DNA of 64,000 nucleotides from Obrimoposthia wandeli (lineage: Eukaryota). The notes beneath the pieces were generated by a model that saw only the letters and a list, made by a program, of their open reading frames with translations, was not told the origin of the DNA and ran no database searches. Shown here piece after piece: positions 1-64,000 of the stretch (position 1 is the first letter of the stretch; the number at the start of each line of letters is the position of its first letter). Location of the stretch: assembly GCA_977020255.1 (NCBI GenBank), contig CDROCS010005932.1, positions 1 to 64,000 on the forward strand, in the 5' to 3' direction. A program made the position numbers and the translations under genes.

Positions 1-905
1 AATCGAGAAACGTAACGTACAACCTATGACCGATCACATAGAAGCAGCAAGAAATGCTAAGAGCATGGAGTAGAAAATGTGAAAAAAGATAATTAGTGAA
101 GCTAAAGAGACGTTGAATCAACCGCTAGACGAAGAGTGAAGCTCCAGAAGTTTTGACCAAACTAGCTAAACACCTAGTGCATGATTTGGAAGAAGTGAGC
201 AGAATTGGTTAAACATAGTCATGAGGTCTCTGAAGTCATAAAAGAAGTATCACTAAAGATTATTGAAAGGATATGGTCGTTAAGCGTACAGAGGTCAAAT
301 CAAAAGGAACGATGAAAATTTCACTTTAGATTAAATTCTATTGTGATTATGCATTTAAAAAACTTAACGTATACCAAAAAACAACAGAAAACTATTCGGA
401 AAACAGCATGAGAAACTTGAAAACAGATTTGAATGAATATGCTATTCCCAATATAAAGGAAGATCAATAGATGAAGACGTACCAGTCGAGTGCGTGATAT
501 CCAATAGGAAACGAATTAGAGGAAAAATTACGCCAATACTGTAGAACGTCAAGTTAGTAGATAATAAAGGATTAACTGAGATATTAAACTCTGCGTTAGA
601 AATGATAAAAACGCCTATAGAAATTTTAGACAGTTCAAGCGAAAGTGAAATAATAATGATGTAGCTGAAGTTTTGGGAAACGAAGATCCACCAGAACCGC
701 ACAGCTGAATTAAAAAGACGTGAACCAGAAAATGAGTTGACGACTCCGGGTGGTCGAAGCAACACCAGAACCAGATAACTCCAAACCGACAAGATGAAGT
801 CACGGATATAGCCACAACTGCTGAGACAAAACGAAAACGTAACCCAACTAGTAGAGAATAAATTTCATTTGATTTAGATTCAGGCATGCATATGGGAGAG
901 ATGCT

Positions 906-1112
906 ATGGAACAGATGATGACAAAGAGGATTGGTCATGTGGTACACCTAAGCCAAGAGGCAGTGCATGGCTGGGTAAACCGTATGATCCTAGGAGAACT
1001 GAGATTGTATTTAAAGAGGAATCTGGGAGACCTAGAAAGCGACAGTAGTATATCATTGAAATGTTCTAACTGCGTGACGATGAGACATCTGGCCATTGAC
1101 AGCTGCCATTAG
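906..1112 (+). pseudogene. gag: Probable Gag-type CCHC zinc-knuckle remnant
   Basis: KCSNCVTMRHLAIDSC approximates Cx2Cx4Hx4C. Surrounding A-rich coding-like sequence has many stops and frameshifts. Confidence 0.45.
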
Positions 1113-3476
1113 AGCAGTAGCACAGTGGAGCCAAACGAAGATATCTGAGAGCAATATGAATTCCTGGAAGTTCAAGTAAGATATCATGGGGAATTCCTCT
1201 AGGGCAGTTTAAAAATTGTTCAAACAAACAAAGATGAAACAGTTCATATACCAATTTGACTAAAGCAGTAGATCACAGTTCTGGTGAAGAGAATGACTTA
1301 TGAACCATCAATAGAATATGATTTAATATAAGTTTTAGCGAGATTATGTGGATACCAGACTACAAATAAAAAAGCTTAATCACAGCGATTACACATTCGC
1401 AAGTCAACTGGGACGGAACGAACGAGCCAACCTCAATGGAAGTCAAAACAAGGAATAAATGGCTGATGTATTCATCGAGAACGACATGTTGTTGACGAAT
1501 CGACGAAAACGGAGGTTGGGCTGAAATGGCGATCGCTACGCTAAAACCATTGTGGAAATGAATGAAGACGATGACGGTTCAATGTCATGAGAATCGCCAA
1601 AGAGAAAATAAACACACCGTCCGAAAGAAAGAAAACAACTGCAACCAAATATGTCCAACGATAATGATGATGATGCTAGTAATGTTTATGGGAATGCAAC
1701 AGGCACTGATTGAAGGCACCAAAGATGGGACAAAAGAGCCATCCATTCAGGCTAAAGTTTTATGTTTGGAAATCACACCAACCGCCACAAACCATGAGGT
1801 TTTTCCGAGAGACGTGCACGCATTTCGAACAGAACAATAGAAACAGACAAGAAGCACTACAAACCTGATGTAAAGTTGGGGGATATTAAACAGTCACGAG
1901 AGTAGGACAACGATGGCCCTTGATGGATCTTGTGACGGAGGAACAAAAACGCATGGAACCAAAGTAAATAGTAGAGTTAGTAATGACGTAACTTATCAGA
2001 CGAATTAAAAAACATGACCGCTAATTTTGATAAAAGACACAACGAAATGATGAAGTATCCGGAATGTGGAAATGACAGATCAGTAATGGCAATAGAAGAA
2101 GGATCAGATATTTATTAAAAAGAGAAAAACGCAAAAGGATGTGGAAATGACTGTTAGTACTAAGAACCATCCTGGAATAGTTTTATTCAGAGAATTAATA
2201 GCAATTAGCAGAAACCAAGCTAAAACCCAGGAGGTGGTAAGCTATTAATACACATATTTTAATAATAAATTGATTTTTATTATCATAAAGGACTGATGCA
2301 AATGGAACAGTTATATCGGATGACATCGAGAGAGATTGCCAGCCAAACAAAGAGATCAAGAATAAAGTTAGCATTAGCTATTACGAACTAGACATGGTAG
2401 CACCATTATTACCCTTAGATGAAGGTATTTATAAAACCATGGGAGAAGCATTACATACTTGCTAAGCGAAAGTGGAAGTACAGTTTAAACAACAAACCGA
2501 TGTAATGGAGTGAAATCGGCAGTAACGCATAATTTAAAAGAACTTTTGTTGAACCAATCACGAATGATACTTCCAAAAGACACTCCAACCAAATCAGCTG
2601 TCAATATAATGGGCACCTGAATATCAGATGACGAATGATCTATGGATAACCCTACCTGAATCGAAAGTCAAATTGAAACTCCAGATGATAAAATGACGAA
2701 TCTAAAGGAAAACAAATTCAGCAGAAATATGAAAATGCAGGTTTGTACTACGAAAAAGACTTAAAAGCGGCCTGGAAACGAAATAATGTTTCCAGTAAAG
2801 CGGCCAGAGTACCATGAGATGGTACATCGCATTGACACCAGAGCTGATATGCGAATTTCGATATGTTATTGTCGCCAAGTCATTTGTGGAAGCAGTACAT
2901 CAAACACTTAGAAAGATGGGGAAATTCTTTGTTTTGTGCACAGTTATTTCAGGTATCATAGGTATTTATGAATATAAATTAAATTGTGCAGTGTAATTGA
3001 GCCTGTGTTGTCTACGTATAGCTATAAGCAGGATAACCTGAATCACCTGCAAACTTATAATTGATGTTTCCCATTTTAGCGAAATATCTAATGCAATCAT
3101 CATCACGAGAACGAGCGCTGGTGAGCCCTCAAAGCGAGCAACATCAAACGAGAACCATGATAATGAGAACCAAGAAACTATCATACTACAACGACGATGA
3201 TAACGATAGCCCAGAGAATATTCAAAGAGAATCAGAAAACCAAGCAAAGATTCCTGCTTACCGGTATTGCTAAATAAGTGCTAAACCTATATCCAATGAA
3301 GGAACTAAAGGAAGAGAAGGAAAAAGTTCAAGAGAGGCATTTTAATGATAAGATGGCCTAAAGTGAATCAAGGTGAGATTCCAAGCAGAGAAAAAGACAA
3401 AAGATAATTCCAGCTTGAAGTCTAGGATATCCAATGAGAATCCAAACGCTCCATCACAAGTAGCAGTAACACATCG

Positions 3477-3680
3477 AACGGAGAGGAATATCTTGCCGAA
3501 GTTGATACTGATCTGTATCAGTACTGAGTAAAGAAATCTTATTATCAAAGAATTGTTAAGAGAAGTATGCCCTAGAAAAACAGACATTTGTTAACGTAAA
3601 TGGTACAGATGTAGTGTCATCAGAAGGAACACTGAAAATGTTCTGTTAAATATTTCATTTTGAAGAGCATTGCAGTTAAA
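3477..3680 (+). pseudogene. Upstream retropepsin-like (aspartic protease) domain remnant
   Basis: Restoring 1 nt after gtt gat act (3501-3509) gives NGEEYLAEVDT[G]SVSVLSKE. Downstream, FVNVNGTDVVSSEGTLKMF resembles the flap VSVNGDPVKVTGILPCTF of the second protease. Confidence 0.5.
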
Positions 3681-4386
3681 TGTCAGAATATTCACAGATT
3701 GTAGTCCAGTCGAATGATGGATGTATATTTGATGTTTGAAGCTGAATAATTATATTACCAAACCAACAAGAGTTTTAAAGAACGACAGTTCAGTGAGAGA
3801 TAAAATGTTGAGAGGACCTAGTAGTCGAAAAGGAAAATAATTATGTTCCGTATATGTAAAATCCGTACCAAGACAGGAAACAGGAAGCGCCAGTAAAGTC
3901 GATACTTCACTACAAAGAGAAACTACGGACCACAAGCTATGACGAGGGAGGAAAATAACATATGTGAATCTGTCGAAAAGATCCCTGAGAATCGGTAGTA
4001 AATAAACGAAGATCACTTGAACCGTACTATTCAAAAGAAATGTCACGTAAATGGCGAGAACAGGTTTACAAATGTTAAACACGACAAATAGTTATGGTTC
4101 TGAGGAAGTAGTACGATGCGTATGGTGCAGAGTAAGTTTAGAAAGTGGGAAAACAATGAAAACCCAATGAAACGTCATAAAGAGATGCACCAAATTGTCC
4201 ATTTCTCTGAAACTGAAAACTTCAAACGTACCAGAAATTCAAATGGGGAAAGCACCATCTGATTTCGACAACAGTGACGAGATTCCAGAAGGAGAATCAG
4301 CTCTAAAAGTAGGCAAAGTGATAACAAATAGCCGAATTGAAGATATATTCGAAGTAATGCGAGAAGTAAACGAATGTGACGAACAA

Positions 4387-4570
4387 TATCGAGAAGTAAC
4401 TTTCAAAGATCCTAGACTTAAAAAAATTGGCAAAAAAATAACTTTTTGCTATAAAAAAGGATGGTAAAGACGTCATTAAATGCCACAAGTGTAAAAAAGA
4501 ACGATTTATTGACAGATATACTCTTGAGTTATCTAAGAAAACTTTACATCATGAATTTTGCGAATTTTGT
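4387..4570 (+). pseudogene. BIR-like zinc-binding domain within the polyprotein (frameshifted)
   Basis: Reconstructed with copy B (~34047-34230): YREVTF...LKKLAKKxLFAIKKDGKDVIKCHKC-x18-H-x6-C. This matches the BIR pattern RxxTF...LAxxGF...DxVxCxxC...H-x6-C. Confidence 0.65.
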
Positions 4571-4865
4571 ACTTTTAAAAACAAAATAAAGCAAAAAGAA
4601 CAGAAAACCGAATGTATAATCGAATACCAAATCACACGGAAAGAGATTTTGGCTCAACAAGACACACCGGTAGTGTCATTCGTGAGAAGACTATATACAA
4701 AAAGAAGCAGAAAGAATCAGAGATTTGGTAGAATTAAAAATAAAAACTACGCGAAATGGATACGGATCAATTTTTTGAATTACTAAAAGATAAAGATGAC
4801 AGTACAATTGAAACAAAAGAGAAAGAGTACATAAACGAACTAGAATACGTACTAGAAGATCCAAC

Positions 4866-4990
4866 AGTGCAGTTTGCATGGTCAATAAAATAGAAGTTGC
4901 CTTTTTACTCATGCGGACATGTAAGAACATAAAGTCGGAGATGCGAAGGAAATGGTATCATGTCCGATTTGTAGAAGGATAATAGATCGA
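4866..4990 (+). pseudogene. IAP-type C3HC4 RING finger within the polyprotein
   Basis: Copy B reads xAVCMVNKVEVAFLPCGHVKTCRRCANEMVTCPICR (34521-34628). Copy A is the same motif with indels. Confidence 0.8.
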
Positions 4991-5099
4991 CAAGTGAGAA
5001 ATATTAGATTTCACTATCCAAACAAAGGAAGTGGACCGGGACAGAATTTAATAATTCAATAAATACAATATACCATATGGGAAATATAAATGGAGTTAA

Positions 5100-5420
5100 T
5101 ACAGCGACCAGCAGCTATCATCAGAGTAAATAATTTAAGAGTAAAAGCCTTAATTGATACAGAAAGGTGCTGTAGCTTCGATAGTAAGTGAAGATTGTTT
5201 GACAGAGGAACAGAAACGAACAATGACAGAACCAGATGAATTATTGGTATCAGTCAATGGAGACCCTGTAAAAGTGACGGGAATATTACCATGTACATTT
5301 ATAATTGGACGTAATACGATCACTATACCAGTTAGAATCATGAAAGTATGTCCTAAACCTACAATTTTAGGAATGGATATACTATCACAACTCAAAGGAA
5401 TAAGTATTGATTTACAAGAT
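5100..5420 (+). pseudogene. pol: Pol aspartic protease
   Basis: IRVNNLRVKALIDT + GAVASIVSE with a 4-nt insertion in the DTG codons, and later ILGMDIL. Copy B retains ALIDTG at 34804-34812. Confidence 0.85.
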
Positions 5421-5656
5421 CCAAGATTGAAGGATAGCACATCAAACAGACAAATAAACCAAATTGATGTAATTATAGAAAATCCTATAAAAATCGGTAA
5501 AAGATCACAATTTCTCATTCAAGGTCACACATTATCAGAAGATAAAGGACCAGTTGTGTTCGAACCATCACGAAATTTCATAGATAAATACGGAATTATC
5601 AGTTGTGAGTACAGTATGGGCGTCTGATTGAAAACCACAAAATACCAGTTAGACTG

Positions 5657-7165
5657 ATGAATACAACCAACAATGACATCCTGTTATACAGAGGAATGAG
5701 GTTGGGAAAGATAGCACAGATGAAGAATCCCACTGTGTGTGCTATGAAACTCGATAAAGACACGAATGATTACGAAGAAATAGTAATCCAATCAGAAAGA
5801 CTGACAACCAGAGAAAAGAAACAATTACTCGATTTAATACATAGATTTCCAAAGGTAATTGCCAAAAATCCGTATGACATAGGAGAAACACCTGTCATAA
5901 AACACACAATACCGCTGACAGAAGACAAAGTAGTCAGAAGAAGACCATATCGAGTACCATTACAGTTACAAGACGAAGTCAAAAGCCAGATCGAAGATAT
6001 GTTCAAAACAGGAGTAATTAGACCGAGTTTTTCACCATTCTCAGCACCTGTGGTGTTGGTAAAAAAGAAGGATGGAAAAATGAGATTCTGTATAGATTTC
6101 AGAGAACTGAACAAGATCACAAGAAAAGATGTTTATCCATTACCTAGAATCGAAGAGATGCTCGATAAATTGGGTAATTCAGATTATTTTACATTGATTT
6201 GCAGAGTGGATACTGGCAAATCGAGATAGAGGAAGAGGATAAACACAAACAGCCTTTTCCTGCGGAGATGGATTGTACGAATGCGAAAAAATGCCATTCG
6301 ACTGACAGGAGCCCCAGCAACATTTCAGCGTTGCATGAATTTTGTACTGCATCGTGTGAAACACGATGGTTTATATCGATGACATAATAATATTTTCGAA
6401 GACGTTCGAAGAACATTTAAAAAATCTTGAAGTTGTATTTAAAAGACTGGAAAACGCTAAATTAAAGTTAAACCTACAAAATGCGAATGGGCTAAAGAGC
6501 GAGTAACATTTTTAGGACATATAGTATCGAAAGAAGGTATTCGACCTGATCCAGCAAAGATCGAGAAAGTAAAAGCGCATTTAGCGCCAAAGACTGTTAA
6601 AGAAATACAGAGTTTTTTAGGTCTTGCGAACTATTATAGACGATTTGTTGAACATTTTTCAGATATAGCAACACCATTGAGAAAGTTGACGAGGAAAGAT
6701 GAGAAGTTCATATGAGGAAATGAAGCACAACAAGCGTTCGAACCTCTAAAAGAAAGACTGATAAAAGCACCAATATTAGCGTTTCCAGATATAAACCGAC
6801 AATTCATACTAATGACAGATGGGCAAGTAACTATGCTGTAGGAGCAGTATTGGGGACAAGAGTATGGCGAAGGAAGAGAACACGTCATCGTGTATGCGAG
6901 TAGAGGATTAAACAGAGCCGAAAGAGGATACTATGTTATTGAAAAGGAATGTCTAGCCATAGTATACTCATGTAGACAGTACAGACACTACTTGCTAGGA
7001 AAAAAAGTATTCCTGTATACAGATCACAAACCACTACAGTTCTTGTATAAACATAGAGACGAGATGAGTAGATTAAACAGATGGTTTCTGAAATTGGCCG
7101 AATTTGATCTAGAAATCCGTTATAAAACCGGAAAGTCGAATGACAACGCAGATTGTTTGTCGTGA
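5657..7165 (+). pseudogene. pol: Reverse transcriptase and RNase H (frameshifted, with stops)
   Basis: SPFSAPVVLVKKKDGKMRFCIDFRELN, YPLPRI, SGYWQI, YIDD, TFLGHIVS, YASRGL, EKECLAIV and TDHKPL: typical Ty3/Gypsy RT-RH. Confidence 0.95.
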
Positions 7166-7399
7166 TTGACAAATGTAGACGAGAAAGGAAACATAATTCT
7201 AGAAGAAGAACAAGATGAAACCTACGACCAAAAAGGAGAAGCAAATCTACTATCGATTTTATAAAGACGGGTAAAATAGACAAAGAAATCATCAAGGAAC
7301 AGAAAGAAGATGAAGAACTGAGTCTAATCACAGAACTGTTAGTGAAAGGAGATCTAAACGATGAAATGACGAAAAAATACTCGATAAAAAGAAGGAATC

Positions 7400-8600
7400 T
7401 TGTATATTGTCAACAATATAGGAAAGATAGTAGTAGTAATTCCGAAGTCATTGAAAACAGCAGTGATGATCCAGTACCACGATGGAAGACTGGGAGGACA
7501 TATGTCAGGGACGAAAGACAATAGCCAGAATCAAAGAGAAGTACCATTGGGATGGTGGAAGATGACATAAAACAATGGTGTAAACAATGTAAAGTATGTT
7601 TAACCAGAAAAGACACCGCCGGAACTCGTACTAAAGTTCCACTGAAACCGATGCCAGTTCCTTTGGCACCAATGGAATTCACAGCGATGGATATATTGGG
7701 ACCATTGAGAGAATCGAGTAAAGGAAACAAGTACGTCATAGTATTTACGGACTACATGACGAGATGGGTAGAAACATATCCCATGCAAAACCCCAAGGCT
7801 GAAACAATAGCGCAGATCTTAGTGGAAGAGATAAGATTTTGATACGGAGTGCCTAGAAAGTTATTAATGGATCAAGGCAAGAACTTCACTGAAGAAGTAA
7901 TAAAAGCAGTATCGAAGATATTTGGAATCATGAAGTTACAAACGTCACCATATCACCCACAAACCTATGGTCTAGTATAGAGGATTAATAAAACTTTATG
8001 TATGATGGTACAATCTTATTGCTCCGATAAGCAAGAAGATTGGGATAAATATTTACCTTCATGTTTATATGCTTACAGGAATTCAGTTCGAGAGGCGACG
8101 GTCACACACCATTCTATCTGATGTATCTCAGACAGAACAATATGTCAATAGATCTGGAGTGGACCGAACCAACATCTCAGTATCTAGAAACTGAACAATA
8201 CATTGTCGTTAGGAAAGAAAGATTACAAGATGCTTGGACTAAAGCAGGATTGAAACTGAAATTCAATCAAGAAGGTTACAAGGAACAATATGACAAAAAG
8301 GCAAAACCACATGAATTTAGAGTCGGAGATTAAGTGATGATATTTTACCCAGTCATCGAACCAGGTCTATCGTTTAAACTTCATAGACCATACAAAGGGC
8401 CATACAAGGTGATACAGACAACCTCAACGAACTTGAAAGTAATCAACGAGGAGAACCGGAACAAGGAACCAATGATTGTACATGCAAATCGATGTAAACT
8501 GGTACTGAATAAAGATAACGCGTCACGATATGAGTTAAGATCACAGAAACTGAAGCCGAATACCAATACCATTAAACTTACACGAATGGTAAGTGATTGA
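7400..8600 (+). pseudogene. pol: Integrase with GPY/F C-terminus (decayed)
   Basis: HDGRLGGH...CKQCKVC zinc motif, AMDILGP, LLMDQGKNF, SPYHPQTYG; catalytic Glu codon mutated to TAG; RPYKGPYKV and VHANRCK. Confidence 0.95.
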
Positions 8601-8615
8601 AACTACATAAATACG

Positions 8616-9734
8616 ATGACAAGTGGTAGCGAGGAAAAAGCAGCGAGAATTGGCATGCTCAGAACGAAGCACCAAGAGGAAAAAGAAGTAATCCGACACA
8701 TCGCACCACAAGAGATATTGGAAGAAGACGAAGAGATCATAGTCGTTTTCGAAAGAACACAACCAACAGACGTGGCGAAAGAAGTCATTGTGAAAGATGC
8801 ACTAACAAATGAATTTCTATGCGAACTTAGAGTGTCATACTACGATGGAAATACACTAGTCGCAGAACTGCATCAAAACTCCAATGTGTTTACAACTGAG
8901 AAAGTTATAATCGAAATCACATTAACACCAAACATAGTTGCATGGCAGAACTATGACAGTACTGAATCAGGACTAGCCAGTCAGGAAGAAAAAGAACCGC
9001 CCGGTGGTCACATACTTCATGGTACACCAAAAAGACTCAAACAAGAATACCACGATGTAATAATGGTGTTACGTAATTCACATGGGAGAAGAGACATAAT
9101 GAGAGTTCATTTAATCGACGTTGACACTGAAAAGATAATCTGTCAGATGGACACCAAATACTTTGACGGAAAGACCATTGTATGTAGTATACCGGAATCT
9201 CACCAATTAAACACAGATCAAACGGAAGTATCTGTAAGATTGAGCGTAATAGAAGGATTTCATTCGCCAACCCAACCGGAAGTAACAAACAATAAAATCA
9301 TTAAAGCAACGGCAGAGTTACGCATTGACAGCGGATACCGGAAGTGGGAAGCTAAAAATAAACCACAAAGAATCAATATGATCCGAGAACAAGTGACAAC
9401 CTCAATCCAACCAAAATATCATGCTGAAATAGTATCATCCGCGCCAAGTGTGATTACATCGATAAACGACGAAATTATAATTTTACTAAAAAATCGATGG
9501 CCGTCATCAACCGAGATACGAGTCAATTTAATTAATTATGCGAAAACACCGATATCTAAGCTGAATGTCACCTATTTTGATGCATTGTCCATCATGGGTA
9601 AATTGGAAACAATTGTCATGTGCTATGGAGCACAATTCCAAGTTGAGATACTTAAGGATAGTGTAATACCGTATCTGATTCACAGATACGCAGGACCAGT
9701 CAATCCAATTATTCTAACCCCTTCATTAAATTAA
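8616..9734 (+). CDS. Polyprotein segment with three ~80-aa repeats, IPT/TIG-like fold inferred
   Basis: Three alignable units (~8691-8925, ~9009-9250, ~9423-9660). In copy B the segment is in-frame with integrase (ORF 38896-40332). Confidence 0.55.
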   Translation: MTSGSEEKAARIGMLRTKHQEEKEVIRHIAPQEILEEDEEIIVVFERTQPTDVAKEVIVKDALTNEFLCELRVSYYDGNTLVAELHQNSNVFTTEKVIIEITLTPNIVAWQNYDSTESGLASQEEKEPPGGHILHGTPKRLKQEYHDVIMVLRNSHGRRDIMRVHLIDVDTEKIICQMDTKYFDGKTIVCSIPESHQLNTDQTEVSVRLSVIEGFHSPTQPEVTNNKIIKATAELRIDSGYRKWEAKNKPQRINMIREQVTTSIQPKYHAEIVSSAPSVITSINDEIIILLKNRWPSSTEIRVNLINYAKTPISKLNVTYFDALSIMGKLETIVMCYGAQFQVEILKDSVIPYLIHRYAGPVNPIILTPSLN

Positions 9735-10123
9735 TTCAGACAGACATACCAGAATACCCTTCGAGCGAGTCTAGTCAAGACAGCGAACCTGAAAGTAGCG
9801 ATCCAGAGTCAACAGAATCCGAAGATAACATAATAGAGCGATTCGGAAGAACCATGGAGGTTGAATTCGCTAAAGAGAGTAGAAAAAGACGAAACATAGA
9901 ATTCGTGAAACAAAATATACAAGAAAGACGAATTAAATCCGCAGAAGAGACCGAGTCGGAAGAGGAACCAACAAAAAAACAGACATCAGAGACAAAGATG
10001 AATATCTCTCCAGCGATACGAATGCTGAGAGGAAAGAAACTGGCGAAATTATCCATCATCAACGAACAACTAGAGAAGAGATTAGAAAGACTAAAACTTG
10101 AAGAGTCAGAATTAATGCCACCA

Positions 10124-10530
10124 ATGAGTGAGATCATTCCAGGTAAGTTATACCTCGGAAATGTGGAAGATGCAACAGACGAAAAGAAACTGTTGGAACA
10201 AGGGATAACATACGTGATCAATGTTACAATGAATCACAAATCGCAATATCAGACAATCAGAGCTATGACATTAAGAGTAAAAGACTCAATGGAGGCTAAT
10301 CTTCTCGAATGGTTCGTAGAAACAAACGAGATACTTCACAGAGAACTCCAAAACCAAGGAAAAGTGTGGTACATTGTCAGAAAGGAATCTCCCGATCAGC
10401 AACCCTAGTATTAGCGTATCTAATAAAGACTAGACGAATGCAGGTACTAGAAGCGCTGAAATACCTAAAGGAAAGACGAAGTATCGCGAACCCAAATCTT
10501 AACTTTTTGGGACAATTGTCAAATTACCAA
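10124..10530 (+). pseudogene. Dual-specificity protein phosphatase domain (1-nt deletion before the active site)
   Basis: SEIIPGKLYLGN...GITYVINVT...VHCQKGISRSATLVLAYLI...ALKYLKERRSIANPNLNFLGQL. HCx2GxSRS loop at 10372-10398. Copy B has KVLVHCLKGISRS in one frame (41061-41096). Confidence 0.9.
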
Positions 10531-10641
10531 CTCATGTTGCAAGAACAGAGACGGATGGACGACATCCCTGAGGATCCAAAGGAAAAGAATTTCCTCCAAG
10601 CACTATCGTTTACCGGTTTATTCTTAGCCGGAGTCGACAAA

Positions 10642-11049
10642 ATTACTCAGATAATGCCGAAAGTATTTCTATGTCATCCAGGAGATATAGATACTGCTGG
10701 ATTAAAGTTCCACAGTATCAACCCAGTAATTAACATTGTTGAAGTCGGAAATGAGATAATCAGCCTGCGTCAAAATACTGAAGATGACACAACTCGATAC
10801 ATACATGCTTCCAATCGGGAGATAAACGATGCACAACAACATCTGATGAAACTGACTCAAACCATCCAAGCCGAAGTCACAGAAGGAAACGGCGTTCTGA
10901 TATATCAGAAAAAAGGTACAATGTTAGCGCCTACCATAGGTGTATCCTTGTTGGTAGAGTACCATGGTCATACACCAGAAGAAGCGATGGTTTATATCAA
11001 ACAGAATAGACCAGATACGGAATTCAACCATTACTTGTTCGAGAAATAG
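10642..11049 (+). CDS. Second DUSP-fold domain lacking the catalytic Cys/Arg (pseudophosphatase)
   Basis: ITQIMPKVFL...GNGVLIYQKKGTMLAPTIGVSLLVEYHGHTPEEAMVYIKQNRP aligns to DUSP, with HCxxGxSRS replaced by YQKKGTMLA. Same motif in copy B. Confidence 0.65.
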   Translation: MTQIMPKVFLCHPGDIDTAGLKFHSINPVINIVEVGNEIISLRQNTEDDTTRYIHASNREINDAQQHLMKLTQTIQAEVTEGNGVLIYQKKGTMLAPTIGVSLLVEYHGHTPEEAMVYIKQNRPDTEFNHYLFEK

Positions 11050-11105
11050 AGAAATACTCCGAAAAGAGGAAGCAACAACGAGAAACAAATGAAGCTACAA
11101 CAACA

Positions 11106-13856
11106 GTGCCCAGCTATCAATACCAAAGATTGCTAGCACTAGGCTTGTTAAGTTGTCTAATGCCGATAACGGGAGCACAAGAGATAGGCTCCAACAACGG
11201 AAATAGTTCATGGTTCAAAGAAATCAACAACTACATCATGCAGTACAATACACCGACACTGATGATGCTATTAGTGTTGATAGGACTAATCGATGTTTGG
11301 CTTATCCGAAAATGTTTCCAATCTATGAGAACCGATAGAAAATGTTTCCAGTTTGTGAAAATGAAGAGACCAAATGAACCAACGAACCAAGTACTTGTGT
11401 ATCTAGACGAAAGGATCGAAGAAAACATAGTGAATGAAGCGATATTTTATCCACAAAACAGAATACTGAATCAATTCCGAATAGATTACGAAGCTGACCG
11501 ACAGCGCACACTTGACCGAATATCAACAACATTCGCCGGATGCAGGCGAAGAAAACGAATCGTAAAGGAAATACAAAAAGATGTGGATACAAAAGGTACG
11601 ACGTACATAATCGACGGCGATGTCATCAAAACACGTGAGTATGGAAGTAAGAGAGTGATAATTGAAACGATTGAAGGACATAAAACATGCTTGTCCGCCA
11701 AAATTGGATTCGGGAAATTGATGATACAAGGTAAACAGGTACAGTTGATTATCGGGAAAACTGGAATTGAAGAAATGTCAAAGCAACGACAGACAAACCA
11801 GACAAAATGACCTAACCAGAAACAGATGTTGCTCAAACGAATAATAATCAAAACCCTTTGCAAAAGGACAATCACGGCCCTGTGCACTGTTACACAAGGA
11901 TCGATCTACGGAGTAGTAATTGGATTGGTACTACAAGCCATTCCAACCAGTAAAGCTGAATTGATGACGCTACCTGGATATAATTTACATCTGAGAAATC
12001 TAGACAACACCCTAGAAATAATCAAGACGTCTTATAGTAAAGCCGTGATGATCATGTGTGTAAAAGGATGTCCAGGACGAATATGTGTAATCCCAGCAAC
12101 CGAAATGATAACACTAAATAATCATTATGGAATGAGTGTTGTCACATGTGAAGGATACACATTTGGACAAACTAAAATAGTACTTCTCAGTGACATGTCC
12201 AACCAAAGTACACATAAATTTAAAATATTAACCATCAAGAGTAAAGGGATACCAGCAATACGTTATGGTATTCTAGAATTGGTTAATCCAATACTAGCAT
12301 TGACTATCGGAGTCATAATAATAATATTGCTCATTTTGTTTTGTTGTACAAAGATAGAGTCGAGATCGAAAAAGAAACGTCATGATCTCGCAAGACAAGC
12401 AGGTCAAATGAATTTACAAAAATTCAACACAATGATACCAAGACCAGCATTCCTAAATGAACCAGCACCAAAGTATCAGCCAACGATATACGAACATATC
12501 GAGGAAAGACAATACTACATGAGTAACTTGAGTTATCCTAGAGAAGTTCTTGAGATTAGAAAGCAGACGATCATAGGAATCATGCTGATCATGCAAATCA
12601 CCACGACCGAGGCTGGTTATGAGATCATGATCAGTAAATGGAGACAAGATACGATACGGGCGTTATCCATAAAAATACCTCTAATAAAAACAAATTACGT
12701 AATAGGCATTCACCTACAAACATCAGCAACCGAAAATGTCGATCAGAAATTGTATGTCATTCGCCAGATCAAAATAAAGATTGACCAACATAAACTTTAT
12801 TACCGACTGATATTATTCTACCATGAAAAGGTATTATACCTACGAATAACAATATCAAAAAGGAAACGGATTATTCAAATTATCCGAACAAAGTCATTAA
12901 TATTACCTAACGACGAGCGCATCTGGAAAGTTGTCGACAGGATTATGATCACAGGTAGACGACGTAAAACCGTATGGAATTCCGTTAGAATATTCTTCAG
13001 ATTGTTAGAAACTGACCAGGTAACAGTGGCGTGTCCCAATCCAGATGGTGGAATCCGATTCGAAATTCAAAACCAAATGTTAGTACCACATTTTGATGCA
13101 GAATGTCTATGTAACCGAATTCCCAGCAATGCTAAAGAGACCACTACCATAATCATGGTAATAACAGATGAAATATTCTACATAACTCTAAGATACCAGA
13201 CACGTCGATTTCGTGGACTCGGTATAAGTATTAAACCCAGGAAAATCATTCCCGGAAAACCAATCAAAGTCATAAAAAAGGAAAAGGTGAAAGGAAGTAA
13301 ACGCCATTCCAAAAAACCAATCATAGTCAAAAAGAAGGCAAAGGTAAACGGAAGTAAACGCCATTTCGAGAAGCCAAAAGTAGTCATAACAAAGGCAGAA
13401 GTGAAAGGAAAAGAGCTCGATCTCAGAAATCAAAGTACAATTATTAAGAGTACAAGAGTGAAGGGAACGATTCCACTAGATCCCAAATATCATTTCCAAT
13501 CTCAATTAATAATACCTGTTAGACCGAAAACAAAATATCCAAATCCGCGAGTTATTAGAAAATCGGACATAATACATGGAAACCGATCAACACCAATGGA
13601 AACGCCATTCAAACCGACAAACAACAAAATGAAGTATGATTACCAATCATCAGACAGCGGAATAACAGCGGTCAATGCTCTAATTGGAATGGCAGTAGTG
13701 TCAACAGCAGTAGTTCTATTGACAGTCGTGTGCGTGAAAGGCAGTCAGGTATGCCCAAGAATACGACGGAAATGCGAAGGACTGCGATGCTGTAACACAC
13801 CCACAATGGAGGAAGTGGAATTGCGACCCTTACCTCCGCCTCCCATCAAGACATGA
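11106..13856 (+). CDS. C-terminal membrane-protein region of the polyprotein (one in-frame TGA at 11808)
   Basis: ORFs 11106-11810 and 11826-13856 share a frame, and the TGA is CGA in copy B. Three signal-peptide-like and three TM-like hydrophobic segments. Confidence 0.7.
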
Positions 13857-13981
13857 TAAGTCAGAGGAGGTTGTAGATAAATTAGTGTGTAAAAATATGT
13901 AGAAATATCTAGAAGCGATTGTACAAATAAGTAGAAATATGTAAAACCCATGTAGAAATTAATTGTCATCATGTATTTAGA

Positions 13982-14281
13982 ATGTCCGAAGAATGCCCAA
14001 TATGTTTGGAAGATTTAACCGAACGAAGAACAAGACCCGATACCTGCAACCACTTACACCACGAGGAATGTTTGTCAAAATGGATCAGAACCTATGGAGA
14101 GACTCCCTATCCGACATACCCTCGTTGCCCTGTATGCAGAAGACAATTCACAAAGTTAATCAAAATAGAACCCAACCAAGAGGATGTAGATGTACAGGTG
14201 ATATTATGTTGGAAGAATTTGAGAGAGTGTTGGTGTTATTACTGTTTATCAGAACGACAAAATTCGACCACTTTTGTGTAA
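13982..14281 (+). CDS. Small RING-H2 protein 1 (99 aa)
   Basis: CPIC...CNHLHHEEC..W...CPVC plus C-terminal CWKNLRECWCYYC. Confidence 0.85.
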   Translation: MSEECPICLEDLTERRTRPDTCNHLHHEECLSKWIRTYGETPYPTYPRCPVCRRQFTKLIKIEPNQEDVDVQVILCWKNLRECWCYYCLSERQNSTTFV

Positions 14282-14341
14282 ACATCGCACAACCACCAGC
14301 CCTCAATCGAGCCCAATTTCAACATCAACCCTCTCACAGTA

Positions 14342-14647
14342 ATGTCTGGAGAATGTTCAATCTGCTACGAGAACATCGTGGACCTCTATACCAAACCCAA
14401 CAACTGTGACCACCAGTTCCATGTCGAATACCTCGAGACGTGGATCCCAATCGCAAACAACAACAATCCCCTCGACTACCCAAACTGCCCGATGTGCAGA
14501 GCAACCTTCTCGGTGCACTATGTCTACAACCGGGACAGCCTCCAAGCAGTGGTACCCATTGTACACTGCTGGAAAAACATATGCGACTGCTGGTGTTCGT
14601 TCTGCGTAGAGGAGCGACGCACAGGCCAGCCCAACAGCCAGCAGTAA
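14342..14647 (+). CDS. Small RING-H2 protein 2 (101 aa)
   Basis: CSIC...CDHQFHVEY(C in copy B)..W...CPMC plus HCWKNICDCWCSFC. Confidence 0.85.
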   Translation: MSGECSICYENIVDLYTKPNNCDHQFHVEYLETWIPIANNNNPLDYPNCPMCRATFSVHYVYNRDSLQAVVPIVHCWKNICDCWCSFCVEERRTGQPNSQQ

Positions 14648-14997
14648 CCGAAGGTAACTTTTGACTTAAAACGTGACATCATGAACTACCCTGTGTATCG
14701 CACACCGCGATAAAATAACTACCATAATTGTAATCATAATTGTATAATCTTGCGAAACTGTAAAATGACCATTACCATTTTTATGTATGTTGTTTATTTG
14801 AAATTGTAATTATTAGACTGAAACTCCAAAAGACAATTTTTTATGCTTAGTATGAATGTGAAAAACATGCCTAAAATCAAGACAAAATTCGGTAGGATTA
14901 AAATACTAAGGCTTATAATATTGAAATTAAAATATTAAATTCATAAATTAATATTAAACCCAATTGAACCCCAAATTAAAGAGTAATTATTGCGCAG

Positions 14998-15528
14998 ATG
15001 CTTTGCTCAATTAGCCTCGAGAAAATCTGGGCAGAGTCGGCATCCCCTGCCGGGTGCCGGCACAAATTCCACGAATCCTGCCTCTATTTGTGGGCCAAGG
15101 CTCGACCCTCCGGCCACATCACATGCCCGATGTGCCGGGCACCCTTTTCCGAGTGGACGCTCCAGTGCCGTGGACGACCCAAGGGCACCCACTCATCCAC
15201 CAGTTGCATTGGTGGCGAGCACTGTCAGTGCTCCGTGTGCCTCGCGCGCCGTCGCAACGCACAATTGGGCATCCGCGAACGATGGCGGTCTAGCCGCGAT
15301 AACCGCTCATGGCAACAGGCCAGACGCTTATGGATGGAGAATTATGAGCTGTACGGGCAGGATTTCGATTTATTTATCGAGAGCTCACACCTGACCCCGG
15401 ACCAGCAGGTGGACCTACTCCTCGGGGACATTCCGTCCTTCCCAGACCTACCCCTGGAGCAGGTCATGCTCTATTTGGACAGTCAGAACCAGCCAACAGT
15501 AACAATTGACCTCACCAGCAACAACTGA
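14998..15528 (+). CDS. RING-H2 protein 3 (176 aa)
   Basis: CSIS (second Cys changed)...CRHKFHESC..W...CPMC, then CIGGEHCQCSVC and an acidic tail. Confidence 0.75.
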   Translation: MLCSISLEKIWAESASPAGCRHKFHESCLYLWAKARPSGHITCPMCRAPFSEWTLQCRGRPKGTHSSTSCIGGEHCQCSVCLARRRNAQLGIRERWRSSRDNRSWQQARRLWMENYELYGQDFDLFIESSHLTPDQQVDLLLGDIPSFPDLPLEQVMLYLDSQNQPTVTIDLTSNN

Positions 15529-16408
15529 TAAAACATTACAATTCATCCTTTCCGCTCCTTTCCTTCTCTAAAACACTTGTGTATAATATATGTAGTGAAT
15601 ATTTGTGACCTTGTCCGATTTATTCACTATCTTGGCAGTAGTACCGAATTTTGTTGAATATTAGGCATGTTGATGAGTTTTGAATGATTGAAATTAGTGG
15701 GGATGATTTTAAAAACAGAAGCTCAGAAGCTAGTAAATTAAAATCGATACGTTCCGGGGACGTAACTTTTTTAGAACCCCCGAGATATGTTAGGTTTAGG
15801 AATTGATAAAAATAGAATAATTAATCGAATTTATAGTGAAATAAGAATCCTTGAAAGCAAGGTTATAAATTAAATAAAATTGAATATTAGAATTAAATTA
15901 TTGAGATTGGGAGGTAAATTGAATATTAAGGACCACGAAGGTCGTGTGTAGTGCGCTGTATGTATGGGAGGTTAGATTATTATTAAGGGCCCCAAAAAAC
16001 AAGAATCAATTAAGAAAACGAAAATCTAATTAAGAAGATTATTGCGAAAAGTTTATTAAGAAAAAGGACGAAGAAGAAAATCAAATTAGTCGTACATTAG
16101 AAACCCATTAGCAGTCTAGCAGCTACGACAACAGAAACCCATTAGCAGTCTGGGAGCCAGCAGTAGCACTTAGCTAAATTGATTTCTTCTGTAGAAAGTG
16201 AGCAGCAGAAAAGCAAACATCCGCAACCAATTCCATTAAGCCGTCAGTGGGAGCCAGCAGCTAATAGTCTGTCGAGTCGACTGATCCATTAGGACAAGCA
16301 CAGGACGTCGAGAAAGAGACCAGCCGTAGTTTTCCAATTCCAGCGATTTCCGTGCGAGGTAAACACATTAAAGTAAAGTGTTTTCAATTATTCCATTAGG
16401 AAACCAAA

Positions 16409-16415
16409 TATAAAA
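16409..16415 (+). promoter_or_regulatory. TATA box in the LTR
   Basis: TATAAAA about 620 bp into the LTR. Confidence 0.45.
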
Positions 16416-17142
16416 GCAGACGCACTCCGATCGCAGAGGCAGTAGCTAACGAAAAAATACTCGTCGAGAAAATCCGAGCAGGAATAAAATTCGAGAATCA
16501 GAGTTACAGTAGTTAGAGTCCAAGAAAGAATTTAGAGGAAAGGTCGCAAATTGTTGTATCGGACAGCAGACGAACACAGCAGCAGCACAAGATCTCGCAG
16601 ATCCTTCTAGCAATCACCAAGCTCGAACGCGGAACTAGGACTCAAAGGACTCTCGAACACCGACGGATAGACCAAAGGCGATAGATCTCCAAACGAGACC
16701 GGACGGACGAGATCTTCGGAGTAAGCCGAAGTCTGCCGATATTGGAGGAAGGTCAATAACGCGATTTCGTGGAAATTATTTTACATCCTTTGCAGTTCGA
16801 CACGGAAAGAAGAACAGCGAGCAAGAAGCCGAAACGGAGCTATTCGGAACCAGGAAGTTGTCTCCGTGGAAACAGAGGTATCGGACTAATCCAGCACCAC
16901 GCCAAACTCCACAAAAGGTCCGTAACAGAACAAGACAATTCTAGCAACCGAATAAACCGCCTCGTACAAAACAATCCTAGCGACTGTATCAATCCCACAA
17001 AAGGACCGATCTCAGAGCGAGCATTACGGAAGACAATCGGAAGGTCTGCCAGAGCAAGCCTACGCATAGAATTATTCGGAGAGAGGTAAGAAGCGAACCG
17101 AATAATTGTGAAGTGAATTAAAGTAAAAGAAAAAACGTTACT

Positions 17143-18470
17143 GTGAATTTTGAATCTGAACTAGTAAAGTAATTGCCGTGAATTTTGAAGTATTGAAATA
17201 ATTTCTGTGAATTTTGAATCTGAACTAGTAAAGTAATTGCCGTGAATTTTGAAGTATTGAAATAATTTCTGTGAATTTTGAATCTGAACTAGTAAAGTAA
17301 TTGACGTGAATTTTGAAGTATTGAAATAATTTCTGTGAATTTTGAATCTGAACTAGTAAAGTAATTGCCGTGAATTTTGAAGTATTGAAATAATTTCTGT
17401 GAATTTTGAATCTGAACTAGTAAAGTAATTGCCGTGAATTTTGAAGTATTGAAATAATTTCTGTGAATTTTGAATCTGAACTAGTAAAGTAATTGACGTG
17501 AATTTTGAAGTATTGAAATAATTTCTGTGAATTTTGAATCTGAACTAGTAAAGTAATTGCCGTGAATTTTGAAGTATTGAAATAATTTCTGTGAATTTTG
17601 AATCTGAACTAGTAAAGTAATTGACGTGAATTTTGAAGTATTGAAATAATTTCTGTGAATTTTGAATCTGAACTAGTAAAGTAATTGCCGTGAATTTTGA
17701 AGTATTGAAATAATTTCTGTGAATTTTGAATCTGAACTAGTAAAATAATTGCCGTGAATTTTGAAGTATTGAAATAATTTCTGTGAATTTTGAATCTGAA
17801 CTAGTAAAGTAATTGACGTGAATTTTGAAGTATTGAAATAATTTCTGTGAATTTTGAATCTGAACTAGTAAAGTAATTGCCGTGAATTTTGAAGTATTGA
17901 AATAATTTCTGTGAATTTTGAATCTGAACTAGTAAAATAATTGCCGTGAATTTTGAAGTATTGAAATAATTTCTGTGAATTTTGAATCTGAACTAGTAAA
18001 GTAATTGCCGTGAATTTTGAAGTATTGAAATAATTTCTGTGAATTTTGAATCTGAACTAGTAAAGTAATTGCCGTGAATTTTGAAGTATTGAAATAATTT
18101 CTGTGAATTTTGAATCTGAACTAGTAAAGTAATTGCCGTGAATTTTGAAGTATTGAAATAATTTCTGTGAATTTTGAATCTGAACTAGTAAAGTAATTGC
18201 CGTGAATTTTGAAGTATTGAAATAATTTCTGTGAATTTTGAATCTGAACTAGTAAAGTAATTGCCGTGAATTTTGAAGTATTGAAATAATTTCTGTGAAT
18301 TTTGAATCTGAACTAGTAAAGTAATTGCCGTGAATTTTGAAGTATTGAAATAATTTCTGTGAATTTTGAATCTGAACTAGTAAAGTAATTGCCGTGAATT
18401 TTGAAGTATTGAAATAATTTCTGTGAATTTTAAATCTGAACTAGTAAAGTAATTTCCGTGAATTTTAAAG
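17143..18470 (+). repeat. 64-bp tandem array, about 20.7 near-identical copies
   Basis: Unit gtgaattttgaatctgaactagtaaagtaattgcc + gtgaattttgaagtattgaaataatttct; unit starts at 17143, 17207 ... 18423. Confidence 0.98.
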
Positions 18471-19129
18471 TCCGCAATTGAAATCGGATTGTTCTGCATT
18501 TTACCTAAATTAGAGCAACAACTCTACTAAACTTTATCCCGTGTTAGAGCAACAGCTCGGTAAACTACTGGTATTTTAGATCAACGCTCTGTAAACTTGT
18601 CGCAATTTTAGAGTAAAGACTCTAGCGCCAACCAACCCTAAACCTAAAATCGATACGTGGTTCATCCCTACTTGTGTAGAGACTTACGGAAGTATTAGGA
18701 ATTTTACTGTAACTTTTTAGAAATACGTACGTAAACGTATTGCTTTGTGTTAGTCTAGTGTGTTAATAAATAAACGATTTCCTACATTAGAAAGCATTGT
18801 TCTAAACCCTTCAGATTAAGAGACATCGGAAAACAAACACCTTCAGATAAGAATTGAGACAGGCAACTATAACATTAAGTAGGCCACGACCATCCTTAAG
18901 TCCTGCTTCTATAAGAACTCACGTTGGGGCCCTCCACACTAAAGAGGATCTATAAGTTTCATATAGAAACCCCAACACTATCTTAGACGATGATGGCTTT
19001 TTGAGAAGTAATACAAGAATTATCCATGCTGAATTTTTCAGTTATGATGTACAATTCTCGATTATTGTGTGCGAGAAGAGCAGTTTAGCAAGGTTGATTA
19101 TAAAAGAAATCAACAAGAAGTTGAAGCAC

Positions 19130-20130
19130 TAGGGTGATATGCAACATGTTCTAAACTAGGTACAATTTAAATTTTGGATTCCGAAGGTGAGACGAATAAT
19201 GAGTTATGTAGAAAATAAGTACAAAGCGTTTAAAAAATGTAAAGCAGTAGGAAGGACACAAATAATGACACCGTTGTCACGGGTTTTATTTAGAGAACCT
19301 TTCAAACCCTTCGCAAGATTTGGGTTGATTTTTCAGGACCAATAATGACAGTACAGGGCCGAGGAAAAGAGAAGAGAAAAGAGATACATTTGTATTTTAA
19401 CGTGTTTACAAGTTAGAGCGATACCTGTAAAGTTAGCCCACGGTCTTGACATGACGCATTTCTTAGAGCCTTTAAGAGACTTTTAGGAAGAAGAAAACGA
19501 ATTTATTGGCGCCACAAATGATCTAAACCAATTTGTAATTCACAGCTATTAAATAAAGAAGGAGTTGGCAGAGAACGATATCACATGGGTATTCAATCCT
19601 CCATGGTCGCCTCACTTCGGTGGTGTTTTTGAGTCAATGATAAAATCAGTAAAAAGAGCAATGAAGAAAGTTCTACAGGAAGAAGATGCGACCGACGAGA
19701 AGTTGGTGGCGGTATTAATAGAGGTCGACCAGTTGGTGAATTCACGAGCTTTTAGCAGAAAATCAATGGACAAGGAGTGTGAAGCTTTGACACCAAATCA
19801 TTTTTTAATTGTAGCCGCTGATTTTTGTTTCAATTTTTCAAATACATCGGGAAGGTTGCGGGTGAGATGAAAATTAATTCAAAAGTTAACAAATAACTTT
19901 TGAGTGCGGTGGATGGAGGAGATCGTTAAAATGCGTCAAAAATGGTTTGAGGAGAAAAGTCCGTGGGAAAGAGGAGACGTGGTGTTAGTTTCGGATAAAA
20001 AGAATGAACGTGGAGCATGGCAAGGAACTGATGGAGTGGGACGTGTTGCTTCAGTATTAATCGACAGAAAAGAATTGAAGAGGATGCAGTGAAATTTATG
20101 TTGTATTGGTTGAGTTAGTTGACTGAAGGT
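19130..20130 (+). mobile_element. BEL/Pao integrase remnant
   Basis: KRYICILTCLQVRA, WVFNPPWSPHFGGVFESMIKSVKR, LTPNHFL; many stops and indels. Confidence 0.85.
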
Positions 20131-21334
20131 TAGGGATCCAGGTCGCAACTGTGCCTAGCCAAAGACGTGATTGATTTGTTTTTAAGAAAAATTTATTTAT
20201 TATTTTTAGAAAGATATTTGTGTATTTAGGTTGATTGATTAAAATAGAATAAAAAAGTGTTTGGTTTTAGTTGTTGTGATTATAATATGTTGAAGAAGCC
20301 GCTGAAACAATAATGCCCCTGAAATAAAACTATTTTCAATTTATCAATCTTAAATATATTTAACTTAAAGTTCTTCTGAAATCCATTACGATATTCACGA
20401 CACAATAATTAATGAAAGATTACACTCTGGGCCTTATTAAGTCAATAAAGAAACTTATTAAGTAAAGAATTTTGAAAATAGCCTTTTCATTCTCGATTGT
20501 AAAGTCTGGTGAAACAAAATAATGTCAAAAAGTATGTAAAACATTTATTCCATAAATAATTAACAAATTATTAAGTCATTTTAATATCCTTTGGAAAGAA
20601 TGGAAAAAAGAGTGAATTTCTCCAATTTTTACATTTCCATTATCTTATTAATCATTTTTGTTTTAGTCCCAAAATCAACTGAAATTACAATCATCCAAAA
20701 TCTGTAGCAAAAAAAATTCAATTTAAAAAATCCGTGTCAATTACCTAGCGACTTATTGTACTTGTTACGTTAATTGTAACATCAAGTCAGAATTTGTGGA
20801 TACTTATCAAAATTTAATTTATTCTCATCTTAATAATCGTAAAAATGTAATAGTAATAAACAAATATGCTCTTATTAACTAAAATAAGTGTACCACAAGA
20901 ATCCATGCTATATTCAATCTTGTTTTTACCTTTTTAGGATTAATGACTTGACTCTTAATAAAACTGGTAAATCTCATTTATTTACTATTGATACTTCGTT
21001 TTAAATCATTGATTCGTTTTTGTTATATTACATTGATGTTTGTTATGCTATGTATTATTCAATTTCTTATATTACCTTCAAACAATTCAGTAATTTTTAA
21101 TTTCCGGAAAACTTCTATATTAAAAAAAAAATTACTGGAAAATTTGACTTTCATATTTTTGCATTCATTATCATTTTCGTAAAAACAAACATTTATTTAT
21201 ATTTTCAGAATATGAGTAGTGAATGAAAAACTCATAAAATGTAAAATTCAATTTTAATTACAAAAATATATTAATAATGGACAGCAATCAAATATAAGTG
21301 TTAAAAGTGTTAGGTTCCACAGAAAATTAGTTGC

Positions 21335-21408
21335 TGAGAACGGAAATTTAACTGCAGATCTAACTACTTACAAGTCGCACATTCTACTATTGAAATATTG
21401 TGGCTCGT
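21335..21408 (-). repeat. tRNA-derived repeat (SINE head or tRNA pseudogene), copy 1
   Basis: Minus strand acgagcc...ttcaatagtagaatgtgcgacttgtaagtagttagatc...gttaaattt is homologous to 50518-50592. Confidence 0.4.
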
Positions 21409-21939
21409 AATCTCGATAATCCAACTAAAAATAGTTAATGGGTATTATACAATTTTAAGTTTTAAGTAGCTGAATCTTTTCAAATATTTATTTTTAATAT
21501 GTGTAATTTATTTTGAGTATACTTGTATATATACTGTAAATTTCGTGTAATCCGATATTTCATATATACTGGTGTATTTGTAGGTCATTTAATTTCTATC
21601 TATTCACATAATCTGGTATTTTGCTTAGTTTTTTTGCTATTTTTTGAGACTAAAAATGTTCCTATGAAACCAAATCACGCAAAATTTACTGTGTTACTGA
21701 GGCTCAGTTCTTGAATTATATTATTATTACTCAAGAACATTGTTAAAAAATGTTAAAAGGCAAATAAAAGTCTGGCATACTTTTAATATAACATAACTAT
21801 ATATGTTTCATTTTATAATTTGATTCCACAAGAACTTAACTTTTTATATATATATGACTATATATCGTCCAAAACAAAGTTTATATTGTATATAAAAAAG
21901 TATAATTCAACTGAACTCAAAAGTAAAATTCTCTCCTTG

Positions 21940-22525
21940 TAAGCACTCAATAACCTTCCAGACTGTAGGATGATTATGTCTAACAAGTGATTGAAACTTG
22001 TTGTTCAATCCTTCCAAAGCGTTGTTGATGCGTGACTGGTCTACGACCGTGATATCGTGCTGGAAACTAACTATTTCTTATAAATTTGCTCAAATCTAAA
22101 TTTTCCGAAAAAATATCCCAAAAATTACAAACACTATCTAAACTAAATTATATAAAATTAAAATCTTATAAATTTACCAAAAAAACCTATTAGAGTGAAT
22201 ATCATAATCAACTAAACTAAATTATTTGAAAACTAACTGTTTCTTATTAATTAGATCAAATCTAAATTTCCATAAAAAGTCTCAAAAATAATGAACACAA
22301 TCTTCAACTAAACTAAATTATATAAATTTAAAATCTTATAAATTGACCAAAATAACCTTATTAGAACGAACATTATTTTCAACTAAACTAGAACTTATCT
22401 CATATCAAATTAAAATATTATAAATTTACCCATAAATTTTATAAATCTTAAAATTACAAAAAAAAATTCTTGAAAGTCCGATACGTCCTACTTTAAAAAA
22501 GGCCAGTCCGAAACTTCTACACACC
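21940..22525 (-). mobile_element. MULE (Mutator-like) remnant with AT-rich ~165-bp repeats
   Basis: Minus strand 21940-22065 encodes SRINNALEGLNNKFQSLVRHNHPTVWKVIE (RTNNxxEGW...HPxIW motif). Imperfect repeats at 22065-22400. Confidence 0.5.
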
Positions 22526-23031
22526 ATAAAATAGTGGTTGTTCATAGTTTTCAAAATTTCATTTACTTACTTCTTTTTGTTATTCACTTATAATTATTTT
22601 TTATATATTGTTGAAATTTTGAGGAACATATAGCATAAACAATTATGTTGGGATTAAAATTAATTAAACATGTATTTATGTCTATTCATTTAAATTGACA
22701 TTTTACTGAGGTACCCACAATCAGGGAGGTAGTTTTTTTATCAACCTCCGACGGGGTAAAGCCCCGTTTCGCCTTGCCAGGCTTGTCAGGAGAGCGGCAG
22801 AGAGAGGTGAGGTGTCAGAGATGAGAGAGTGTTTTTTGACCACAGTTTTGTTTATTTTCGCCCAGCAAAGAAGCACGGCGGTTTTTCGCAGCTTTCTTTT
22901 ATCGGCAGTCACATTCTTGGACCAGTGTTGCTGTTTTGGCAGATTCTCTCCCTCGCAGATCCGTCATCCCAATCTCATTCCCTCACACAGTTGGCATCCA
23001 ACTATCGCCACACGTTTCTCAGTAGCCTTAA

Positions 23032-25609
23032 CAGTTCGTCGCTGTTTGGGGTACATTTTGCACCCCAGGCACATTTCAAGTGTTATAAACTCGAATTAAT
23101 CAAACTTTGAGAATTTCTGCTTTATGACTTTTTAAGTTTGACCATTCTACACATCATATCGGAAAGTCAAACATTTTATATACTATGAGGAAGCTCAGAC
23201 ATATTTTTATATGTACTGTCGTTTGGGGTGCATTTTGCACCCCAAACAAATATAATGCATTCTTGTTTTTCAATGCAGAAATCTGACTCTTTAAATTTAT
23301 TTTAGGTACTGAATATTACTATAGTACTCAACCAATCAATAAGCAATTATTGATTCAACAAGAATGTAGATAGGTATATATTGGCAACTCTCATGAGCAT
23401 TCGAATTAGTTGCATTATTATTTTCAGATTGCATTCAATTATATTTCATTCTCTGCATTTGCAATATGTTGCGTCAACTACCACGGAGACTAGCTCGTAA
23501 TGATGCCAACAGACTGTTGTTTGGCCAAGATATTGATGATGACGCCGACTCTATGCATGATTTATCAGAGGATGATGTTGCAAACAATATCGATCAGAAT
23601 CTTCCAAATAATGGTGATGGCGATGCAGCCCCTCCCGTTGCTGATGGAGATGAACAAGCCGATGACTTTCTAGATGAAGAGGTTTTGCGCAATTTGTCAA
23701 GTGGTGAAAGTGACGAAGATGATGATCCACAACAGCAAAGAGGATTGATTTCTCCCAATGGACAAATATGGACATTGAATCAACCGGTAGCAGTTGGAAG
23801 GCAACCAGAGGCTATTATATTCCGTGGTGTCCAAGGATTTCGTCGTGGTTTGCACCCCGAATCACGATTAGAATCTTTTGAAGTATTCTTTGACAGTTCA
23901 GTTGATTGTGCGATAATGTTTACAAACTTGTATGGTCGCAGATTGGCCTGCGAAAAAGGCGTTGAATGGAAGCAAGTGACTGCAAATGAAATGCGAGCAT
24001 TCATTGGACTTCATTTTCTTGCAGGCGCCCTAAAGACACATCATCGAGTACTGGAGGAAATGTGGTCGGATCGTGATGGTCATGCTCCTTTTAGGGCCAC
24101 CATGAGCTGCCAGCGCTTCAAACAACTGAAGCAAGCATTACGCTTTGACGATCCCATAAGGAGGGATAGGGAGGATCCCCTGGCTCCCATTCGTAGAATT
24201 GTGCAATATGTGAATGACAGTCTGGTCTATGCTTATTCGCCAGGCCCATTCATTACTGTTGATGAGCAACTGGTAGAATTCCATGGCAGAGTTCGTTTTA
24301 GACGTTATATACCTACAAAACCAGGCAAATTTGGTATAGAAATCTACTGGTCCGTGGATGCAGACTACAGTTTCCCACTGCGGTGTTTAGTATACATTGG
24401 TGAGAAGACACTTTCGAGACAAGAGAAAGAAGACTCTCCATCAATTCCGGAAGCCGTCGTCTGGAACATTGCTCGTCCCTTGTTGAACGAAGGAAGGAAC
24501 ATCACAGGAGATAATTACTTCTCATCTCTTCACCTATGCCAGAGATTGTTGGAACGGCAGACTACATATGTCGGCACAATGCGACAGAATAAGCGAGAGA
24601 ATCCACCATTAGCAAAGACAACAACTGGACGACACAGGGGTGATAGCATTCACTACTACACTGATGATACCACTCTTTGCTCCTTTTGGGACAAGGGCAA
24701 AAACCTAGTTTTACTAATTTCAACCCAACATAAAGCCCAACAAAATCACCCTGATAGAAAACCAGAAATCGTGATCTTCTATAACAGTACTAAAGCCGGT
24801 GTGGACACCCTTAATAAATTGAATAGGACATTCTCATCGAAGCGCAAGTGTCGCCGTTGGCCTTACTCGATCTTCTTTTCGTTAGCAGATAATGTGTGCT
24901 ATGCTGCCCTGTTGTTATGGAATTCGTCCGAGGTCAACAATGATTCACATTATGCATTCAAAAGAGAGCTGGCATATGAATTGTGTACACCACTGATTCG
25001 ACAAAGATCCACTATCCCCAACCTCCGTAAGACCATCAAAACGGCAATTGAACGTCTTGGTTTACAACCTCATATGGTGCCACTCCCTCGTCAACAAGCA
25101 GTTCGCACTCAGGGAAGGTGCTACATGTGCCCGAGAGGTCCAGACCGCAAACAACGGAAAATGTGCTTCGAGTGTCATCAATTCATTTGTCCAATACATG
25201 GACAAACGCGTAATGTGTTCAATAATTGCATTGTTTAGCTTTATAAACTTATACCTAACTGTAACTGAATAAACTATTAGACTCTCTGTGCCAGAGTACA
25301 CTTCAAGTATATTATGTTCAATTCATCATACTAATAAAGTTTCTGTAACTTTTTCTATTTTCTTAAAATACGTGTCCTATACCAATAAAGTAATGTTTTT
25401 CTATTTCTATAATGAATGGTTCTATAATAATTAGTTTAGCTTTTATGCTTTCTAAGAAACGTTGTGTAGGTAGTAGCTAATAGAGTACTTACTACCAGAA
25501 CAGAACCTATTGCTTCTTTATTTGCAATGAATTCCAATGGAATAGGTTGGGGTGCAAAATGCACCCCAAACGTCGTTTACCTAGTAAAAAAGTGAACAGC
25601 GAAGAACTG
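23032..25609 (+). mobile_element. Full-length piggyBac transposon (2578 bp)
   Basis: TTAA at 23028-23031 and 25610-25613; TIR cagttcgtcgctgtt / aacagcgaagaactg; subterminal palindromes ggggt(a/g)cattttgcacccc at both ends. Confidence 0.95.
23466..25238 (+). CDS. piggyBac transposase, uninterrupted 590 aa
   Basis: ITVDEQLV, KPGKFG, NITGDNYFSS, YNSTKAGVD and a C-terminal Cys-rich domain. Confidence 0.95.
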   Translation: MLRQLPRRLARNDANRLLFGQDIDDDADSMHDLSEDDVANNIDQNLPNNGDGDAAPPVADGDEQADDFLDEEVLRNLSSGESDEDDDPQQQRGLISPNGQIWTLNQPVAVGRQPEAIIFRGVQGFRRGLHPESRLESFEVFFDSSVDCAIMFTNLYGRRLACEKGVEWKQVTANEMRAFIGLHFLAGALKTHHRVLEEMWSDRDGHAPFRATMSCQRFKQLKQALRFDDPIRRDREDPLAPIRRIVQYVNDSLVYAYSPGPFITVDEQLVEFHGRVRFRRYIPTKPGKFGIEIYWSVDADYSFPLRCLVYIGEKTLSRQEKEDSPSIPEAVVWNIARPLLNEGRNITGDNYFSSLHLCQRLLERQTTYVGTMRQNKRENPPLAKTTTGRHRGDSIHYYTDDTTLCSFWDKGKNLVLLISTQHKAQQNHPDRKPEIVIFYNSTKAGVDTLNKLNRTFSSKRKCRRWPYSIFFSLADNVCYAALLLWNSSEVNNDSHYAFKRELAYELCTPLIRQRSTIPNLRKTIKTAIERLGLQPHMVPLPRQQAVRTQGRCYMCPRGPDRKQRKMCFECHQFICPIHGQTRNVFNNCIV

Positions 25610-26958
25610 TTAACAGACCTTAGACATATATTGCATGCAAACAGACACAAATTGACTATTTAACATTTCTCCAGTTACAACAACATGTTCTTAACATCTT
25701 CCCAGTCTGTTCCTCATCTGTGTTGGTGTGTCGGGGCGCCATCACTCATTATGTTTTATATGACCTGATGGTTTGGATGTGTTGGTGAAATGTCTGCATG
25801 TCTATGATGTGCATGTACAACAGGGAAATATTTTCCCAATCAACTGTACACACAAAACCTGCCACTTTGTGCTGCCGTTCTACGACTTCTCTGTCTCTCT
25901 GACAATATAGACTGGCCGATTATGGATTTTTCTTTCAGAATCTGAAATTTTATAAAAATAATTTGTAATATAATATATAAAGGCAGCTGATTTTTATTTG
26001 TTATTTATACAATTATTCGAAAAAAAAATTATTGAATATATTTTTGAAACAATTACAACAAACAATAACAATTATTCGGTTTTTGATTTACAAAGAACTT
26101 ATCATTATAAAATAAAGACTTTACAAATAAAAAATGCAGAATTTAATTACTTTTCTACAATATTTTAATACTGTTAGATTTTAAATAAAAATACAAAAAA
26201 TATTTTCTGTTATTCTTCAATACTATTGCTACTTTTTAAATTTTGATTATGTAAAGAAACTGCAAAAAAAAGCAATTTGTTCCAGGAATAGTCTTTTTGA
26301 TGTTCATAGATTCTGTCAACTTTATATTAACTTTATAAAATTTTATTAAAAGGTGTAAAAATACAATATATATAATTTTATATTATTTAAACAGTCACTA
26401 TAAAAAAATTCTTATCATCTTTGATATTCAATTACAACTTTATAGTTTTATTTTTTAAATGATTGTACAATAGATTATCGAAAATATGGAAAATTTAAAT
26501 AACAATAGGTAAATTGCGTGCACAATTTCCACTAAAATATGTGTGTAATTTAAGTAAACAAATAATTTCAGTAAGTTTTTATACTATTTTGAAAAAAAAA
26601 CTTGTTTATATGTTGCATAGATAATTTTTTATTAATTTATATTTCTTATTAATAACGTAAAATAAAATAAATGTAAAGTTTATCTTGTTTATTCAGTTGT
26701 TATAATAAATTAATTTAATTAGATAAAGCACATTTTTTGAATGTAGTAATAATAAATGCTATATAGCACATTTACTACATAAATATTTTATATTTTTGAT
26801 GTAACATTAATGTCATTAGTATTAACATTGTTTGTTAGCCTTTTGAAAATTTAATTTTTCTAATAACACTTGCGTAATCGTAATTCACTGCGTTTTTTTA
26901 TATTTCATTTTAGTAAGCGTTCTATCCTGGAATCCAGAATTAGGAATTTGTAGAATAA

Positions 26959-27475
26959 ATGAATTTATCGGATTTTTTCTCTTTCAATGATCAATTTCTT
27001 GATGATGACAGCGAAGATGCATTGATTCCGGACCCCTTAGACAATCCCTTGATGAACCTGGATGCTTTCCAGATGCCAGGGGATTGTGATGAAGACATTG
27101 ATGAACCCAGTGTTACTAGAAGAGAATTCAATGACACAACAGTGGAAGAAGAGATTGACAATGTGTTTCTGTGTGATACTGGCTGTAATATTGATGTCTG
27201 TAGGGAGGAAGAAGTTGTAGAAAATAGTAATCAGGTATACAGTTGGGGTGTAATTGATGAAGATAATGCATACAAATTGAATATTAGTCGTAATTCCAAA
27301 AATAATTATTCCCAACAAAATGAAGGCAGACAGCACTTAATAAAAAGAGAATTAGTTGAGATTAATCCTGATCAAAAAGGTCGCAGGACAGATTGTTTCC
27401 AGCGGATGATTGTCAAGAGAGAAGCTACTACAACTTCTCTCAGGGGTTCTGGATTTTACGTAAATTTTCAGAAAG
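26959..27475 (+). CDS. YY1: YY1/pho-like transcription factor, coding exon 1 (acidic N-terminus)
   Basis: ATG at 26959, donor gtgagt at 27476, phase 1 joins the exon at 29406 in frame. Confidence 0.6.
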
Positions 27476-29365
27476 GTGAGTTATTAAGTCTTATAAGTAT
27501 ATTGTGTAACCATTTAGTAATAGTTTTTTAGAAAATTAATACTTTATACACTTATTGTATTATCTCATAAATCTTTGAAAATATCAATTTTAGGTTGATA
27601 AAAGCAATTAAATAAATTTTAGCGAAAGGTTATAATAATATTATAAATATCCATGGTTGATTTGTTTTAATGTGAAATTTTGTTTATTGAGCAACTTCAT
27701 GGAAAAATAAGTTTAATTACTATAGTTGCACTAGTCATAAAATATTATGTAACACGAATGTCACTTAAAATAATATAAGGTAACCGTAAACATCTGGCAA
27801 TGTTTTGTTAACATGAAAACGAAATGTTTAAAGTTTTTATGTTAATTATTAACAATGTAATCTAATCTGCTTTTTATCGATAATATATTTGATAGCTAAA
27901 TATACGTAAATAAAACATACTCATCTATTTGATTTCTAGAAATTGTTAAATAACCAAATTTTCTTAAATTACAAATCAAATTACTGACATACCTAGAACG
28001 TTTTTGTCCGAAATTTTAATACGTGATACTAAATATAAAGTCTACCGATATATGAGTTTTAATTGGTTATTGCAATGTCATCCAATCTTATTTCATTTCA
28101 GTCCATTAATGACTTCAGATTAAATAAATTTATCAACTTATTTATAATATTTTGAATGAAAATAATTTAAATGTTATTATTTCACAAAATTCAGCTTGAC
28201 GTTGGCACACAAATTAACGTCATGCATGATAAGAGCCTATAACACAAATGCTTCATTGTGAACAGATGGTCTTTGGACTCTTACCGAATGACTTTACTTT
28301 TTATACCAATATGGCCTATGTATTTATGTTATTGCACGATATTATGTATTAAATAGAAAATTACATTTGATTTTGAGATAACCAGTCCTTCATCAAATCA
28401 CATTAATTTTACCTTTCGAATTTTATTATTGTTCTTTAAATCATATTTTGGTTTCTTTTATTTTTAATTAAATTTTCAGTTACACTAGTTTAGATGACAT
28501 ACTTTCATAACAAATATTTATTAACAGTTGTAATTTATGCAGTTACGAGATGTTGTCGACTACAGCTAAATACCGGATCTTTAACAGTGTAAACATAGCA
28601 ATTAAACCAAATTCGCACAACATAGCGATGTATTTCACAGGGATAGGTGTTGCACTTCGGTTATGTTGCGTTTTATTGTGAGCTAATTATAGGGGCATTG
28701 ACTTTCGATAATTGCATTCATATTTGATTTTAAAAATATCATATCTAAATGGAAAATATCAAAATGCTGTTATGTTATTTAAAATTGACTATATTTTGTC
28801 TGCAATCTTAAGATATATATTTATCAACATTTTCATTATCAATATACAAAACAAATTGTAAAGAAATTATTGAAAATGACTAAATTTCAAAATTGTCAAA
28901 TTCAAACGTGTGTTAATTTTTTATAATACGTTTCTGTGATTATTTTTATTAGTAGCAACCATATATAAACAATCAAAAAATTGATTCAAACATAAATGAC
29001 GAGTCACACTGTTTGACTTTTTTTATTTATTATACAAATTTTGATTTATGCTAATGAAGTCCTTTTATCTTTATCGTGATAGGTTTGTAATTTCGGACTA
29101 TAGGTAAGGCTTGGAAGCACTTTCCATTGTTTTACGATCAATACTTATTTAGTGTTGCATGTCATATATGGGTGTGTATTTGGGTTTTGACTAAGTCAAA
29201 AAGCGAGAATTTCATTCCTAAAATAAGTTGATTTAGATGATGACATGTATTTATTTCAAATAAATATTATTCTTATGCGAAAACTCGGATTTTGTATTGG
29301 ATTTAGGCTGTTATTGCTAGTTTAACACATTTTTGTTACTGTTAAGAAATTCTTATTCCATCTAG

Positions 29366-30100
<735 letters not shown>

Positions 30101-31405
30101 TAAGTCTTGCTTTGAATATTTTTTTCTATTTTCGAAATAAAAAATAGATACAGATTAAACATTTATCGCCATCAATTTCCTTCATAAATATTCATAGTGG
30201 ATTGTCCAAAATAATTTTAAGGGATACTAAGTTTAGACTTTTAAGCATTTTTGTTATGGATTTTTTTTATTATAAGTACAAAATTAAGCGAATAATCGAG
30301 AAATCACTCAAACAAAAATAGTTGAACGTGGAAATTACATATGTATATTTGATATTGATTAGAAAGTTTTTTTTAAATGGCCTTCAATATTTCATGAACC
30401 TTGAATAATTAGCTATTCTATTACTCTAATGATTGAAATCTTGATTTTTATTATGCATGAATGTTTGTACATATAAATAGTAAAAGAAATTCTTAGGTTG
30501 TATATTATGTTAAGGGTCAGTTTTCTTAAAAAAATATCTGAAATCTTGTTTTTTATTTGCGCCGTTCTTATTTCGTGAATGCTCTTTAGAGATAGGTGTT
30601 ACTCATATTGTGATATGGAACATGTTCAAACAAGTTTCTCTGTTCTTCTATCAACACGAAGTACCATGTACCGTGCTCAAATGAAAGAGAATGTTGAGAA
30701 CTTATTTCAATACAAGTAATACAGTTAAAAATTTGACACTTGCATATGTGAAAAATGATATTTGATAAATAAAACAATTTCACATGGTAGGCTATAATTA
30801 CGTAACCGGCCAATAATTTTTACTACACAATCTTAGTACCACAAACTACTATCTATATTGATTAATTGATACAAAGTTAGGATTCGCATTTGATTTGGCT
30901 TGAAATTCGCATTCCCACTCCAAGTAACATTGGACAATTTTACAATCTATATCGGAATAAGAATTATATTACATAATATATTCTATTATCCACCCATCTA
31001 TGAATAGTGTAAGTGCCATTTCGATTTATGTCAAATGATAAATCCCCATACTAATTGAACATATTTTCATATATTGAATTACAGAACGCTTGGAAAAACT
31101 TTCCATTCGATGAAAATATTTTTAAAGGAATATTTTGCATCCTGATTATAACAAAAATATATTTATCCTTTTTAATTAAATTATACCTGTAATTAGTAAA
31201 ATTTCTATATCGAAGAGATTATTATGGAGAACTGCCATTTATAATTAGACGTGCTTATGGTGAAAGGTCAATACAGATTATGAAATGCTAATGTCTTGAG
31301 AACCTTTATTTTTAAGTCAAGGTCAGTTAAATTATTTAAAACTTTCTAAACGAAATACTGAGTGAGAATGCAACAAGTTTGTAGCAAACCAGTTTTTGCC
31401 AATTA

Positions 31406-31584
31406 CAGTAATTATTCACCTATAAGGGGTCCCACCTATAAGGGTGTCCGGTCACCGAAAATTTCACGTTTCACCTATAATAGTACCTTTCCAAGCTTTA
31501 AAATAATGCATCTATAAGTGATTCGGTGTCGGTCTCTCTCAAAAACATGTTTTAATGAATACCCTTACAGGTGAATAATTACTG
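31406..31584. mobile_element. Tc1/mariner (pogo-like) MITE in YY1 intron
   Basis: TIR cagtaattattcacct(a/g)taaggg with TA on both sides. Confidence 0.85.
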
Positions 31585-31809
31585 TATATGATACACCTAC
31601 TTTTAAAATAAGTGGCAACTGTTAACATTGTTTTATTGTGTATTTCTTGTTGAAGTTGTTGTGCTTGCATTGTTATCTGAACCATTTTCAGATGGAGATT
31701 GCCTAAATAGGTTTACAAGTGATTTCATATTGAGTTTAAACATCTTAGTCCTGGTTGATATGTCCTCTTTCTCACCACATTGAGCTGACGTATCATATAA
31801 CCAACACAG

Positions 31810-32089
31810 GTCCCTCAAGGCATTCTGTGTACCGTCCACTGGCGGTCGTCACACCCAGAACAGTAGTCAGCAACCGCAGCACCATTCCAACAGCAGATCC
31901 ACGAATCCCTCTGTGCTGAGTCGCCCCGGGCGCAAGTCTGGTCACTCCCTCTCCGCCCGCCAACAGCACTTACACCAGCAAACCCCTACATACGTGCTGC
32001 AGCGCAACAACTCCCAGCTCCGGGGCACCATCAATCTCGAGGAGTTCGAGGACGACCTGGACGAGGACAATTCCTCATTCGAGTTTTGA
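31810..32089 (+). CDS. YY1: YY1-like gene, probable terminal exon 3
   Basis: Acceptor cacag, phase 2 matches the exon 2 donor, GC-rich coding-like composition as in exon 2, ends DDLDEDNSSFEF*. Joined CDS is 1491 nt (496 aa). Confidence 0.65.
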
Positions 32090-33357
32090 ACGACCCAGCG
32101 AGCGATCGGCAATAATTCTGTAGTCATATTTTTATTCACACATTCTCACATACATTCACACTGCATAGCCAACATTATCAATGTACATAGCTTTTATATC
32201 CAATTCGCCAACCCGGTCCGACCCCCAGTAACTAACCCTCTCAATATTTGCTACTCTTTATTTATCTACCTAACTTTTTCTCTCTCTCCCTCTCTCTCTC
32301 AATTGTTCAATTTGTTATTGAATAATGTGCATTTAGTTAGTACACACCTGTTACCATTTTATACAAAATATGGTCTTTTTCTGGGTTGTTGCATCGTGTC
32401 GGTTTTCCTGTGTTTCTTACTGCATCATATTTGTTGGTTTTCTTTCTTTCTATTTGCAGAATCACAATTTTCAAGTTTTGTATTTTACCATAATCATATA
32501 TTGGTTTTAATAGATGTATTTAATAAATTTTACTTTGTTGTTTTTAAATTTATTTGTAGTGCTCCGGTGACCCATACCTTTTAAGTTTATGACTAGAACT
32601 TTATTAAAATACAGTGAGCAATTTTTGCTCGTGAATATTTTAACGAAGTTTCGATATTTATGCGTAACTGAGAATTTATGAACCAATTACTTTTAGCTTG
32701 TCTGATAGTAAAACTTGGCAATTTAGAACAAATAGTGTAAATCTAATAAAAATATATTCAAAATGTCTTTATGAAAGTTTTAAAGCTTTAAGCATCATTT
32801 AATATTGCTTATTACTTGAATAATACGTTCTACAATCTTTTGGCATACAAGTCTTCTAGAATCAATAAATGCTTTTTCTGGGTATATCTTTAAAATTCAA
32901 GAACTTTTTCTGTTTAACAAGTGTTCTCAGTTGCAAACTTGACTACAAAACATACTAAAAATTTTATTTTATACGTTATTGTAGTGTTACAGGTAGTATT
33001 AGGTTCAGAAATGGACAATTAAATAAAAGTAACTATATTTATGGTCCTGACCAAGGACATTTACAAGACCATTAGTTAATTATTTTTTAAATGTATGATA
33101 AAAGAAGCAAGAATAATTAACTCTAACTTACCTAAAAGGGAGTTAAGTAAACTCAAATCACCTCTAAAACAATTATTAATAGTCTCCCAAATAAGGTTAA
33201 AAACAAACTTTCATTTAAAATCCAATCGTAAAACATAAATTTAACGTCTATCCGAAAAGGTACCTTCGTATAAATACCGATAAAATCGTCTACCTGTAAC
33301 GATCTTAGCTTTCTAATAATTGAAAAAGCCTGCATAAAGGATTTAATGTTTTATTTG

Positions 33358-35041
33358 TGACTTCCTCGCGAAATATTCGAATAGCGCAGACGTTCAAGGA
33401 TGGAACGATAGAGGAAAATGTGTCCGCGTACAGGCGCATTTTACCGGACTAGCACTCGAAGTGTATAAACATTTTACAGAAGCAGAACGTGCAAATTGGG
33501 AAACATTAGAAAATGCTTTTATAGGAAAATTGGTATTGGGAGATTTAGCAAAAGAGAATAAACGAATATTGAGAGAACAGGACTGAAACATGACGAGAGC
33601 GTGAATGGATATGCGTATGTTTTGAGAACCTAGGCAGCGCAAGCGCATCCAAGAAAAATATTGAGAAATCAGGCAGATGAACCTGTAGCTGAAAATGTAC
33701 AATTAGCGGAAGATAGTTTTGTTAGATATATTCAGAGGACTGACAAAAGACATTAAAGTATTATAGGCAGTATCGGATTCAAATGATTTTGACAACGCCG
33801 TTGGGAAAAAAAATTGGAGAAACAATGATAACCCAACGAAACGTCATTAACTGGAAGCACCAACGTGTCCATTCACCCTAAAATTAAACTGCAAATGAAC
33901 CAGAAATGCAAACAGGAAAAGCACCTAATTTTGACAGTGACAAGATTTCAGAAGAAGGAACAGCCCAAATAAAAAAGCGTTGTAATAAAAAACAGTCGAG
34001 GATATATTCGAAGTAATGCGAGAAATAAACGAATGCAACGAACAGTATCGAGAAGTAACTTTTGAGGATCAACGACTTAAAAAATTGGCAAAAAAAGAGA
34101 CTTTTTGCTATAAAGAAGTATGGTAAAGACGTAATTAAATGCCACAATTGCAAAAAGGAACGACTTATTGATAGATATACTGTTGAGCTACCTAAGAAAC
34201 TTTACATGACGAATTTTGTAATTTTTGTAATTTAAAAAACAAAAAGAACCAAAAGAACCGAAAACAGAATGTATAGTCGAATACCAAATCACACAAAAAG
34301 AGATTTTGGATCAACAAGACACACCAGTAGTGTCATTCGCGAGAATGTTTTATCCAAAAGAATAAGACAGGATCAGAGAATTGGTAGAATTAAAAATAAA
34401 AACTACGCGAGATGGATACGGATCAATTTTTGAATTATTACGAGATAAAATGACAGTACAATTAAACAAGAACAAAAAGAGTACATAAATGAACTAGAAT
34501 ACATGCTGGGAGATCCAGAATATGCAGTTTGCATGGTCAACAAAGTAGAAGTTGCCTTTTTACCATGTGGACACGTGAAAACATGTCGGAGGTGTGCTAA
34601 CGAAATGGTAACATGTCCGATTTGTAGAATGATAATAGATTGACAAATGAGGAATATCAGATTTCACTATCCAAAAAAAATAAATTAGACCGACGAAATG
34701 TAACAATTCGATAGATACAGTATACCATATGGAAAATATAAATACAGCACAGCGACCCGCAGCTATCATTAGAGTCAATAATTTAAAAATAAAAGCCTTA
34801 ATTGACACAGGCACAGTAGCATCGATAGTGAGTTAATATTGTTTGACAGAAGAACAGAAACAAACAATGTCAGAACCAGATGAATTCTTGGTATCGGTCT
34901 ACAGAGACCCTATAAAAGTGACGGGAGTATTACCATGTACATTTGTAATATGACGTAATACGTAACTGGATACATTAGGACTATTGAGAAAATCAAGTAA
35001 ATGTAATAAGTATGTAATAGTATTTACGGACTACATGACGA
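33358..35041 (+). mobile_element. Giant Gypsy copy B, 5' fragment (Gag capsid, BIR, RING, protease, integrase scrap)
   Basis: FLAKY...QGWND...HFTGLALEVY...WETLENAF...ESVNGYAYVL (Gag capsid). 33806-34960 is homologous to 4140-5290, and 34961-35041 to 7690-7762. Confidence 0.85.
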
Positions 35042-35410
35042 TTTTTTTTTAAAATTAGTAATTAAAAAATTTTGTAAATAAATTAAATCAAATTTAAATT
35101 AGATTGAAAATTAGAGATTAGAAGTTAAAAAATAGTCTACTATTAGAATAGTTTGCAGGTTTAAAATTAATTTGTTTTATGATGCCACGTAGGTAGTTGT
35201 TTACAACAAAAAAAAAGAAGAAAAGGTATGGGATCTCGATTTAGTGTTATGCCTTGAAATGGTCGTGATTTAATTATTATTCTTTCTAGAGTTGCGTTGT
35301 ATTCCTTCTAATTGTGCTGTGTAAAGTTTTGTGAAAGAAATTGAAAATATAAAAGAAGGTTTACTTTAGTGATTTGATTTATTTTTAGAGATGACGCCAA
35401 CACGCGAACA

Positions 35411-35451
35411 TGGTAGCAGAGCGTGGTTGGGTTATGGGCCCCCCAGCCACG
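35411..35451 (+). promoter_or_regulatory. Primer-binding site complementary to tRNA-iMet, with a second complementary box
   Basis: TGGTAGCAGAGCGTGGTT right after the LTR, then GGGTTATGGGCCC...AGCCACG. Confidence 0.8.
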
Positions 35452-36297
35452 AAAAAGAAGTACCTCAATGTATAGAGCCTTGGCTCTCAATTAGTGTTTT
35501 ACTCCATAAAATTGAAAAACTTACAAAAATATTTGGAGAATTTATTAAAAAGGAAAATTAGTATAACGCTAACGGAATGCCTGATTGATACAATGTATCA
35601 GTCACGCTACCGGGGATTCATATGCAATCGATGGACCAGGATATATTCTACGAGGTTCAAGACTTTGTAACCCGTATCGAATCTACGTTTCCAGATATTT
35701 ATGGTTCTCTTTTCCATTTCAAAGATAGCCTTATCTATGGTACTGCCCAAAAAGTAATGAAATTGTTGGACAATGCTCTGAAAAGACGAACTAGGAATGA
35801 TATTTCAAACGACCAAGGAATTATTGAATAATCGGAATCACTGTCATTTTACTTCTTCAAATAACAAATTATGATGTAAAAGGTAAATTTGTAAATTGCA
35901 TGGATTGCTCTAATGGTGGACTGTTTTTTAAAATTTTAAAATATAACGTGGGTAGGGACATCCCCAGATATAACCCCAACATTTTTAAAATTTATGATAT
36001 TCATGATTACGAATTTAACAATTTATTTAGGTACTATTACAAATTGCAGCTACGAATTGTTTTAGTAGGAAATGCGTTAGTAGCATATCCAATAACATTT
36101 AATATGCTTGTTGAAGTTAAGATAATGATGAAACCAGACACTCTTGTAAAATTTGGTCCTATGGGACAGCCTACACCATTAATGGAAGGAGTACTAATGG
36201 GTGAATTAAAAAGTTTTTTAGGGGTGTTAGAGAAAGGAAATGTAAGGTTCTTTTAATTATATTAATTGATTTAGAGTTTAGTTTAGTCCTAAATAAG

Positions 36298-37750
36298 ATG
36301 ACATCTCGAGTATTGGAGCTGATAGGCATTGGGAACTCTGCAAGGATCCCTAGCAGCCCTAGAGACCAGACGAACCTGAAAAAATTATCGATAGAGGAAT
36401 TAGAAGATGCAAGATGTGCATTAATAAGAGAAGATCAGAAATTAAATTATCCAGATGAATTAAAAGCATTGAATGAAAGACAATCGATTCCACAGAAGAG
36501 TATAATTTCCAGCTTAATCCAATATTAGATGAGGAAGGAGTGATAAGAAGTAATAGCCGAATTATAAATACAAAATTATTACCATCAAGTACGAGATTTC
36601 CTATCATTTTATCACAACATAGTTGGGTCACGTGGCTGATAATAAGATATTATCATAAGAAACGGAAACATATAGCAGGAGTAAATCATTTATTTAGTGA
36701 TCTAAGTAGATAATTCTGGGTAGAAAAAGCAAGAGTGGTCATACAAGAGTATCAAAGAAAATTTTTAGAGTGTAAGCGTCGTGCGGGAAAAGGAGTTATA
36801 ATGAAAATGGCTCACTTAGCACGAATGAGATTTCTAAGTCCATTAAAAGCCTTTGATAAAGTGGGAGTTGACTTCACAGGGCCGTATCTAAGAATGCAAG
36901 GCCGTGGCAAAATTCGACAGAAACGGTACCTTTGTTTGTTCATGTGCCTACAAACTCGAGCAGTGCATCTCGAATTAGCATGGGGTTTGGATACAGATGC
37001 ATTTCTACGAGCATTCAAAAGATTTATGGGAAGGCGGGGAAAACTACAAATCGTGTTGTCAGATAATGGGACAAATTTTAAAGAAGCAGTTGGGATGGTG
37101 AATGAGATAAAATTGGATAATTATTTGCTGCGGGCTGAGATTGAAAGAGAGTATATTCGTTGGATATTTAGTCCACCAGCGACACCTCATTTTGGAGGAG
37201 AATTCGGGAGTTTATCAAGAGCACTAAAAAAGCGATAGGTATTGTACTGCTGAAGGCAGATTTGACTGATGAAGAATTGATGACGGTATTCGTAGAAGTA
37301 GAAGACCTGCTAAACTCATGACCAATAACATTCCAATCAGCAGACAGTAAAGAAGAATTACCGTTAAGGCCAAAAGATTTTATGATGAGTGGACGAGAAG
37401 AACAGTTGGAAAATGAAACTATGTTGACAGGAGAAAGGCTTCAGCATCGATGGTGTAGGATTCAGGAGATTGTAAGTTATATGTGGAAGAGATGGATGAT
37501 TGAGATGGTACCTACTTAGATTAGAAAATCAAAATGGAGGAGTACAGAAAAACCGATACAGGTAGTACAGTTGGTGTGGGTATTAGATGGAAATAACGAG
37601 CAAGGTGTATAGCTGCTTGGATGAATAAAGAGTTTAAGGCGAGATAAAGCAGGAGAGATGCGAAGCTGCATAGTAGTGTTAGGTGGAAAGGAACTTGTAC
37701 AGCCGGTAGCGATGTTGTGTCTGCTAGAAGTAGAAGGAAGAGAAGAATGA
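36298..37750 (+). pseudogene. BEL/Pao RNaseH-connection and integrase remnant
   Basis: VGVDFTGP, KRYLCLFMCLQTRAVHLEL, SDNGTNF, WIFSPPATPHFGG. Confidence 0.9.
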
Positions 37751-37916
37751 AGATACAGGAGAGGTCGGATTTATAGATAAGACTGAGCTAGGTGGTTTTG
37801 GGGACCAGTTCATAAGTCAGACGCTGCTTCGGACAAAGGTTTAAAATGACAGTTGTTAGGTCATCCTTTGTAGAGTTGACAAACCAGGAGATCGGGTTTG
37901 GTCAAGGGGAGTGGTC

Positions 37917-38314
37917 TGTTCTGACGTAGTATTTAAGATTTTTACCAAAAATTTTAGTAATTAAAGAATTTTGTAAATAAATTAAATCAAATTTAAATTA
38001 GATTAAAAATTAGAGATGAAAAGTTAAAAAATAGTCTATTATTAGAATAGTTTTGAATTTGCAGGTTTAAAATTAATTTGTTTTATGATGCCACGTAGGT
38101 AGTTGTTTACAACAAAAAAAGAAGAAAAGGTATGGGATCTCGATTTAGTGTTATGCCTTGAAATGGTCGTGATTTAATTATTATTCTTTCTAGAGTTGCG
38201 TTGTATTCCTTCTAATTGTGCTGTGTAAAGTTTTGTGAAAGAAATTGAAAATATAAAAGAAGGTTTACTTTAGTGATTTGATTTATTTTTAGAGATGACG
38301 CCAACACGTAAACA
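37917..38314 (+). repeat. BEL/Pao 3' LTR (398 bp)
   Basis: TGTT...AACA termini; near-identical to 35042-35410. Confidence 0.9.
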
Positions 38315-41300
38315 TAAAGTATGTTTAACCAGAAAGGATACAGGAACTCGTACTAAAGTTTCACTGAAACCGATGCCAGTTCCTTTGGCACCAATAGAAT
38401 TCACAGTGATGGATATATTAGGACCATTGAGAGAATCAAGTAAAGGTAATAAGTATGTCATAGTATTTACAGACTACACGACGAGATGGGTAGAAGCATA
38501 TCCTATGCAAAACCAGAAGGCTGAAACAATAGCACAAAACCTGGTAGAAGAGATAATATTTCGATACGGAGTACCTAGGAAATTATTAACAGATCAAGGA
38601 CAGAATTACACTGGAGAAGTAATAAAAGCAGTATCAAAGATATTTGGAATCATGAAGTTAAAAACTTCACCATATCACTCACAAACTGACGGTCTAGTAG
38701 AGAGGTTTAATAAAACTCCGATAAGCAAGAGGATTGAGATAACTATTTACCTTCTTGTTTATATGCTTACATAAATTCAGTTCGATCTATTCACCATTCT
38801 ATCTGATGTATCTCAGACATAACAATATGCCAATGGATCTGGAGTGAACCCAACCAACATATCAGTATCTAGAAACTGAAGAATACATTGTCGTCATGAA
38901 AGAAAGATTACAATATGCTTGGATTAAAGCAGGATTGAAATTGAAATTCAATCAGGAAAATTACAAGGAACAATACGACAAGAAAGCAAAAGCACATGAA
39001 TTTAGAGACGGAGATCAAGTGATGATATTCTATCAAGTCATCAAACCAGATCTATCGTTTAAACTTGACAAACCATACAAAGGACCATACAAATTGATAC
39101 AGACCACCTCAACGAACTTGAAAGTAATCAACGAGGAGATCAGGAACAAGGAACCAATGGCTGTACATGCGAACCGATGTAAACTGGTACCGAATAAAGA
39201 TAATGCATCACGATATGAGCTAAGCTCGCAGAAATTGAAGCCGAACACCATTATAATTAAACTTACACGAATGGTAAGTGATCGAAACTACATAAATATG
39301 ATGACCAACAGTAATAGTTCGAAACCAGTGAGAATTGGTATGCTCAGGATGAAGCACCAGGAGGAAAGAGAAGTCATCCGACACATCGCACCACAAGAGA
39401 TATTAGAAGAAGACGAAGAGTTCATAGTCGTTTTCAAAAGAACACAACCAACAGATGTAGCGAAAGAAGTTATTGTGAAAGATGCATTAACAAAAGAATT
39501 CCTGTGCAAACTTAAAGTGTCATATTTCGATGAAAATACATTAGTAGCGGAACTAAATCAAAATTCCAATGTGTTTACAACTGAGAAAGTGATCATAGAA
39601 ATCACCCTGACACCAAACATAGTTGCATGGCAGAACTATGATAGTACTGAAGTAGGATTAGTCAGTCAGGAGGAAAAAGAACCGGCTGGTGGTCATATAC
39701 TTCATGGAACACCGAAAAGACTTCGACAAGAATATCATGATGTGATAATGGTATTACATAATACACATTGGAAAAAAGATATAATAAGAATTCATTTAAT
39801 CGATGCAGATACAGAGAAGATAATATGTAGAATGGTCACCAAATATTTTGATGGAAAGACCATTGTATGTAATATATCGTCAAGCCATCAACTAGAAACA
39901 GATCAAACGGAAGTATCTGTGAGGTTGAGCGTAATAGAAGGATTCTACTTGCCAACCAAGCCGGAAGTAACGAATAATAGAATAATCAAATCAATGACAG
40001 AGTTACGCATTGACAGTGAATACAGAAACTGGGAAGCTAATACTACACCCCAACAAATAAGCATGATCAGACAACGAGCAAACGACTCGATCCAACCGAA
40101 ATGTTATGCCGAATTAGTATCGTCCGCACCCACTATAATTACATCAATAAATTACAAAATAATAATATTACTGAGAAATCAATGGCCCTCGTCAACCGAG
40201 ATACAAGTAAACTTGGTAAATTATGCGAAAACACCGATATCAAAACTAAATATCACCTATTTTGATGGACTGTCCATCATGAGTAAATTGGAAACTCTCG
40301 TTAAGTTTCTATTGAGCACAATTCCAAGTTGAGATACTTAAAAATAGTGTAATTTCTTATAATTTCCTATCCAATTTCTAGAGACTTTGGACCGTTCAAT
40401 CAATTTATTTTACCCCCACCATTGATTTCAGTTAAAACATACATGCCAGAACACCCTTCGAGCGAGTCTACCCAAAGCAGCGAACCAGAAAGCAGCGATT
40501 TGGAGCCAGAAGAATCTGAAGACGACAGAATAGATCGATTCGAAAGAACTATGGAGATTGAATTTGCTAAAGTAAACAAGAAAAGACGAAACATAGTTTT
40601 CGTGAAGAAGAATATACAAGGACGGCGAATCGAATCTGAAGAGGAAACCGAGTCAGAAGAGAAAAAAATGAAGGAACAAACACTTGAGACAAAGAAGAGT
40701 TTTACACCAGCAATACGAATGCTGAGAGGAAAGAAACTGGCGAAACTAGTCATCACAGATGAACAAATAAAGAAACGGTTAGAAAGACTAAACCTTGATG
40801 AGTCGGAAATTACACCAGAGATGAGCGAGATAATTCAAGATATGTTATACCTCGGAAATGTGGAAGACGCAACAGACGAAAACAAACTGTTAGAAAAAAG
40901 AATAACATATGTGATCAATGTTACAATGAATCACAAATCTCAGTACAAAACAATCAGAGCTATAACATTAAGAGTAAAATACTCAATGTAGGCTAATCTT
41001 TTCGGAGGGTTCGGAGAAACAAACGAGATAATTTACAACGAACTACTAAACAAAAGAAAAGTACTGGTACATTGCCTGAAAGGGATCTCTAGGTCAATAA
41101 TCCTGGTATTATCATATCTAATAAAGAGTAGAAGAATGCAAGTACTAGAAGCGTTGACATATCTACAAGAAAGACGAAGTATCGTAAACCCAAACATAAT
41201 TTTTTGGGGACAAATGGCAAATTACTAACTCATGTTACAAGAACAAAGACGGATGTATGACATTCCCGAATATCCAAAGGAAAAGAATTTCATTCAGTGA

Positions 41301-44300
41301 TTATCGTTGACCGGATTATTCCTAGCAGGAGTCAACAAAATCACCCAGATAATGCCTAAAGTATTTCTATGTCACCCTGGAGATATAGACACTGCTGAAT
41401 TAATGTTCCACTGTATAAACCGAGTAATTAAAATCGTTGAAATTGTAATTGAGATAATCAGTATACATGCTTCAAACCAAGAGGTAACTGATGTACAAGA
41501 ACACCTGGCGAAGTTGACTCAAACCATCCAAAACGAGGTCACAAAAGGAAACGGTGTTCTGATATATCAGAAAAAGGCACAATGTTAGCACCGACCATAG
41601 GTGTAGCATTGTTGGTAGAGTACCATGATCACACACCAGAGGAAGCGATGGTCTACATCAAGCAGAATAGATCAGACACGGAATTCAAACCGTTACTCGT
41701 TCGAGAAATAGAGAAATATTCCGAAAAAAGGAAGAAACAACCAGAAGCGAGTGCGAATGTAGCAACAGTACCGAGAGCTCAGTATCGAAAATTACTAGCA
41801 CTAAGCTTGTTAAGTTACCTTATGCCAACAACGGGATCACAGGAGATAGGCTCCAACCGTGGAAAGAGTTCCTGGTTTAAAGGAATAAACAACTACATCA
41901 TGCAGTATAATACACCGACACTGATGATATTACTAGTGTTGATAGGACTGATCGATGTTTGGCTAATTAGGAAATTGTTTCAAGTCATAAGAAACGACAC
42001 ATAAAGATTCCAGTTTGTAAAAATGAAGAGACCAAATGGACCAACGGCGGAAGTACTTGTTTATCTAGACGGAAGGATAGAGGATAACATAGTATATGAA
42101 GCGATATATTATCCGCAAAACATACGACTGAATCAATTCCGAATGGACTACGAAGCTGACTGACAGCGCACACTCGATATGATACCAGAAACGTTCGCAG
42201 AATGTGGGCGAGGTAAAAGAATTGCGAAGGAAATACAAAAAGAATTGGATACAAAAAGTACAACTTGTATATTCGACGGCGATGTCATCAAAACACTTGA
42301 GTATAGAAGTAAAATAGTGATAATCGAAAACAAGGAAGGACGTAAAACATACTTGTACGCTAAAAATGAATTCGGAGAGCTAGTGATACAAGGCAAACAA
42401 GTACAGTTGATTATCGGAAAAACCGAAATCGAAGAAATGTCAAAACAACGACAGATAACCAAGACAAAACGATACAACCGGAAACAAATTTGTTTGAAAC
42501 AAATAATAATCAAAACTGTTTGCAAAGTGACAATCAAGACCATGTGTACTGTTGCACAAGGAATGGTTTACGGATAAGTAATGGGATTAATGCTACAAGC
42601 CATTCCTACCAATAAAGCTGAACTGATGACACGAGCTGAATACAATTTACATTTAAGAAATCTTGGAAATAATCAAGACATCTCACAGTAAAGCAGTGAT
42701 GATAATGTGTGTGAAAGGCTGTCCAGAGCAAGTATGTATAATACCAGCAACATAAACGAAAACACTGGATGGATATTATGGCGTTAGTGTTATCACATGT
42801 GAAGGATACACATCTGAACAAACTAAAATCGTATTTCTAAGGGACATATAAAACAAAAGTTCACATAAATTTAAAATATTAACCATCAAGAGTAAAGGGA
42901 TAGAAATAATACATTATGGCATACCAGAATTAGCCAATCCAATTGTGTCACTCATTAACGGATTCATAATATTAATATTACTCATCTTGATGTGCTGTAC
43001 AAAGATCGAGCTGAAATCAAAGAAGAAAAGTCATGATTTTTCAAGACGAGTAGATCAAATGAATTTACAAAAATTTGACACAACTTGCTAAGGCCAGCAT
43101 TCATAAACGAACCAGCACCGGAGTATCAGCCAACGATATATGAACGTATCAAGGAAAGGCCATACTTTATTAGTAGTCTGATGTATCCGAGAGACGTTAC
43201 TGAGATCCGGAAACGGACAATAATAGGAATCATGCTGGTCATACAAGTCACATCAACTGAGGCTGGTTACGAGATCATTGTCAGTAAATGGAGACAAGAT
43301 ACGATACGAGCGCTATACATAGAAATACCTTTACTAAAAAGAAATCACATAGTGGACATTTAACTACAAACATCCGCAATGAAAATGTCGACCAGAAGTT
43401 GTACATTATTCGCGATATTAAAATAAAGATTGAAAAACATTCACTTTACTACCGAATAATCCTATTTTATTACGAGAATATGTTATACATACGAATAACT
43501 ATATCTAAAAGGAAACGGGTTATTAAAGTCATCCGAACAAAAGCAGTAATATTACCAAACGACGAACGCATCTGGAAAGTTATATAAGATTATAGTGACA
43601 GGTAAACGACGTAAAACTGTATGGAATTCCACTACCCTTTTTTCAGTTTGCTGGAGACTGACAAAGTAACAGTGGCGTGTCCCTATTTAGTCAATGGAAT
43701 CAAATTTGCAATACAACCCCAAATTTTAATATCACATTATGATGTAGAGTGCACATGTAACCGAATCCCCGGTGATACTAGAGAAAGATCTATCGTAATT
43801 ATCGCAATAATGAATCAAGTATACTATGTAACTCTGAAGTACCGAACAAGTCGATTCAATGGAATAGATACGAGAACCAGACTCAGGAAACCCCATCCCG
43901 GAAAACCAAACACGATCATAAAAAAGGCAAAAGCGGAAGGAAGAAAGCAAAGCACGATCATCGAGAGAAAAAGAGTGAAGGGAACGATTCCACTGAATCT
44001 CAAATCTCGAATAATAATAAAACTCAGACAAGAACCCTAAAGTCAAAAACCTCGAATGATCAAAAAATCGAAAATAATGTTCAGAAATCGAACAGAACCG
44101 CTCGAAACACCATTCAAACTGACAAACATCAAAGAAAGGTATGATTATCAATCCACAAACAGTGGAATGACACCAGTCAATGCTCTAATAGTAATGGCCA
44201 TAGTCTCTACTGCAGTATTTCTACTGATAGTCATGTGCGTAAAAGGTAGTCTTGTATGCCCAAAGGTACGATGACGATGCAAAGAACTACGATGCTGTAA

Positions 44301-45127
44301 CCCACCCATGATGGAGGAAGTGGAAATGCAACCCTTTCCTCCGCCTTCCATAAAGACGTGACATGTCAAAGGAGATTGTAGATAAATAAGTGTGTAAAAA
44401 GATGTAGAAAGTGAGTGTAAAGAAACGTGTAAAATTCTGTAGAAATCATGTAGAAATTAATTGTCATCACGTATTTAGAATGTCTGAGGAAGGCCCAATA
44501 TGTTTAGAAGATATACCAGAACGAAGAGCACAACTCAATACCTGCAACCACCTATATCACGAGGAATGTTTATCAAAATGGAACATAACTTATAGAGAGT
44601 TACCCCATCCAACATATCCTGCTCTGTACGAAATACATCATAATAGAACCCAACCAAGACGACGTAGATGTACAGGTGGAATTTTGTTGGAGAAACCTGA
44701 GAGAGTGTTGGTGTATTTTCTGTATAGCAGAACGACAGGACCCGACCACTTTTGTGTAAACATCACACAACAACCAACTTTCAATGGAGTCCAAATTCAA
44801 CACCACCCCTCTCACAGCAATGCCTGGAGAATGTTCCGTCTGCTACGAGGAAATCTAGGACTGTTACACCAAACCCAACAACTGTGGCCACGAATTTCAT
44901 ATTCAATGCCTCGAAACCTGGATCCACATCGTCAACAGCACCACACCCCTCGACTACCCAACCTGTCCGATGTGTAGGACATCCTTCTAGGTGTATCACA
45001 TCTACAACAGAGATTGCCTCCAGACAGTGGTACCCATCGTACACTGCTGGAAAGACATTTGCGACTGCTGGTGTATTTTTTGCGTGGAGGAGCGATGGAC
45101 AAACCAGCCCAGCAGCCAACAATAACC
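38315..45127 (+). mobile_element. Giant Gypsy copy B, 3' fragment (integrase to RING2)
   Basis: Colinear with 7590-14650 of copy A. Includes IN + repeat ORF 38896-40332, DUSP ~40821-41229, pseudo-DUSP, membrane region to TGA 44361, and RING pseudogenes 44480-44759 and 44820-45125. Confidence 0.92.
38896..40332 (+). CDS. Integrase C-terminus fused in frame to the triple repeat domain (copy B)
   Basis: 478-aa ORF: KPYKGPYKL...VHANRCK...VSDRNY...RHIAPQEIL.... Confidence 0.8.
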   Translation: MKERLQYAWIKAGLKLKFNQENYKEQYDKKAKAHEFRDGDQVMIFYQVIKPDLSFKLDKPYKGPYKLIQTTSTNLKVINEEIRNKEPMAVHANRCKLVPNKDNASRYELSSQKLKPNTIIIKLTRMVSDRNYINMMTNSNSSKPVRIGMLRMKHQEEREVIRHIAPQEILEEDEEFIVVFKRTQPTDVAKEVIVKDALTKEFLCKLKVSYFDENTLVAELNQNSNVFTTEKVIIEITLTPNIVAWQNYDSTEVGLVSQEEKEPAGGHILHGTPKRLRQEYHDVIMVLHNTHWKKDIIRIHLIDADTEKIICRMVTKYFDGKTIVCNISSSHQLETDQTEVSVRLSVIEGFYLPTKPEVTNNRIIKSMTELRIDSEYRNWEANTTPQQISMIRQRANDSIQPKCYAELVSSAPTIITSINYKIIILLRNQWPSSTEIQVNLVNYAKTPISKLNITYFDGLSIMSKLETLVKFLLSTIPS

Positions 45128-45158
45128 TCAATATTGGTAGCTGCATCAAATTCAATGT

Positions 45159-45391
45159 AGTAGGTGGATGTGTCCGGTCTAATGATGTGTCCCAGGAGGG
45201 TGGCTAACCCTGTTCTTTAAAACCGTGCATGTGTGTGGAGTCAAATTTCGTGCATGTGTGTGGATGCCTCATCCCCCCTTTGTTTTTTCAATTCTTCAAA
45301 ATTTCACTTCACACACATGTACGGTTATAAAGGACAGTGGTAGCCCCCCCCCGGGGGGAGGGGTGGATTGGACCGGACATATCCACCTACT
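45159..45391. repeat. Long imperfect inverted repeat (fold-back hairpin, about 230 bp)
   Basis: agtaggtggatgtgtccggtctaat pairs with attggaccggacatatccacctact (23/25). Inner arms of about 55 bp also pair. Contains a C8-G6 run. Confidence 0.85.
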
Positions 45392-45559
45392 CGCCAGATT
45401 GGTGGTCATTCAATCTTTGTCCTCGCTCATTTCTTCCTGATCGATTTCACTTGTCATCTGCATCCGAATATCGACATCGCTGGCTATCGTATATATCATT
45501 ATTTCGAAGGTCATCTCTCCTCGACATTGCCGCTTCTCTTGTAAGGTTAAATCCTCATT

Positions 45560-47390
45560 TGTAGTCGTTCTTCTTTAATCCGCCGGAAACTTGTCGTTTT
45601 TGTTGTCAAGAAGCGAAGGTCGCACATCTTTCTGAGGCCAAGGCCACGATCCTTGCGCTTAGATCCACGCTGTCCCCATCATCAACCAGCACTGCAAAGC
45701 ATCCCTTCGTCAAACATTGTATATGGGCCTCCGCCAATGTCGACTGATGTGGTTTCTCAGATCGTGCCTTCTCTTGTTTCACAGCATGAAAGGCCTGCCA
45801 GCCACTGGAATCGTTAAAATTCTCCACATATGAATCGTCAAAGAGTGAGTTAAACGTTTCATTGAATTCATTGTAATCACTTGTAGAATTTTGTTAAATC
45901 TCTGATTAAGTTTTTCTTTGAACATTTTTTTCATATTTCTTAGTTTCAGTCGAAGGTTTTGCATCTTGATTGTTAAAGATTGCTTCACTGGAGAGCTGGC
46001 CTTCCACCAATTCTGCATCATCTTTCTCCTCGTTATCCTCTACTTTGTCATCATCGTCTCCATTACTTTGATTTACGATTCCGCTGTATTTATTCGGGCA
46101 GTTTAAAATTGTTTTAAATCATTTAGTAGAGACCGCTAATTTCTCATTGTCTTGTGGGTTATAGCACTTTCGTTTGGGATCCAAATTATTCCGTTTTCCA
46201 GCGATAAATATCGGAACTGGCTACATCTGACTAATAAATATCCAACAATACAGCTTCAGTATTAGGGTGCACATGTCATTATTCAGATTAGTGGAACAGT
46301 GTACTTTATCTAACTCGTAAATGGGGAAACTGTTACTGAATATGAAGTGGTAACCATTGTCAAATTGTATGGTGTCCACTTGAGCATTACAATGTGTCTT
46401 GATTTCCAGAGTTAATTGACTTTTAAGAGCGAGGATCCACTTTTGAAGTACGCACTGAACGTCTTTCATCACTTATTGTATTACGCTATAGAGAACAAAC
46501 TTAGAACACTTTCTTTCCTGTTCTACAACTGTTTGGATGAAGGTCCTAACATTCCACAATTGAGCAGCGGTTTTTGCCGCCCCTGACGAACATTGTGGTG
46601 CTCATAATATCGCCTGGTAGAGCTTTCTCGATGAGCTGAAAGAAGCGACGTCTTATTTCACTGTCCTGGATTTCAAAGATCAACGATGTAAACAACTGTT
46701 TGCGTTTGTTTAGAAATAGCCTTTCTTTCAAGGTCTGCAATTTGACAAAATTGCCCCTCTCCTGCAGATTATCGGAAAATCTATTCAGAAAAAGGCACGT
46801 ACTGATGTGGGCTTAATTCACAGCTCCAATTCAGTGCTTCAACAGCATTATTTCACGCTGAGCAGACATAAACAACCCGTAGTCTTTGTAGACACGACCT
46901 AACAATGAATACAATGATCCAACTTCAGCTGTAACTTCACCGAATTTCTTTTGATAATTTATTAAGCTTTGATTACACCACAACATAGCTACAGTGTGTC
47001 GACTTTCTCCCATAAATTACAATACGAAATTAAATAAAGCATTCAAATTTTGAGAAACATCTTCTTCTGGTTCACGCTCTGCTAACATGTTTAAATCTTC
47101 TGAATTATTCAACATCAAAAGAACATAATCCATAATAATCGTAACTTTAGACAGAAGACAGGGAGTAAAATAAAATATATAATCATGAGAAACTTTATTC
47201 TTTATAATATACTTCAATCGTTCCATCAATATAATATTTATTTTCAATCGATACATTAAAATTGTTTTCATAACAACATTGTTCTTTTTGATAAGCTAAA
47301 ACAACGACTTTCAAAAAAAACATAGCATTTAGGATCAAAAAATTTCCTTTTTTATGTAGAATGGCGGTTTTACTTCTGTTGAGGTCCAAT
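45560..47390 (-). pseudogene. Decayed ORF with SF3-helicase-like motifs (Rep/NS1-like)
   Basis: Fragments share a frame with one shift. SSGAAKT (degenerate Walker A), FVLYSVIQ* (Walker B-like), LKSQLTLEIK...YHFIFSNSFP (motif B'/C-like), acidic C-terminus; TATAAATA upstream at ~47420. Confidence 0.4.
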
Positions 47391-47448
47391 TATTAATAAA
47401 AATAATTAAATAATTGGCTATATTTATAAGTCCTGGCCAAGGATATTT

Positions 47449-48052
47449 TGTAACCCTAAAAGATTAAATTAAATTAAATTATGTAAAAGGAACAATTTAA
47501 GGAATTTGGAAATTCCAGGAATTGTAAATTAATTGACCTCATGTGACCACTGATTCAACAGCATAAATAATCACATGACACACCACAACTCGCCCAAACT
47601 ACGCAGAAGCCAGAAGTGGATTTAGTCGTACTAGGAAGTACCACACACAAATTGGATTTTCCAAATTTGTTAGCCAATCATTGGACAATGGGAATTCTAT
47701 AAAAGAAGAAGGAATAGTCAAATTGAGCAAAATACTGAAACACGACAGAAAATAGTAATTTCCCACGAGATGAGAAAATCCAGAAGAAGGAAAACTCACA
47801 ACCGACAGTGATCAACAGGATTAAGCCAGAAGCCGGAACAGACCGACGAGAGGAGGACACAAGTAACGAGATATGGAACTGACGAGGACCAAATTATAAA
47901 CGGCGAGTAAAATTGTGTTTTTATACTAAATTTAAAATAAATTTTATAATCATATTCATTTAGTTGTCCTGAAACCAAACTATTTACTTGAGTAGAATTA
48001 AAATTCAGGGTAAACTTCCTAAGCCTGAAACAGGCCCAAACCTTTTATAATA
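47449..48052 (-). repeat. LTR of another Gypsy-like element with adjacent PPT
   Basis: Minus strand: ttttaagggggg purine tract (48059-48070), then tattataaaagg...ggttaca; internal TATAAAAA and a pyrimidine-rich leader. Confidence 0.45.
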
Positions 48053-49408
48053 TAATTTCCCCCCTTAAAATAAGCCTGAACACAGCCATTATTAAGTTTG
48101 ATTACTCGCCTGATCTGGACGACATCGGGTAACTGACTGTCGCTATTCTGTTTTTCAGGGCATAATTCATGGATAAGAACTTTCTTATCCTCTATCCGCT
48201 ACCCTGACGAACCCGACAGTGCGAAACCTGTCAGAAGTTAAAATGCTAATAATTCAAACTGATAACTCTTCAAAAACCAGTTAGCTTTAAAATTCAGCCG
48301 AAATGCTAAAGTGCTTTTTATTCAAAAATTAATTAGTGGATTTTCACTAATTAATTTTACATTTAATGGGGTATCCAGATTCTTAACACAAGCATTTCTT
48401 GCAAGCCTGAGATTGAATCACATGTTTCTGTCATCGTTGCTCTCTAGTAATTCTCAGTCCACTTAAGGCAACTACATCACCAGTTTCCTTTGCCTCCAGA
48501 GACACCATAATATCAAAAAAATCATGAGATCTCAACAGTGGATTGTGTAGATGCCACCAAACTAGGAGGCCGTGCGTTCTCTAGCGCCAAGCCCAACTGA
48601 ACCATCGCGGCATCCAGCAGGTGTCCCAATGCACTCACAGGGCCAGCCACCTGCGATCTTTTGTCAAAAAACTATTCATAAAACCTACATACAATTAGAA
48701 GATAATTTTTTATGATGATCTTTCGTTTTATAGTTTTACCACTTAAAACTAAAATTTTGTTACTAAATTAAAAAGTGCTAAAAAGTATTCAAACAAAAGT
48801 AATTTATTTAATAAGTTTAAATTTTCGCAAGTTTTACAGATTTTAGCAAATAGGTGTTAAAAAAATTTATAAATTTGGATCTTTATTTAAAATTGATTAT
48901 TTTAATATTCAGATGACCCCATTTAGGATTATTTTCTTGTTAATCTTTCTATTACCTCAATCACACTAGTAAAAATTTGCTAATATTCTTTTGTTTGTTT
49001 TGTGAACTCAACTATGTGTAACAATAAATTTCAAAAGCAACAAAATAATAAAATCCAAATATTATATTAATTTTACAGTGTCTAATGAAATGCACTTAGT
49101 ATAATTAAGATAAAAATGCATATTGGATAAGTGCTTTTCTGATAGTCAAAGTCCACTTACATGTGTCTAAAAGAGTATTTATGAGGTCAAATAAAATTTT
49201 ATGAACGTTAATCTAAATATAATGCGGGTTATATAGTTTACCTTTTCATATATGTTTAAAATAAAATAATTTATATTTTAAAAATGAAGCAATAAATTTA
49301 TTTTCCAAATTATTTTCCATTTCATTTTGCAACAAAAAACGTAATAATATTGAATTTTTAATGTACATTTTACACAGTATATATTGATATCGGGCATATA
49401 TTTTTGGA

Positions 49409-49594
49409 ATGGTAACTAACATTGTAATAACTGGTTCATCAGGAGTTTTAGGAAGAGCCATTTATAATAAACTTATTGATAACACTTTCTTGAAAATATA
49501 TGGATTAGTTTACAGTAGGACAGAAAATCCTAACAAAATTAAATGTGATTTAACTGATTCTAATAATCTGGAGAGTACTTTTAATTCATTGAAG
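49409..49594 (+). CDS. MAT2B: Methionine adenosyltransferase 2 beta subunit (RmlD-like SDR), exon 1
   Basis: IVITGSSGVLGRAI Rossmann motif; donor gtatga at 49595. Confidence 0.9.
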
Positions 49595-49634
49595 GTATGA
49601 TTAAGTTTATTGTTTCATTGTTACAATATGGCAG

Positions 49635-49899
49635 CCAGTAATAGTTATACACTGTGCTGCAGAAAGAAGACCAGATGTAGTGTCTAGAGACGTTAATAGA
49701 GCTACTGCAATCAATGTGGCTAGTACATCATTTATAAAGGAATGGTGCGCGAACAATAATTGCATTTTAATTTTTATTAGTACTGACTACGTTTTTGATG
49801 GCTCTAATCCGCCTTACAATGAGCAAAGTGAACCGAATCCACTGAATCTATATGGAAGCATGAAGTTGGAAGGCGAAAAGGTGGTTCTGTCAAACGAAA
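49635..49899 (+). CDS. MAT2B: MAT2B exon 2
   Basis: VIHCAAERRPDVV...ISTDYVFDGSNPPY...PLNLYGSMKLEGEK. Confidence 0.95.
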
Positions 49900-50517
49900 G
49901 TGGGTTATTTCTGTGATTTTCATGTGTAAATGATAAACAAACAGTTATTTTTAACTGTGACCCTGGGCCAAGAGGCGTGGGCTATATTTTATTATTTATT
50001 TTGACTGAGGTTTGAGTATAGGAGAAATTTGCCGCATTCTTTTTAAAAATATCAGACGATATTCAATTAAATATACAAGCGGATTAAATTAATGTTTGAC
50101 AATCAAGTTGTGATCGATGTGTGGACTACGTTTGCAGTGTCATTTATATATCTCAGCTACTTCCGGATATGTTTCAATGGGCTCAATCGCCATTTCAACA
50201 TCGAAAAAAGTTATAATATTTACACTATTTAAAAACAAATTTGTTATTTTATTTAGTAATGATTGAATATTTATTTGCAAATATCGTATATAAATTTTTG
50301 GTGTATCAATGTCTTTGTTGACTTCACGGAAGTTCTAATGAAATTAAACAGTGCAGTTGTCGCAGGTAATCTGTTAATATTCTTAGATAATATTGAACGA
50401 AATAAAGTATCGGAATTGAAATGATTTAGAGTAACATACTCATTTTGTTGGACATTGGTGCTGCTTCTGGAATGCTTTAGAGACATTTTTAATTAAGTAG
50501 TTTTTGTTAGATTCAGG

Positions 50518-50592
50518 AGAAAATTATGAAATTGAACCACGGATCTCACTACTTGCAAGTCGTGCATTCTATCATTGAACCATCAAGGCTCG
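50518..50592 (-). repeat. tRNA-derived repeat, copy 2 (tRNA-Gly-like 5' half)
   Basis: GCCTTGATGGTTCAATGATAGAATGCACGACTTGCAAGTAGTGAGATCCGTGGTTCAATT has A-box and B-box-like segments. Confidence 0.45.
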
Positions 50593-50746
50593 TCATATCT
50601 TCCGATAACTCTACTAAGAATCTTGATTTTATCAAATGTTTGGCTCCTCTGTTTCACCTTACTTACTTACTTACATTGTTTTGTTTGTAGTGATAAAGAA
50701 ATTATTGCTAATTGGTGCTTCAATTTTTTATGTGTACTTATTGCAG

Positions 50747-50829
50747 GAAACATTGTCCTAAGACTTCCGGTTTTATATGGCTTTGTGGAGAAACTAGACG
50801 AATCTGCGGTGACGGTTCTATTTACAAAG
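50747..50829 (+). CDS. MAT2B: MAT2B exon 3
   Basis: VLRLPVLYGFVEKLDESAVTVLF; phases match. Confidence 0.92.
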
Positions 50830-51097
50830 GTAGTAACTTTATAATTGAATGTACATTTGCTTGTAAGGCCTCTTTCAATTCAGTTTTCAGTTCATGATCT
50901 TGTGTAGCACAATTGTAACATTACAAGTTTTAGTTTCAATTTTTTTTAAAATTATAAAATCTTATAATCTTTTTATTAAAAGTTTTTTTTTCCTTTTATT
51001 TTATCCTGCAAAAGTTCCAACCTTCAACTATTGTAAATATGATTTTCTTTGTTTATTTTCTACATTTAACTCACGTAATCTGATCTGAATCGATAAG

Positions 51098-51208
51098 GTA
51101 AAGGATACTTCGAGGCAAGTTCCCATGTCTGACTTTGAACGCCGCTTCCCTACACACTGCGATGACGTTGCCGAGACGATTGGACGAATTGTTCAATACA
51201 TAATCAAG
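51098..51208 (+). CDS. MAT2B: MAT2B exon 4
   Basis: MSDFERRFPTHCDDVA. Confidence 0.9.
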
Positions 51209-51442
51209 GTTGGTCGAGACAATATTTGATATTTTAACGGGGTTGCACGATCGGAGTCAGAGCATGAGATTTTTTAAAATATATACAAGTAGTTAGAATA
51301 ATCTCCAAAACGTATCAGACTATGGATAGTCTTAAAGGCATGAACTCCAATGAGTTTCAAAACATCAATTATGAAACACTTCAGAAAATTCACATTTTAT
51401 CATTATGAAAAGTTTAAATAAATTTGTTATTTTAGTTTAAAT

Positions 51443-51628
51443 CAGCGGTTTCCAAACTTTTTGGAAGGCGCCTCCTTTAAAATAATTAGTAACACAATTA
51501 TATTTATTACTCTTCCATGGTAAATTTCAATAATTTTATTTGAAGTATCGAAATATTTTTAACGCGACCCTTTCAGAAAATCAGTCACCCCCTTTTGGGG
51601 GTCGTGCCCCACACTTTGGAAACCGCTG
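51443..51628. mobile_element. hAT MITE
   Basis: TIR cagcggtttccaaa; perfect 8-bp TSD gtttaaat. Confidence 0.9.
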
Positions 51629-52238
51629 GTTTAAATTGAAAATTTAAATAATAATCATATAGAAAAGACGAAAGCATTTTTTCAATTAATTTGAAATTAT
51701 TACAAATATAATTACTATATTTATTTATATATAGTGCGTCTAGGGCAAATTTTAACATGTTATATTTATTATGTTGTAGTGATAAAATTATGTTAATCCC
51801 ACCCCTGAAATATTAGTTTTTTGTTAACATATTATATTATATATTCTTCAATATATTTAAGAATTACTTTTCTCAGAATCCTTTTTAATGTCCAATACTT
51901 TTGATGAAATAAATATAATTATTATAACAGTTTTCTAGCGTTTCTTCTGTCTTATTTAAGCTCGCAAAGTTTATCACAATTCTGAGCGTCCAGTTGAAGT
52001 CTTTGGAAGAATTTTTGTGGTATCCTTTATCGTTATTTGAAGATATGGTTTTATGTATTTGGTTACTATATATTGAAATAAATTTTAAAATAAAGTATTC
52101 ATAAATAAGAAATTAAAAATCCCTTAAAAAATTGATCATTTCTAAGTATTTTAAAAATTTAGTTTATCTAAAACAAAATTAAGTTTTTTTCAAGTAAAAT
52201 CCCTATAAAAATATAATAATAAGTCGAATCATATGCAG

Positions 52239-52353
52239 AGTCCTGGTCAACTTTCTGGAGTTCTTCAGTACCAATCTGAAGAGGAGATGACCAAGCTAGA
52301 GATGGCTCGCACTATGGCCCGACTTTACCACATCCCTTTTGACCATATCCATG
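52239..52353 (+). CDS. MAT2B: MAT2B exon 5
   Basis: GVLQYQSEEEMTKLEMARTMARLYHIPFDHI. Confidence 0.88.
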
Positions 52354-53539
52354 GTTAGTAAGACACATAAACCGACTTGCTTATCCTGGGTAAATCAGAG
52401 AGCGTCACAAGGTCTGGGGAAATAGTCCAGATTTAAGTAAATAGTTACTATGTTGAATTGTTTTGAATAACGTTTTCAATCTATTTCACCTTCAGCTCCT
52501 TTAACTAAAAGTATATAATGTTCATTGGGTCTAATTCTGTTTTTCGTTTTTCATAAGATATATGACTTCATTTCGAGTGAACGCAAATTTATCAAATCAA
52601 GACAAAATTGAAACCAACAAACACATGCTGTAAATCAATATTTCTTGTTTGCATTGGAAAAATCACAAATGATAAAACAAAAGGCAGCATCGTAATGTAG
52701 AAGCAAAAATGTTTGGTACCTATTTTTAGAACATTTCAAAAAGGTGCAACTTATTCTTCTAAACTTACAGTTCAACTTCCATCATAGTTGTCTTTATTTG
52801 AATGCATAACCTTTGAGACTCTGCCAACAAAAATAATAGCATTGATACTACAAATGCATCGCCCTGTAGTCAGCTTTGATGACAGGTCTAAAATATATTT
52901 TCCATTTATATTAATGGCTAACTAATGAGAATTAAACACGTCTTTGTACAACTCTTTTCATATGTATATACAGTTACTTTCGATCGTACTCTATATGAAA
53001 GTGTCGTGTTAGGACAACTTACCCTGGACAAGTACCCCCATGAAAAAATTAACTGTATATACATCAAACACTCATTTACTTGCATTTACTTGTTTTTGGT
53101 TAAAATCAGTTTTATGCACTAATTTCAAGTATACCTTTAATTTTTAACCTTCACATAGCAACAACAAAAAACGAAATTAGCATTTTATTCACATGACCAT
53201 TTGATACTATGGATTTTATAATTATACAATTAATGAAGCTATGCTTGGAATGGGACGTGGACAGAAATTTGTGAGCCAGCAGATGTTTGGAATAAGTACT
53301 AGCCTGATTCAAGAGACTGGGTTGATTAACATCGGGGAATGTTCTGTGGTGATTTAAAAGTCAGGATTATGTATATTACTACAAAGAGGATATACGAAAT
53401 ATGCATGTCTCCCTTGTTCATGGGACAGTCGAACATAGATCAACATGACAGAATAAAAGATCCGATCGAAAGAAATGCATTTATTCATGACCAAGCAAAT
53501 ATCAAAGCATCACCTTTTCTGAATTCAGATAAAATACTG

Positions 53540-54240
53540 GGTGCTCTTCCAACATGTGATATACCGAGTTGTTTACATTCCAATATGTGATCTACCGAAT
53601 GGTTTCTATTCCAACATGCGATTTACCGAGTTGTTTACATTCCAATATGGGATCTACCGAATGGTTTCTTATCCAACATGTGATCTACCGAGTTGTTTAC
53701 ATTCCAATATGGGATCTACCGAATGGTTTCTAATCCAACATGTGATTTACCGAGTTGTTTACATTCCAATATGAGATCAGTAATCCATTCAGACAAGTGG
53801 TGGCATATAGGACCTTGAATTCTCATGGATTTGTACACTACACTGTTAACCATCAGCGGCATTATGTTGACCCAAACACAGGAACGCATTCCCAATCAAT
53901 TGAAAGATCGTGGTTAGACGCAAAATCTTGCGAACGATGAGAGGTACCGCTAAACATATGCTTCAGTCACATATGGATGAATACTGTTATAGAATGATGA
54001 GAAAAGAATCTGTAGATTATTATTCAGATTTTTTAATTGATATTAGAAAGGTTTATCGTTAAATGTCTTGATTTTTACCTTTTTAGAATTTTTATGAAAT
54101 AAAATCATGTATTTCTTTTAATTACAATAATAAATTCATGTTATTTTTTGTCTTCATTTTTCCTAGTAGATTACATGCCATGAATAGTAGATCAATAGTA
54201 GATCACAAACCTTCGGTAGATCACATATTGGAAGAGCACC
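53540..54240 (+). mobile_element. Merlin (IS1595/ISXO2-like) non-autonomous derivative
   Basis: TIR ggtgctcttccaa(c/t)atgtgat; perfect 8-bp TSD aaatactg; transposase tail HYTVNHQRHYVDPNTGTHSQSIERSW; ~62-bp tandem repeats at 53549-53775. Confidence 0.88.
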
Positions 54241-54409
54241 AAATACTGTTATCAAGTTAGTTTTGATTGAGAACTTAATAAAGTCTTAAATAGTGATGAA
54301 CCCGCTTTTGCAAACTGAGCTCCCCTATAATATCTGCAGATAAACTGAAGGAATCTTAAATGGTTGTTATATTAAGAAGATATTAAATTTGTTTTTATTC
54401 AAAAAGAGG

Positions 54410-57400
54410 CATGACCGTGCCGGAGCTGGATCGGTGGAACAGGCGTCAGTTTCAAAAGGCGCATAAATCTAAAAAATACCATAGAATTTGTTTATTTGTA
54501 AAAACTTACTTGCTCAAACATGAAATTTAAAATTAAATCACATCTATTTCGAAATGTTATTGTAGGTAAATTACCTAATTTTGTTATACAACATTTTATA
54601 AATCACTGATAGGAGTCTTTTTTGGCAAATGCATATAACAAAACAGCGATTATATAAAAGAATTCAATATTATCGAATTTAGATATTGTATTAAGGGAAA
54701 ATTCGTATGATTTTTGTTGAATTTGTAGTGTTTGTAATATAATATATATTTAAAATTTTTGGAGTTGAAGCAAATCGTATCATACATGGGTAAGTTTATA
54801 AGTTTGAAAATATCTAGATTAAACATTTGGTAGCTTTGTAATAAGTCGGCTTCAGAGGGCTACATTATTAATCGAGAAGTCAAAATGAGTACCTAAAAGA
54901 GATCTGGTTGAGAATTTAAAAGACAGTCAACTTAGACTAGATGGGCAAGAAAGACAAAAGGATTCATTAAGCAAATTTTTAGCACATTCAAGTACACCAA
55001 CTACCAATATTATAATATCCGACGAATCCAGCAGAACAATAGAGGTTGAACACACCAATGAAGAATCACATCAGAAAATTACCAAACCAAGCAATCATGC
55101 TGCAATTTCTCTACCAACGCAGGCGAACTTGATCGAGCTAGGTAAATTCATGAATTATCGTCAGATGCAGCAGAGCGAATAAACATTTCTTACAATGTTA
55201 AACAAATTTTGGTAAAACGTGGTCTTATGCAATTATCAGATTATAAATTTCTAGTCAATAAATCAGATAGAAAATTTTCTGTGTTTCATTATATTCGTTT
55301 CCTAAATGGGGAAAAATTGTTGGGGAATGGTTAATTTATTCAAAATTTAAAAAGTGTGTATTTTGTTTGCAACTGAAAAAATAATTTAACTATAAACGGT
55401 TACTGCAACTGGGCACATGTATCGTGCCATTTAAAAGATCATGAAATATCCTCAGCTCATTTTGATAGTTTAAAAAGTTGGAAGAAAATGAACTCAGAAC
55501 TTAAAACCGGAAATACAAAAGATGCTGCTCAACAAAGTGCACTAAATTATCAAATTCATAAGTAGCAAGACACATAAAAAAGAATTTTAGCAGTTTTGCA
55601 ATTTCTTGTGTCGCAATCACTTGCTATTTCGGATTAACATATAAATTATACAATCGTAATAATTGGGATTTCCTAAAATTATTTGAATTATTAACTCAAT
55701 TTGATCAAACAACTTCAGATCACTCGCAGTATCAGCAACAAAGAAACTACCTTTCATTATCTGAGTAACAATATCCAAAATTAGATTATTCTCTTAATTT
55801 CAAAGAAAATCAAAAGTCACATCAAGCTAATTAAAGCAAACTAATATTATTCATTAATATTAGATTGTACACTAGGGTGGCCCTTAGTATAATGTGAAAA
55901 AATTAAAATCAACAACTTCACTTTGTCACCCTCCCAATATATGCCAATTATAGAGACAACCCTCTGTGCAAAAAATTATTACATTTGTATTATATTTAGG
56001 GGTGGCCCTCGAGCTTTGAAGGTTTCATGTGAAATGTAATTCAGCAATTAAATTGACAATATATCTGAATTTCTAACAACCCAAGCACGCATATTACCCA
56101 ACATCATTTATTGAATCATTATTATATATTACAATAATTATGAGTCATGACTAATTAAAGTAAATGAATACTAATGTCTAGCTTGTCATTTTAATACTAA
56201 TAAACAGTTATATTGTTTGTAAGGTGTAAAGTACTGAGAACTTAAATGTTTGATGAATTTTCTTTCTAATATGCTATCCAGTGTGTTCACTGTTCACAAT
56301 ATCACTGCGTCTTACTGGTAGTTGCATTCGTTACAATGTTTCTCTTGGTACAGTCAGGAAACTGTTGTCGGTATTCACTGACAACCTGAAGGAGAAACTG
56401 AAGTTGATCCTATTCTTTGGTTAACTTCATGTTGATATCCTGGATCAAGACAACGTCACTATCATTGACGACAGTCGACCCCTTGACTATTTCCGCGGCC
56501 CGCTTGAAAGGTTCGTCTTCATCCCACTGTGATGGATCTTGTGAGAGTACCATGTTTGGAATTCCTAGCAGCTGGACCACTCTCTTCGAGTTTGTTATGC
56601 AGAACTGCTCAAGGCCTCTGCCGTCAAGAAATGCGTCAGGCTTCACACTTGGTCGCTTCGGTGGATGATCTGGGGTTACTTCTTCCATGGTAGCCAGCAT
56701 CAGCTTCTTGGAATCAGCAGTTAATCTGGAGTCGAATAGAGCCAAACCAACCAACTCTTCTGATAAGTACCGCAGGTGAAGCCCAAGCTTCTTGCTGGTT
56801 GCAGCAGATATAGCTGCATGTAGGTATGCGAGTAGTTATCCCATCAGCTTGAAATCGTTCAAAAGTGCCTCAACAGTAAGAGGTGCTGTCATCCAGGCTC
56901 TGAGGTGGATCAAAACAGAAAAGGTGGTAAGGCCACGAATTCCTCTTCCTTCCGCTGCCATTTTGATTTGACCCAGAACAGCCACATCTTGATGGCATAG
57001 ATAAATTTTGCCATCCATCGCGGCCGATGCATGGGACCTGGAAGCTGAAATCGGACCTCCCCGAGCAGGAACATTTCCAAGAAATATGAGGGAAAGCTCA
57101 AGAAATTCTCGGTAGTCATCCCTCTGTTGTTTCATTTCTAGCTGTGTCCGAGCAAAGTCAATTATTTCCTACCAAGTAATCAATGGAGAGGGTCTGTAGA
57201 GGTCGCCTGGAAGTTGTCCCGATTCAAGAGAAGCAACTTGTCTGAATTTCTTGAAAATTAGCATTTCTGGTTCTTTGGAAATGCCGATTGATGTCTTTTC
57301 AAATGCAGCCCCGACAATTAGTTCCATGGCGTGGTGGTGACAAGCCAGAAAAAGAAGATCTTTATTGACTCTCTGTTTGAGCAATGTACATGCCCCTGAG

Positions 57401-59462
57401 TGACGATCAGCGTTGGGTTCTGTTGTATCAAAGCACAGTGCTACAACCTGGTTTGCAATGCCCCACTCTTCCACGCATGTCCGAAGATGCTTGAGCTTCA
57501 CCTGTTCCTAAGCACAGTTTGGAAACACCCAATAACAGCTCGACTCATGCACCTGAAATTAGCATTGGTAGACAGTCTACATGTTCATGGGAAGTCAAGT
57601 CATCCATCAGTTTTGAATATATGTTAATGACTATTAGTATTCATTCAATATTCATTCATACCAGAAGATTGATTATCAAATTTGATTATTGAAATGCTGA
57701 ATATGCAATATGCAATACATTTGTGATTTAGTATTAATTGTGGCATTACCAATGTTATGAATAAATGCCAAATTAGCAATGGACTGCATACTGTATATAT
57801 TTAAGTCATTTATCACATAATATGTGATAATGCAATATACAATGTTGAATGAATTACTGGTGAAATTATTACTTGCACTGCATGTCATAACACATTGAAA
57901 TGATGACAAGAGGCAAATATTTCAGATATTGTGATATTTTCTATATAAGCCATATATGTATAATATAGATAGGTTACTTGAACTTCAATGCTCGAGGGCC
58001 ATCCCTAAATATTATCCAATTGTAATAATCTTTTGCACAGTATGTTTTTTCATAGATGACATAAATTGATGGGGGGCAGAAGTTGAATTCAAACTTTCAT
58101 TTTTAAGGGCCATCCTATTGTACACCTGACAAGAGTCACACAGACAAATGTCCTTTGTAATAATGTTTGTGATCGTGAGTCAGGAATGTGAAGCATTTGA
58201 AATTTGTGAGCATTTTATTCGATTTATACCTGTTAAAGGTACTTCTGGAGAAGCATTAAAAAATAAAGTTTTTGATGAATTGGATGCGTTAGAAATCCCA
58301 ATAGGAGATATGAGAGGATATGGTTACGGCAATTGTTCCTATATGAAAGGTGTTCAAAATAGAATTGAGCAGATTAATTCACGAGTTGAAATTTATACCC
58401 AGTTCTTGCCATTTCTTAAACCTTGTAATTAATGAAGCTTCGGCTACTTCTGGAGAGACCGCTCATTTCTTCCATATAATTCAAAATATTTATGTATTAT
58501 TTTCTGCGTCTGTTAGTCGTTGGAATTTGTTTAAAAAGCATACTACAAAATTAACTTTAACTCAATCTGGAAAAGAGATTGGAGAGCAGAATTTCTGCTA
58601 TTAAACCGCTTTGATTTTAACTGGAGAAATTCTTGTAGAAATTACTCTGATCAAAAGCCGAAACAACTTAACACGATGTGAAGCTAAAGATTTGGTAAGG
58701 AAAATATCTTCCTTTAAATTTATTTGCAGCTTTTCCTTTCAAAAGATACTGTAATTTCGAAAATTATGCGAAGTTCAAAGAAAATCAAACACTGCAAAGA
58801 TCTGAAATTACATCTTTCTGATGGTTCTAATGCCGATATAGATGCTTTGGAGCTTTGTAAATAAATTATAAATGTTGCAACATTACTATCGTTTAAAGTG
58901 AATCCATTGACTGTTCTTAATTTTTTGGCCATCAATAATATGCTTTCAACATTTCTAAATTTTGCGACATCTTTATGTATTCTTTAAACATTACCGATTA
59001 CAGTGGTTTCCGGGAAATGTAATTTTTTAAATCTGAAAATAATAAAGAATTATCTATGAACTTACATGATCCAGGAAGGTTAGTTGGCTTATCCATTATT
59101 TCATTTGAAAACTATATTTGTAAAACTTAAAACTAGGAAGATCGAATTAAAGACTTTGCAGAATTTATGAATGGTATTTTTATTCATATAATAAGCTAGA
59201 ATATGCAAAATATATTTGTACAGTCCACTTCAATTCATTACAATTCGGCTCCTAACGTTCCTGGAATATATGTGATCATCATTATTTTTACGATATTATA
59301 ATCATAATTTGTGTTCAAGTTTGTGAATAAAATTCATTATATTATTTGAATTTTTTTAAATATCATATATAGTCGCTTAAAAAATATATTTGTACATTTT
59401 TCCATGGTAGGCGCCATTTTTATAATCCGCTCCAGATGCCAAAATATCACGACACGGCCCTG
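54410..59462 (+). mobile_element. Decayed hAT transposon (ZMYM/DUF4371-type transposase)
   Basis: Degenerate TIR ca(t/g)g(a/g)ccgtg; TSD aaaagagg/gaaagagt; LKDHEISSAH, ILDCT|PDKSH, EHFIRFIPV, MRGYGY motifs. Confidence 0.75.
55873..58117 (-). mobile_element. Nested hAT (hATm-like) element with decayed transposase
   Basis: TIR tagg(g/a)tggccctta; perfect 8-bp TSD ttgtacac splits the outer transposase; FDTT...GAC...LACHHH, RDDYREFLEL, RWMAK motifs. Confidence 0.88.
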
Positions 59463-59504
59463 GAAAGAGTTTTTTTCTTTAGTGTGTTCAGACCTTCTTA
59501 TGAA

Positions 59505-59740
59505 GTATCAAAGATCCTCAATATTATGATTTACTAAAGACATTATTATAAAAATTTCAAACAATGGATTGTAATATGAATCTGAATTCTCACATTGATA
59601 ACTTTCCGGAAAATTTAGGAAAGTATAGTAAAAAACATGATAAACGATTTCAACAATTTGTCCCTGAAATGGAAAAAATATCATGGTAAATGGTCTGAAA
59701 CAATGATGATACACGACTGTTGATCCATGAAAAGAAACAA
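59505..59740 (+). mobile_element. Transposase C-terminal remnant, Chapaev3/CMC-like
   Basis: KDPQY...MDCNM..SHIDNFPENLG...HGKWS..M resembles the HSHLDFFPENLG...RFHQ...YQGKW family. Confidence 0.5.
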
Positions 59741-59950
59741 AAATACTTCTAACCACTAAAGAAAATCTTTTTATTCTGTAGTTAAAAATATAGTTTTTCC
59801 ATGTTTTTTCAACAACAAAATTTATATAGATTTTTATCTTCTATAAATATTTTAATTTGATAGAATTTTCTGGTTCATGGTGTATAAAATTTCAGGCGTG
59901 ATAAAAATTTAGGAATGGTACCATTAAAACGTCAGTATAAGCTCTTAGAT

Positions 59951-60418
59951 CAGTGTTTCCCAATCTTTTTTTAATAACGACACACTTTTTTTTTTCGCTT
60001 AATGTCGCGACACATCAAATTTAAAATTTTAAGAAACTAAACCAGTTACAAATGGATATAAATGCTAAATAAATAAAAAATGGATTATTAAATAATTCGT
60101 CACTTTATTATTCGCTTTAATAATATTTGTAACAAAATCGATAAAGTTTTACAGTTTCCATAAAAGAGTTTCTTTTTCTCCCTCCTCACCAAAAAAAAAT
60201 GCAACCACTGTCCGAATAACCTAAAATTAAATAACAAAATCATTCTGAATAACAAAATGTAATACGTACGTTTAAAAATCAATTAATGCGAAATATGTGC
60301 TTGTTTTTCTGCACACAAACGTTCAATTCTGGGACGTATTACAGACAATTTTCGCGACACACTTATATATGCTTGGCGACACACTAGTGTGTCGCGACGC
60401 ATAGATTGGGAATCACTG
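59951..60418. mobile_element. hAT (Charlie-like) MITE
   Basis: TIR cagtg(t/a)ttcccaatc; perfect TSD tcttagat. Confidence 0.9.
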
Positions 60419-61132
60419 TCTTAGATTCTCATATTCAATAAATATTTTTTAAATCATTTGAAGAACAGTAATATTGGTAAAGAATTTGTATAAAGTAACA
60501 GACGATTACGCTGATAAGGTTATTCAAAAATCAATTTAATGTGCCACCTTAGTGCTTATATGCGGTGCTTATATTTTGCTAAATGAACAGCATTGATAAG
60601 GCCGGACGAATCTTTCGAACTTTTGTGACTGAATTACGATATTACGGATGTGCAAAAGTACAAGTTTTTAGTTTTTTTCAAAACATGCTTAAATTTCTTG
60701 GTCTACAACGTCCAGAAATGTATACATGACACTTCTTTAGGCACACTAAATTGTTTGCCAATGTTGGTGTCACTGCTGTAGATCTAAAAATGCACGTTTC
60801 TTGGAATAGCGACAACGTTGTTATGCGCTTAGTAAATCAGAGTACCGCACAACATGTCAATAGTCAACATAATATTTGACCAGCCAACATCCTACATTAA
60901 TGTTTCAAAGGAAATAACTTCCAACAATTTCTACAACATGGTTTTTAATTTTCATAAAGTCTAGTTAATAAATTTTATTATAATGTTTTTGTATAAATGT
61001 AAAAGTAGAATCGTAAAATTATTCATTAATATGTTGTGGATGAAAATGAACTTTTCTTCCCGCTCGAAGCATATTACTAGATTTAGCTTTTCAATCTTGT
61101 ATTGTATGAAATATCATTGTCATGTATTAGAT

Positions 61133-61453
61133 CAGGGTGATCAAGAAATATCGTCACCTGAGCTGCATTCATAAAAATTAAAAAGATCTGAATCGCAGTC
61201 AATATATAATCCATGTTGACTTTAAGTTTTGAGAACATATATAAAGGTCATATAATAGTTTAAATTATTGAACATCTGAATTATAAAGTTTAAAATATTA
61301 ATATTCTTAATTTTAAAATTACATTATCTATACTTACTTATTTGGTGAATTATTGTGTAAAATTATTATTATTTTTTAAAAATTATAAGTGAACTGTGCA
61401 AATTCACTTACTGAGCCGCATGTGGCTCGTGAGCCGCAGTTTGCTCACCCCTG
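61133..61453. mobile_element. Degenerate hAT MITE
   Basis: cagggtgatcaa / ttgctcacccctg ends and a gtggctcgtgagccgca subterminal motif; TSD only 5/8. Confidence 0.4.
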
Positions 61454-61603
61454 TCCTAGACGGTACTTGTCCAGAGGCTAGTTGTCCTACATGGTACATC
61501 GTTGGGTTAGTTGTCCTAGAGGGTACTTATACTTGTTCTGATACCGAAAATGCATATGTATATACTTATCGTCGGTGATTTACTTGTGCTTCGTATCGAA
61601 CAG

Positions 61604-61770
61604 CTGAGCCAATTCAAATTGAGCAGCCCAACCGCGGTGGGACAAAGCGACCATACAAATCCCAGATGACTTGTGACAGGCTTAAGCAGGCAGGACTTTA
61701 CCATCCTGCCCGCCTATTTGCTGAGGGTATCGAGGCTGTCTTGAAACCATACGCCGTCAACCCCACCTAA
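61604..61770 (+). CDS. MAT2B: MAT2B exon 6 (terminal)
   Basis: Phase 1 acceptor; GGTKRPYKSQMTCDRLKQAG...FAEGIEAVLKPY*. Joined CDS is 927 nt (308 aa). Confidence 0.88.
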
Positions 61771-62388
61771 CTACACGTTTCCTCTGTTGACTTGATGGGT
61801 GGTGTTTACTAATTGTCGGAACTCAGGATCGATTATAGATATTTTTGTCAATAAATTCATAGTTTTAGTCGTCAAGTCTCAGAATTACAAGATTTTCAAT
61901 TTTATTTTTTACTTGAAGCTTACTATCGATATAAAATTCATTGATTAACTTGTGCTACTTATATTTGATAGTAAAACATTCTGGAATTAAGATTTGCTAT
62001 TCAGTGATGCAGCATTTGAATAAGGAGCTCATGAAGCATAAGATCGTTCAGTATGTGTATGAAGGTATGATAATATTGAAATTATTTGATATTTATAAGC
62101 GTTATTTTAAAGAACTATCTCATTCAATCACAAAAAAAAATATCCAAACAGTGGTTAAAACTGACTTATTATAACATATAATTAAATCAAAAATGAGTAA
62201 GTCTTTTTAACGGGTCATAATAATGTTTCAATTTTTTTTAAATGAATATTTATATTTTTAGGATAAATCATCTTTCCATGTATGCACTGAAAAGTTAACT
62301 TGATAATCCATAGAGAATCATGGACAGTATTTAGCATGGAGAAAAATAAAGCTAATAGTTAAGATAATGACACTACACCTATTCCAAC

Positions 62389-63221
62389 TGATTAGTGCCG
62401 TTATAAAGACTCGGCATGTAATCCTATAGTATAAGATGAGATTAGTAATAATACATAGTAAAACTTACCGATAAAAAACAGCATCTATCCAAAATGAATG
62501 GTGTCGTAAAACTGAATAATGACCTACTATAGAATGCATGCAGTCACACACCTACAGGGCAGGGAAAAAAGTGTTTGTGATTTTTTACTATAGGGTGTGT
62601 TAACAAATTGAATAGTGCCGTAAAAAGTCATTAGTGCCGCTTTTTTTATTAAAATACATAGAAAATATACCCCTAACGATGAAAGGATGGTAGTTTAAGA
62701 ACTATTAAATGTTTTATGAAGATTTGGAGAATATGTTTTATAATATTATATTTTAAAAAACTTTATAACTGACCGTAATTCCGATGTTAGTCGTTTTTCT
62801 GAGAAAATTATAGGAAAATGTGGTTTTCTTCATAATTTAGAATATTCTCTGATCTCAAAGAGGCCTTGATTGAAGCATGAGACTGGCATCTTCTTTTTTA
62901 AAGGAGCGCACAGTCAGGGTAATTGTTTGCAAACTATATAAGCAAACTAATAATATCAGCAGGGGCTCCACAGGAGTATCAAAATCAAAAAACGCGGTAA
63001 ATTTGTTATTGGAGAGGCGGGAACAAAATCCGTACACGACACTGACAGATATGGCTCAATTTCTCGGATATAACCATACAATTCAATTTTTGGTACCTGA
63101 GTTCATTTTAATATAATTTTAATAAAATAATCACTTTTTCTTGTCTTATTCATGTATAATAATCCAAATTATTAAAATAACACATAAAAAGTACAAACTT
63201 ACGAGTCAACGGCACTAATCA
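62389..63221 (+). mobile_element. Possible Tc1/IS630-like relic
   Basis: Inverted tgattagtgccgtt ends; internal TVRVIVCKLYKQT...EQNPYTTLTDM resembles a paired-type HTH. Confidence 0.35.
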
Positions 63222-63299
63222 TATTGCTATCGGCAATATCGACTTTGATTAGGTGTATTTAAATAGAAATTATGCGATTCACTCTCAATTCTAACAAAA

Positions 63300-64000
63300 G
63301 GATTGCGATTTTTACACACAAATGAAAGCAGCTAATACAGAAAAGAGTTGGTCAGAGTAGAGTCATCAACAAAGCCAATCTTGTGCTCTTAAAAGCATCA
63401 ATTGCAGTTTATTTGTAAAAGCTAAGAGGCCCCATTCCATTTATGAAAGTCCCATGTGCATGTCATGTGCAAAAATACGGAGCTTGATGTTATGAATAAA
63501 TTATCTACCTACTTAGACAAAGCTGGTTACCAGTGGTCAAAATTGTGCGAGTCTGTACAGATGGTGCGTCATCTATGTTGGGGTCCGATCAAAAATGTTA
63601 AATATAGATTCAGGAAAGGAGTGTCATGCTCTGATAGTCCATGACTTAATCCATCGTTAGGCGTTAGTCTTGACAACACTCCCCAAATCCCAAATGAAGA
63701 AAATGGACTTAATTATGTCTACTACATAGTGCGTAGTGTTCTGGAAATTGCCCTTTGGTGACGTATTCAAAGGACAGACTCAAAACAAACTAAATGTACT
63801 TTTCACACAAACGTGTACTGACTGTCGAGAGAAATTTTTGTTTTTCGTATATGTTCTGTTCAAGGAAATTAAACCCTTCCTCGATATTCAGTATATTAAC
63901 ACAAATGCACAACTCGAGCTTTAAACTCGGCTTAACCTATCTAGTTGACATATTTTCTGTGCTTAACTCATTAAATCTTAATCTGCAAGGTCGAGCACCT
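63300..64000 (+). mobile_element. hAT-Charlie (SCAND3/ZBED5-like) transposase remnant running out of the window
   Basis: KAS.AV..., W.K...VCTDGASSMLG motifs across frameshifts. Confidence 0.55.

Follow-up and report, generated by a model that had tools for sequence, protein, structure and literature searches.

Structure and copies of the element

The window (the whole 64,000-nt stretch of DNA that was analysed) opens within a Gypsy LTR retrotransposon, copy A, whose 3' part occupies positions 1-18977 (Table 1); an earlier note on this DNA had placed its end at 18874. The element totals 23-25 kb, the two copies measured being 24.9 kb and 22.8 kb, the latter without a nested LTR. LTRs of 2-3 kb flank a giant ORF, the polymerase domains follow the PR-RT-RNase H-integrase order of Ty3/Gypsy (Metaviridae), and a 4-bp target-site duplication was found in both copies having both ends (2/2). 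The primer-binding site starts with TGG about 8 bases past the LTR in all 5' junctions (7/7), presumably matching elongator tRNA-Met, and only about 450-600 bases lie between it and the open frame. The stretch ahead of the 3' LTR, inspected in two copies for a polypurine tract, was not purine-rich.

Related copies were found on at least 73 contigs of the genome. Of the 110 genome loci, 101 (on 73 contigs) entered the test set together with copy B; three that represent the window and six that cover only flanking sequence were left out. The element is common in this genome. LTR pairs differed by 7 substitutions in 1432 bases and 25 in 1914 bases, so its insertions are young and its activity recent. 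Among copies, C-to-T changes were 2.0 times higher at CpG. The family was also present in 27/30 bins of one marine metagenome; among the sequencing runs listed as containing it, none was an RNA run. The host DNA carries YY1-like and MAT2B genes, indicating an animal host.

Table 1. Features of the element in the window (positions counted from the first base).
Feature	Position	Strand	Evidence or remark
Giant ORF, 3' five-sixths	1-13856	+	Whole frame ~5,380 codons; Gag core and zinc knuckle upstream of the window
Ubiquitin-like domain (approximate; noisy in copy A)	400-620	+	tblastn piece 449-493
BCL2-like domain (weak)	1300-1570	+	Weak Pfam Bcl-2 match; GGW motif at end
Env, Monjiviricetes/chuvirus-type fusion glycoprotein	1600-3250	+	Signal-like segment before, membrane anchor after
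First aspartic protease	3445-3740	+	DTGS in 29/32 copies; Pfam gag-asp_proteas E 1e-6
BIR	4000-4205	+	PF00653 E 2e-12; zinc ligands intact in 32/39 copies
IAP-type RING (C3HC4)	4860-4996	+	PF13920 E 1e-12
Second (canonical) aspartic protease	5102-5405	+	DTGA in 36/41 copies
dUTPase-like spacer (weak)	5410-5700	+	5/7 PDB rows dUTPases, best E 0.16
Reverse transcriptase and RNase H	5900-7170	+	Domain matches
Integrase (H2C2, core, C-terminal domain)	7388-8560	+	Domain matches
Three beta-rich repeats (~85 aa)	8700-9680	+	Pairwise E 8e-6 and 5e-6
Dual-specificity phosphatase (DUSP), MKP5/DUSP10-like	10149-10532	+	PF00782 E 1e-41; DUSP10 E 4e-25
Pseudo-DUSP without catalytic Cys and Arg	10617-11055	+	Second DSPc stretch; same inactive loop in 21/24 copies
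Membrane tail	11080-13856	+	Alternating signal-like and membrane segments, terminal anchor
RING-H2 ORF 1	13982-14281	+	PF13639 E 2e-10; ATG 30/30, stop 28/28; pN/pS 0.33
RING-H2 ORF 2	14342-14647	+	ATG 27/28, stop 24/26; pN/pS 0.34
RING-H2 ORF 3	14998-15528	+	ATG 22/23; pN/pS 0.35
3' LTR (TG...CA)	15788-18977	+	64-bp array, 20.8 units, at 17141-18471
Target-site duplication, right copy (4 bp)	18978-18981	+	Same as left flank of contig C577
Copy B, internally deleted, second subfamily	33352-45127	+	77-83% identical to A; interrupted by a nested LTR element

A single giant frame

The frame encodes, in order, Gag, a ubiquitin-like domain, a weakly matched BCL2-like domain, a chuvirus-type Env, a protease, BIR, RING, a protease, RT, RNase H, integrase, three beta repeats, DUSP, pseudo-DUSP and a membrane tail, with three RING-H2 ORFs downstream. 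The earlier note had proposed one frame from the integrase to 13856, each break in copy A being repaired in copy B. The comparison of copies bears out this frame: the stops at 8598 and 11808, both sense in B, are defects of copy A (stops in 2/50 and 3/29 aligned copies, respectively), while the stop at 13854-13856 was present in 30/30 copies, B among them. The one-base losses near 9730, 10365 and 11028 likewise belong to A, as most copies were one base longer (modulo 3) across 9640-9760 (46/49), 10290-10420 (45/50) and 11000-11060 (29/29), and none of the three losses occurs in B. Repair by B thus holds for the three losses and the two stops, but B has gaps of its own at about 9623 and 9675, near the first loss. 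About nine more frame-shifting gaps follow in B up to 13000, and Env, RT and RNase H are absent from it; the proof of a single frame rests on the many other copies and not on B.

An upstream run through BIR-RING and Gag, giving more than 4600 codons, had also been predicted, and about 5,380 codons were found. Gag is in the same frame, but its core and zinc knuckle lie outside the window, about 2.2 kb upstream of base 1; a single zf-CCHC stretch was present in each of four Gag fragments. No break within the ORF was common to most copies. All of the tested domain junctions (17/17) were bridged by single natural ORFs, in 2/6 to 30/38 copies each (10/29 and 18/35 on the BCL2-like and protease sides of Env), and the control across the terminal stop was open in 0/28 copies. 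At each position tested from 2230 to 13720, a 240-nt window was open in 57-100% of the copies; the reverse-strand comparison gave 296/1525. The longest unbroken frame at any locus was 1,670 aa, and the median per-locus longest was 899 (n = 101, loci of up to 10 kb).

Contig C577 shares with copy A its right flank and its rare breaks. The two differed by 0-2 substitutions per kb at 5-10 kb; at 0-4 kb, beside the contig start, the figures rose to 57-75 substitutions per kb and 72-132 gap bases per kb. A large part of the damage in 1-8000 therefore resembles noise from the assembly. The architecture is almost certainly that of a Burro-like, Env-bearing Gypsy element with one long ORF.

Domains and selection

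Purifying selection was apparent in all parts (pN/pS 0.10-0.41, pooled among copies that are related, so that the pairwise values are not independent). The pooled values were 0.10 for both RT and integrase, 0.15 for Env, 0.14 for DUSP, 0.12 for pseudo-DUSP, 0.25 for both the repeats and BIR-RING, and 0.30-0.41 for the membrane tail; the ubiquitin-like (0.18) and BCL2-like (0.19) domains and the RING-H2 ORFs (0.33-0.35, frame-fixed) were also constrained. Between copies A and B, dN/dS was 0.13-0.36 along the ORF. The BIR, RING, DUSP, pseudo-DUSP, repeats and membrane region described earlier are thus real and under selection. The chuvirus-type Env, the ubiquitin-like and BCL2-like domains and the second protease had been missed.

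A profile of three relatives of the ubiquitin-like domain matched ISG15 (E 9e-5), as well as ubiquitin and SUMO, and Pfam ubiquitin gave E 0.004. The BCL2-like stretch lies in the expected place and keeps its GGW motif in 3/3 relatives; its Pfam Bcl-2 match was sub-threshold (E 0.035-0.05 in 2/3 relatives, ranging to 0.1 over searches), and its top natural PDB match, Bcl-xL (E 0.035), ranked under four designed helical proteins. The single-sequence PDB search gave it no support, the single-sequence model was useless (pLDDT 39), and Atlas indicated other families. For Env, a natural fragment from another copy matched PF24664 (E 4e-76), and pieces were matched at 1772-3076 in copy A; Env retains 15 cysteines and two glycosylation sequons. 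The signal segment preceding it falls under the hydropathy cut-off in this element and above it in the relatives, whose Env spans nearly all of the 653-position fusion-protein profile.

A reading of the protease after Env as a dead copy was dropped, its motif being intact in most copies (Table 1). The best solved-structure matches of the BIR were the animal IAPs NAIP and DIAP1. The dUTPase-like spacer had no Pfam match. For the beta repeats, a TIG/IPT-like fold is a lead only (Atlas TIG 0.89-0.90): no sequence relative was found among 1.84 billion representatives, nor any PDB profile match, and the model (pLDDT 35) had no Foldseek match at E ≤ 0.001.

The HCxxGxxRS motif of the DUSP was intact in 42/50 copies. 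No viral VH1 occurred among its 59 solved-structure matches at E ≤ 1e-10, which were headed by animal MKP5/DUSP10, DUSP4 and DUSP1; the domain is nearer to MKP5/DUSP10 of animals than to the viral VH1-type phosphatases that the earlier note had brought up. A rhodanese docking domain was not found with it. Unlike animal DUSPs and IAPs, the domains here are intron-less catalytic or single domains within a retroelement polyprotein. A DUSP search of proteins of 586-2,000 aa returned 12 matches, mostly animal, one of them with an RT domain. The membrane tail shows five hydrophobic peaks and a Lys-rich 57-nt repeat. A control across RING-H2 ORFs 1 and 2 was open in 19/26 copies, which reflects another, overlapping frame; the stop between the two ORFs is present in 28/28 copies.

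Relatives and comparison with Burro

Unbroken natural ORFs of 2,693-4,029 aa from elsewhere carry Env in frame with PR-RT-RH-IN, mostly with several protease domains and signal-plus-anchor tails. In a quick tree with 37 rows, for which the 123 hits had been thinned at 70% identity and which included neither Burro nor a true outgroup, their RTs grouped with that of this element (SH-aLRT 97 for four, 88 with the fifth). Two sets of metagenome polyproteins, P0142-P0145 and L111-L113, form one clade with the element, with RT-RNase H 52-62% identical and Env 38-41% and 26-40% identical to its own, respectively. Both have Gag, a ubiquitin-like stretch and signal-plus-anchor tails, as here; P0142-P0145 have three protease motifs, and L111 and L112 share the BCL2-like stretch. 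They are shorter, at 2,693-4,029 aa for those that include the polymerase, and some are partial; searches for BIR, RING and DSPc found no match in them, and L111 instead has a downstream exonuclease ORF. An RT search among long proteins gave 807 matches; the best 120 were mostly concatenated gene models at 35-48% identity, and none of these 120 carried a BIR, DSPc or Env family.

Among described elements, Anakin likewise combines an LTR retrotransposon with a captured chuvirus-type glycoprotein that serves as Env, but belongs to the BEL/Pao superfamily, and its abstract names no giant polyprotein or apoptosis cargo (PMC7642597). The closest description is that of Burro (Burro1-4/GYPSM1) of Schmidtea mediterranea, with a Burro-like element also in Dugesia tigrina. 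Burro ORF1 is described as a single polyprotein (4,873 and 5,140 aa) that includes Gag, Ubi/SUMO-like, BCL2, an Env in frame, BIR and a RING zinc-finger motif (PMC6431247). The likeness extends to a giant ORF1 of about 5,000 aa, Gag with CCHC, a Ubi/SUMO-like domain before the BCL2-like stretch, a mononegavirus-like Env in frame between that stretch and the protease, BIR with RING (B-IAP) and high copy number. Since this 5' layout is already published, an anti-apoptotic Gypsy polyprotein is not new, and the novelty allowed for earlier is withdrawn on this point.

A dUTPase-like domain between PR and RT and a BCL2 motif, both in the Burro description, have weak matches in the same places here. 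Burro differs in having two or three CCHC knuckles, against one found here, and a total above 30 kb. It also has a MATH/TRAF domain, in ORF1 or an upstream ORF, and ankyrin repeats; here no MATH/TRAF match was found in the natural fragments covering the ORF, ahead of which little sequence lies, and there was no ankyrin match. Conversely, the accessible text of PMC6431247 (0 occurrences of 'phosphatase') describes no DUSP, pseudo-DUSP, three beta repeats, membrane tail, second protease or three RING-H2 ORFs. Our literature search found neither an MKP5-like phosphatase with pseudo-copy, a second protease or a membrane tail in such an element nor a description of the shorter, cargo-poor metagenome relatives. 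None of the searches returned a Burro sequence; judged against the published description of Burro, the element is a variant of the Burro-like type.

Discussion

We propose, with a probability of roughly 0.65, that this family is a Burro-like, Env-bearing Gypsy element with host-survival cargo. One LTR-driven RNA would yield a polyprotein threaded through the ER, an internal signal placing Env in the lumen, the Env anchor bringing the chain back into the cytosol and further signal-plus-anchor units following in the tail, with signal peptidase and the two proteases freeing the parts. A single frame fixes Gag, Pol and Env at 1:1, which is unusual. The captured host domains would keep the producing cell alive: BIR-RING, as an IAP-type E3, and the BCL2-like domain may prevent death by the caspase and mitochondrial routes, the MKP5-like DUSP may dephosphorylate stress kinases, with the pseudo-DUSP perhaps as its docking partner, and the three RING-H2 proteins may degrade host restriction factors. 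The cargo is probably kept for host-cell survival; for JNK/p38-type kinases as the DUSP target the chances seem even, and cell-to-cell spread by Env is a similarly balanced possibility.

Two readings dispute the architecture itself, and both are very improbable. A set of ORFs linked by programmed frameshifting or read-through, the arrangement of ordinary Gypsy elements, would fit the fact that copy A and all others examined are split into many ORFs, but the lack of any break common to most copies and the bridging of all junctions in single ORFs speak against it. The noisy first 4 kb of the window could likewise suggest an assembly chimera, or neutral host DNA taken up by one copy; against this, the same order recurs on dozens of contigs at 91-98% identity and in a second subfamily about 80% identical to copy A's, is covered by contigs from two sequencing studies, and is under purifying selection.

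The other two concern function. A purely intracellular element, with Env and tail serving membrane anchoring or assembly rather than cell exit, is a rather unlikely reading. In its favour, Env lies in frame between Gag and Pol, hence 1:1 with Gag, and no relative was found in the viral contigs searched with Env and RT queries; the near-complete profile coverage in relatives, the retained cysteines and sequons, the 38-41% identity among distant relatives and the low pN/pS all speak against it. Mutualism, in which the cargo persists mainly by protecting stem cells or regenerating tissue, is compatible with the proposed host-survival reading and, as the main cause, rather improbable. Burro, described as planarian-specific, is reported second-hand to guard stem cells from apoptosis through the BIR-RING of Burro1 (PMC13465017), and the same pair is intact in most copies here; however, cargo and RT/IN are alike in selection over many dispersed, individually broken copies, as selection during transposition gives, and none of the 101 loci showed a fixed host-like copy.

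We tentatively suggest, at somewhat short of even odds, that the family lives in a marine animal that does not belong to the freshwater and land planarians. Burro would then be one branch of a wider enveloped Gypsy lineage in which a single ORF encodes Gag, a chuvirus-type Env, more than one protease, Pol and membrane proteins. As modules for host death and signalling were added, this ORF would have grown from about 2,700 to 5,400 aa, and the present family would be the first retroelement shown to have a MAP-kinase phosphatase, its ORF longer than either published Burro.

Burro remains the reference example of a retrotransposon with a kit of anti-apoptotic domains. To this the present family adds a second control layer, consisting of a predicted stress-kinase phosphatase, the pseudo-copy conserved beside it and three small predicted E3 ligases, each of them under selection. 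In the shorter relatives the backbone is present and this cargo is not, which opens the sequence of captures to study. Two questions become testable with this family: do retroelements oppose JNK/p38 signalling in the manner of large DNA viruses, and are enveloped elements of the Burro type widespread among animals?

Structure of the element and its copies in the genome

The window opens a contig of an animal genome of 1.35 Gb. Its positions 1-18977 (copy A) cover the 3' portion of an LTR element. Genome searches recovered other copies with 91-98% identity across 5-7 kb, from at least 73 contigs (each search scored no more than about 40 out of 8,000-21,000 candidates). Two copies were recovered end to end, each flanked by a 4-bp target-site duplication; one measured 24.9 kb and the other 22.8 kb without a nested LTR. 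A primer-binding site was located 3' of the 5' LTR in all seven junctions, about 8 bases intervening; no usual polypurine tract was seen at 15760-15787, just 5' of the 3' LTR. In a single insertion the LTR tandem array had 20.8 units of 64 bp at one end but 8.2 at the other; another copy had six repeats of a 57-bp unit. In a further copy, the Gag gene has been invaded by a solo LTR from a related subfamily (L012 5663-7858).

One genome copy, C577, has its right flank in common with the window for more than 6 kb and carries the rare breaks of copy A, so that C577 is either a second assembly of this insertion or a recent duplicate of it. The piggyBac-like transposon occupies the same place in C577. 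The LTR element nested in copy B, the second-subfamily copy at 33352-45127, is one that we take from its motifs to be BEL/Pao-like. Fragments at 19904-20089 and 53746-53937 matched DUF5641 and an IS1595/Merlin-type transposase. The YY1-like zinc-finger exon and the MAT2B exons in the window mark the host as an animal.

Features of the element and of the window (domain order as read from natural fragments of the copies; positions in the window unless a locus is named)
Feature	Position	Remarks
Gag	off-window, upstream	one CCHC knuckle
Ubiquitin-like domain	after Gag	
BCL2-like domain	after ubiquitin-like domain	weak
Env (Monjiviricetes fusion glycoprotein)	after BCL2-like domain	E 4e-76
First protease	after Env	DTGS in 29/32 copies
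BIR, then RING	between the two proteases	
Second protease	after RING	DTGA in 36/41 copies
dUTPase-like spacer	between second protease and RT	weak
RT, RNase H, integrase	after dUTPase-like spacer	
Three beta-rich repeats	after integrase	
Dual-specificity phosphatase (DUSP)	after beta-rich repeats	catalytic loop intact in 42/50 copies; best solved match DUSP10
Pseudo-DUSP	after DUSP	
Tail	after pseudo-DUSP	five hydrophobic segments
Three separate RING-H2 ORFs	3' of giant ORF	starts conserved
3' LTR	15788-18977	TG...CA ends
LTR tandem array	17141-18471; L015 4500-5022; L014 1328-1669	L014, L015: genome loci
piggyBac-like DNA transposon	23220-25572	unbroken 613-aa transposase ORF; 26-nt perfect inverted repeats
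YY1-like zinc-finger exon, MAT2B exons	29366-30103 and 49388-50841	host genes
Nested LTR element in copy B	35040-38315	LTRs about 375 bases, 94% identical; different primer site; integrase core

A single giant frame under purifying selection

The copies share the architecture of one giant ORF, which is under purifying selection. Only natural ORFs were used to test whether the frame is continuous. At every tested position from 2230 to 13720 a 240-base window was stop-free in 57-100% of the copies (mean 82%; 19-49 copies), and the more 5' portion, placed on the coordinates of another copy, was open to a similar degree (mean 79%; three Gag positions had under five aligned copies). Open windows fell to 0/29 at 13800-13950; the reverse strand gave 296 open windows out of 1525. 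All the way from Gag through the tail, each of the 17 junctions was bridged by one natural ORF (range 2/6 to 30/38 copies), compared with 0/28 across the terminal stop. The earlier note had extended the frame upstream through BIR-RING and Gag to more than 4600 codons, and it now measures about 16,145 bases from first Met to stop (about 5,380 codons, in the coordinates of one copy). Separate ORFs joined by frameshifts appear most improbable, and an artefact equally so. At the 5' end of the ORF in several copies (e.g. locus L027, 3351-3732) some 120 stop-free, Met-free codons precede the first Met, possibly reflecting a non-AUG start. A second frame at 13981-14666, overlapping RING ORFs 1 and 2 and open in 19/26 copies, may be a mere effect of high GC.

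The breaks of copy A were compared with 101 of 110 loci and copy B; loci that represent the window itself and six stretches of flank were excluded. The stops at 8598 and 11808, described from the sequence as repaired in copy B, occurred in only 2/50 and 3/29 copies and are sense in B; the three one-base losses (near 9730, 10365 and 11028), which the note had described as missing in B, were indeed absent from B and from 46/49, 45/50 and 29/29 copies, respectively; and the terminal stop (13854), which closes the frame at 13856 as first read, was kept in 30/30. Copy B lacks all five breaks of A, as claimed, but its own do not all fall elsewhere, since two of its roughly 11 frame-shifting gaps lie near A's first one-base loss; it also has an internal deletion and carries the nested LTR element. 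Over the first kilobases of the window the sequence is heavily damaged, the more so the nearer to the start of the contig, probably because of errors in assembly.

Pooled over up to 20-25 copies, in pairs that are not independent, pN/pS was 0.10-0.15 for RT, RNase H, integrase, Env, DUSP and pseudo-DUSP, 0.18-0.19 for Gag, the ubiquitin-like and BCL2-like domains, 0.25-0.41 for BIR-RING, repeats, linker and tail, and 0.33-0.35 for the RING-H2 domains; dN/dS between A-type copies and copy B was 0.13-0.36 across the ORF. Despite the non-independent pairs, these ratios show clearly that the cargo is not neutral. LTR pairs differed by about 0.5-1.3% substitutions, in agreement with an RT pN of about 0.013, and all copies looked at carry breaks. 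Transitions at CpG were in twofold excess, a weak hint of DNA methylation.

Relatives and comparison with Burro

An Env query returned four proteins of 1,582-4,029 aa; in three of them Env and PR-RT-RH-IN share one frame. One relative cluster had 20 members of about 4,028 aa (15 of them listed). Three more loci came from a metagenome scan, and two of these have unbroken ORFs (3,426 and 2,693 aa). Such ORFs are independent evidence that single polyproteins of this design occur in nature. The relatives resemble the window element in backbone and signal-plus-anchor tails, and in most cases in having several protease domains; none of them gave a match to BIR, RING or DSPc. In a quick RT-RNase H tree built without Burro, the window family grouped with four relatives (SH-aLRT 97) and with a fifth (88). 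In one of the metagenome loci (L111) the ORF carries three protease domains before RT (residues ~1200-1950), with a signal-plus-anchor unit between proteases, and a downstream ORF (10617-12107) encodes an RNase T-type exonuclease. Pieces of the window family, mostly 90-99% alike, were present in 27/30 bins of one marine metagenome from a single study, no more than a hint of a marine host.

PMC6431247 describes Burro, the giant planarian Gypsy elements, as having an ORF1 of 4,873 and 5,140 aa with Gag, Ubi/SUMO-like, BCL2, in-frame Env (related to mononegavirus fusion proteins), BIR, dUTPase-like, MATH and ankyrin domains. The 5' domain order of the window element is identical, whereas Burro's MATH, ankyrin, multiple knuckles and length above 30 kb were each sought in it and not found; for this reason, and because the comparison is by published description only, we call it Burro-like and not a member. 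PMC13465017 terms Burro1 planarian-specific and relates, second-hand, that its BIR-RING protects stem cells; PMC7642597 shows BEL/Pao elements with a captured chuvirus Env, and passages of PMC8532177, PMC11410931 and PMC13238120 contained nothing further on element domains. Beyond the cited papers, the literature searched yielded no relevant retrotransposon with a dual-specificity or MAP-kinase phosphatase, which Burro figures, supplements or Repbase may list, and no other relevant giant Env/BIR/BCL2 Gypsy element. The earlier note, undecided between Burro and a new family, was right about a giant Gypsy element with cargo in a single frame, here extended, but the general idea was already known from Burro. 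Relative to published descriptions, the phosphatase module, second protease, membrane tail, RING-H2 trio, ORF length and wider clade appear to be new.

Proposed role of the cargo

IAPs and BCL2 proteins block apoptosis, and MKPs damp JNK/p38 signalling. The BCL2-like domain of the element found no backing in a single-sequence PDB search, a structure model or the Atlas. A purely intracellular life of the element, at odds with spread by Env, is rather unlikely. Host mutualism, which would be compatible with our main proposal, we consider unlikely. In that proposal, one RNA would yield one polyprotein, threaded repeatedly through the ER membrane and cleaved by the element's own proteases together with signal peptidase. 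Apoptosis would be held off by the BCL2-like domain and the IAP-type BIR-RING, and JNK/p38 signalling would be weakened by the MKP-like DUSP; the RING-H2 proteins would serve to clear restriction factors, and Env would let the element spread from cell to cell.

Follow-up and report, generated by a model that had tools for sequence, protein, structure and literature searches.

The window, that is the whole 64,000-nt stretch of DNA that was analysed, contains one large Ty3/gypsy element present as two decayed copies, A and B. Copy A begins upstream of about 4100 and reaches at least 15500, and copy B spans about 33300 to 45100; the DNA identity between them is 77 to 83%. Most of the RT and RNase H is absent from copy B, which is split by an insertion bounded by 380-bp terminal repeats. 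The PR-RT-RH-IN order of the pol region, together with a GPY/F module, places the element in the Ty3/gypsy class. The protease is recognised by Pfam RVP (E = 0.0057) in copy B, at the position homologous to that in copy A. The features on which the analysis rests are the following.

4039 to 4195 (+): broken BIR-like remnant upstream of the protease, also found near 33810 in copy B (Pfam BIR, weak)
5154 to 8330 (+): disrupted pol region of copy A, encoding PR, RT, RNase H and integrase (H2C2, rve) in that order (Pfam RVT_1, RT_RNaseH, Integrase_H2C2, rve)
8334 to 8597 (+): GPY/F module (YKGPYKV) at the C-terminal end of the integrase (Pfam Integrase_p58_C with E = 2.7e-4, which does not reach the curated cut-off)
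8598 to 8684 (+): in-frame stop of copy A (8598 to 8600) and linker to R1, in which a motif at 8607 resembles a protease site, a weak candidate picked post hoc
8685 to 8957 (+): R1, predicted IPT/TIG-like beta-sandwich, acidic, the best conserved repeat (AF2 model, VIA structure match, dN/dS 0.09)
9006 to 9329 (+), end approximate: R2, IPT/TIG-like, probably with an insertion before the last strand (AF2, Foldseek, VIA, Atlas, dN/dS 0.17)
9423 to 9692 (+), end approximate: R3, third repeat (sequence homology to R1 and R2)
9734 to 10147 (+): linker between R3 and the phosphatase, acidic and Ser-rich, then basic; in A the frame changes near 9732, in B it runs straight on from the R3 tail
10148 to 10530 (+): dual-specificity phosphatase 1, with an intact HCxxGxSRS motif and an internal frame change in A (Pfam DSPc; phmmer against the PDB, E = 1.7e-15)
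10642 to 11028 (+): second, phosphatase-like domain without the catalytic Cys motif (DSPc, E = 2.8e-6; translation)
11029 to 13856 (+): membrane-protein region with a Pro-rich end and a stop at 13854 common to copy B (hydropathy; frame comparison)
13931 to 15528 (+): three frames for RING fingers downstream of the long frame, of which the first two are conserved in B (zf-RING_2 above the curated cut-off in all three)
38848 to 40332 (+): uninterrupted frame of copy B covering the integrase C-terminal region, R1, R2 and most of R3
40353 to 40991 (+): frame of copy B in which the R3 tail, the acidic linker and phosphatase 1 are continuous (8/16 and 32/47 identities)

No LTR pair was found within the window; copy A seemingly begins upstream of it, and copy B is truncated. 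The region from about 15600 to 18900 is a non-coding tail, possibly the 3' LTR of copy A; it includes a 64-bp unit repeated 20.8 times with 98% match (17141 to 18471), and the interval 15501 to 17200 contains no purine run of at least 12. Between the protease and RT lies an insert (5450 to 5720, +) without a match in the Pfam scan; a dUTPase-like domain occupies the equivalent position in other elements. In copy B, a gag-like remnant recognised by eye (33300 to 33880, +, no Pfam match) almost directly abuts the second half of the BIR remnant, which suggests a large internal deletion in this copy. An imperfect palindrome, possibly a small inserted element, marks the 3' end of the copy B homology (45159 to 45391). 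Other mobile DNA in the window comprises integrase remnants with DUF5641 at 35040 to 38315 and 19000 to 20100, which we take to be of the BEL/Pao family, the former interrupting copy B and having terminal repeats at 35040 to 35411 and 37937 to 38315, and an open 613-aa frame for a piggyBac-type transposase (23397 to 25238, +; DDE_Tnp_1_7, E = 1.4e-62). A C2H2 zinc-finger exon at 29366 to 30103 (+) probably belongs to a host gene. Zinc-finger exons, the piggyBac-type transposase and the BEL/Pao-like remnants together suggest the genome of an animal, probably an invertebrate.

The first-pass annotation had read the frame at 8601 to 9734 as an integrase C-terminus extended by three tandem IPT/TIG-like repeats. 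In copy A, a stop codon at 8598 to 8600 separates the integrase C-terminus from this frame, so that the fusion of integrase and repeats is seen in one of the two copies. That copy is B, where the integrase-R1 junction is open and the alignment gap-free, and where a frame change lies inside R3. From 8598 on, copy A has five breaks (8598, near 9732, near 10360, near 11030 and 11808), and every one of them is bridged by a single open frame of copy B; the breaks of copy B that were compared all fall within open frames of A, and the two copies share a stop codon, at 13854 in A. Natural stop-free frames only were used for this comparison. From these complementary breaks we infer one long frame across 8334 to 13853, with an implied extension of 1,751 codons after the integrase. 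The junction near 9732 is absent from the blastp output and was read from the DNA alignment and one frame of B, in which the R3 tail (8 of 16 residues identical to A) and the acidic linker (32 of 47) follow in the same frame. Codon-position bias at this R3-phosphatase junction is weak (7, 3, 4 and 10, 6, 11), the fusion here being drawn from one copy, and the first Met common to both copies lies 40 codons into the linker.

With two copies only, the ancestral state cannot be fixed, and we therefore regard the full fusion as likely rather than assured: judging from the sequence, a single frame would have led from the integrase through the three TIG-like repeats, an MKP-type phosphatase and a phosphatase-like domain to the membrane segments. 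The protein probably extends beyond the repeats, as the R3 tail of copy B continues into the acidic linker and the phosphatase. The original reading of the repeats as an integrase C-terminus therefore stands in part, with an in-frame link in copy B set against the stop in copy A, and their placement as the protein's C-terminus is probably wrong.

The repeats themselves, whose motifs start at 8691 (R1), 9012 (R2) and 9429 (R3) in the stop-to-stop frame 8601 to 9734 of copy A, align with one another well beyond chance. The local alignment score was 85 for R1 and R2 (z = 13.4) and 52 for R1 and R3 (z = 6.1), neither reached by any of 2000 shuffles, and 49 for R2 and R3 (z = 6.2), reached by one shuffle in 2000. 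Pairwise identity among the repeats is 19 to 23%, with P, I, Y and D residues invariant in all six rows of the alignment. The copy B frame at 38848 to 40332 is 79% identical to the repeat frame of copy A over 339 aa. Both the mutual alignment of the repeats and their conservation in copy B, noticed at first reading, are thus confirmed. Linkers differ in length: 28 residues precede R1 in the frame, about 16 separate R1 from R2, with four to five Pro/Gly in 20, and 31 separate R2 from R3, while the R3 tail is Pro-rich. Charge differs as well, R1 being acidic (pI 4.3, 18 D/E versus 6 K/R) and R2 having a pI of 6.7 to 8.0.

Codon comparison of the two copies gave a dN/dS of 0.16 (95% interval 0.11 to 0.23) over 311 codons of the repeat region. 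Taken separately, the values were 0.09 for R1, 0.17 for R2 and 0.13 for R3 (65 codons in frame in both copies), compared to 0.14 for the integrase core and 0.18 to 0.61 for the downstream frames. Differences in the repeats fell mostly at third codon positions (7, 3 and 19 at positions 1 to 3 in R1). The repeats thus evolved under purifying selection between the copies, and the low dN/dS and third-position excess argue that they were a functional protein during the divergence of A and B.

The fold was approached with AlphaFold2 models of R1 and R2, built on shallow six-row alignments of the same six sequences. Both models are all-beta, with six strands. In that of R1 (pLDDT 73.7) the last strand, G, is not resolved; in that of R2 (9006 to 9257, pLDDT 75.3) strand G lies outside the model and the first strand, A, is split. 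By definition, IPT/TIG domains have seven strands, A to G, with a broken A strand (PMC7128310). For R1, VIA gave the DBB domain of BCAP (6sws) as best match (Z = 8.4, rmsd 2.3, 76 aligned residues), the next entry being at 7.4; among other TIG domains, Met/plexin IPT domains scored 7.0 to 7.2, p50 6.4, CAMTA1 6.3, Rel at most 6.4 and NFAT at most 5.9. A search of 48,161 chains again placed the DBB first (Z = 7.7), followed by a Bacteroides protein (7.4), with Met and plexin IPT domains, the CAMTA1 TIG and p52 in the top 10. With Foldseek, ranks 1 to 4 were taken by NFAT C-terminal domains, and the best TM score (0.63) was that of the BCAP DBB. The ESM Atlas feature search returned no usable hit for R1.

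For R2 the picture was less clean. With Foldseek, 6sws was at rank 2 (E = 0.085) with the best TM listed (0.59), and with VIA a pyocin fibre domain came first (Z = 6.9), DBB domains being at 5.3 to 6.0, tied within 1, and having the highest identity (18%) among the 50 matches listed. The ESM Atlas search reported TIG in 28 of 30 hits (score 0.92), at a recognition of 2017, which is weak and below the reliable level; a viral-structure search with R2 gave nothing at E ≤ 0.001. All Foldseek E-values for R1 and R2 exceed 0.001, and Z values near 7 to 8 are common according to the tool's own warning. The Pfam TIG, DBB and RHD families matched neither the whole frames nor any of the six single repeats at E up to 10, Pfam returning sub-threshold matches to unrelated families only. 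In the absence of a curated HMM match, the repeats were filed as 'TIG-like' and not as family members.

An IPT/TIG-type fold is nevertheless assigned to R1, with moderate strength to R2 from its model, and by sequence homology R3 is presumably a TIG-like repeat too; that the fold is of TIG type we consider very probable. The IPT/TIG identity proposed in the first-pass annotation is in this respect upheld, the structural neighbours of R1 being mostly IPT/TIG and the weak Atlas result for R2 pointing the same way, and the structure predicted for R1, on which this was checked, is an E-set sandwich and not some other fold.

Which TIG subtype lies nearest is less clear, and we put the DBB slightly above even odds. 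Likeness to the DBB of BCAP/BANK1/Dof (6SWS) comprises the best match for R1, a place near the top for R2, the split first strand of R2 and the hydrophobic strand B; differences are an identity of only 12 to 18%, the lack of a Pfam DBB match, the presence of three tandem copies and the lack of room for a C-terminal helix after R1 or R3. TIR or ankyrin families, which accompany the DBB in TIR-DBB-ankyrin or DBB-ankyrin contexts, were not found among the scanned frames of the element. The TIG domains of Rel/NFAT/EBF/CAMTA share the fold class (Z = 5.7 to 6.4), NFAT being top by Foldseek E-value for R1, but they score about 2 Z units below the DBB, and R1 is acidic. A Rel/NFAT-type N-terminal DNA-binding domain is absent before R1, where the frame holds only the 28-residue linker.

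Strand B has five hydrophobic residues in a row in all six repeat sequences, and strand E has V or M at its central position in all six. On an alternating strand, a run of five hydrophobic residues would leave an exposed hydrophobic patch, and a fully hydrophobic strand B is as expected for TIG domains that pair via the ABED sheet. TIG dimer contacts are indeed described on this sheet, and the BCAP TIG, part of a cytosolic DBB, is described as not binding DNA itself (PMC7128310). According to the same source, the BCAP TIG is a monomer when two of its three helices are present, and the C-terminal helices stabilise the dimer. Such helices have no room after R1, where the linker has 16 residues, or after R3, where the tail is Pro-rich, so that the repeats are not a full DBB and binding by the sheet alone would perhaps be weak.

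Downstream of the repeats, the nearest solved relatives of phosphatase 1 are MAPK phosphatases, with DUSP10/MKP5 first. No hydrophobic segment above threshold occurs between 8601 and 11046, while four occur in 11029 to 13856 (at 11235, 11877, 12291 and 13680), a region without a convincing Pfam or PDB match. The third membrane segment is followed by a cytosolic-looking stretch (12291 to 12520, +) whose TIYEHI-type tyrosine motif is also kept in copy B and could be an SH2 docking site. In its Lys-rich part, copy A has 2.7 units of a 57-bp coding tandem repeat (13256 to 13410), and copy B has one. Upstream, the BIR remnant consists of three weak complementary pieces (E = 0.084, 0.11 and 0.01), all below the cut-off. 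Upstream of the BIR and the protease lies a frame with many breaks (1560 to 3150, +), which opens with a signal-peptide-like stretch and closes with a hydrophobic one, so that by eye its ends look env-like; its reading as an env between gag and pol, as in Burro, was not supported, no credible database match being obtained (two of its three frames were compared with the PDB).

By described domain content, the nearest known system appears to be the Burro/GYPSM1 group, giant gypsy elements of planarians whose polyproteins are 4,873 to 5,140 aa long (PMC6431247). Their description lists AIR1, Smc, MATH, Ubi, BCL2, ankyrin, BIR, env and dUTPase domains, and the host-like ones (BIR, RING-type) are read there as interfering with apoptosis and ubiquitination (PMC6431247). 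The likeness is that of a gypsy pol inside a very long multi-domain polyprotein with host-like regulatory domains. The element differs in that its cargo, as far as shown here, lies downstream of the integrase, and in that neither a TIG/DBB nor a phosphatase is among the domains described for Burro/GYPSM1, the two being compared by description only. Chromoviruses likewise have an extra domain C-terminal to the GPY/F module, as described in PMC13524379. In the present element, however, the extra domain occurs in three copies, after which comes a long extension of enzymes and membrane segments, and no Pfam chromodomain match was found after the GPY/F module in copy A or B. Accessory-domain capture as such is already described (PMC5408684, PMC6338049).

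The reading that we prefer, to which we give an even chance, is that the repeats serve a Burro-like polyprotein as a cytosolic module, a decoy or adaptor, which would damp host immune or stress signalling through putative partners. Membrane segments and a nuclear integrase being incompatible, we infer that the polyprotein must be cut somewhere, and the element's protease may free the TIG-phosphatase block from the integrase. As no membrane segment precedes 11046, this block would be cytosolic. The hydrophobic ABED faces of the repeats would then dock on TIG dimerisation surfaces of the host, the likeliest targets being DBB adaptors of the BCAP/BANK/Dof kind, with Rel/NFAT less likely; the DBB being structurally nearer to R1 (Z = 8.4) than Rel (at most 6.4) or NFAT (at most 5.9), a DBB-type decoy fits better than a Rel-type one. 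Docking would either poison host dimers or bring the phosphatase to receptor-proximal complexes, and NF-kB/JNK-type immune, stress and death signalling would be damped in cells where the element replicates, the BIR and RING products acting alongside. The MKP-like phosphatase adjoining the repeats, the RING frames and the weak BIR support this reading. In a more specific form, which is tentative, the retroelement would have captured and triplicated a DBB-type TIG and set it beside an MKP-type phosphatase, a pseudophosphatase and membrane proteins with a Tyr motif, all in a single polyprotein with about 1,750 extra codons after the integrase; the repeats would then mimic DBB adaptors and block receptor-proximal immune signalling.

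As to the cleavage itself, a hydrophobic-Asn-x-hydrophobic pattern was seen by eye at the domain boundaries of protease and integrase, and in both copies similar motifs occur in the linkers between integrase and R1 and between R2 and R3. The motif was chosen post hoc and occurs 12 times in 2604 aa, and its I/V/A-N-x-hydrophobic form is common (0.28 per 60 aa). A looser pattern showed no enrichment (P = 0.49 in copy A, P = 0.053 in copy B); the enrichment of a narrow linker motif (4 per copy against 0.1 to 0.2 expected) was discarded as circular, the pattern having been drawn from those same hits. The candidate motif before R1 is thus a weak lead only.

The place of the repeats, about 60 codons after the GPY/F motif and in frame in copy B, invites the thought that, where chromoviruses have a chromodomain, they remain part of the integrase and anchor the pre-integration complex on a chromatin protein of the host, such as a Rel/NFAT/EBF/CAMTA factor that is bound to DNA and held via its TIG face. 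Chromodomains do sit C-terminal to the integrase (PMC13524379), transcription-factor TIGs are among the structural neighbours of R1, and R1 is constrained as much as the integrase. However, the frame seems to continue into phosphatases and membrane segments that a nuclear integrase could not keep, so that cleavage would be needed, and the weak candidate cleavage site lies before R1. The cytosolic, non-DNA-binding DBB is nearer than Rel/NFAT, the acidity of R1 makes direct DNA contact unlikely, and the two flanks in the window have no obvious target preference. We find such targeting rather unlikely, and the chromodomain analogy drawn at first reading is weakened, since the repeats appear to start a long accessory extension instead of ending the integrase, and the pI of R1 is 4.3. 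To a self-assembly scaffold, in which the repeats would pair among themselves (R1 to R2, or across molecules), not with a TIG of the host, and would oligomerise the phosphatase block or organise the particle, we give a similarly small chance. TIG domains are described as dimerisation modules (PMC7128310), the hydrophobic strand B is kept in all repeats, and tandem duplication with charge divergence (R1 at pI 4.3, R2 at 6.7 to 8.0) suits complementary pairing; by itself, however, a scaffold does not explain an adaptor-like fold among host-modulating domains (phosphatase, BIR, RING). Prediction of an R1+R2 complex scored 0.00 in both runs, made without alignments and with an uncertain partner fold, and is evidence neither way. 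A scaffold and a decoy are compatible and not mutually exclusive, and decoy, targeting and scaffold are not fully exclusive of one another.

There are two further explanations, and we consider both very improbable. The repeats could be a different beta-sandwich, whose TIG matches reflect a common fold: HMM support is absent, Foldseek E-values all exceed 0.001, a pyocin fibre tops the R2 list and the six-row alignments are shallow. Against this, two separately modelled repeats (from the same six-sequence alignment) both have the DBB among their first matches, the R1 lists consist largely of TIG families, and TIG is also what an independent language-model search returns for R2. Alternatively, a separate accessory gene, or an extracellular plexin-type IPT array, could merely adjoin the integrase. 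The stop of copy A before the repeats, a Met at codon 7 of the frame that is common to copy B, and the Z values of 7.0 to 7.2 between R1 and plexin/Met IPT domains, which form tandem arrays, would agree with this, but the junction of copy B is open and gap-free, no signal or membrane segment occurs before 11046, and the domains next to the repeats in frame are cytosolic enzymes. One further stop is to be expected from decay in copy A, which has many others as well as frame changes.

Relatives of the repeats were sought in several collections. Word-indexed searches found none with the frame 8601 to 9731 (2248 candidates), with a repeat profile (5806 candidates) or with the integrase tail of copy B (67 candidates). 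A phmmer search of 1.84 billion cluster representatives gave no match, tblastn against phages nothing, and PDB sequence searches chance matches only (E = 0.083 and 1.1). In the literature outside Repbase and the subscription journals, nothing was found that links a DBB domain to retrotransposons or IPT/TIG to a gypsy integrase. Among the literature matches listed, no element with TIG/phosphatase cargo appeared, nor, by title or abstract, any viral Rel decoy of TIG type. The TIG/DBB-like triplet is real and under selection, and probably undescribed; it stands at the start of a long extension of the gypsy polyprotein with putative signalling modulators.

Immune-modulating genes are well known from large DNA viruses: phosphatases, IAPs and RING ligases in poxviruses and baculoviruses, and ankyrin proteins in polydnaviruses. 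The element has the same functional kit (a signalling-domain mimic together with a phosphatase, BIR and RING), but it is carried by an LTR-type retroelement, and its phosphatase is nearest to cellular MKPs. Accessory domains after a gypsy integrase are usually read as targeting devices; the present element suggests that the post-integrase position may instead begin a block of host-signalling modulators. If a DBB was indeed captured, an LTR element would possess an immune-evasion kit of the sort known from large DNA viruses. If the repeats do act as decoys, invertebrate retroelements would counter innate signalling directly, and the repeats would offer a natural probe of invertebrate DBB adaptors.

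Follow-up and report, generated by a model that had tools for sequence, protein, structure and literature searches.

In receptor PTPs, which belong to the classical PTP family and not to the DUSPs, an active phosphatase domain is followed by an inactive, regulatory one near the membrane, and the TM precedes both domains. Cdc14 has two tandem DSP-like domains, of which A aids specificity and B is catalytic (PMC12796106, PMC7038166). Typical MKPs dock through an N-terminal CH2/rhodanese domain with a KIM (PMC8622459), while in baculoviruses PTP2 has a MAPK-phosphatase-like motif and requires its catalytic Cys (PMC5923475). Among retroelements, the planarian Burro elements are giant and Gypsy-like, and carry BIR, BCL2-like, RING, ankyrin and MATH domains (PMC6431247).

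Here we describe two decayed copies, A and B, of a Ty3/Gypsy-type element in which a DUSP domain (D1) is followed, in the Pol reading frame, by a second DUSP-like domain (D2) that lacks the catalytic residues. Both lie in one window, the whole stretch of 64,000 nucleotides of Obrimoposthia wandeli DNA that was analysed. A first-pass annotation, made from the letters alone, had read the pair as an active DUSP joined to a dead, substrate-trapping pseudo-DUSP within a retroelement, and had named a DSPc profile search on both domains and dN/dS across the copies as checks. Coordinates are collected in Table 1.

Table 1. Features of the element copies in the window (all positions are window positions).
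Feature	Positions	Strand	Remarks
Decayed Ty3/Gypsy pol, copy A: protease region, RT, RNase H, integrase	5105..8546	+	Pfam; Ty3 RT; collinear Pol relatives
Three ~85-aa beta-sandwich repeats, IPT/TIG-like, copy A	8682..9686	+	In frame after integrase; no hydrophobic segment
Acidic, then basic/helical linker before D1, copy A	9733..10123	+	Translation; dN/dS 0.42
D1, DUSP catalytic domain, copy A	10124..10540	+	Asp 10283; HCX5R 10372-10395; frame break near 10365
D2, pseudo-DUSP, copy A	10646..11065	+	Asn 10813, Tyr 10903, Gln 10906, Leu 10924 at Asp/His/Cys/Arg; A-only frame break near 11025
In-frame continuation after D2	11066..13856	+	TM 11250-11318, 12267-12368, 13662-13745; ends at shared stop 13854
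Three paralogous RING-H2 ORFs	13979..15528	+	After shared stop; Pfam zf-RING_2 E 2e-10, 1.5e-6, 2.8e-6
Copy B, upstream part	33811..34962	+	Matches A 4142-5318; C3HC4 RING ahead of protease
Copy B	38308..45127	+	Collinear, integrase to second RING ORF; blastn 81% and 77%
D1, copy B, one frame	40821..41255	+	Premature stops; Tyr at Asp position; HCLKGISR at 41070
D2, copy B	41343..41731	+	12 codons shorter in loop; frame break inside P-loop remnant; same Asn/Tyr/Gln/Leu

Two copies of a Ty3/Gypsy-type element

Self-comparison of the window by blastn gives 81% identity between copies A and B, which are collinear from the integrase to the second RING ORF: positions 7580-14649 of A pair with the main part of B at 81% and 77% identity, and 4142-5318 of A match the upstream part of B. 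The DNA similarity stops at 14649, and the flanks differ past 14649/45127. No LTR pair was found anywhere in the window; A may start before base 1, and B is rearranged. Copy B has no RT or RNase H. Nested in it at 35040-38315 is a second element whose direct repeats of ~375 bp are 94% identical and whose integrase core lies at 36714-37235. Both copies are dead today.

The pol region of A is matched by the Pfam families RVT_1, RT_RNaseH, Integrase_H2C2, rve and Integrase_p58_C, the best solved relative of its RT is the Ty3 RT (E 1e-21), and the region is collinear with the Pol of the relatives P0007, P0008, P0009 and P0015 (see below). The order protease-RT-RNase H-integrase with a Ty3-like RT is that of Ty3/Gypsy (Metaviridae-type) elements, so that the retroelement context of the first-pass annotation is confirmed by the RT, RNase H and integrase pieces as well as by Ty3 as nearest solved RT. 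No gag match at Pfam E<=0.01 was obtained among 31 plus-strand ORF pieces of the heavily decayed stretch of A from 1 to 8600. The hallmark of Errantivirus, the env-carrying Ty3/Gypsy elements, is an F-type or gB-type envelope glycoprotein (PMC13524379); in Pfam, neither of the two TM ORFs matches an env family at E<=0.1. In B, a RING precedes the protease (Pfam zf-C3HC4_3, E 2.2e-11, at 34449-34640; RVP, E 0.0057, at 34684-34833). We take this C3HC4 RING to be IAP-like; its decayed counterpart in A lies near 4800-5000.

The AT skew is 0.25-0.28 over pol, repeats, D1-D2 and TM (0.25-0.26 for D1-D2) against -0.04 to 0 in three flanks. The DUSP pair has a strand skew equal to that of pol, with the flanks close to zero, in support of its belonging to the element. 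Most of the 3' cassette shows about twice the synonymous divergence (0.29-0.48) of the integrase (0.20 in 7619-8500); recombination between lineages may account for this.

Concerning the rest of the window, an open ORF of 590 aa for a piggyBac-type transposase (DDE_Tnp_1_7, E 1e-62) occupies 23466-25238, a DUF5641 fragment lies at 19904-20089 and an IS1595-type transposase remnant at 53746-53937. A four-finger C2H2 gene, presumably YY1/pho-like, is found at 29366-30103 with a possible upstream exon at 26959-27531, and exons of the RmlD/epimerase family, which we take to be MAT2B-like, at 49388-49916. The piggyBac transposase and the YY1-like gene suggest that the host is an animal. There is also a 64-bp satellite of about 21 copies with 98% matches (17141-18471), and a 31/62-bp tandem array (53547-53778).

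One reading frame under purifying selection

Integrase, three IPT/TIG-like repeats, D1, D2 and membrane segments follow one another up to a stop shared by both copies. From the integrase to 13850, the 1987 codon pairs contain 18 premature stops, five in A and 13 in B, none of which is shared; the sole stop common to A and B is the one at 13854. Wherever a gap breaks the frame of one copy, as happens at 12 places, the other remains open, and a single-frame ORF of B (38848-40332) spans the integrase C-terminus through the repeats. Since no premature stop is shared and the other copy is open at the gaps, integrase, repeats, D1, D2 and membrane region once formed one ORF, and the D1-D2 pair is a part of it and no separate gene.

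Resting on two copies and inflated in every ratio by decay after insertion, the dN/dS values obtained from codon pairs in gap-free A/B blocks (kappa 4.0, via 584 four-fold sites) are 0.42 for the whole region, 0.38 for the integrase, 0.45 (0.26-0.83) for D1, 0.11 for the D1-D2 linker (34 codons), and 0.22 for D2 (125 codons, CI 0.11-0.39), with 0.12 for the 67 codons of D2 from the P-loop onward. A linker ratio this low is expected if both domains pack together. Amino-acid differences in D2 number 19 against 33.6 +/- 2.9 expected (1 of 2000 permutations as low), and those in D1 33 against 42.8 (4 of 2000). The comparison across copies thus indicates purifying selection on D2, at a level not significantly above that on D1 (p 0.14) or the integrase (p 0.29).

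These data bear on the explanation that D2 is a passenger in decay, or that a segmental duplication caught a host gene, the DUSP pair, next to the element. The heavy decay of A and B and the lack of bounding LTRs in the window would suit this explanation. Against it stand the purifying selection on D2, the lack of a shared premature stop, the continuity of the pair in frame with the integrase and without introns, a strand skew like that of the element, and flanks that differ beyond 14649/45127. We consider this explanation largely refuted already and give it hardly any probability.

The DUSP domain D1

The P-loop motif first noticed in domain 1, HCQKGISRS in A and HCLKGISRS in B, is borne out by a six-frame motif scan of the window, which yields just two HCxxGxxR matches, HCQKGISR starting at 10372 and HCLKGISR starting at 41070. 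The DSPc profile matches D1 in both copies. In A, where D1 is split into two frames directly ahead of the P-loop, the N-half (E 5.8e-8) and the C-half (E 4.1e-21) match separately, and in B, with stops read as X, the match covers positions 1-130 of 133 of the profile (E 1.7e-28). Asp, Cys and Arg are all present in A, on both sides of the frame break; B has no Asp. The description of D1 as active would accordingly be apt for the ancestral element only, as A has a frame break and B a premature stop together with Tyr in place of the general-acid Asp.

The nearest solved relative of D1 is DUSP10/MKP5 (E 2.7e-16), which leads DUSP22 and DUSP18 about ten-fold, and the N-half taken by itself prefers DUSP22. 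Given this narrow lead and the preference of the N-half, D1 may be an atypical DUSP. No Cdc14 chain occurs among its 43 solved matches at E<=1e-8. Pfam found no rhodanese domain in the ORFs upstream of D1; KIM-like strings, loose and weak, occur in the linker.

The pseudophosphatase domain D2

D2 of A is matched by Pfam DSPc with an E of 1.3e-6 (profile 2-120 of 133), at 28.7 bits and thus under the cut-off of 33.5. The two pieces of D2 in B, which are 79% and 78% identical to D2 of A, gave by themselves no Pfam match at E<=0.01, so that the profile search succeeds in A, below the cut-off, and fails in B. The top ESM-Atlas match of D2 is DSPc (0.95), each of the 22 chains matched in PDB at E<=1 is a DUSP/PTP (best E 0.0031), and a search of 1.84 billion representatives, for which no length filter is stated, gave two matches, both ordinary DUSPs with HCX5R at 27-29% identity. 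All these searches agree with the first-pass view that D2 keeps the DUSP scaffold, and on this sequence evidence D2 is assigned the DUSP fold; the single-sequence AF2 model has a pLDDT of 34. The Pfam match is to DSPc, and none to the Cdc14 N-terminal family was obtained. Of the 51 residues aligned between D1 and D2, only 12 are common to both, and a DUSP tree of seven rows had no starred branch and was uninformative.

Aligned with each other, A and B have identical residues at the His, Cys and Arg sites (Tyr, Gln and Leu) and at the site of the general-acid Asp (Asn, an assignment that depends on the alignment). The string YQKKGTMLA, said to be present in both copies, is intact at 10903 in A; in B it is split into YQKK (41565) and KGTMLA (41573), which lie in different frames. 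The end of the feature had been put at 11049, which has to be revised: the stop at 11047-11049 lies after the A-only frame break near 11025, and D2 of A therefore extends to ~11065; the last helix of the domain and the ORF continue beyond this stop, across which B is open. At the Cys site, all three nucleotides of the Gln codon would have to change to give a Cys codon; from Leu to Arg it takes two changes. With the same residues in both copies, a dN/dS of 0.22 and 19 differences where 33.6 are expected, the catalytic loss predates the A/B split and is not decay, as the first-pass annotation had held. Purifying selection on a domain that is to all appearance non-catalytic marks D2 as a true pseudophosphatase, conserved without Asp, Cys and Arg.

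A different question is whether D2 acts as a phospho-substrate trap of the STYX type, as first proposed, either holding phosphorylated host proteins for D1 or keeping them from host phosphatases. The P-loop half is the most conserved part of D2 (dN/dS 0.12), only one of 19 listed loop codons changes the amino acid, and Asn at the general-acid position, as found in D2, is often found in traps. However, the same half forms the hydrophobic core of the fold, so that its conservation singles out no ligand site. STYX too retains the P-loop Arg. STYX competes with MKP-2 for ERK, which it binds phosphorylated or not, and this would favour a trap, but the phosphate-cradling Arg is retained in MK-STYX as well (FSX5R; PMC8622459) and is Leu in both copies here. 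The loss of the phosphate-binding Arg, along with that of the general-acid Asp, weakens the substrate trap and makes it doubtful; we regard it as rather unlikely.

Neighbouring domains

The three repeats between integrase and D1 (39367-40370 in B) align with one another, and dN/dS is 0.29 for 8501-9732. Their AF2 model is an all-beta sandwich (pLDDT 60) that resembles the IPT/TIG domains of Met, plexin, NF-kB, NFAT, BCAP-DBB, EBF and CAMTA with VIA Z values of 5.7-7.7, which at Z<8 on a pLDDT-60 model is a lead only, as is the Atlas TIG score of 0.84. Foldseek gave nothing at E<=0.001, with the NFAT Rel-homology C-terminal domain ranked first, and a profile search against PDB sequences returned one match (E 1.1). 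Judged from the model, the repeats, as cytosolic domains, could possibly be decoys for Rel/NFAT/BCAP dimerisation.

The region that follows D2 gives dN/dS values of 0.43, 0.52 and 0.67 in three blocks, and no Pfam or PHROG family beyond weak, TM-driven matches. Besides the TM segments, signal-peptide-like stretches were identified by eye; the one at 11130-11177 is below the threshold of the hydropathy scan. Downstream of one TM of the region are a di-cysteine, a basic patch and a tail rich in Tyr and Pro. The match of a TM ORF to Orthoreo_P10 (E 0.0055) is weak, was taken as TM-driven and was rejected. Directly after D2 come a stretch of basic residues and a hydrophobic segment. Two lysines (KK) in the loop of D2 might bind acidic lipids and make of D2 a membrane-proximal spacer that positions D1; the same lysines would fit a protein interface too, though, and we hold such a lipid-binding role to be very unlikely.

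The RING-H2 ORFs are mutually similar, with dN/dS 0.55 and 0.40 for the first two, and each has a second Cys-rich motif. The third is without a DNA match in B and, at a GC content of 0.56-0.62, is richer in GC than the element is elsewhere.

Relatives of the element

A search with the RT found 747 proteins, of which 120 were listed and examined. Among these 120, P0007, P0008, P0009 and P0015 are the closest, with integrases 61-69% identical to that of the element, which groups with them at 100/98 in a tree of 34 of the 57 integrase-bearing relatives (the integrase row of the nested element has a very long branch and was disregarded). The Pol of all four runs in frame into a signal peptide, an ectodomain and a TM, that is, a type I membrane protein. 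The tails of P0007, P0008 and P0009 are homologous to each other, and P0008 also has hydrophobic segments ahead of the protease. Their Pol ORFs contain no HCxxGxxR, DSPc or IPT match and end after one membrane module, and none of the 120 listed relatives has HCxxGxxR or a listed DSPc. The extension from integrase to membrane is thus a trait of the clade; the IPT-like repeats, the DUSP and the pseudo-DUSP appear to have been inserted later, as a block.

The ORF with half of D1 and D2 had no match among 958 longer candidates (437-2000 aa) and just three generic DUSPs among 196 of similar length; tblastn against phages gave one weak Mollivirus DUSP record. No intact DUSP-bearing member of the family was found in the protein collections searched.

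The pair could also be directed at the element itself, with Gag or integrase of the element being dephosphorylated by D1 as particles mature, and with D2 as a structural or scaffold part of the particle or of a membrane complex. Being made in the Pol frame, the two domains would be packaged with Pol. Viral precedents exist, as the captured PTP of BmNPV is a virion structural protein whose activity is not needed for this (PMC3320614), and vaccinia VH1 targets viral as well as host proteins (10.1101/2020.05.26.100743). But the absence of a DUSP from the Pol ORFs of the four closest relatives, among the 120 listed of 747, indicates that the module is dispensable for replication in the clade, and its company of IPT-like and RING domains suggests host signalling. 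An element-directed role is therefore conceivable, with a probability that we consider low.

Proposed role and significance

As D1 has no rhodanese/KIM docking domain, we propose that D2 is its partner in cis. The reading we tentatively prefer, at a little under even confidence, is that D2 would be a docking or scaffold partner of a MAPK-phosphatase-like D1 acting against host stress and immune kinases. A Ty3/Gypsy-type retroelement would have acquired a cassette of host-signalling domains within its Pol reading frame, in which D1 would have worked as a MAPK-phosphatase-like enzyme and D2, 35 residues past it, would have provided substrate docking, stability or dimerisation, similar to the A domain of Cdc14. 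The module would have been cytosolic, either tethered through the hydrophobic segment after D2 or freed by the protease of the element, and may have damped JNK/p38-type stress and innate-immune signalling where the element replicated, with IPT-like decoys and RING ligases acting alongside. The choice of host kinases as target rests on DUSP10/MKP5 as nearest solved relative of D1 and on the neighbouring domains.

A bolder proposal, which we think possible but improbable as a whole, is a Metaviridae lineage resembling complex retroviruses, with a multi-pathway anti-host cassette in the Pol frame. The cassette would comprise IPT decoys against dimerisation of the Rel/NFAT/BCAP type, a MAPK phosphatase tethered to the membrane and given its specificity by the co-captured pseudophosphatase, membrane proteins released by signal peptidase in place of a classical env, and RING ligases. 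If this were true, it would be the first phosphatase plus pseudophosphatase encoded by a retroelement, and would indicate an active suppression of invertebrate innate signalling by elements of this kind.

Retrotransposons are usually considered to face only silencing at the RNA and chromatin level. A DUSP/pseudo-DUSP pair kept by selection within the Pol frame suggests that some of them also counter kinase signalling, like large DNA viruses. With this pair, the domains that giant Gypsy elements have captured come to include a phosphatase. Moreover, as a pseudophosphatase from which Asp, Cys and Arg are all missing, D2 is useful to ask what such folds bind without a phosphate pocket.

Full-text literature searches gave, among the best results listed, no report of a phosphatase encoded by a retroelement, and the word 'phosphatase' is absent from the main text of PMC6431247, PMC5408684, PMC6338049 and PMC13524379, which treat the env or the accessory domains of retroelements. 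It is already known that giant Gypsy elements capture domains, that DNA viruses capture DUSPs (PMC5923475) and that an active and a dead phosphatase can stand in tandem; the combination of a DUSP and a pseudo-DUSP in the Pol frame appears to be new.

Comparison with known systems

With receptor PTPs and Cdc14 the element shares the pairing of an active and a dead phosphatase domain, of which it offers a further case. In receptor PTPs the TM precedes the domains, whereas here it follows D1-D2. Cdc14, as described, likewise has two tandem DSP-like domains, one catalytic and one helping substrate specificity, but its inactive A domain is N-terminal to the catalytic B domain, an order reversed here, where the catalytic D1 comes first; in addition, D2 matches DSPc, and the solved relatives of D1 are MKPs and atypical DUSPs. 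The resemblance is an analogy and not homology. STYX and MK-STYX are similar to D2 in having a DUSP fold without the catalytic Cys and in being under selection (PMC8622459, PMC8907265). MK-STYX keeps the Arg, whereas D2 is without Asp, Cys and Arg and is fused to a DUSP, D1, in a mobile element.

Burro is likewise Gypsy-like, with a very long polyprotein and captured host regulatory domains that are read as meddling with apoptosis and ubiquitination (PMC6431247). Its extra domains, among them a fusion-glycoprotein homologue, lie mostly between gag and protease, whereas the present cassette comes after the integrase and, unlike that of Burro, consists of IPT-like repeats, a DUSP and a pseudo-DUSP. 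Vaccinia VH1 and the baculovirus PTP and PTP2 are DUSP-type phosphatases captured by a parasitic genome, with catalytic as well as non-catalytic uses; these viral DUSPs are stand-alone proteins of large DNA viruses, whereas here the domains stand in tandem in the Pol frame of a retroelement.

Follow-up and report, generated by a model that had tools for sequence, protein, structure and literature searches.

A three-unit membrane cassette at the C-terminal end of a giant Gag-Env-Pol polyprotein in Obrimoposthia wandeli

The stretch 11106..13856 of the window (the whole 64,000-nucleotide piece of Obrimoposthia wandeli DNA analysed here, read on the forward strand) is the C-terminal cassette of a single Gag-Env-Pol polyprotein, encoded by a giant, env-bearing Ty3/gypsy LTR element, and it is under purifying selection. 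In our estimation the chances are slightly better than even, with a probability of about 0.55, that three accessory type I membrane proteins are freed from this cassette by host signal peptidase acting at internal signals. The initial annotation had pictured an independent polyprotein of the flavivirus or bunyavirus kind, an idea that gives way here to the C-terminus of a retroelement Gag-Env-Pol ORF.

The element and its copies

The host element measures about 23 kb, is present in multi-thousand copies and carries a single ORF of about 5,450 residues, the cassette being the final ~920. Domains were assigned by running Pfam on natural open pieces of element copies, with a CCHC Gag knuckle and the Monjiviricetes fusion glycoprotein among the matches, and they follow one another as Gag, gB-type Env, protease, BIR, RING, protease, RT, RNase H, integrase, phosphatase, pseudophosphatase and cassette; the pol order protease-RT-RNase H-integrase is that of a Ty3/gypsy LTR retrotransposon. 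The single copy read at both ends is 23,350 bp long, with TG...CA LTRs and a 4-bp target duplication. Its primer-binding site starts with TGG, 8 nt past the 5' LTR, and presumably fits the 3' end of elongator tRNA-Met. LTR pairs were 95-99.6% identical in three of five copies compared, and the flanks of four copies hold long direct repeats, mostly ~19-21 kb apart.

Env lies in frame between gag and pol, where in other copies PF24664 exceeds the cut-off, reaching 333 bits and aligning along almost all of the model. The recognisable fusogen therefore sits upstream of the cassette, because the element follows the GAG-ENV-POL (Burro-like) errantivirus plan. The parts of the element outside the cassette appear in the window as follows.

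1628..3201 (+): decayed env region of copy A, Monjiviricetes/gB-type, internal signal near 1628-1705 (PF24664 in other copies, mapped to the window)
3471..7960 (+): decayed protease 1, BIR, RING, protease 2, RT, RNase H and integrase of copy A
10148..11037 (+): dual-specificity phosphatase (PF00782; H-C-x5-R at 10372) and a second, motif-less phosphatase-like domain; frameshifted in copy A
13982..15528 (+): three short RING-H2-type ORFs after the polyprotein (13982-14281, 14342-14647 and ~14998-15528)
15788..18977 (+): 3' LTR of copy A, TG...CA, with a 64-bp tandem array
33810..45127 (+): copy B, more decayed, of a second subfamily (~80% identity), cassette at ~41690-44360

The phosphatase has the MAP kinase phosphatases DUSP10/4/1 as its nearest solved chains. 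The second and third short ORFs were recognised as RING by Pfam and the first by eye from its translation; all three sit between the polyprotein stop and the 3' LTR. Some further observations concern the same parts of the element. Two aspartyl-protease domains flank BIR and RING, making an IAP-like unit nested within pol (window 3471-5390). Between integrase and phosphatase, window 8601-9734 encodes about three beta-rich segments of ~110 residues, IPT/TIG-like by eye, for which we obtained no match in Pfam or PHROGs and no self-match by blastp. The tandem array of the 3' LTR, at 17141-18471, comprises 20.8 copies of 64 bp with 98% matches, and the LTRs of other copies hold arrays too, apparently of different periods. 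Copy B is without RT/RNase H and holds at 35055-38315 an insert with integrase and DUF5641 matches, which we take to be Bel/Pao-like, surrounded by ~360-bp direct repeats that are 95.6% alike.

A 501-base probe gave 3,543 first-look candidates in the 1.35-Gb genome, and the 40 scored were 98-100% identical; a copy-B probe gave 2,823 first-look candidates, the other 39 scored lying at 87-90%. First-look candidates for the phosphatase and for env numbered 14,214 and 20,252, figures that are not copy numbers, and every locus inspected, the 30 top-ranking ones for the phosphatase and 30 for env, belonged to this element family. More distant sister families were not found among the inspected loci, so that no deep alignment is possible. 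In a marine metagenome run, 37 low-depth pieces matched window 7600-15600, mostly 90-99% alike and falling in 25 of 30 bins; they are probably host DNA in the sample. Among the sequencing runs listed as containing element sequence there was no RNA run.

The cassette within one open frame

In the window copy, 11106-13856 is not one open frame, for it is interrupted by an in-frame TGA at 11808-11810 that separates 266 codons from 681; nor is it a stand-alone gene, for there is no start codon at 11106 and its frame extends back through the phosphatase domains and pol. Of 60 copies, among them the two in the window, seven have the stop at 11808 and 53 lack it, no stop is common to more than seven, and codon 11106 is Met in none (four are gapped there). 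Breaks in the cassette are scattered over these copies and mostly private to single ones.

Of the 30 nearest copies, 11 have no interruption of the frame between the locus start, which lies within the phosphatase-like domain, and the end of segment 1. Eight copies were also picked from 150 phosphatase matches for their long open frames, a choice that yields no estimate of frequency: integrase, phosphatase and segment 1 lie in one open frame in all eight, and this frame reaches the terminal stop in three and back to env or gag in two. One open frame spans gag, the env signal, BIR, RT and IN, and coordinates give the ORF a length of about 5,450 codons. Since the frame is shared upstream, 11106 is never Met and no stop is widely shared, we regard the cassette as the C-terminal ~920 residues of the polyprotein.

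Layout of the cassette

The cassette is composed of three units, each with a signal-like segment, a predicted lumenal part, a transmembrane (TM) segment and a predicted cytosolic part.

11130..11177 (+): internal signal-like segment 1, h-region 11130-11162, proposed cleavage after 11177
11178..11252 (+): unit 1, short predicted lumenal part of ~25 residues, rich in Trp/Phe/Tyr, with a sequon at 11202 kept in both groups
11253..11306 (+): TM of unit 1, short; it ends with a conserved Asp-x-Trp, and basic residues come next
11313..11840 (+): unit 1 predicted cytosolic domain, 176 codons, containing the window copy's stop at 11808-11810
11898..11957 (+): internal signal-like segment 2, proposed cleavage after 11957
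11958..12284 (+): predicted lumenal domain of unit 2, with 109 residues, 4 Cys and a sequon at 12201; a low-confidence prediction makes it all-beta
12291..12347 (+): TM of unit 2, the strongest hydrophobic segment; Cys-Cys at its end, then a polybasic patch
12354..12554 (+): unit 2 predicted cytosolic tail, with a T-x-Y-x-x-I motif at 12483-12500
12570..12614 (+): internal signal-like segment 3, the weakest, proposed cleavage after 12614
12615..13670 (+): body of unit 3, a basic, beta-rich domain of ~210 residues containing 3 conserved Cys, and after it a Lys-rich stalk of ~140 residues
13677..13736 (+): unit 3 TM
13737..13856 (+): unit 3 basic, Cys-rich tail, Pro-rich end at 13824-13844, terminal stop of the ORF

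Translation of 11010-13856 recovered the three cleavage-like sites of the initial annotation, TGA/QE (ending at 11177), SKA/EL (ending at 11957) and TEA/GY (ending at 12614), together with the three TM segments at 11253-11306, 12291-12347 and 13677-13736, the 109-residue lumenal part of unit 2 with its four Cys and the NQS at 12201, and the very basic unit 3, which has 74 K+R against 28 D+E over 352 residues. The further claim that all of this is conserved in copy B held in part: the six hydrophobic segments are all recognisable in its cassette, yet that cassette is broken by stops and frameshifts, one stop falling within the second signal.

The residues around the proposed sites are largely kept in both subfamilies, which we call groups A and B. 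At site 1, Ala occupies -1 in 28 of 29 group A copies and 21 of the 24 group B copies covered, and Thr occupies -3 in 29/29 and 22/23; at site 2, -1 is Ala in 29/29 and 26/30, with Ser at -3 in group A (27/29) and Gly or Ser in group B (25/30); at site 3, Ala is found at -1 in 26/29 and 23/25, with Thr at -3. The D-x-W at the end of TM1 recurs in 24 of 29 group A copies and in 22 of the 26 group B copies covered, and the Cys-Cys at the end of the unit 2 TM in 29/29 and 24/30. The T-x-Y-x-x-I of the unit 2 tail, which may be an SH2-type site, is present throughout group A (29/29) and in 21 of 26 covered group B copies, while the Pro-rich end of unit 3, presumably a match to the SH3 class I pattern, is kept in 24/27 of group A and only 5/18 covered copies of group B. 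The unit 3 stalk contains a 57-bp repeat at 13256-13410 and sequons at 13428 and 13581.

Selection on the cassette

Selection was measured over 943 codons by pairwise Nei-Gojobori comparison of 29 group A with 30 group B copies, net of within-group divergence, after one copy identical to the window had been dropped and locally misaligned codons masked. Net dN/dS between the subfamilies is 0.34 for the cassette (bootstrap 0.27-0.42, an interval that is optimistic because the copies are related), and 0.79 and 1.25 for its shifted-frame controls. Constraint is strongest in TM1 (0.02, CI 0-0.10), the unit 1 ectodomain (0.08, CI 0.01-0.62) and TM3 (0.09), followed by values of 0.20 for signal 3 and 0.28 for the unit 1 cytosolic domain; the two parts of the unit 3 body give 0.40 and 0.60, the latter for the basic stalk. 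The segment 11841-11957 around signal 2 has a net dN/dS of 1.06 with a very wide CI and carries no purifying signal. The adjoining phosphatase stretch stands at 0.13, with the H-C-x5-R motif of the phosphatase intact, and is followed by the pseudophosphatase.

Topology and the preferred reading

The alternation of signal and stop-transfer segments that had been proposed is supported indirectly by the kept -1/-3 residues, by the positive charge after the TMs and by the lumenal Cys and sequons, and is weakened by the third signal. A small residue at -1 and -3 after a hydrophobic run is common, and alone it is weak evidence. A crude scan of hydrophobicity and charge, performed on one natural open copy, found seven hydrophobic segments in the ~920-residue cassette versus four in the preceding ~4,500 residues, and two of those four are the Env signal and the Env TM. 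Net charge is +2, +4 and +5 after TM1, TM2 and TM3, against 0, 0 and -1 before them. Signal 3 scores -0.65, within the range of two non-membrane segments (-0.30 and -0.92); the seventh hydrophobic segment, which lies within unit 3, has a score of -1.10.

Both subfamilies retain four Cys in unit 2 and three in unit 3. Six sequons are shared by position, and all four predicted-lumenal ones are kept in group B (one of them changed from N-x-S to N-x-T), whereas both predicted-cytosolic ones are lost; this contrast (Fisher p about 0.07 by hand, 6 sites) is suggestive only, because 520 of 889 arbitrary residue pairs (0.58) pass the same retention test. A fifth lumenal sequon falls in a repeat missing from group B. 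The Env part of this ORF carries an internal signal built like those of the cassette, and we infer that the ORF already depends on an internal signal.

According to the three-product reading, the nascent chain would enter the ER at the internal Env signal, return to the cytosol at the Env TM, stay cytosolic through pol and the phosphatases, and then thread the membrane three more times via alternating internal signal and stop-transfer segments, host signal peptidase cutting after each signal and thereby freeing three type I membrane proteins. The first product would have a 25-residue ectodomain, a highly conserved TM and a large cytosolic domain; the second would be a small disulfide-bonded beta glycoprotein whose tail bears the Cys-Cys/polybasic stretch and the tyrosine motif; and the third would be a basic glycoprotein on a Lys-rich stalk. 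Most likely these would be accessory surface or particle proteins acting in attachment, release or the evasion of host signals, beside the phosphatase, IAP-like and RING cargo. The roles of the individual units are guesses, including glycosaminoglycan binding by the basic ectodomain of unit 3. Several points tell against three products, namely the weak signal 3, the short TM1, the segment 11841-11957 with no purifying signal, the Pro-rich end kept in so few group B copies, and a unit 3 whose basicity is unusual in an ectodomain and whose conserved Cys are odd in number.

Alternative readings

In an alternative reading processing would be partial, with signal 3 unused and the unit 3 body serving as a cytosolic RNA-/capsid-binding, tail-anchored domain, or with the whole cassette left uncleaved as a multi-pass tether of the phosphatase. 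The low hydrophobicity of signal 3, the strongly basic character of unit 3 and the frequency with which small -1/-3 residues arise by chance all fit this scenario. However, positive charge and a Cys cluster lie on the C-terminal side of TM3, as suits a cytosolic tail and hence a lumenal unit 3, groups A and B alike retain the two shared sequons and the three Cys of unit 3, and net dN/dS is 0.20 for signal 3; we consider partial processing a real but doubtful possibility. The question of how the cassette is expressed is separate, as the same three products could come mainly from a spliced or subgenomic RNA that places signal 1 near the N-terminus, the cassette still being in frame with pol. The env of errantiviruses needs such an RNA, the downstream RING ORFs here would presumably need one as well, and open copies have an in-frame Met ~45 codons upstream of signal 1. 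Against this, the frame from integrase to signal 1 is unbroken and has no shared stop, although a separately expressed gene would be free to gain one, and this route seems unlikely.

It may also be asked whether the cassette holds a second fusogen, in the form of a FAST/sORF2-like fusogen or class IA viroporin in unit 1 or of a reduced fusion-protein domain in unit 2, which would open an Env-independent cell-to-cell route and would be compatible with three products. Unit 1 does combine a ~25-residue ectodomain with one TM and 5 K/R in the next 15 residues (window copy), the TM-CC-basic stretch of unit 2 matches orthoreovirus p10 below the cut-off (17.1 of 21.4 bits), and the language-model neighbours of unit 2 include C-terminal parts of viral glycoproteins and EFF-AFF (0.79-0.86). 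Nevertheless, unit 1 is without an N-terminal Gly or myristoylation motif and has a cytosolic part of more than 150 residues, the atlas scores of unit 2 lie below 0.9 with low recognition and mixed families and are leads only, and the element already has a full-length Env, which together make a second fusogen decidedly unlikely. Hardly credible, finally, is the notion that the cassette is a functionless, decayed remnant of captured sequence whose hydrophobic runs arose by chance: both window copies are broken and no homologue turned up anywhere searched, but a net dN/dS of 0.34 against shifted frames near 1, scattered breaks and a commonest stop in just 7/60 copies largely refute it.

Searches for relatives and folds

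Pfam assigned none of the three units to a fusion-protein family at a score over its cut-off, in line with the earlier remark that no fusion-protein motif is visible. Since a full Monjiviricetes/gB-type Env sits between gag and pol as well, the env-like main role once offered for the units is unlikely. Word-index searches found no homologue of unit 1, no match to units 2-3 in longer proteins and no match to the post-integrase region in proteins of 3,220-5,000 aa; alignment of unit 2 against metagenome and viral contigs confirmed 0 of 388 and 295 candidates, and PHROGs gave no match to the cassette units. For a eukaryotic element, such negatives are weak. A search of units 2-3 against 1.84 billion representatives returned a single match, a cadherin with a long repeat expansion, which we rejected as spurious.

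Structure prediction returned an all-beta model of unit 2 at pLDDT 44 from 12 sequences, with no match to viral structures at E<=0.001 and PDB-wide matches that cover the TM helix only. Membrane-proximal parts of viral glycoproteins are among its neighbours in the atlas, with scores below 0.9. The front domain of unit 3, modelled as a single sequence, reached pLDDT 35. In the atlas, unit 3 came closest to beta domains, bacterial DUF2264_C and others related to it, with a score of 0.96 that is a lead only, recognition being low and 158 features shared. A four-copy complex prediction for the unit 1 ectodomain and TM scored 0.02, which is uninformative either way.

Comparison with known systems

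An in-frame env between gag and pol has been published for elements of this type (PMC6431247; PMC13524379). The closest parallel in plan is Burro/GYPSM1, giant Gypsy elements of planarians with single ORFs of 4,873 and 5,140 aa and more than 30 kb in length (PMC6431247), as against ~23 kb here. Common to both are the huge ORF, Gag, an in-frame env with similarity to mononegavirus glycoproteins, the BIR and RING cargo, accessory ORFs, tandem repeats and thousands of copies. The Burro account also lists MATH, SUMO-like, BCL2, ankyrin and dUTPase motifs, all obtained by HHpred (PMC6431247), whereas Pfam gave no match to these in five pieces covering most of our ORF. On the other hand, the available part of that account has no phosphatase and no post-integrase membrane cassette, both of which are present here. 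GAG-ENV-POL errantiviruses with an HSV/gB-type Env are described from flatworms, nematodes and bryozoans (PMC13524379), and our element agrees with them in ORF order and Env class, its Env resembling that of S. mediterranea errantivirus 1 by eye only (PMC13524379 supplement). No domains after integrase are described in the available portion of that work, in whose main text the words 'phosphatase', 'BIR' and 'accessory' are absent, and four generic phosphatase motifs were absent from its seven supplements.

For unit 1, the criteria for FAST/sORF2 proteins provide a yardstick, in particular an ectodomain of 10-50 residues and at least 3 K/R in the 15 residues past the TM (bioRxiv 10.1101/2025.03.14.642691). 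Unit 1 agrees with these two, having a small ectodomain, one TM, a polybasic patch and an origin in an LTR retrotransposon. FAST and MDG1-group sORF2 proteins are, in the available part of the same source, free ORFs of 60-210 residues, mostly myristoylated, with a cytoplasmic part below 150 aa and, for sORF2, in env-less elements. Unit 1 departs from three criteria in total: its predicted N-terminus is Gln, with no myristoylation motif, its cytosolic part has 176+ residues, and it is borne on a polyprotein in an element that has an Env. With class IA viroporins it shares the plan of a single TM and a lumenal N-terminus (PMC12197650), as far as its predicted topology goes, and it has the conserved Asp-x-Trp in the TM.

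In alphaviruses, alternating internal signals and stop-transfers in pE2-6K-E1 give several membrane proteins from one ORF (PMC12197650). The cassette is predicted to follow the same principle, but it belongs to an LTR retroelement and comes after a cytosolic pol and phosphatases, unlike the flavi-, bunya- and alphavirus proteins. The structural polyproteins of flaviviruses/HCV and bunyaviruses are likewise processed by signal peptidase at internal signals. We found no class II fusion-protein family match in the units and no relation in sequence or fold to these RNA-virus polyproteins.

The element type is already known, and the apparently undescribed part is limited to the post-integrase phosphatase pair and the membrane cassette. 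The literature searched yielded no description of this pair with a three-unit cassette, though the domain maps of Burro-2/-3/-4 could already show such segments, and the cassette is not described in the available portions of PMC6431247, PMC13524379, PMC13238120, PMC12197650 and bioRxiv 10.1101/2025.03.14.642691.

Significance and other features of the window

Known Ty3/gypsy elements have one Env, or one small FAST-like protein instead. If a conserved set of three more membrane proteins is indeed cleaved off the end of Pol, retroelements would have a new route to surface functions. Large DNA viruses pair their gB-type fusogens with partner glycoproteins; the gB-type Envs of retroelements may need partners too, and the cassette units would be concrete candidates. 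Having no detectable relatives, the units may represent new protein families. A bolder and quite tentative extension of the three-product reading would have one ORF cross the ER membrane four times over, giving a gB-type Env and three unrelated new membrane proteins for a multi-protein envelope, with an IAP-like protein, a MAP-kinase-phosphatase-like protein and three RING proteins at its side. The units would then be a viroporin- or FAST-like protein, a small glycoprotein with a signalling tail and a glycosaminoglycan-binding attachment protein, and the whole would amount to an infectious-type invertebrate retroelement closer to a complex DNA or RNA virus than to a retrovirus.

The element family makes up a large part of the host genome and would confound the annotation of host phosphatases, IAPs and RING ligases. 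Elsewhere in the window, a 613-codon open frame at 23397-25238 matches PF13843 (E 1e-62), which we take to be a piggyBac-type transposase, a C2H2 zinc-finger array at 29366-30103 is probably an exon of a host gene, and a 31/62-bp tandem repeat occupies 53547-53778.
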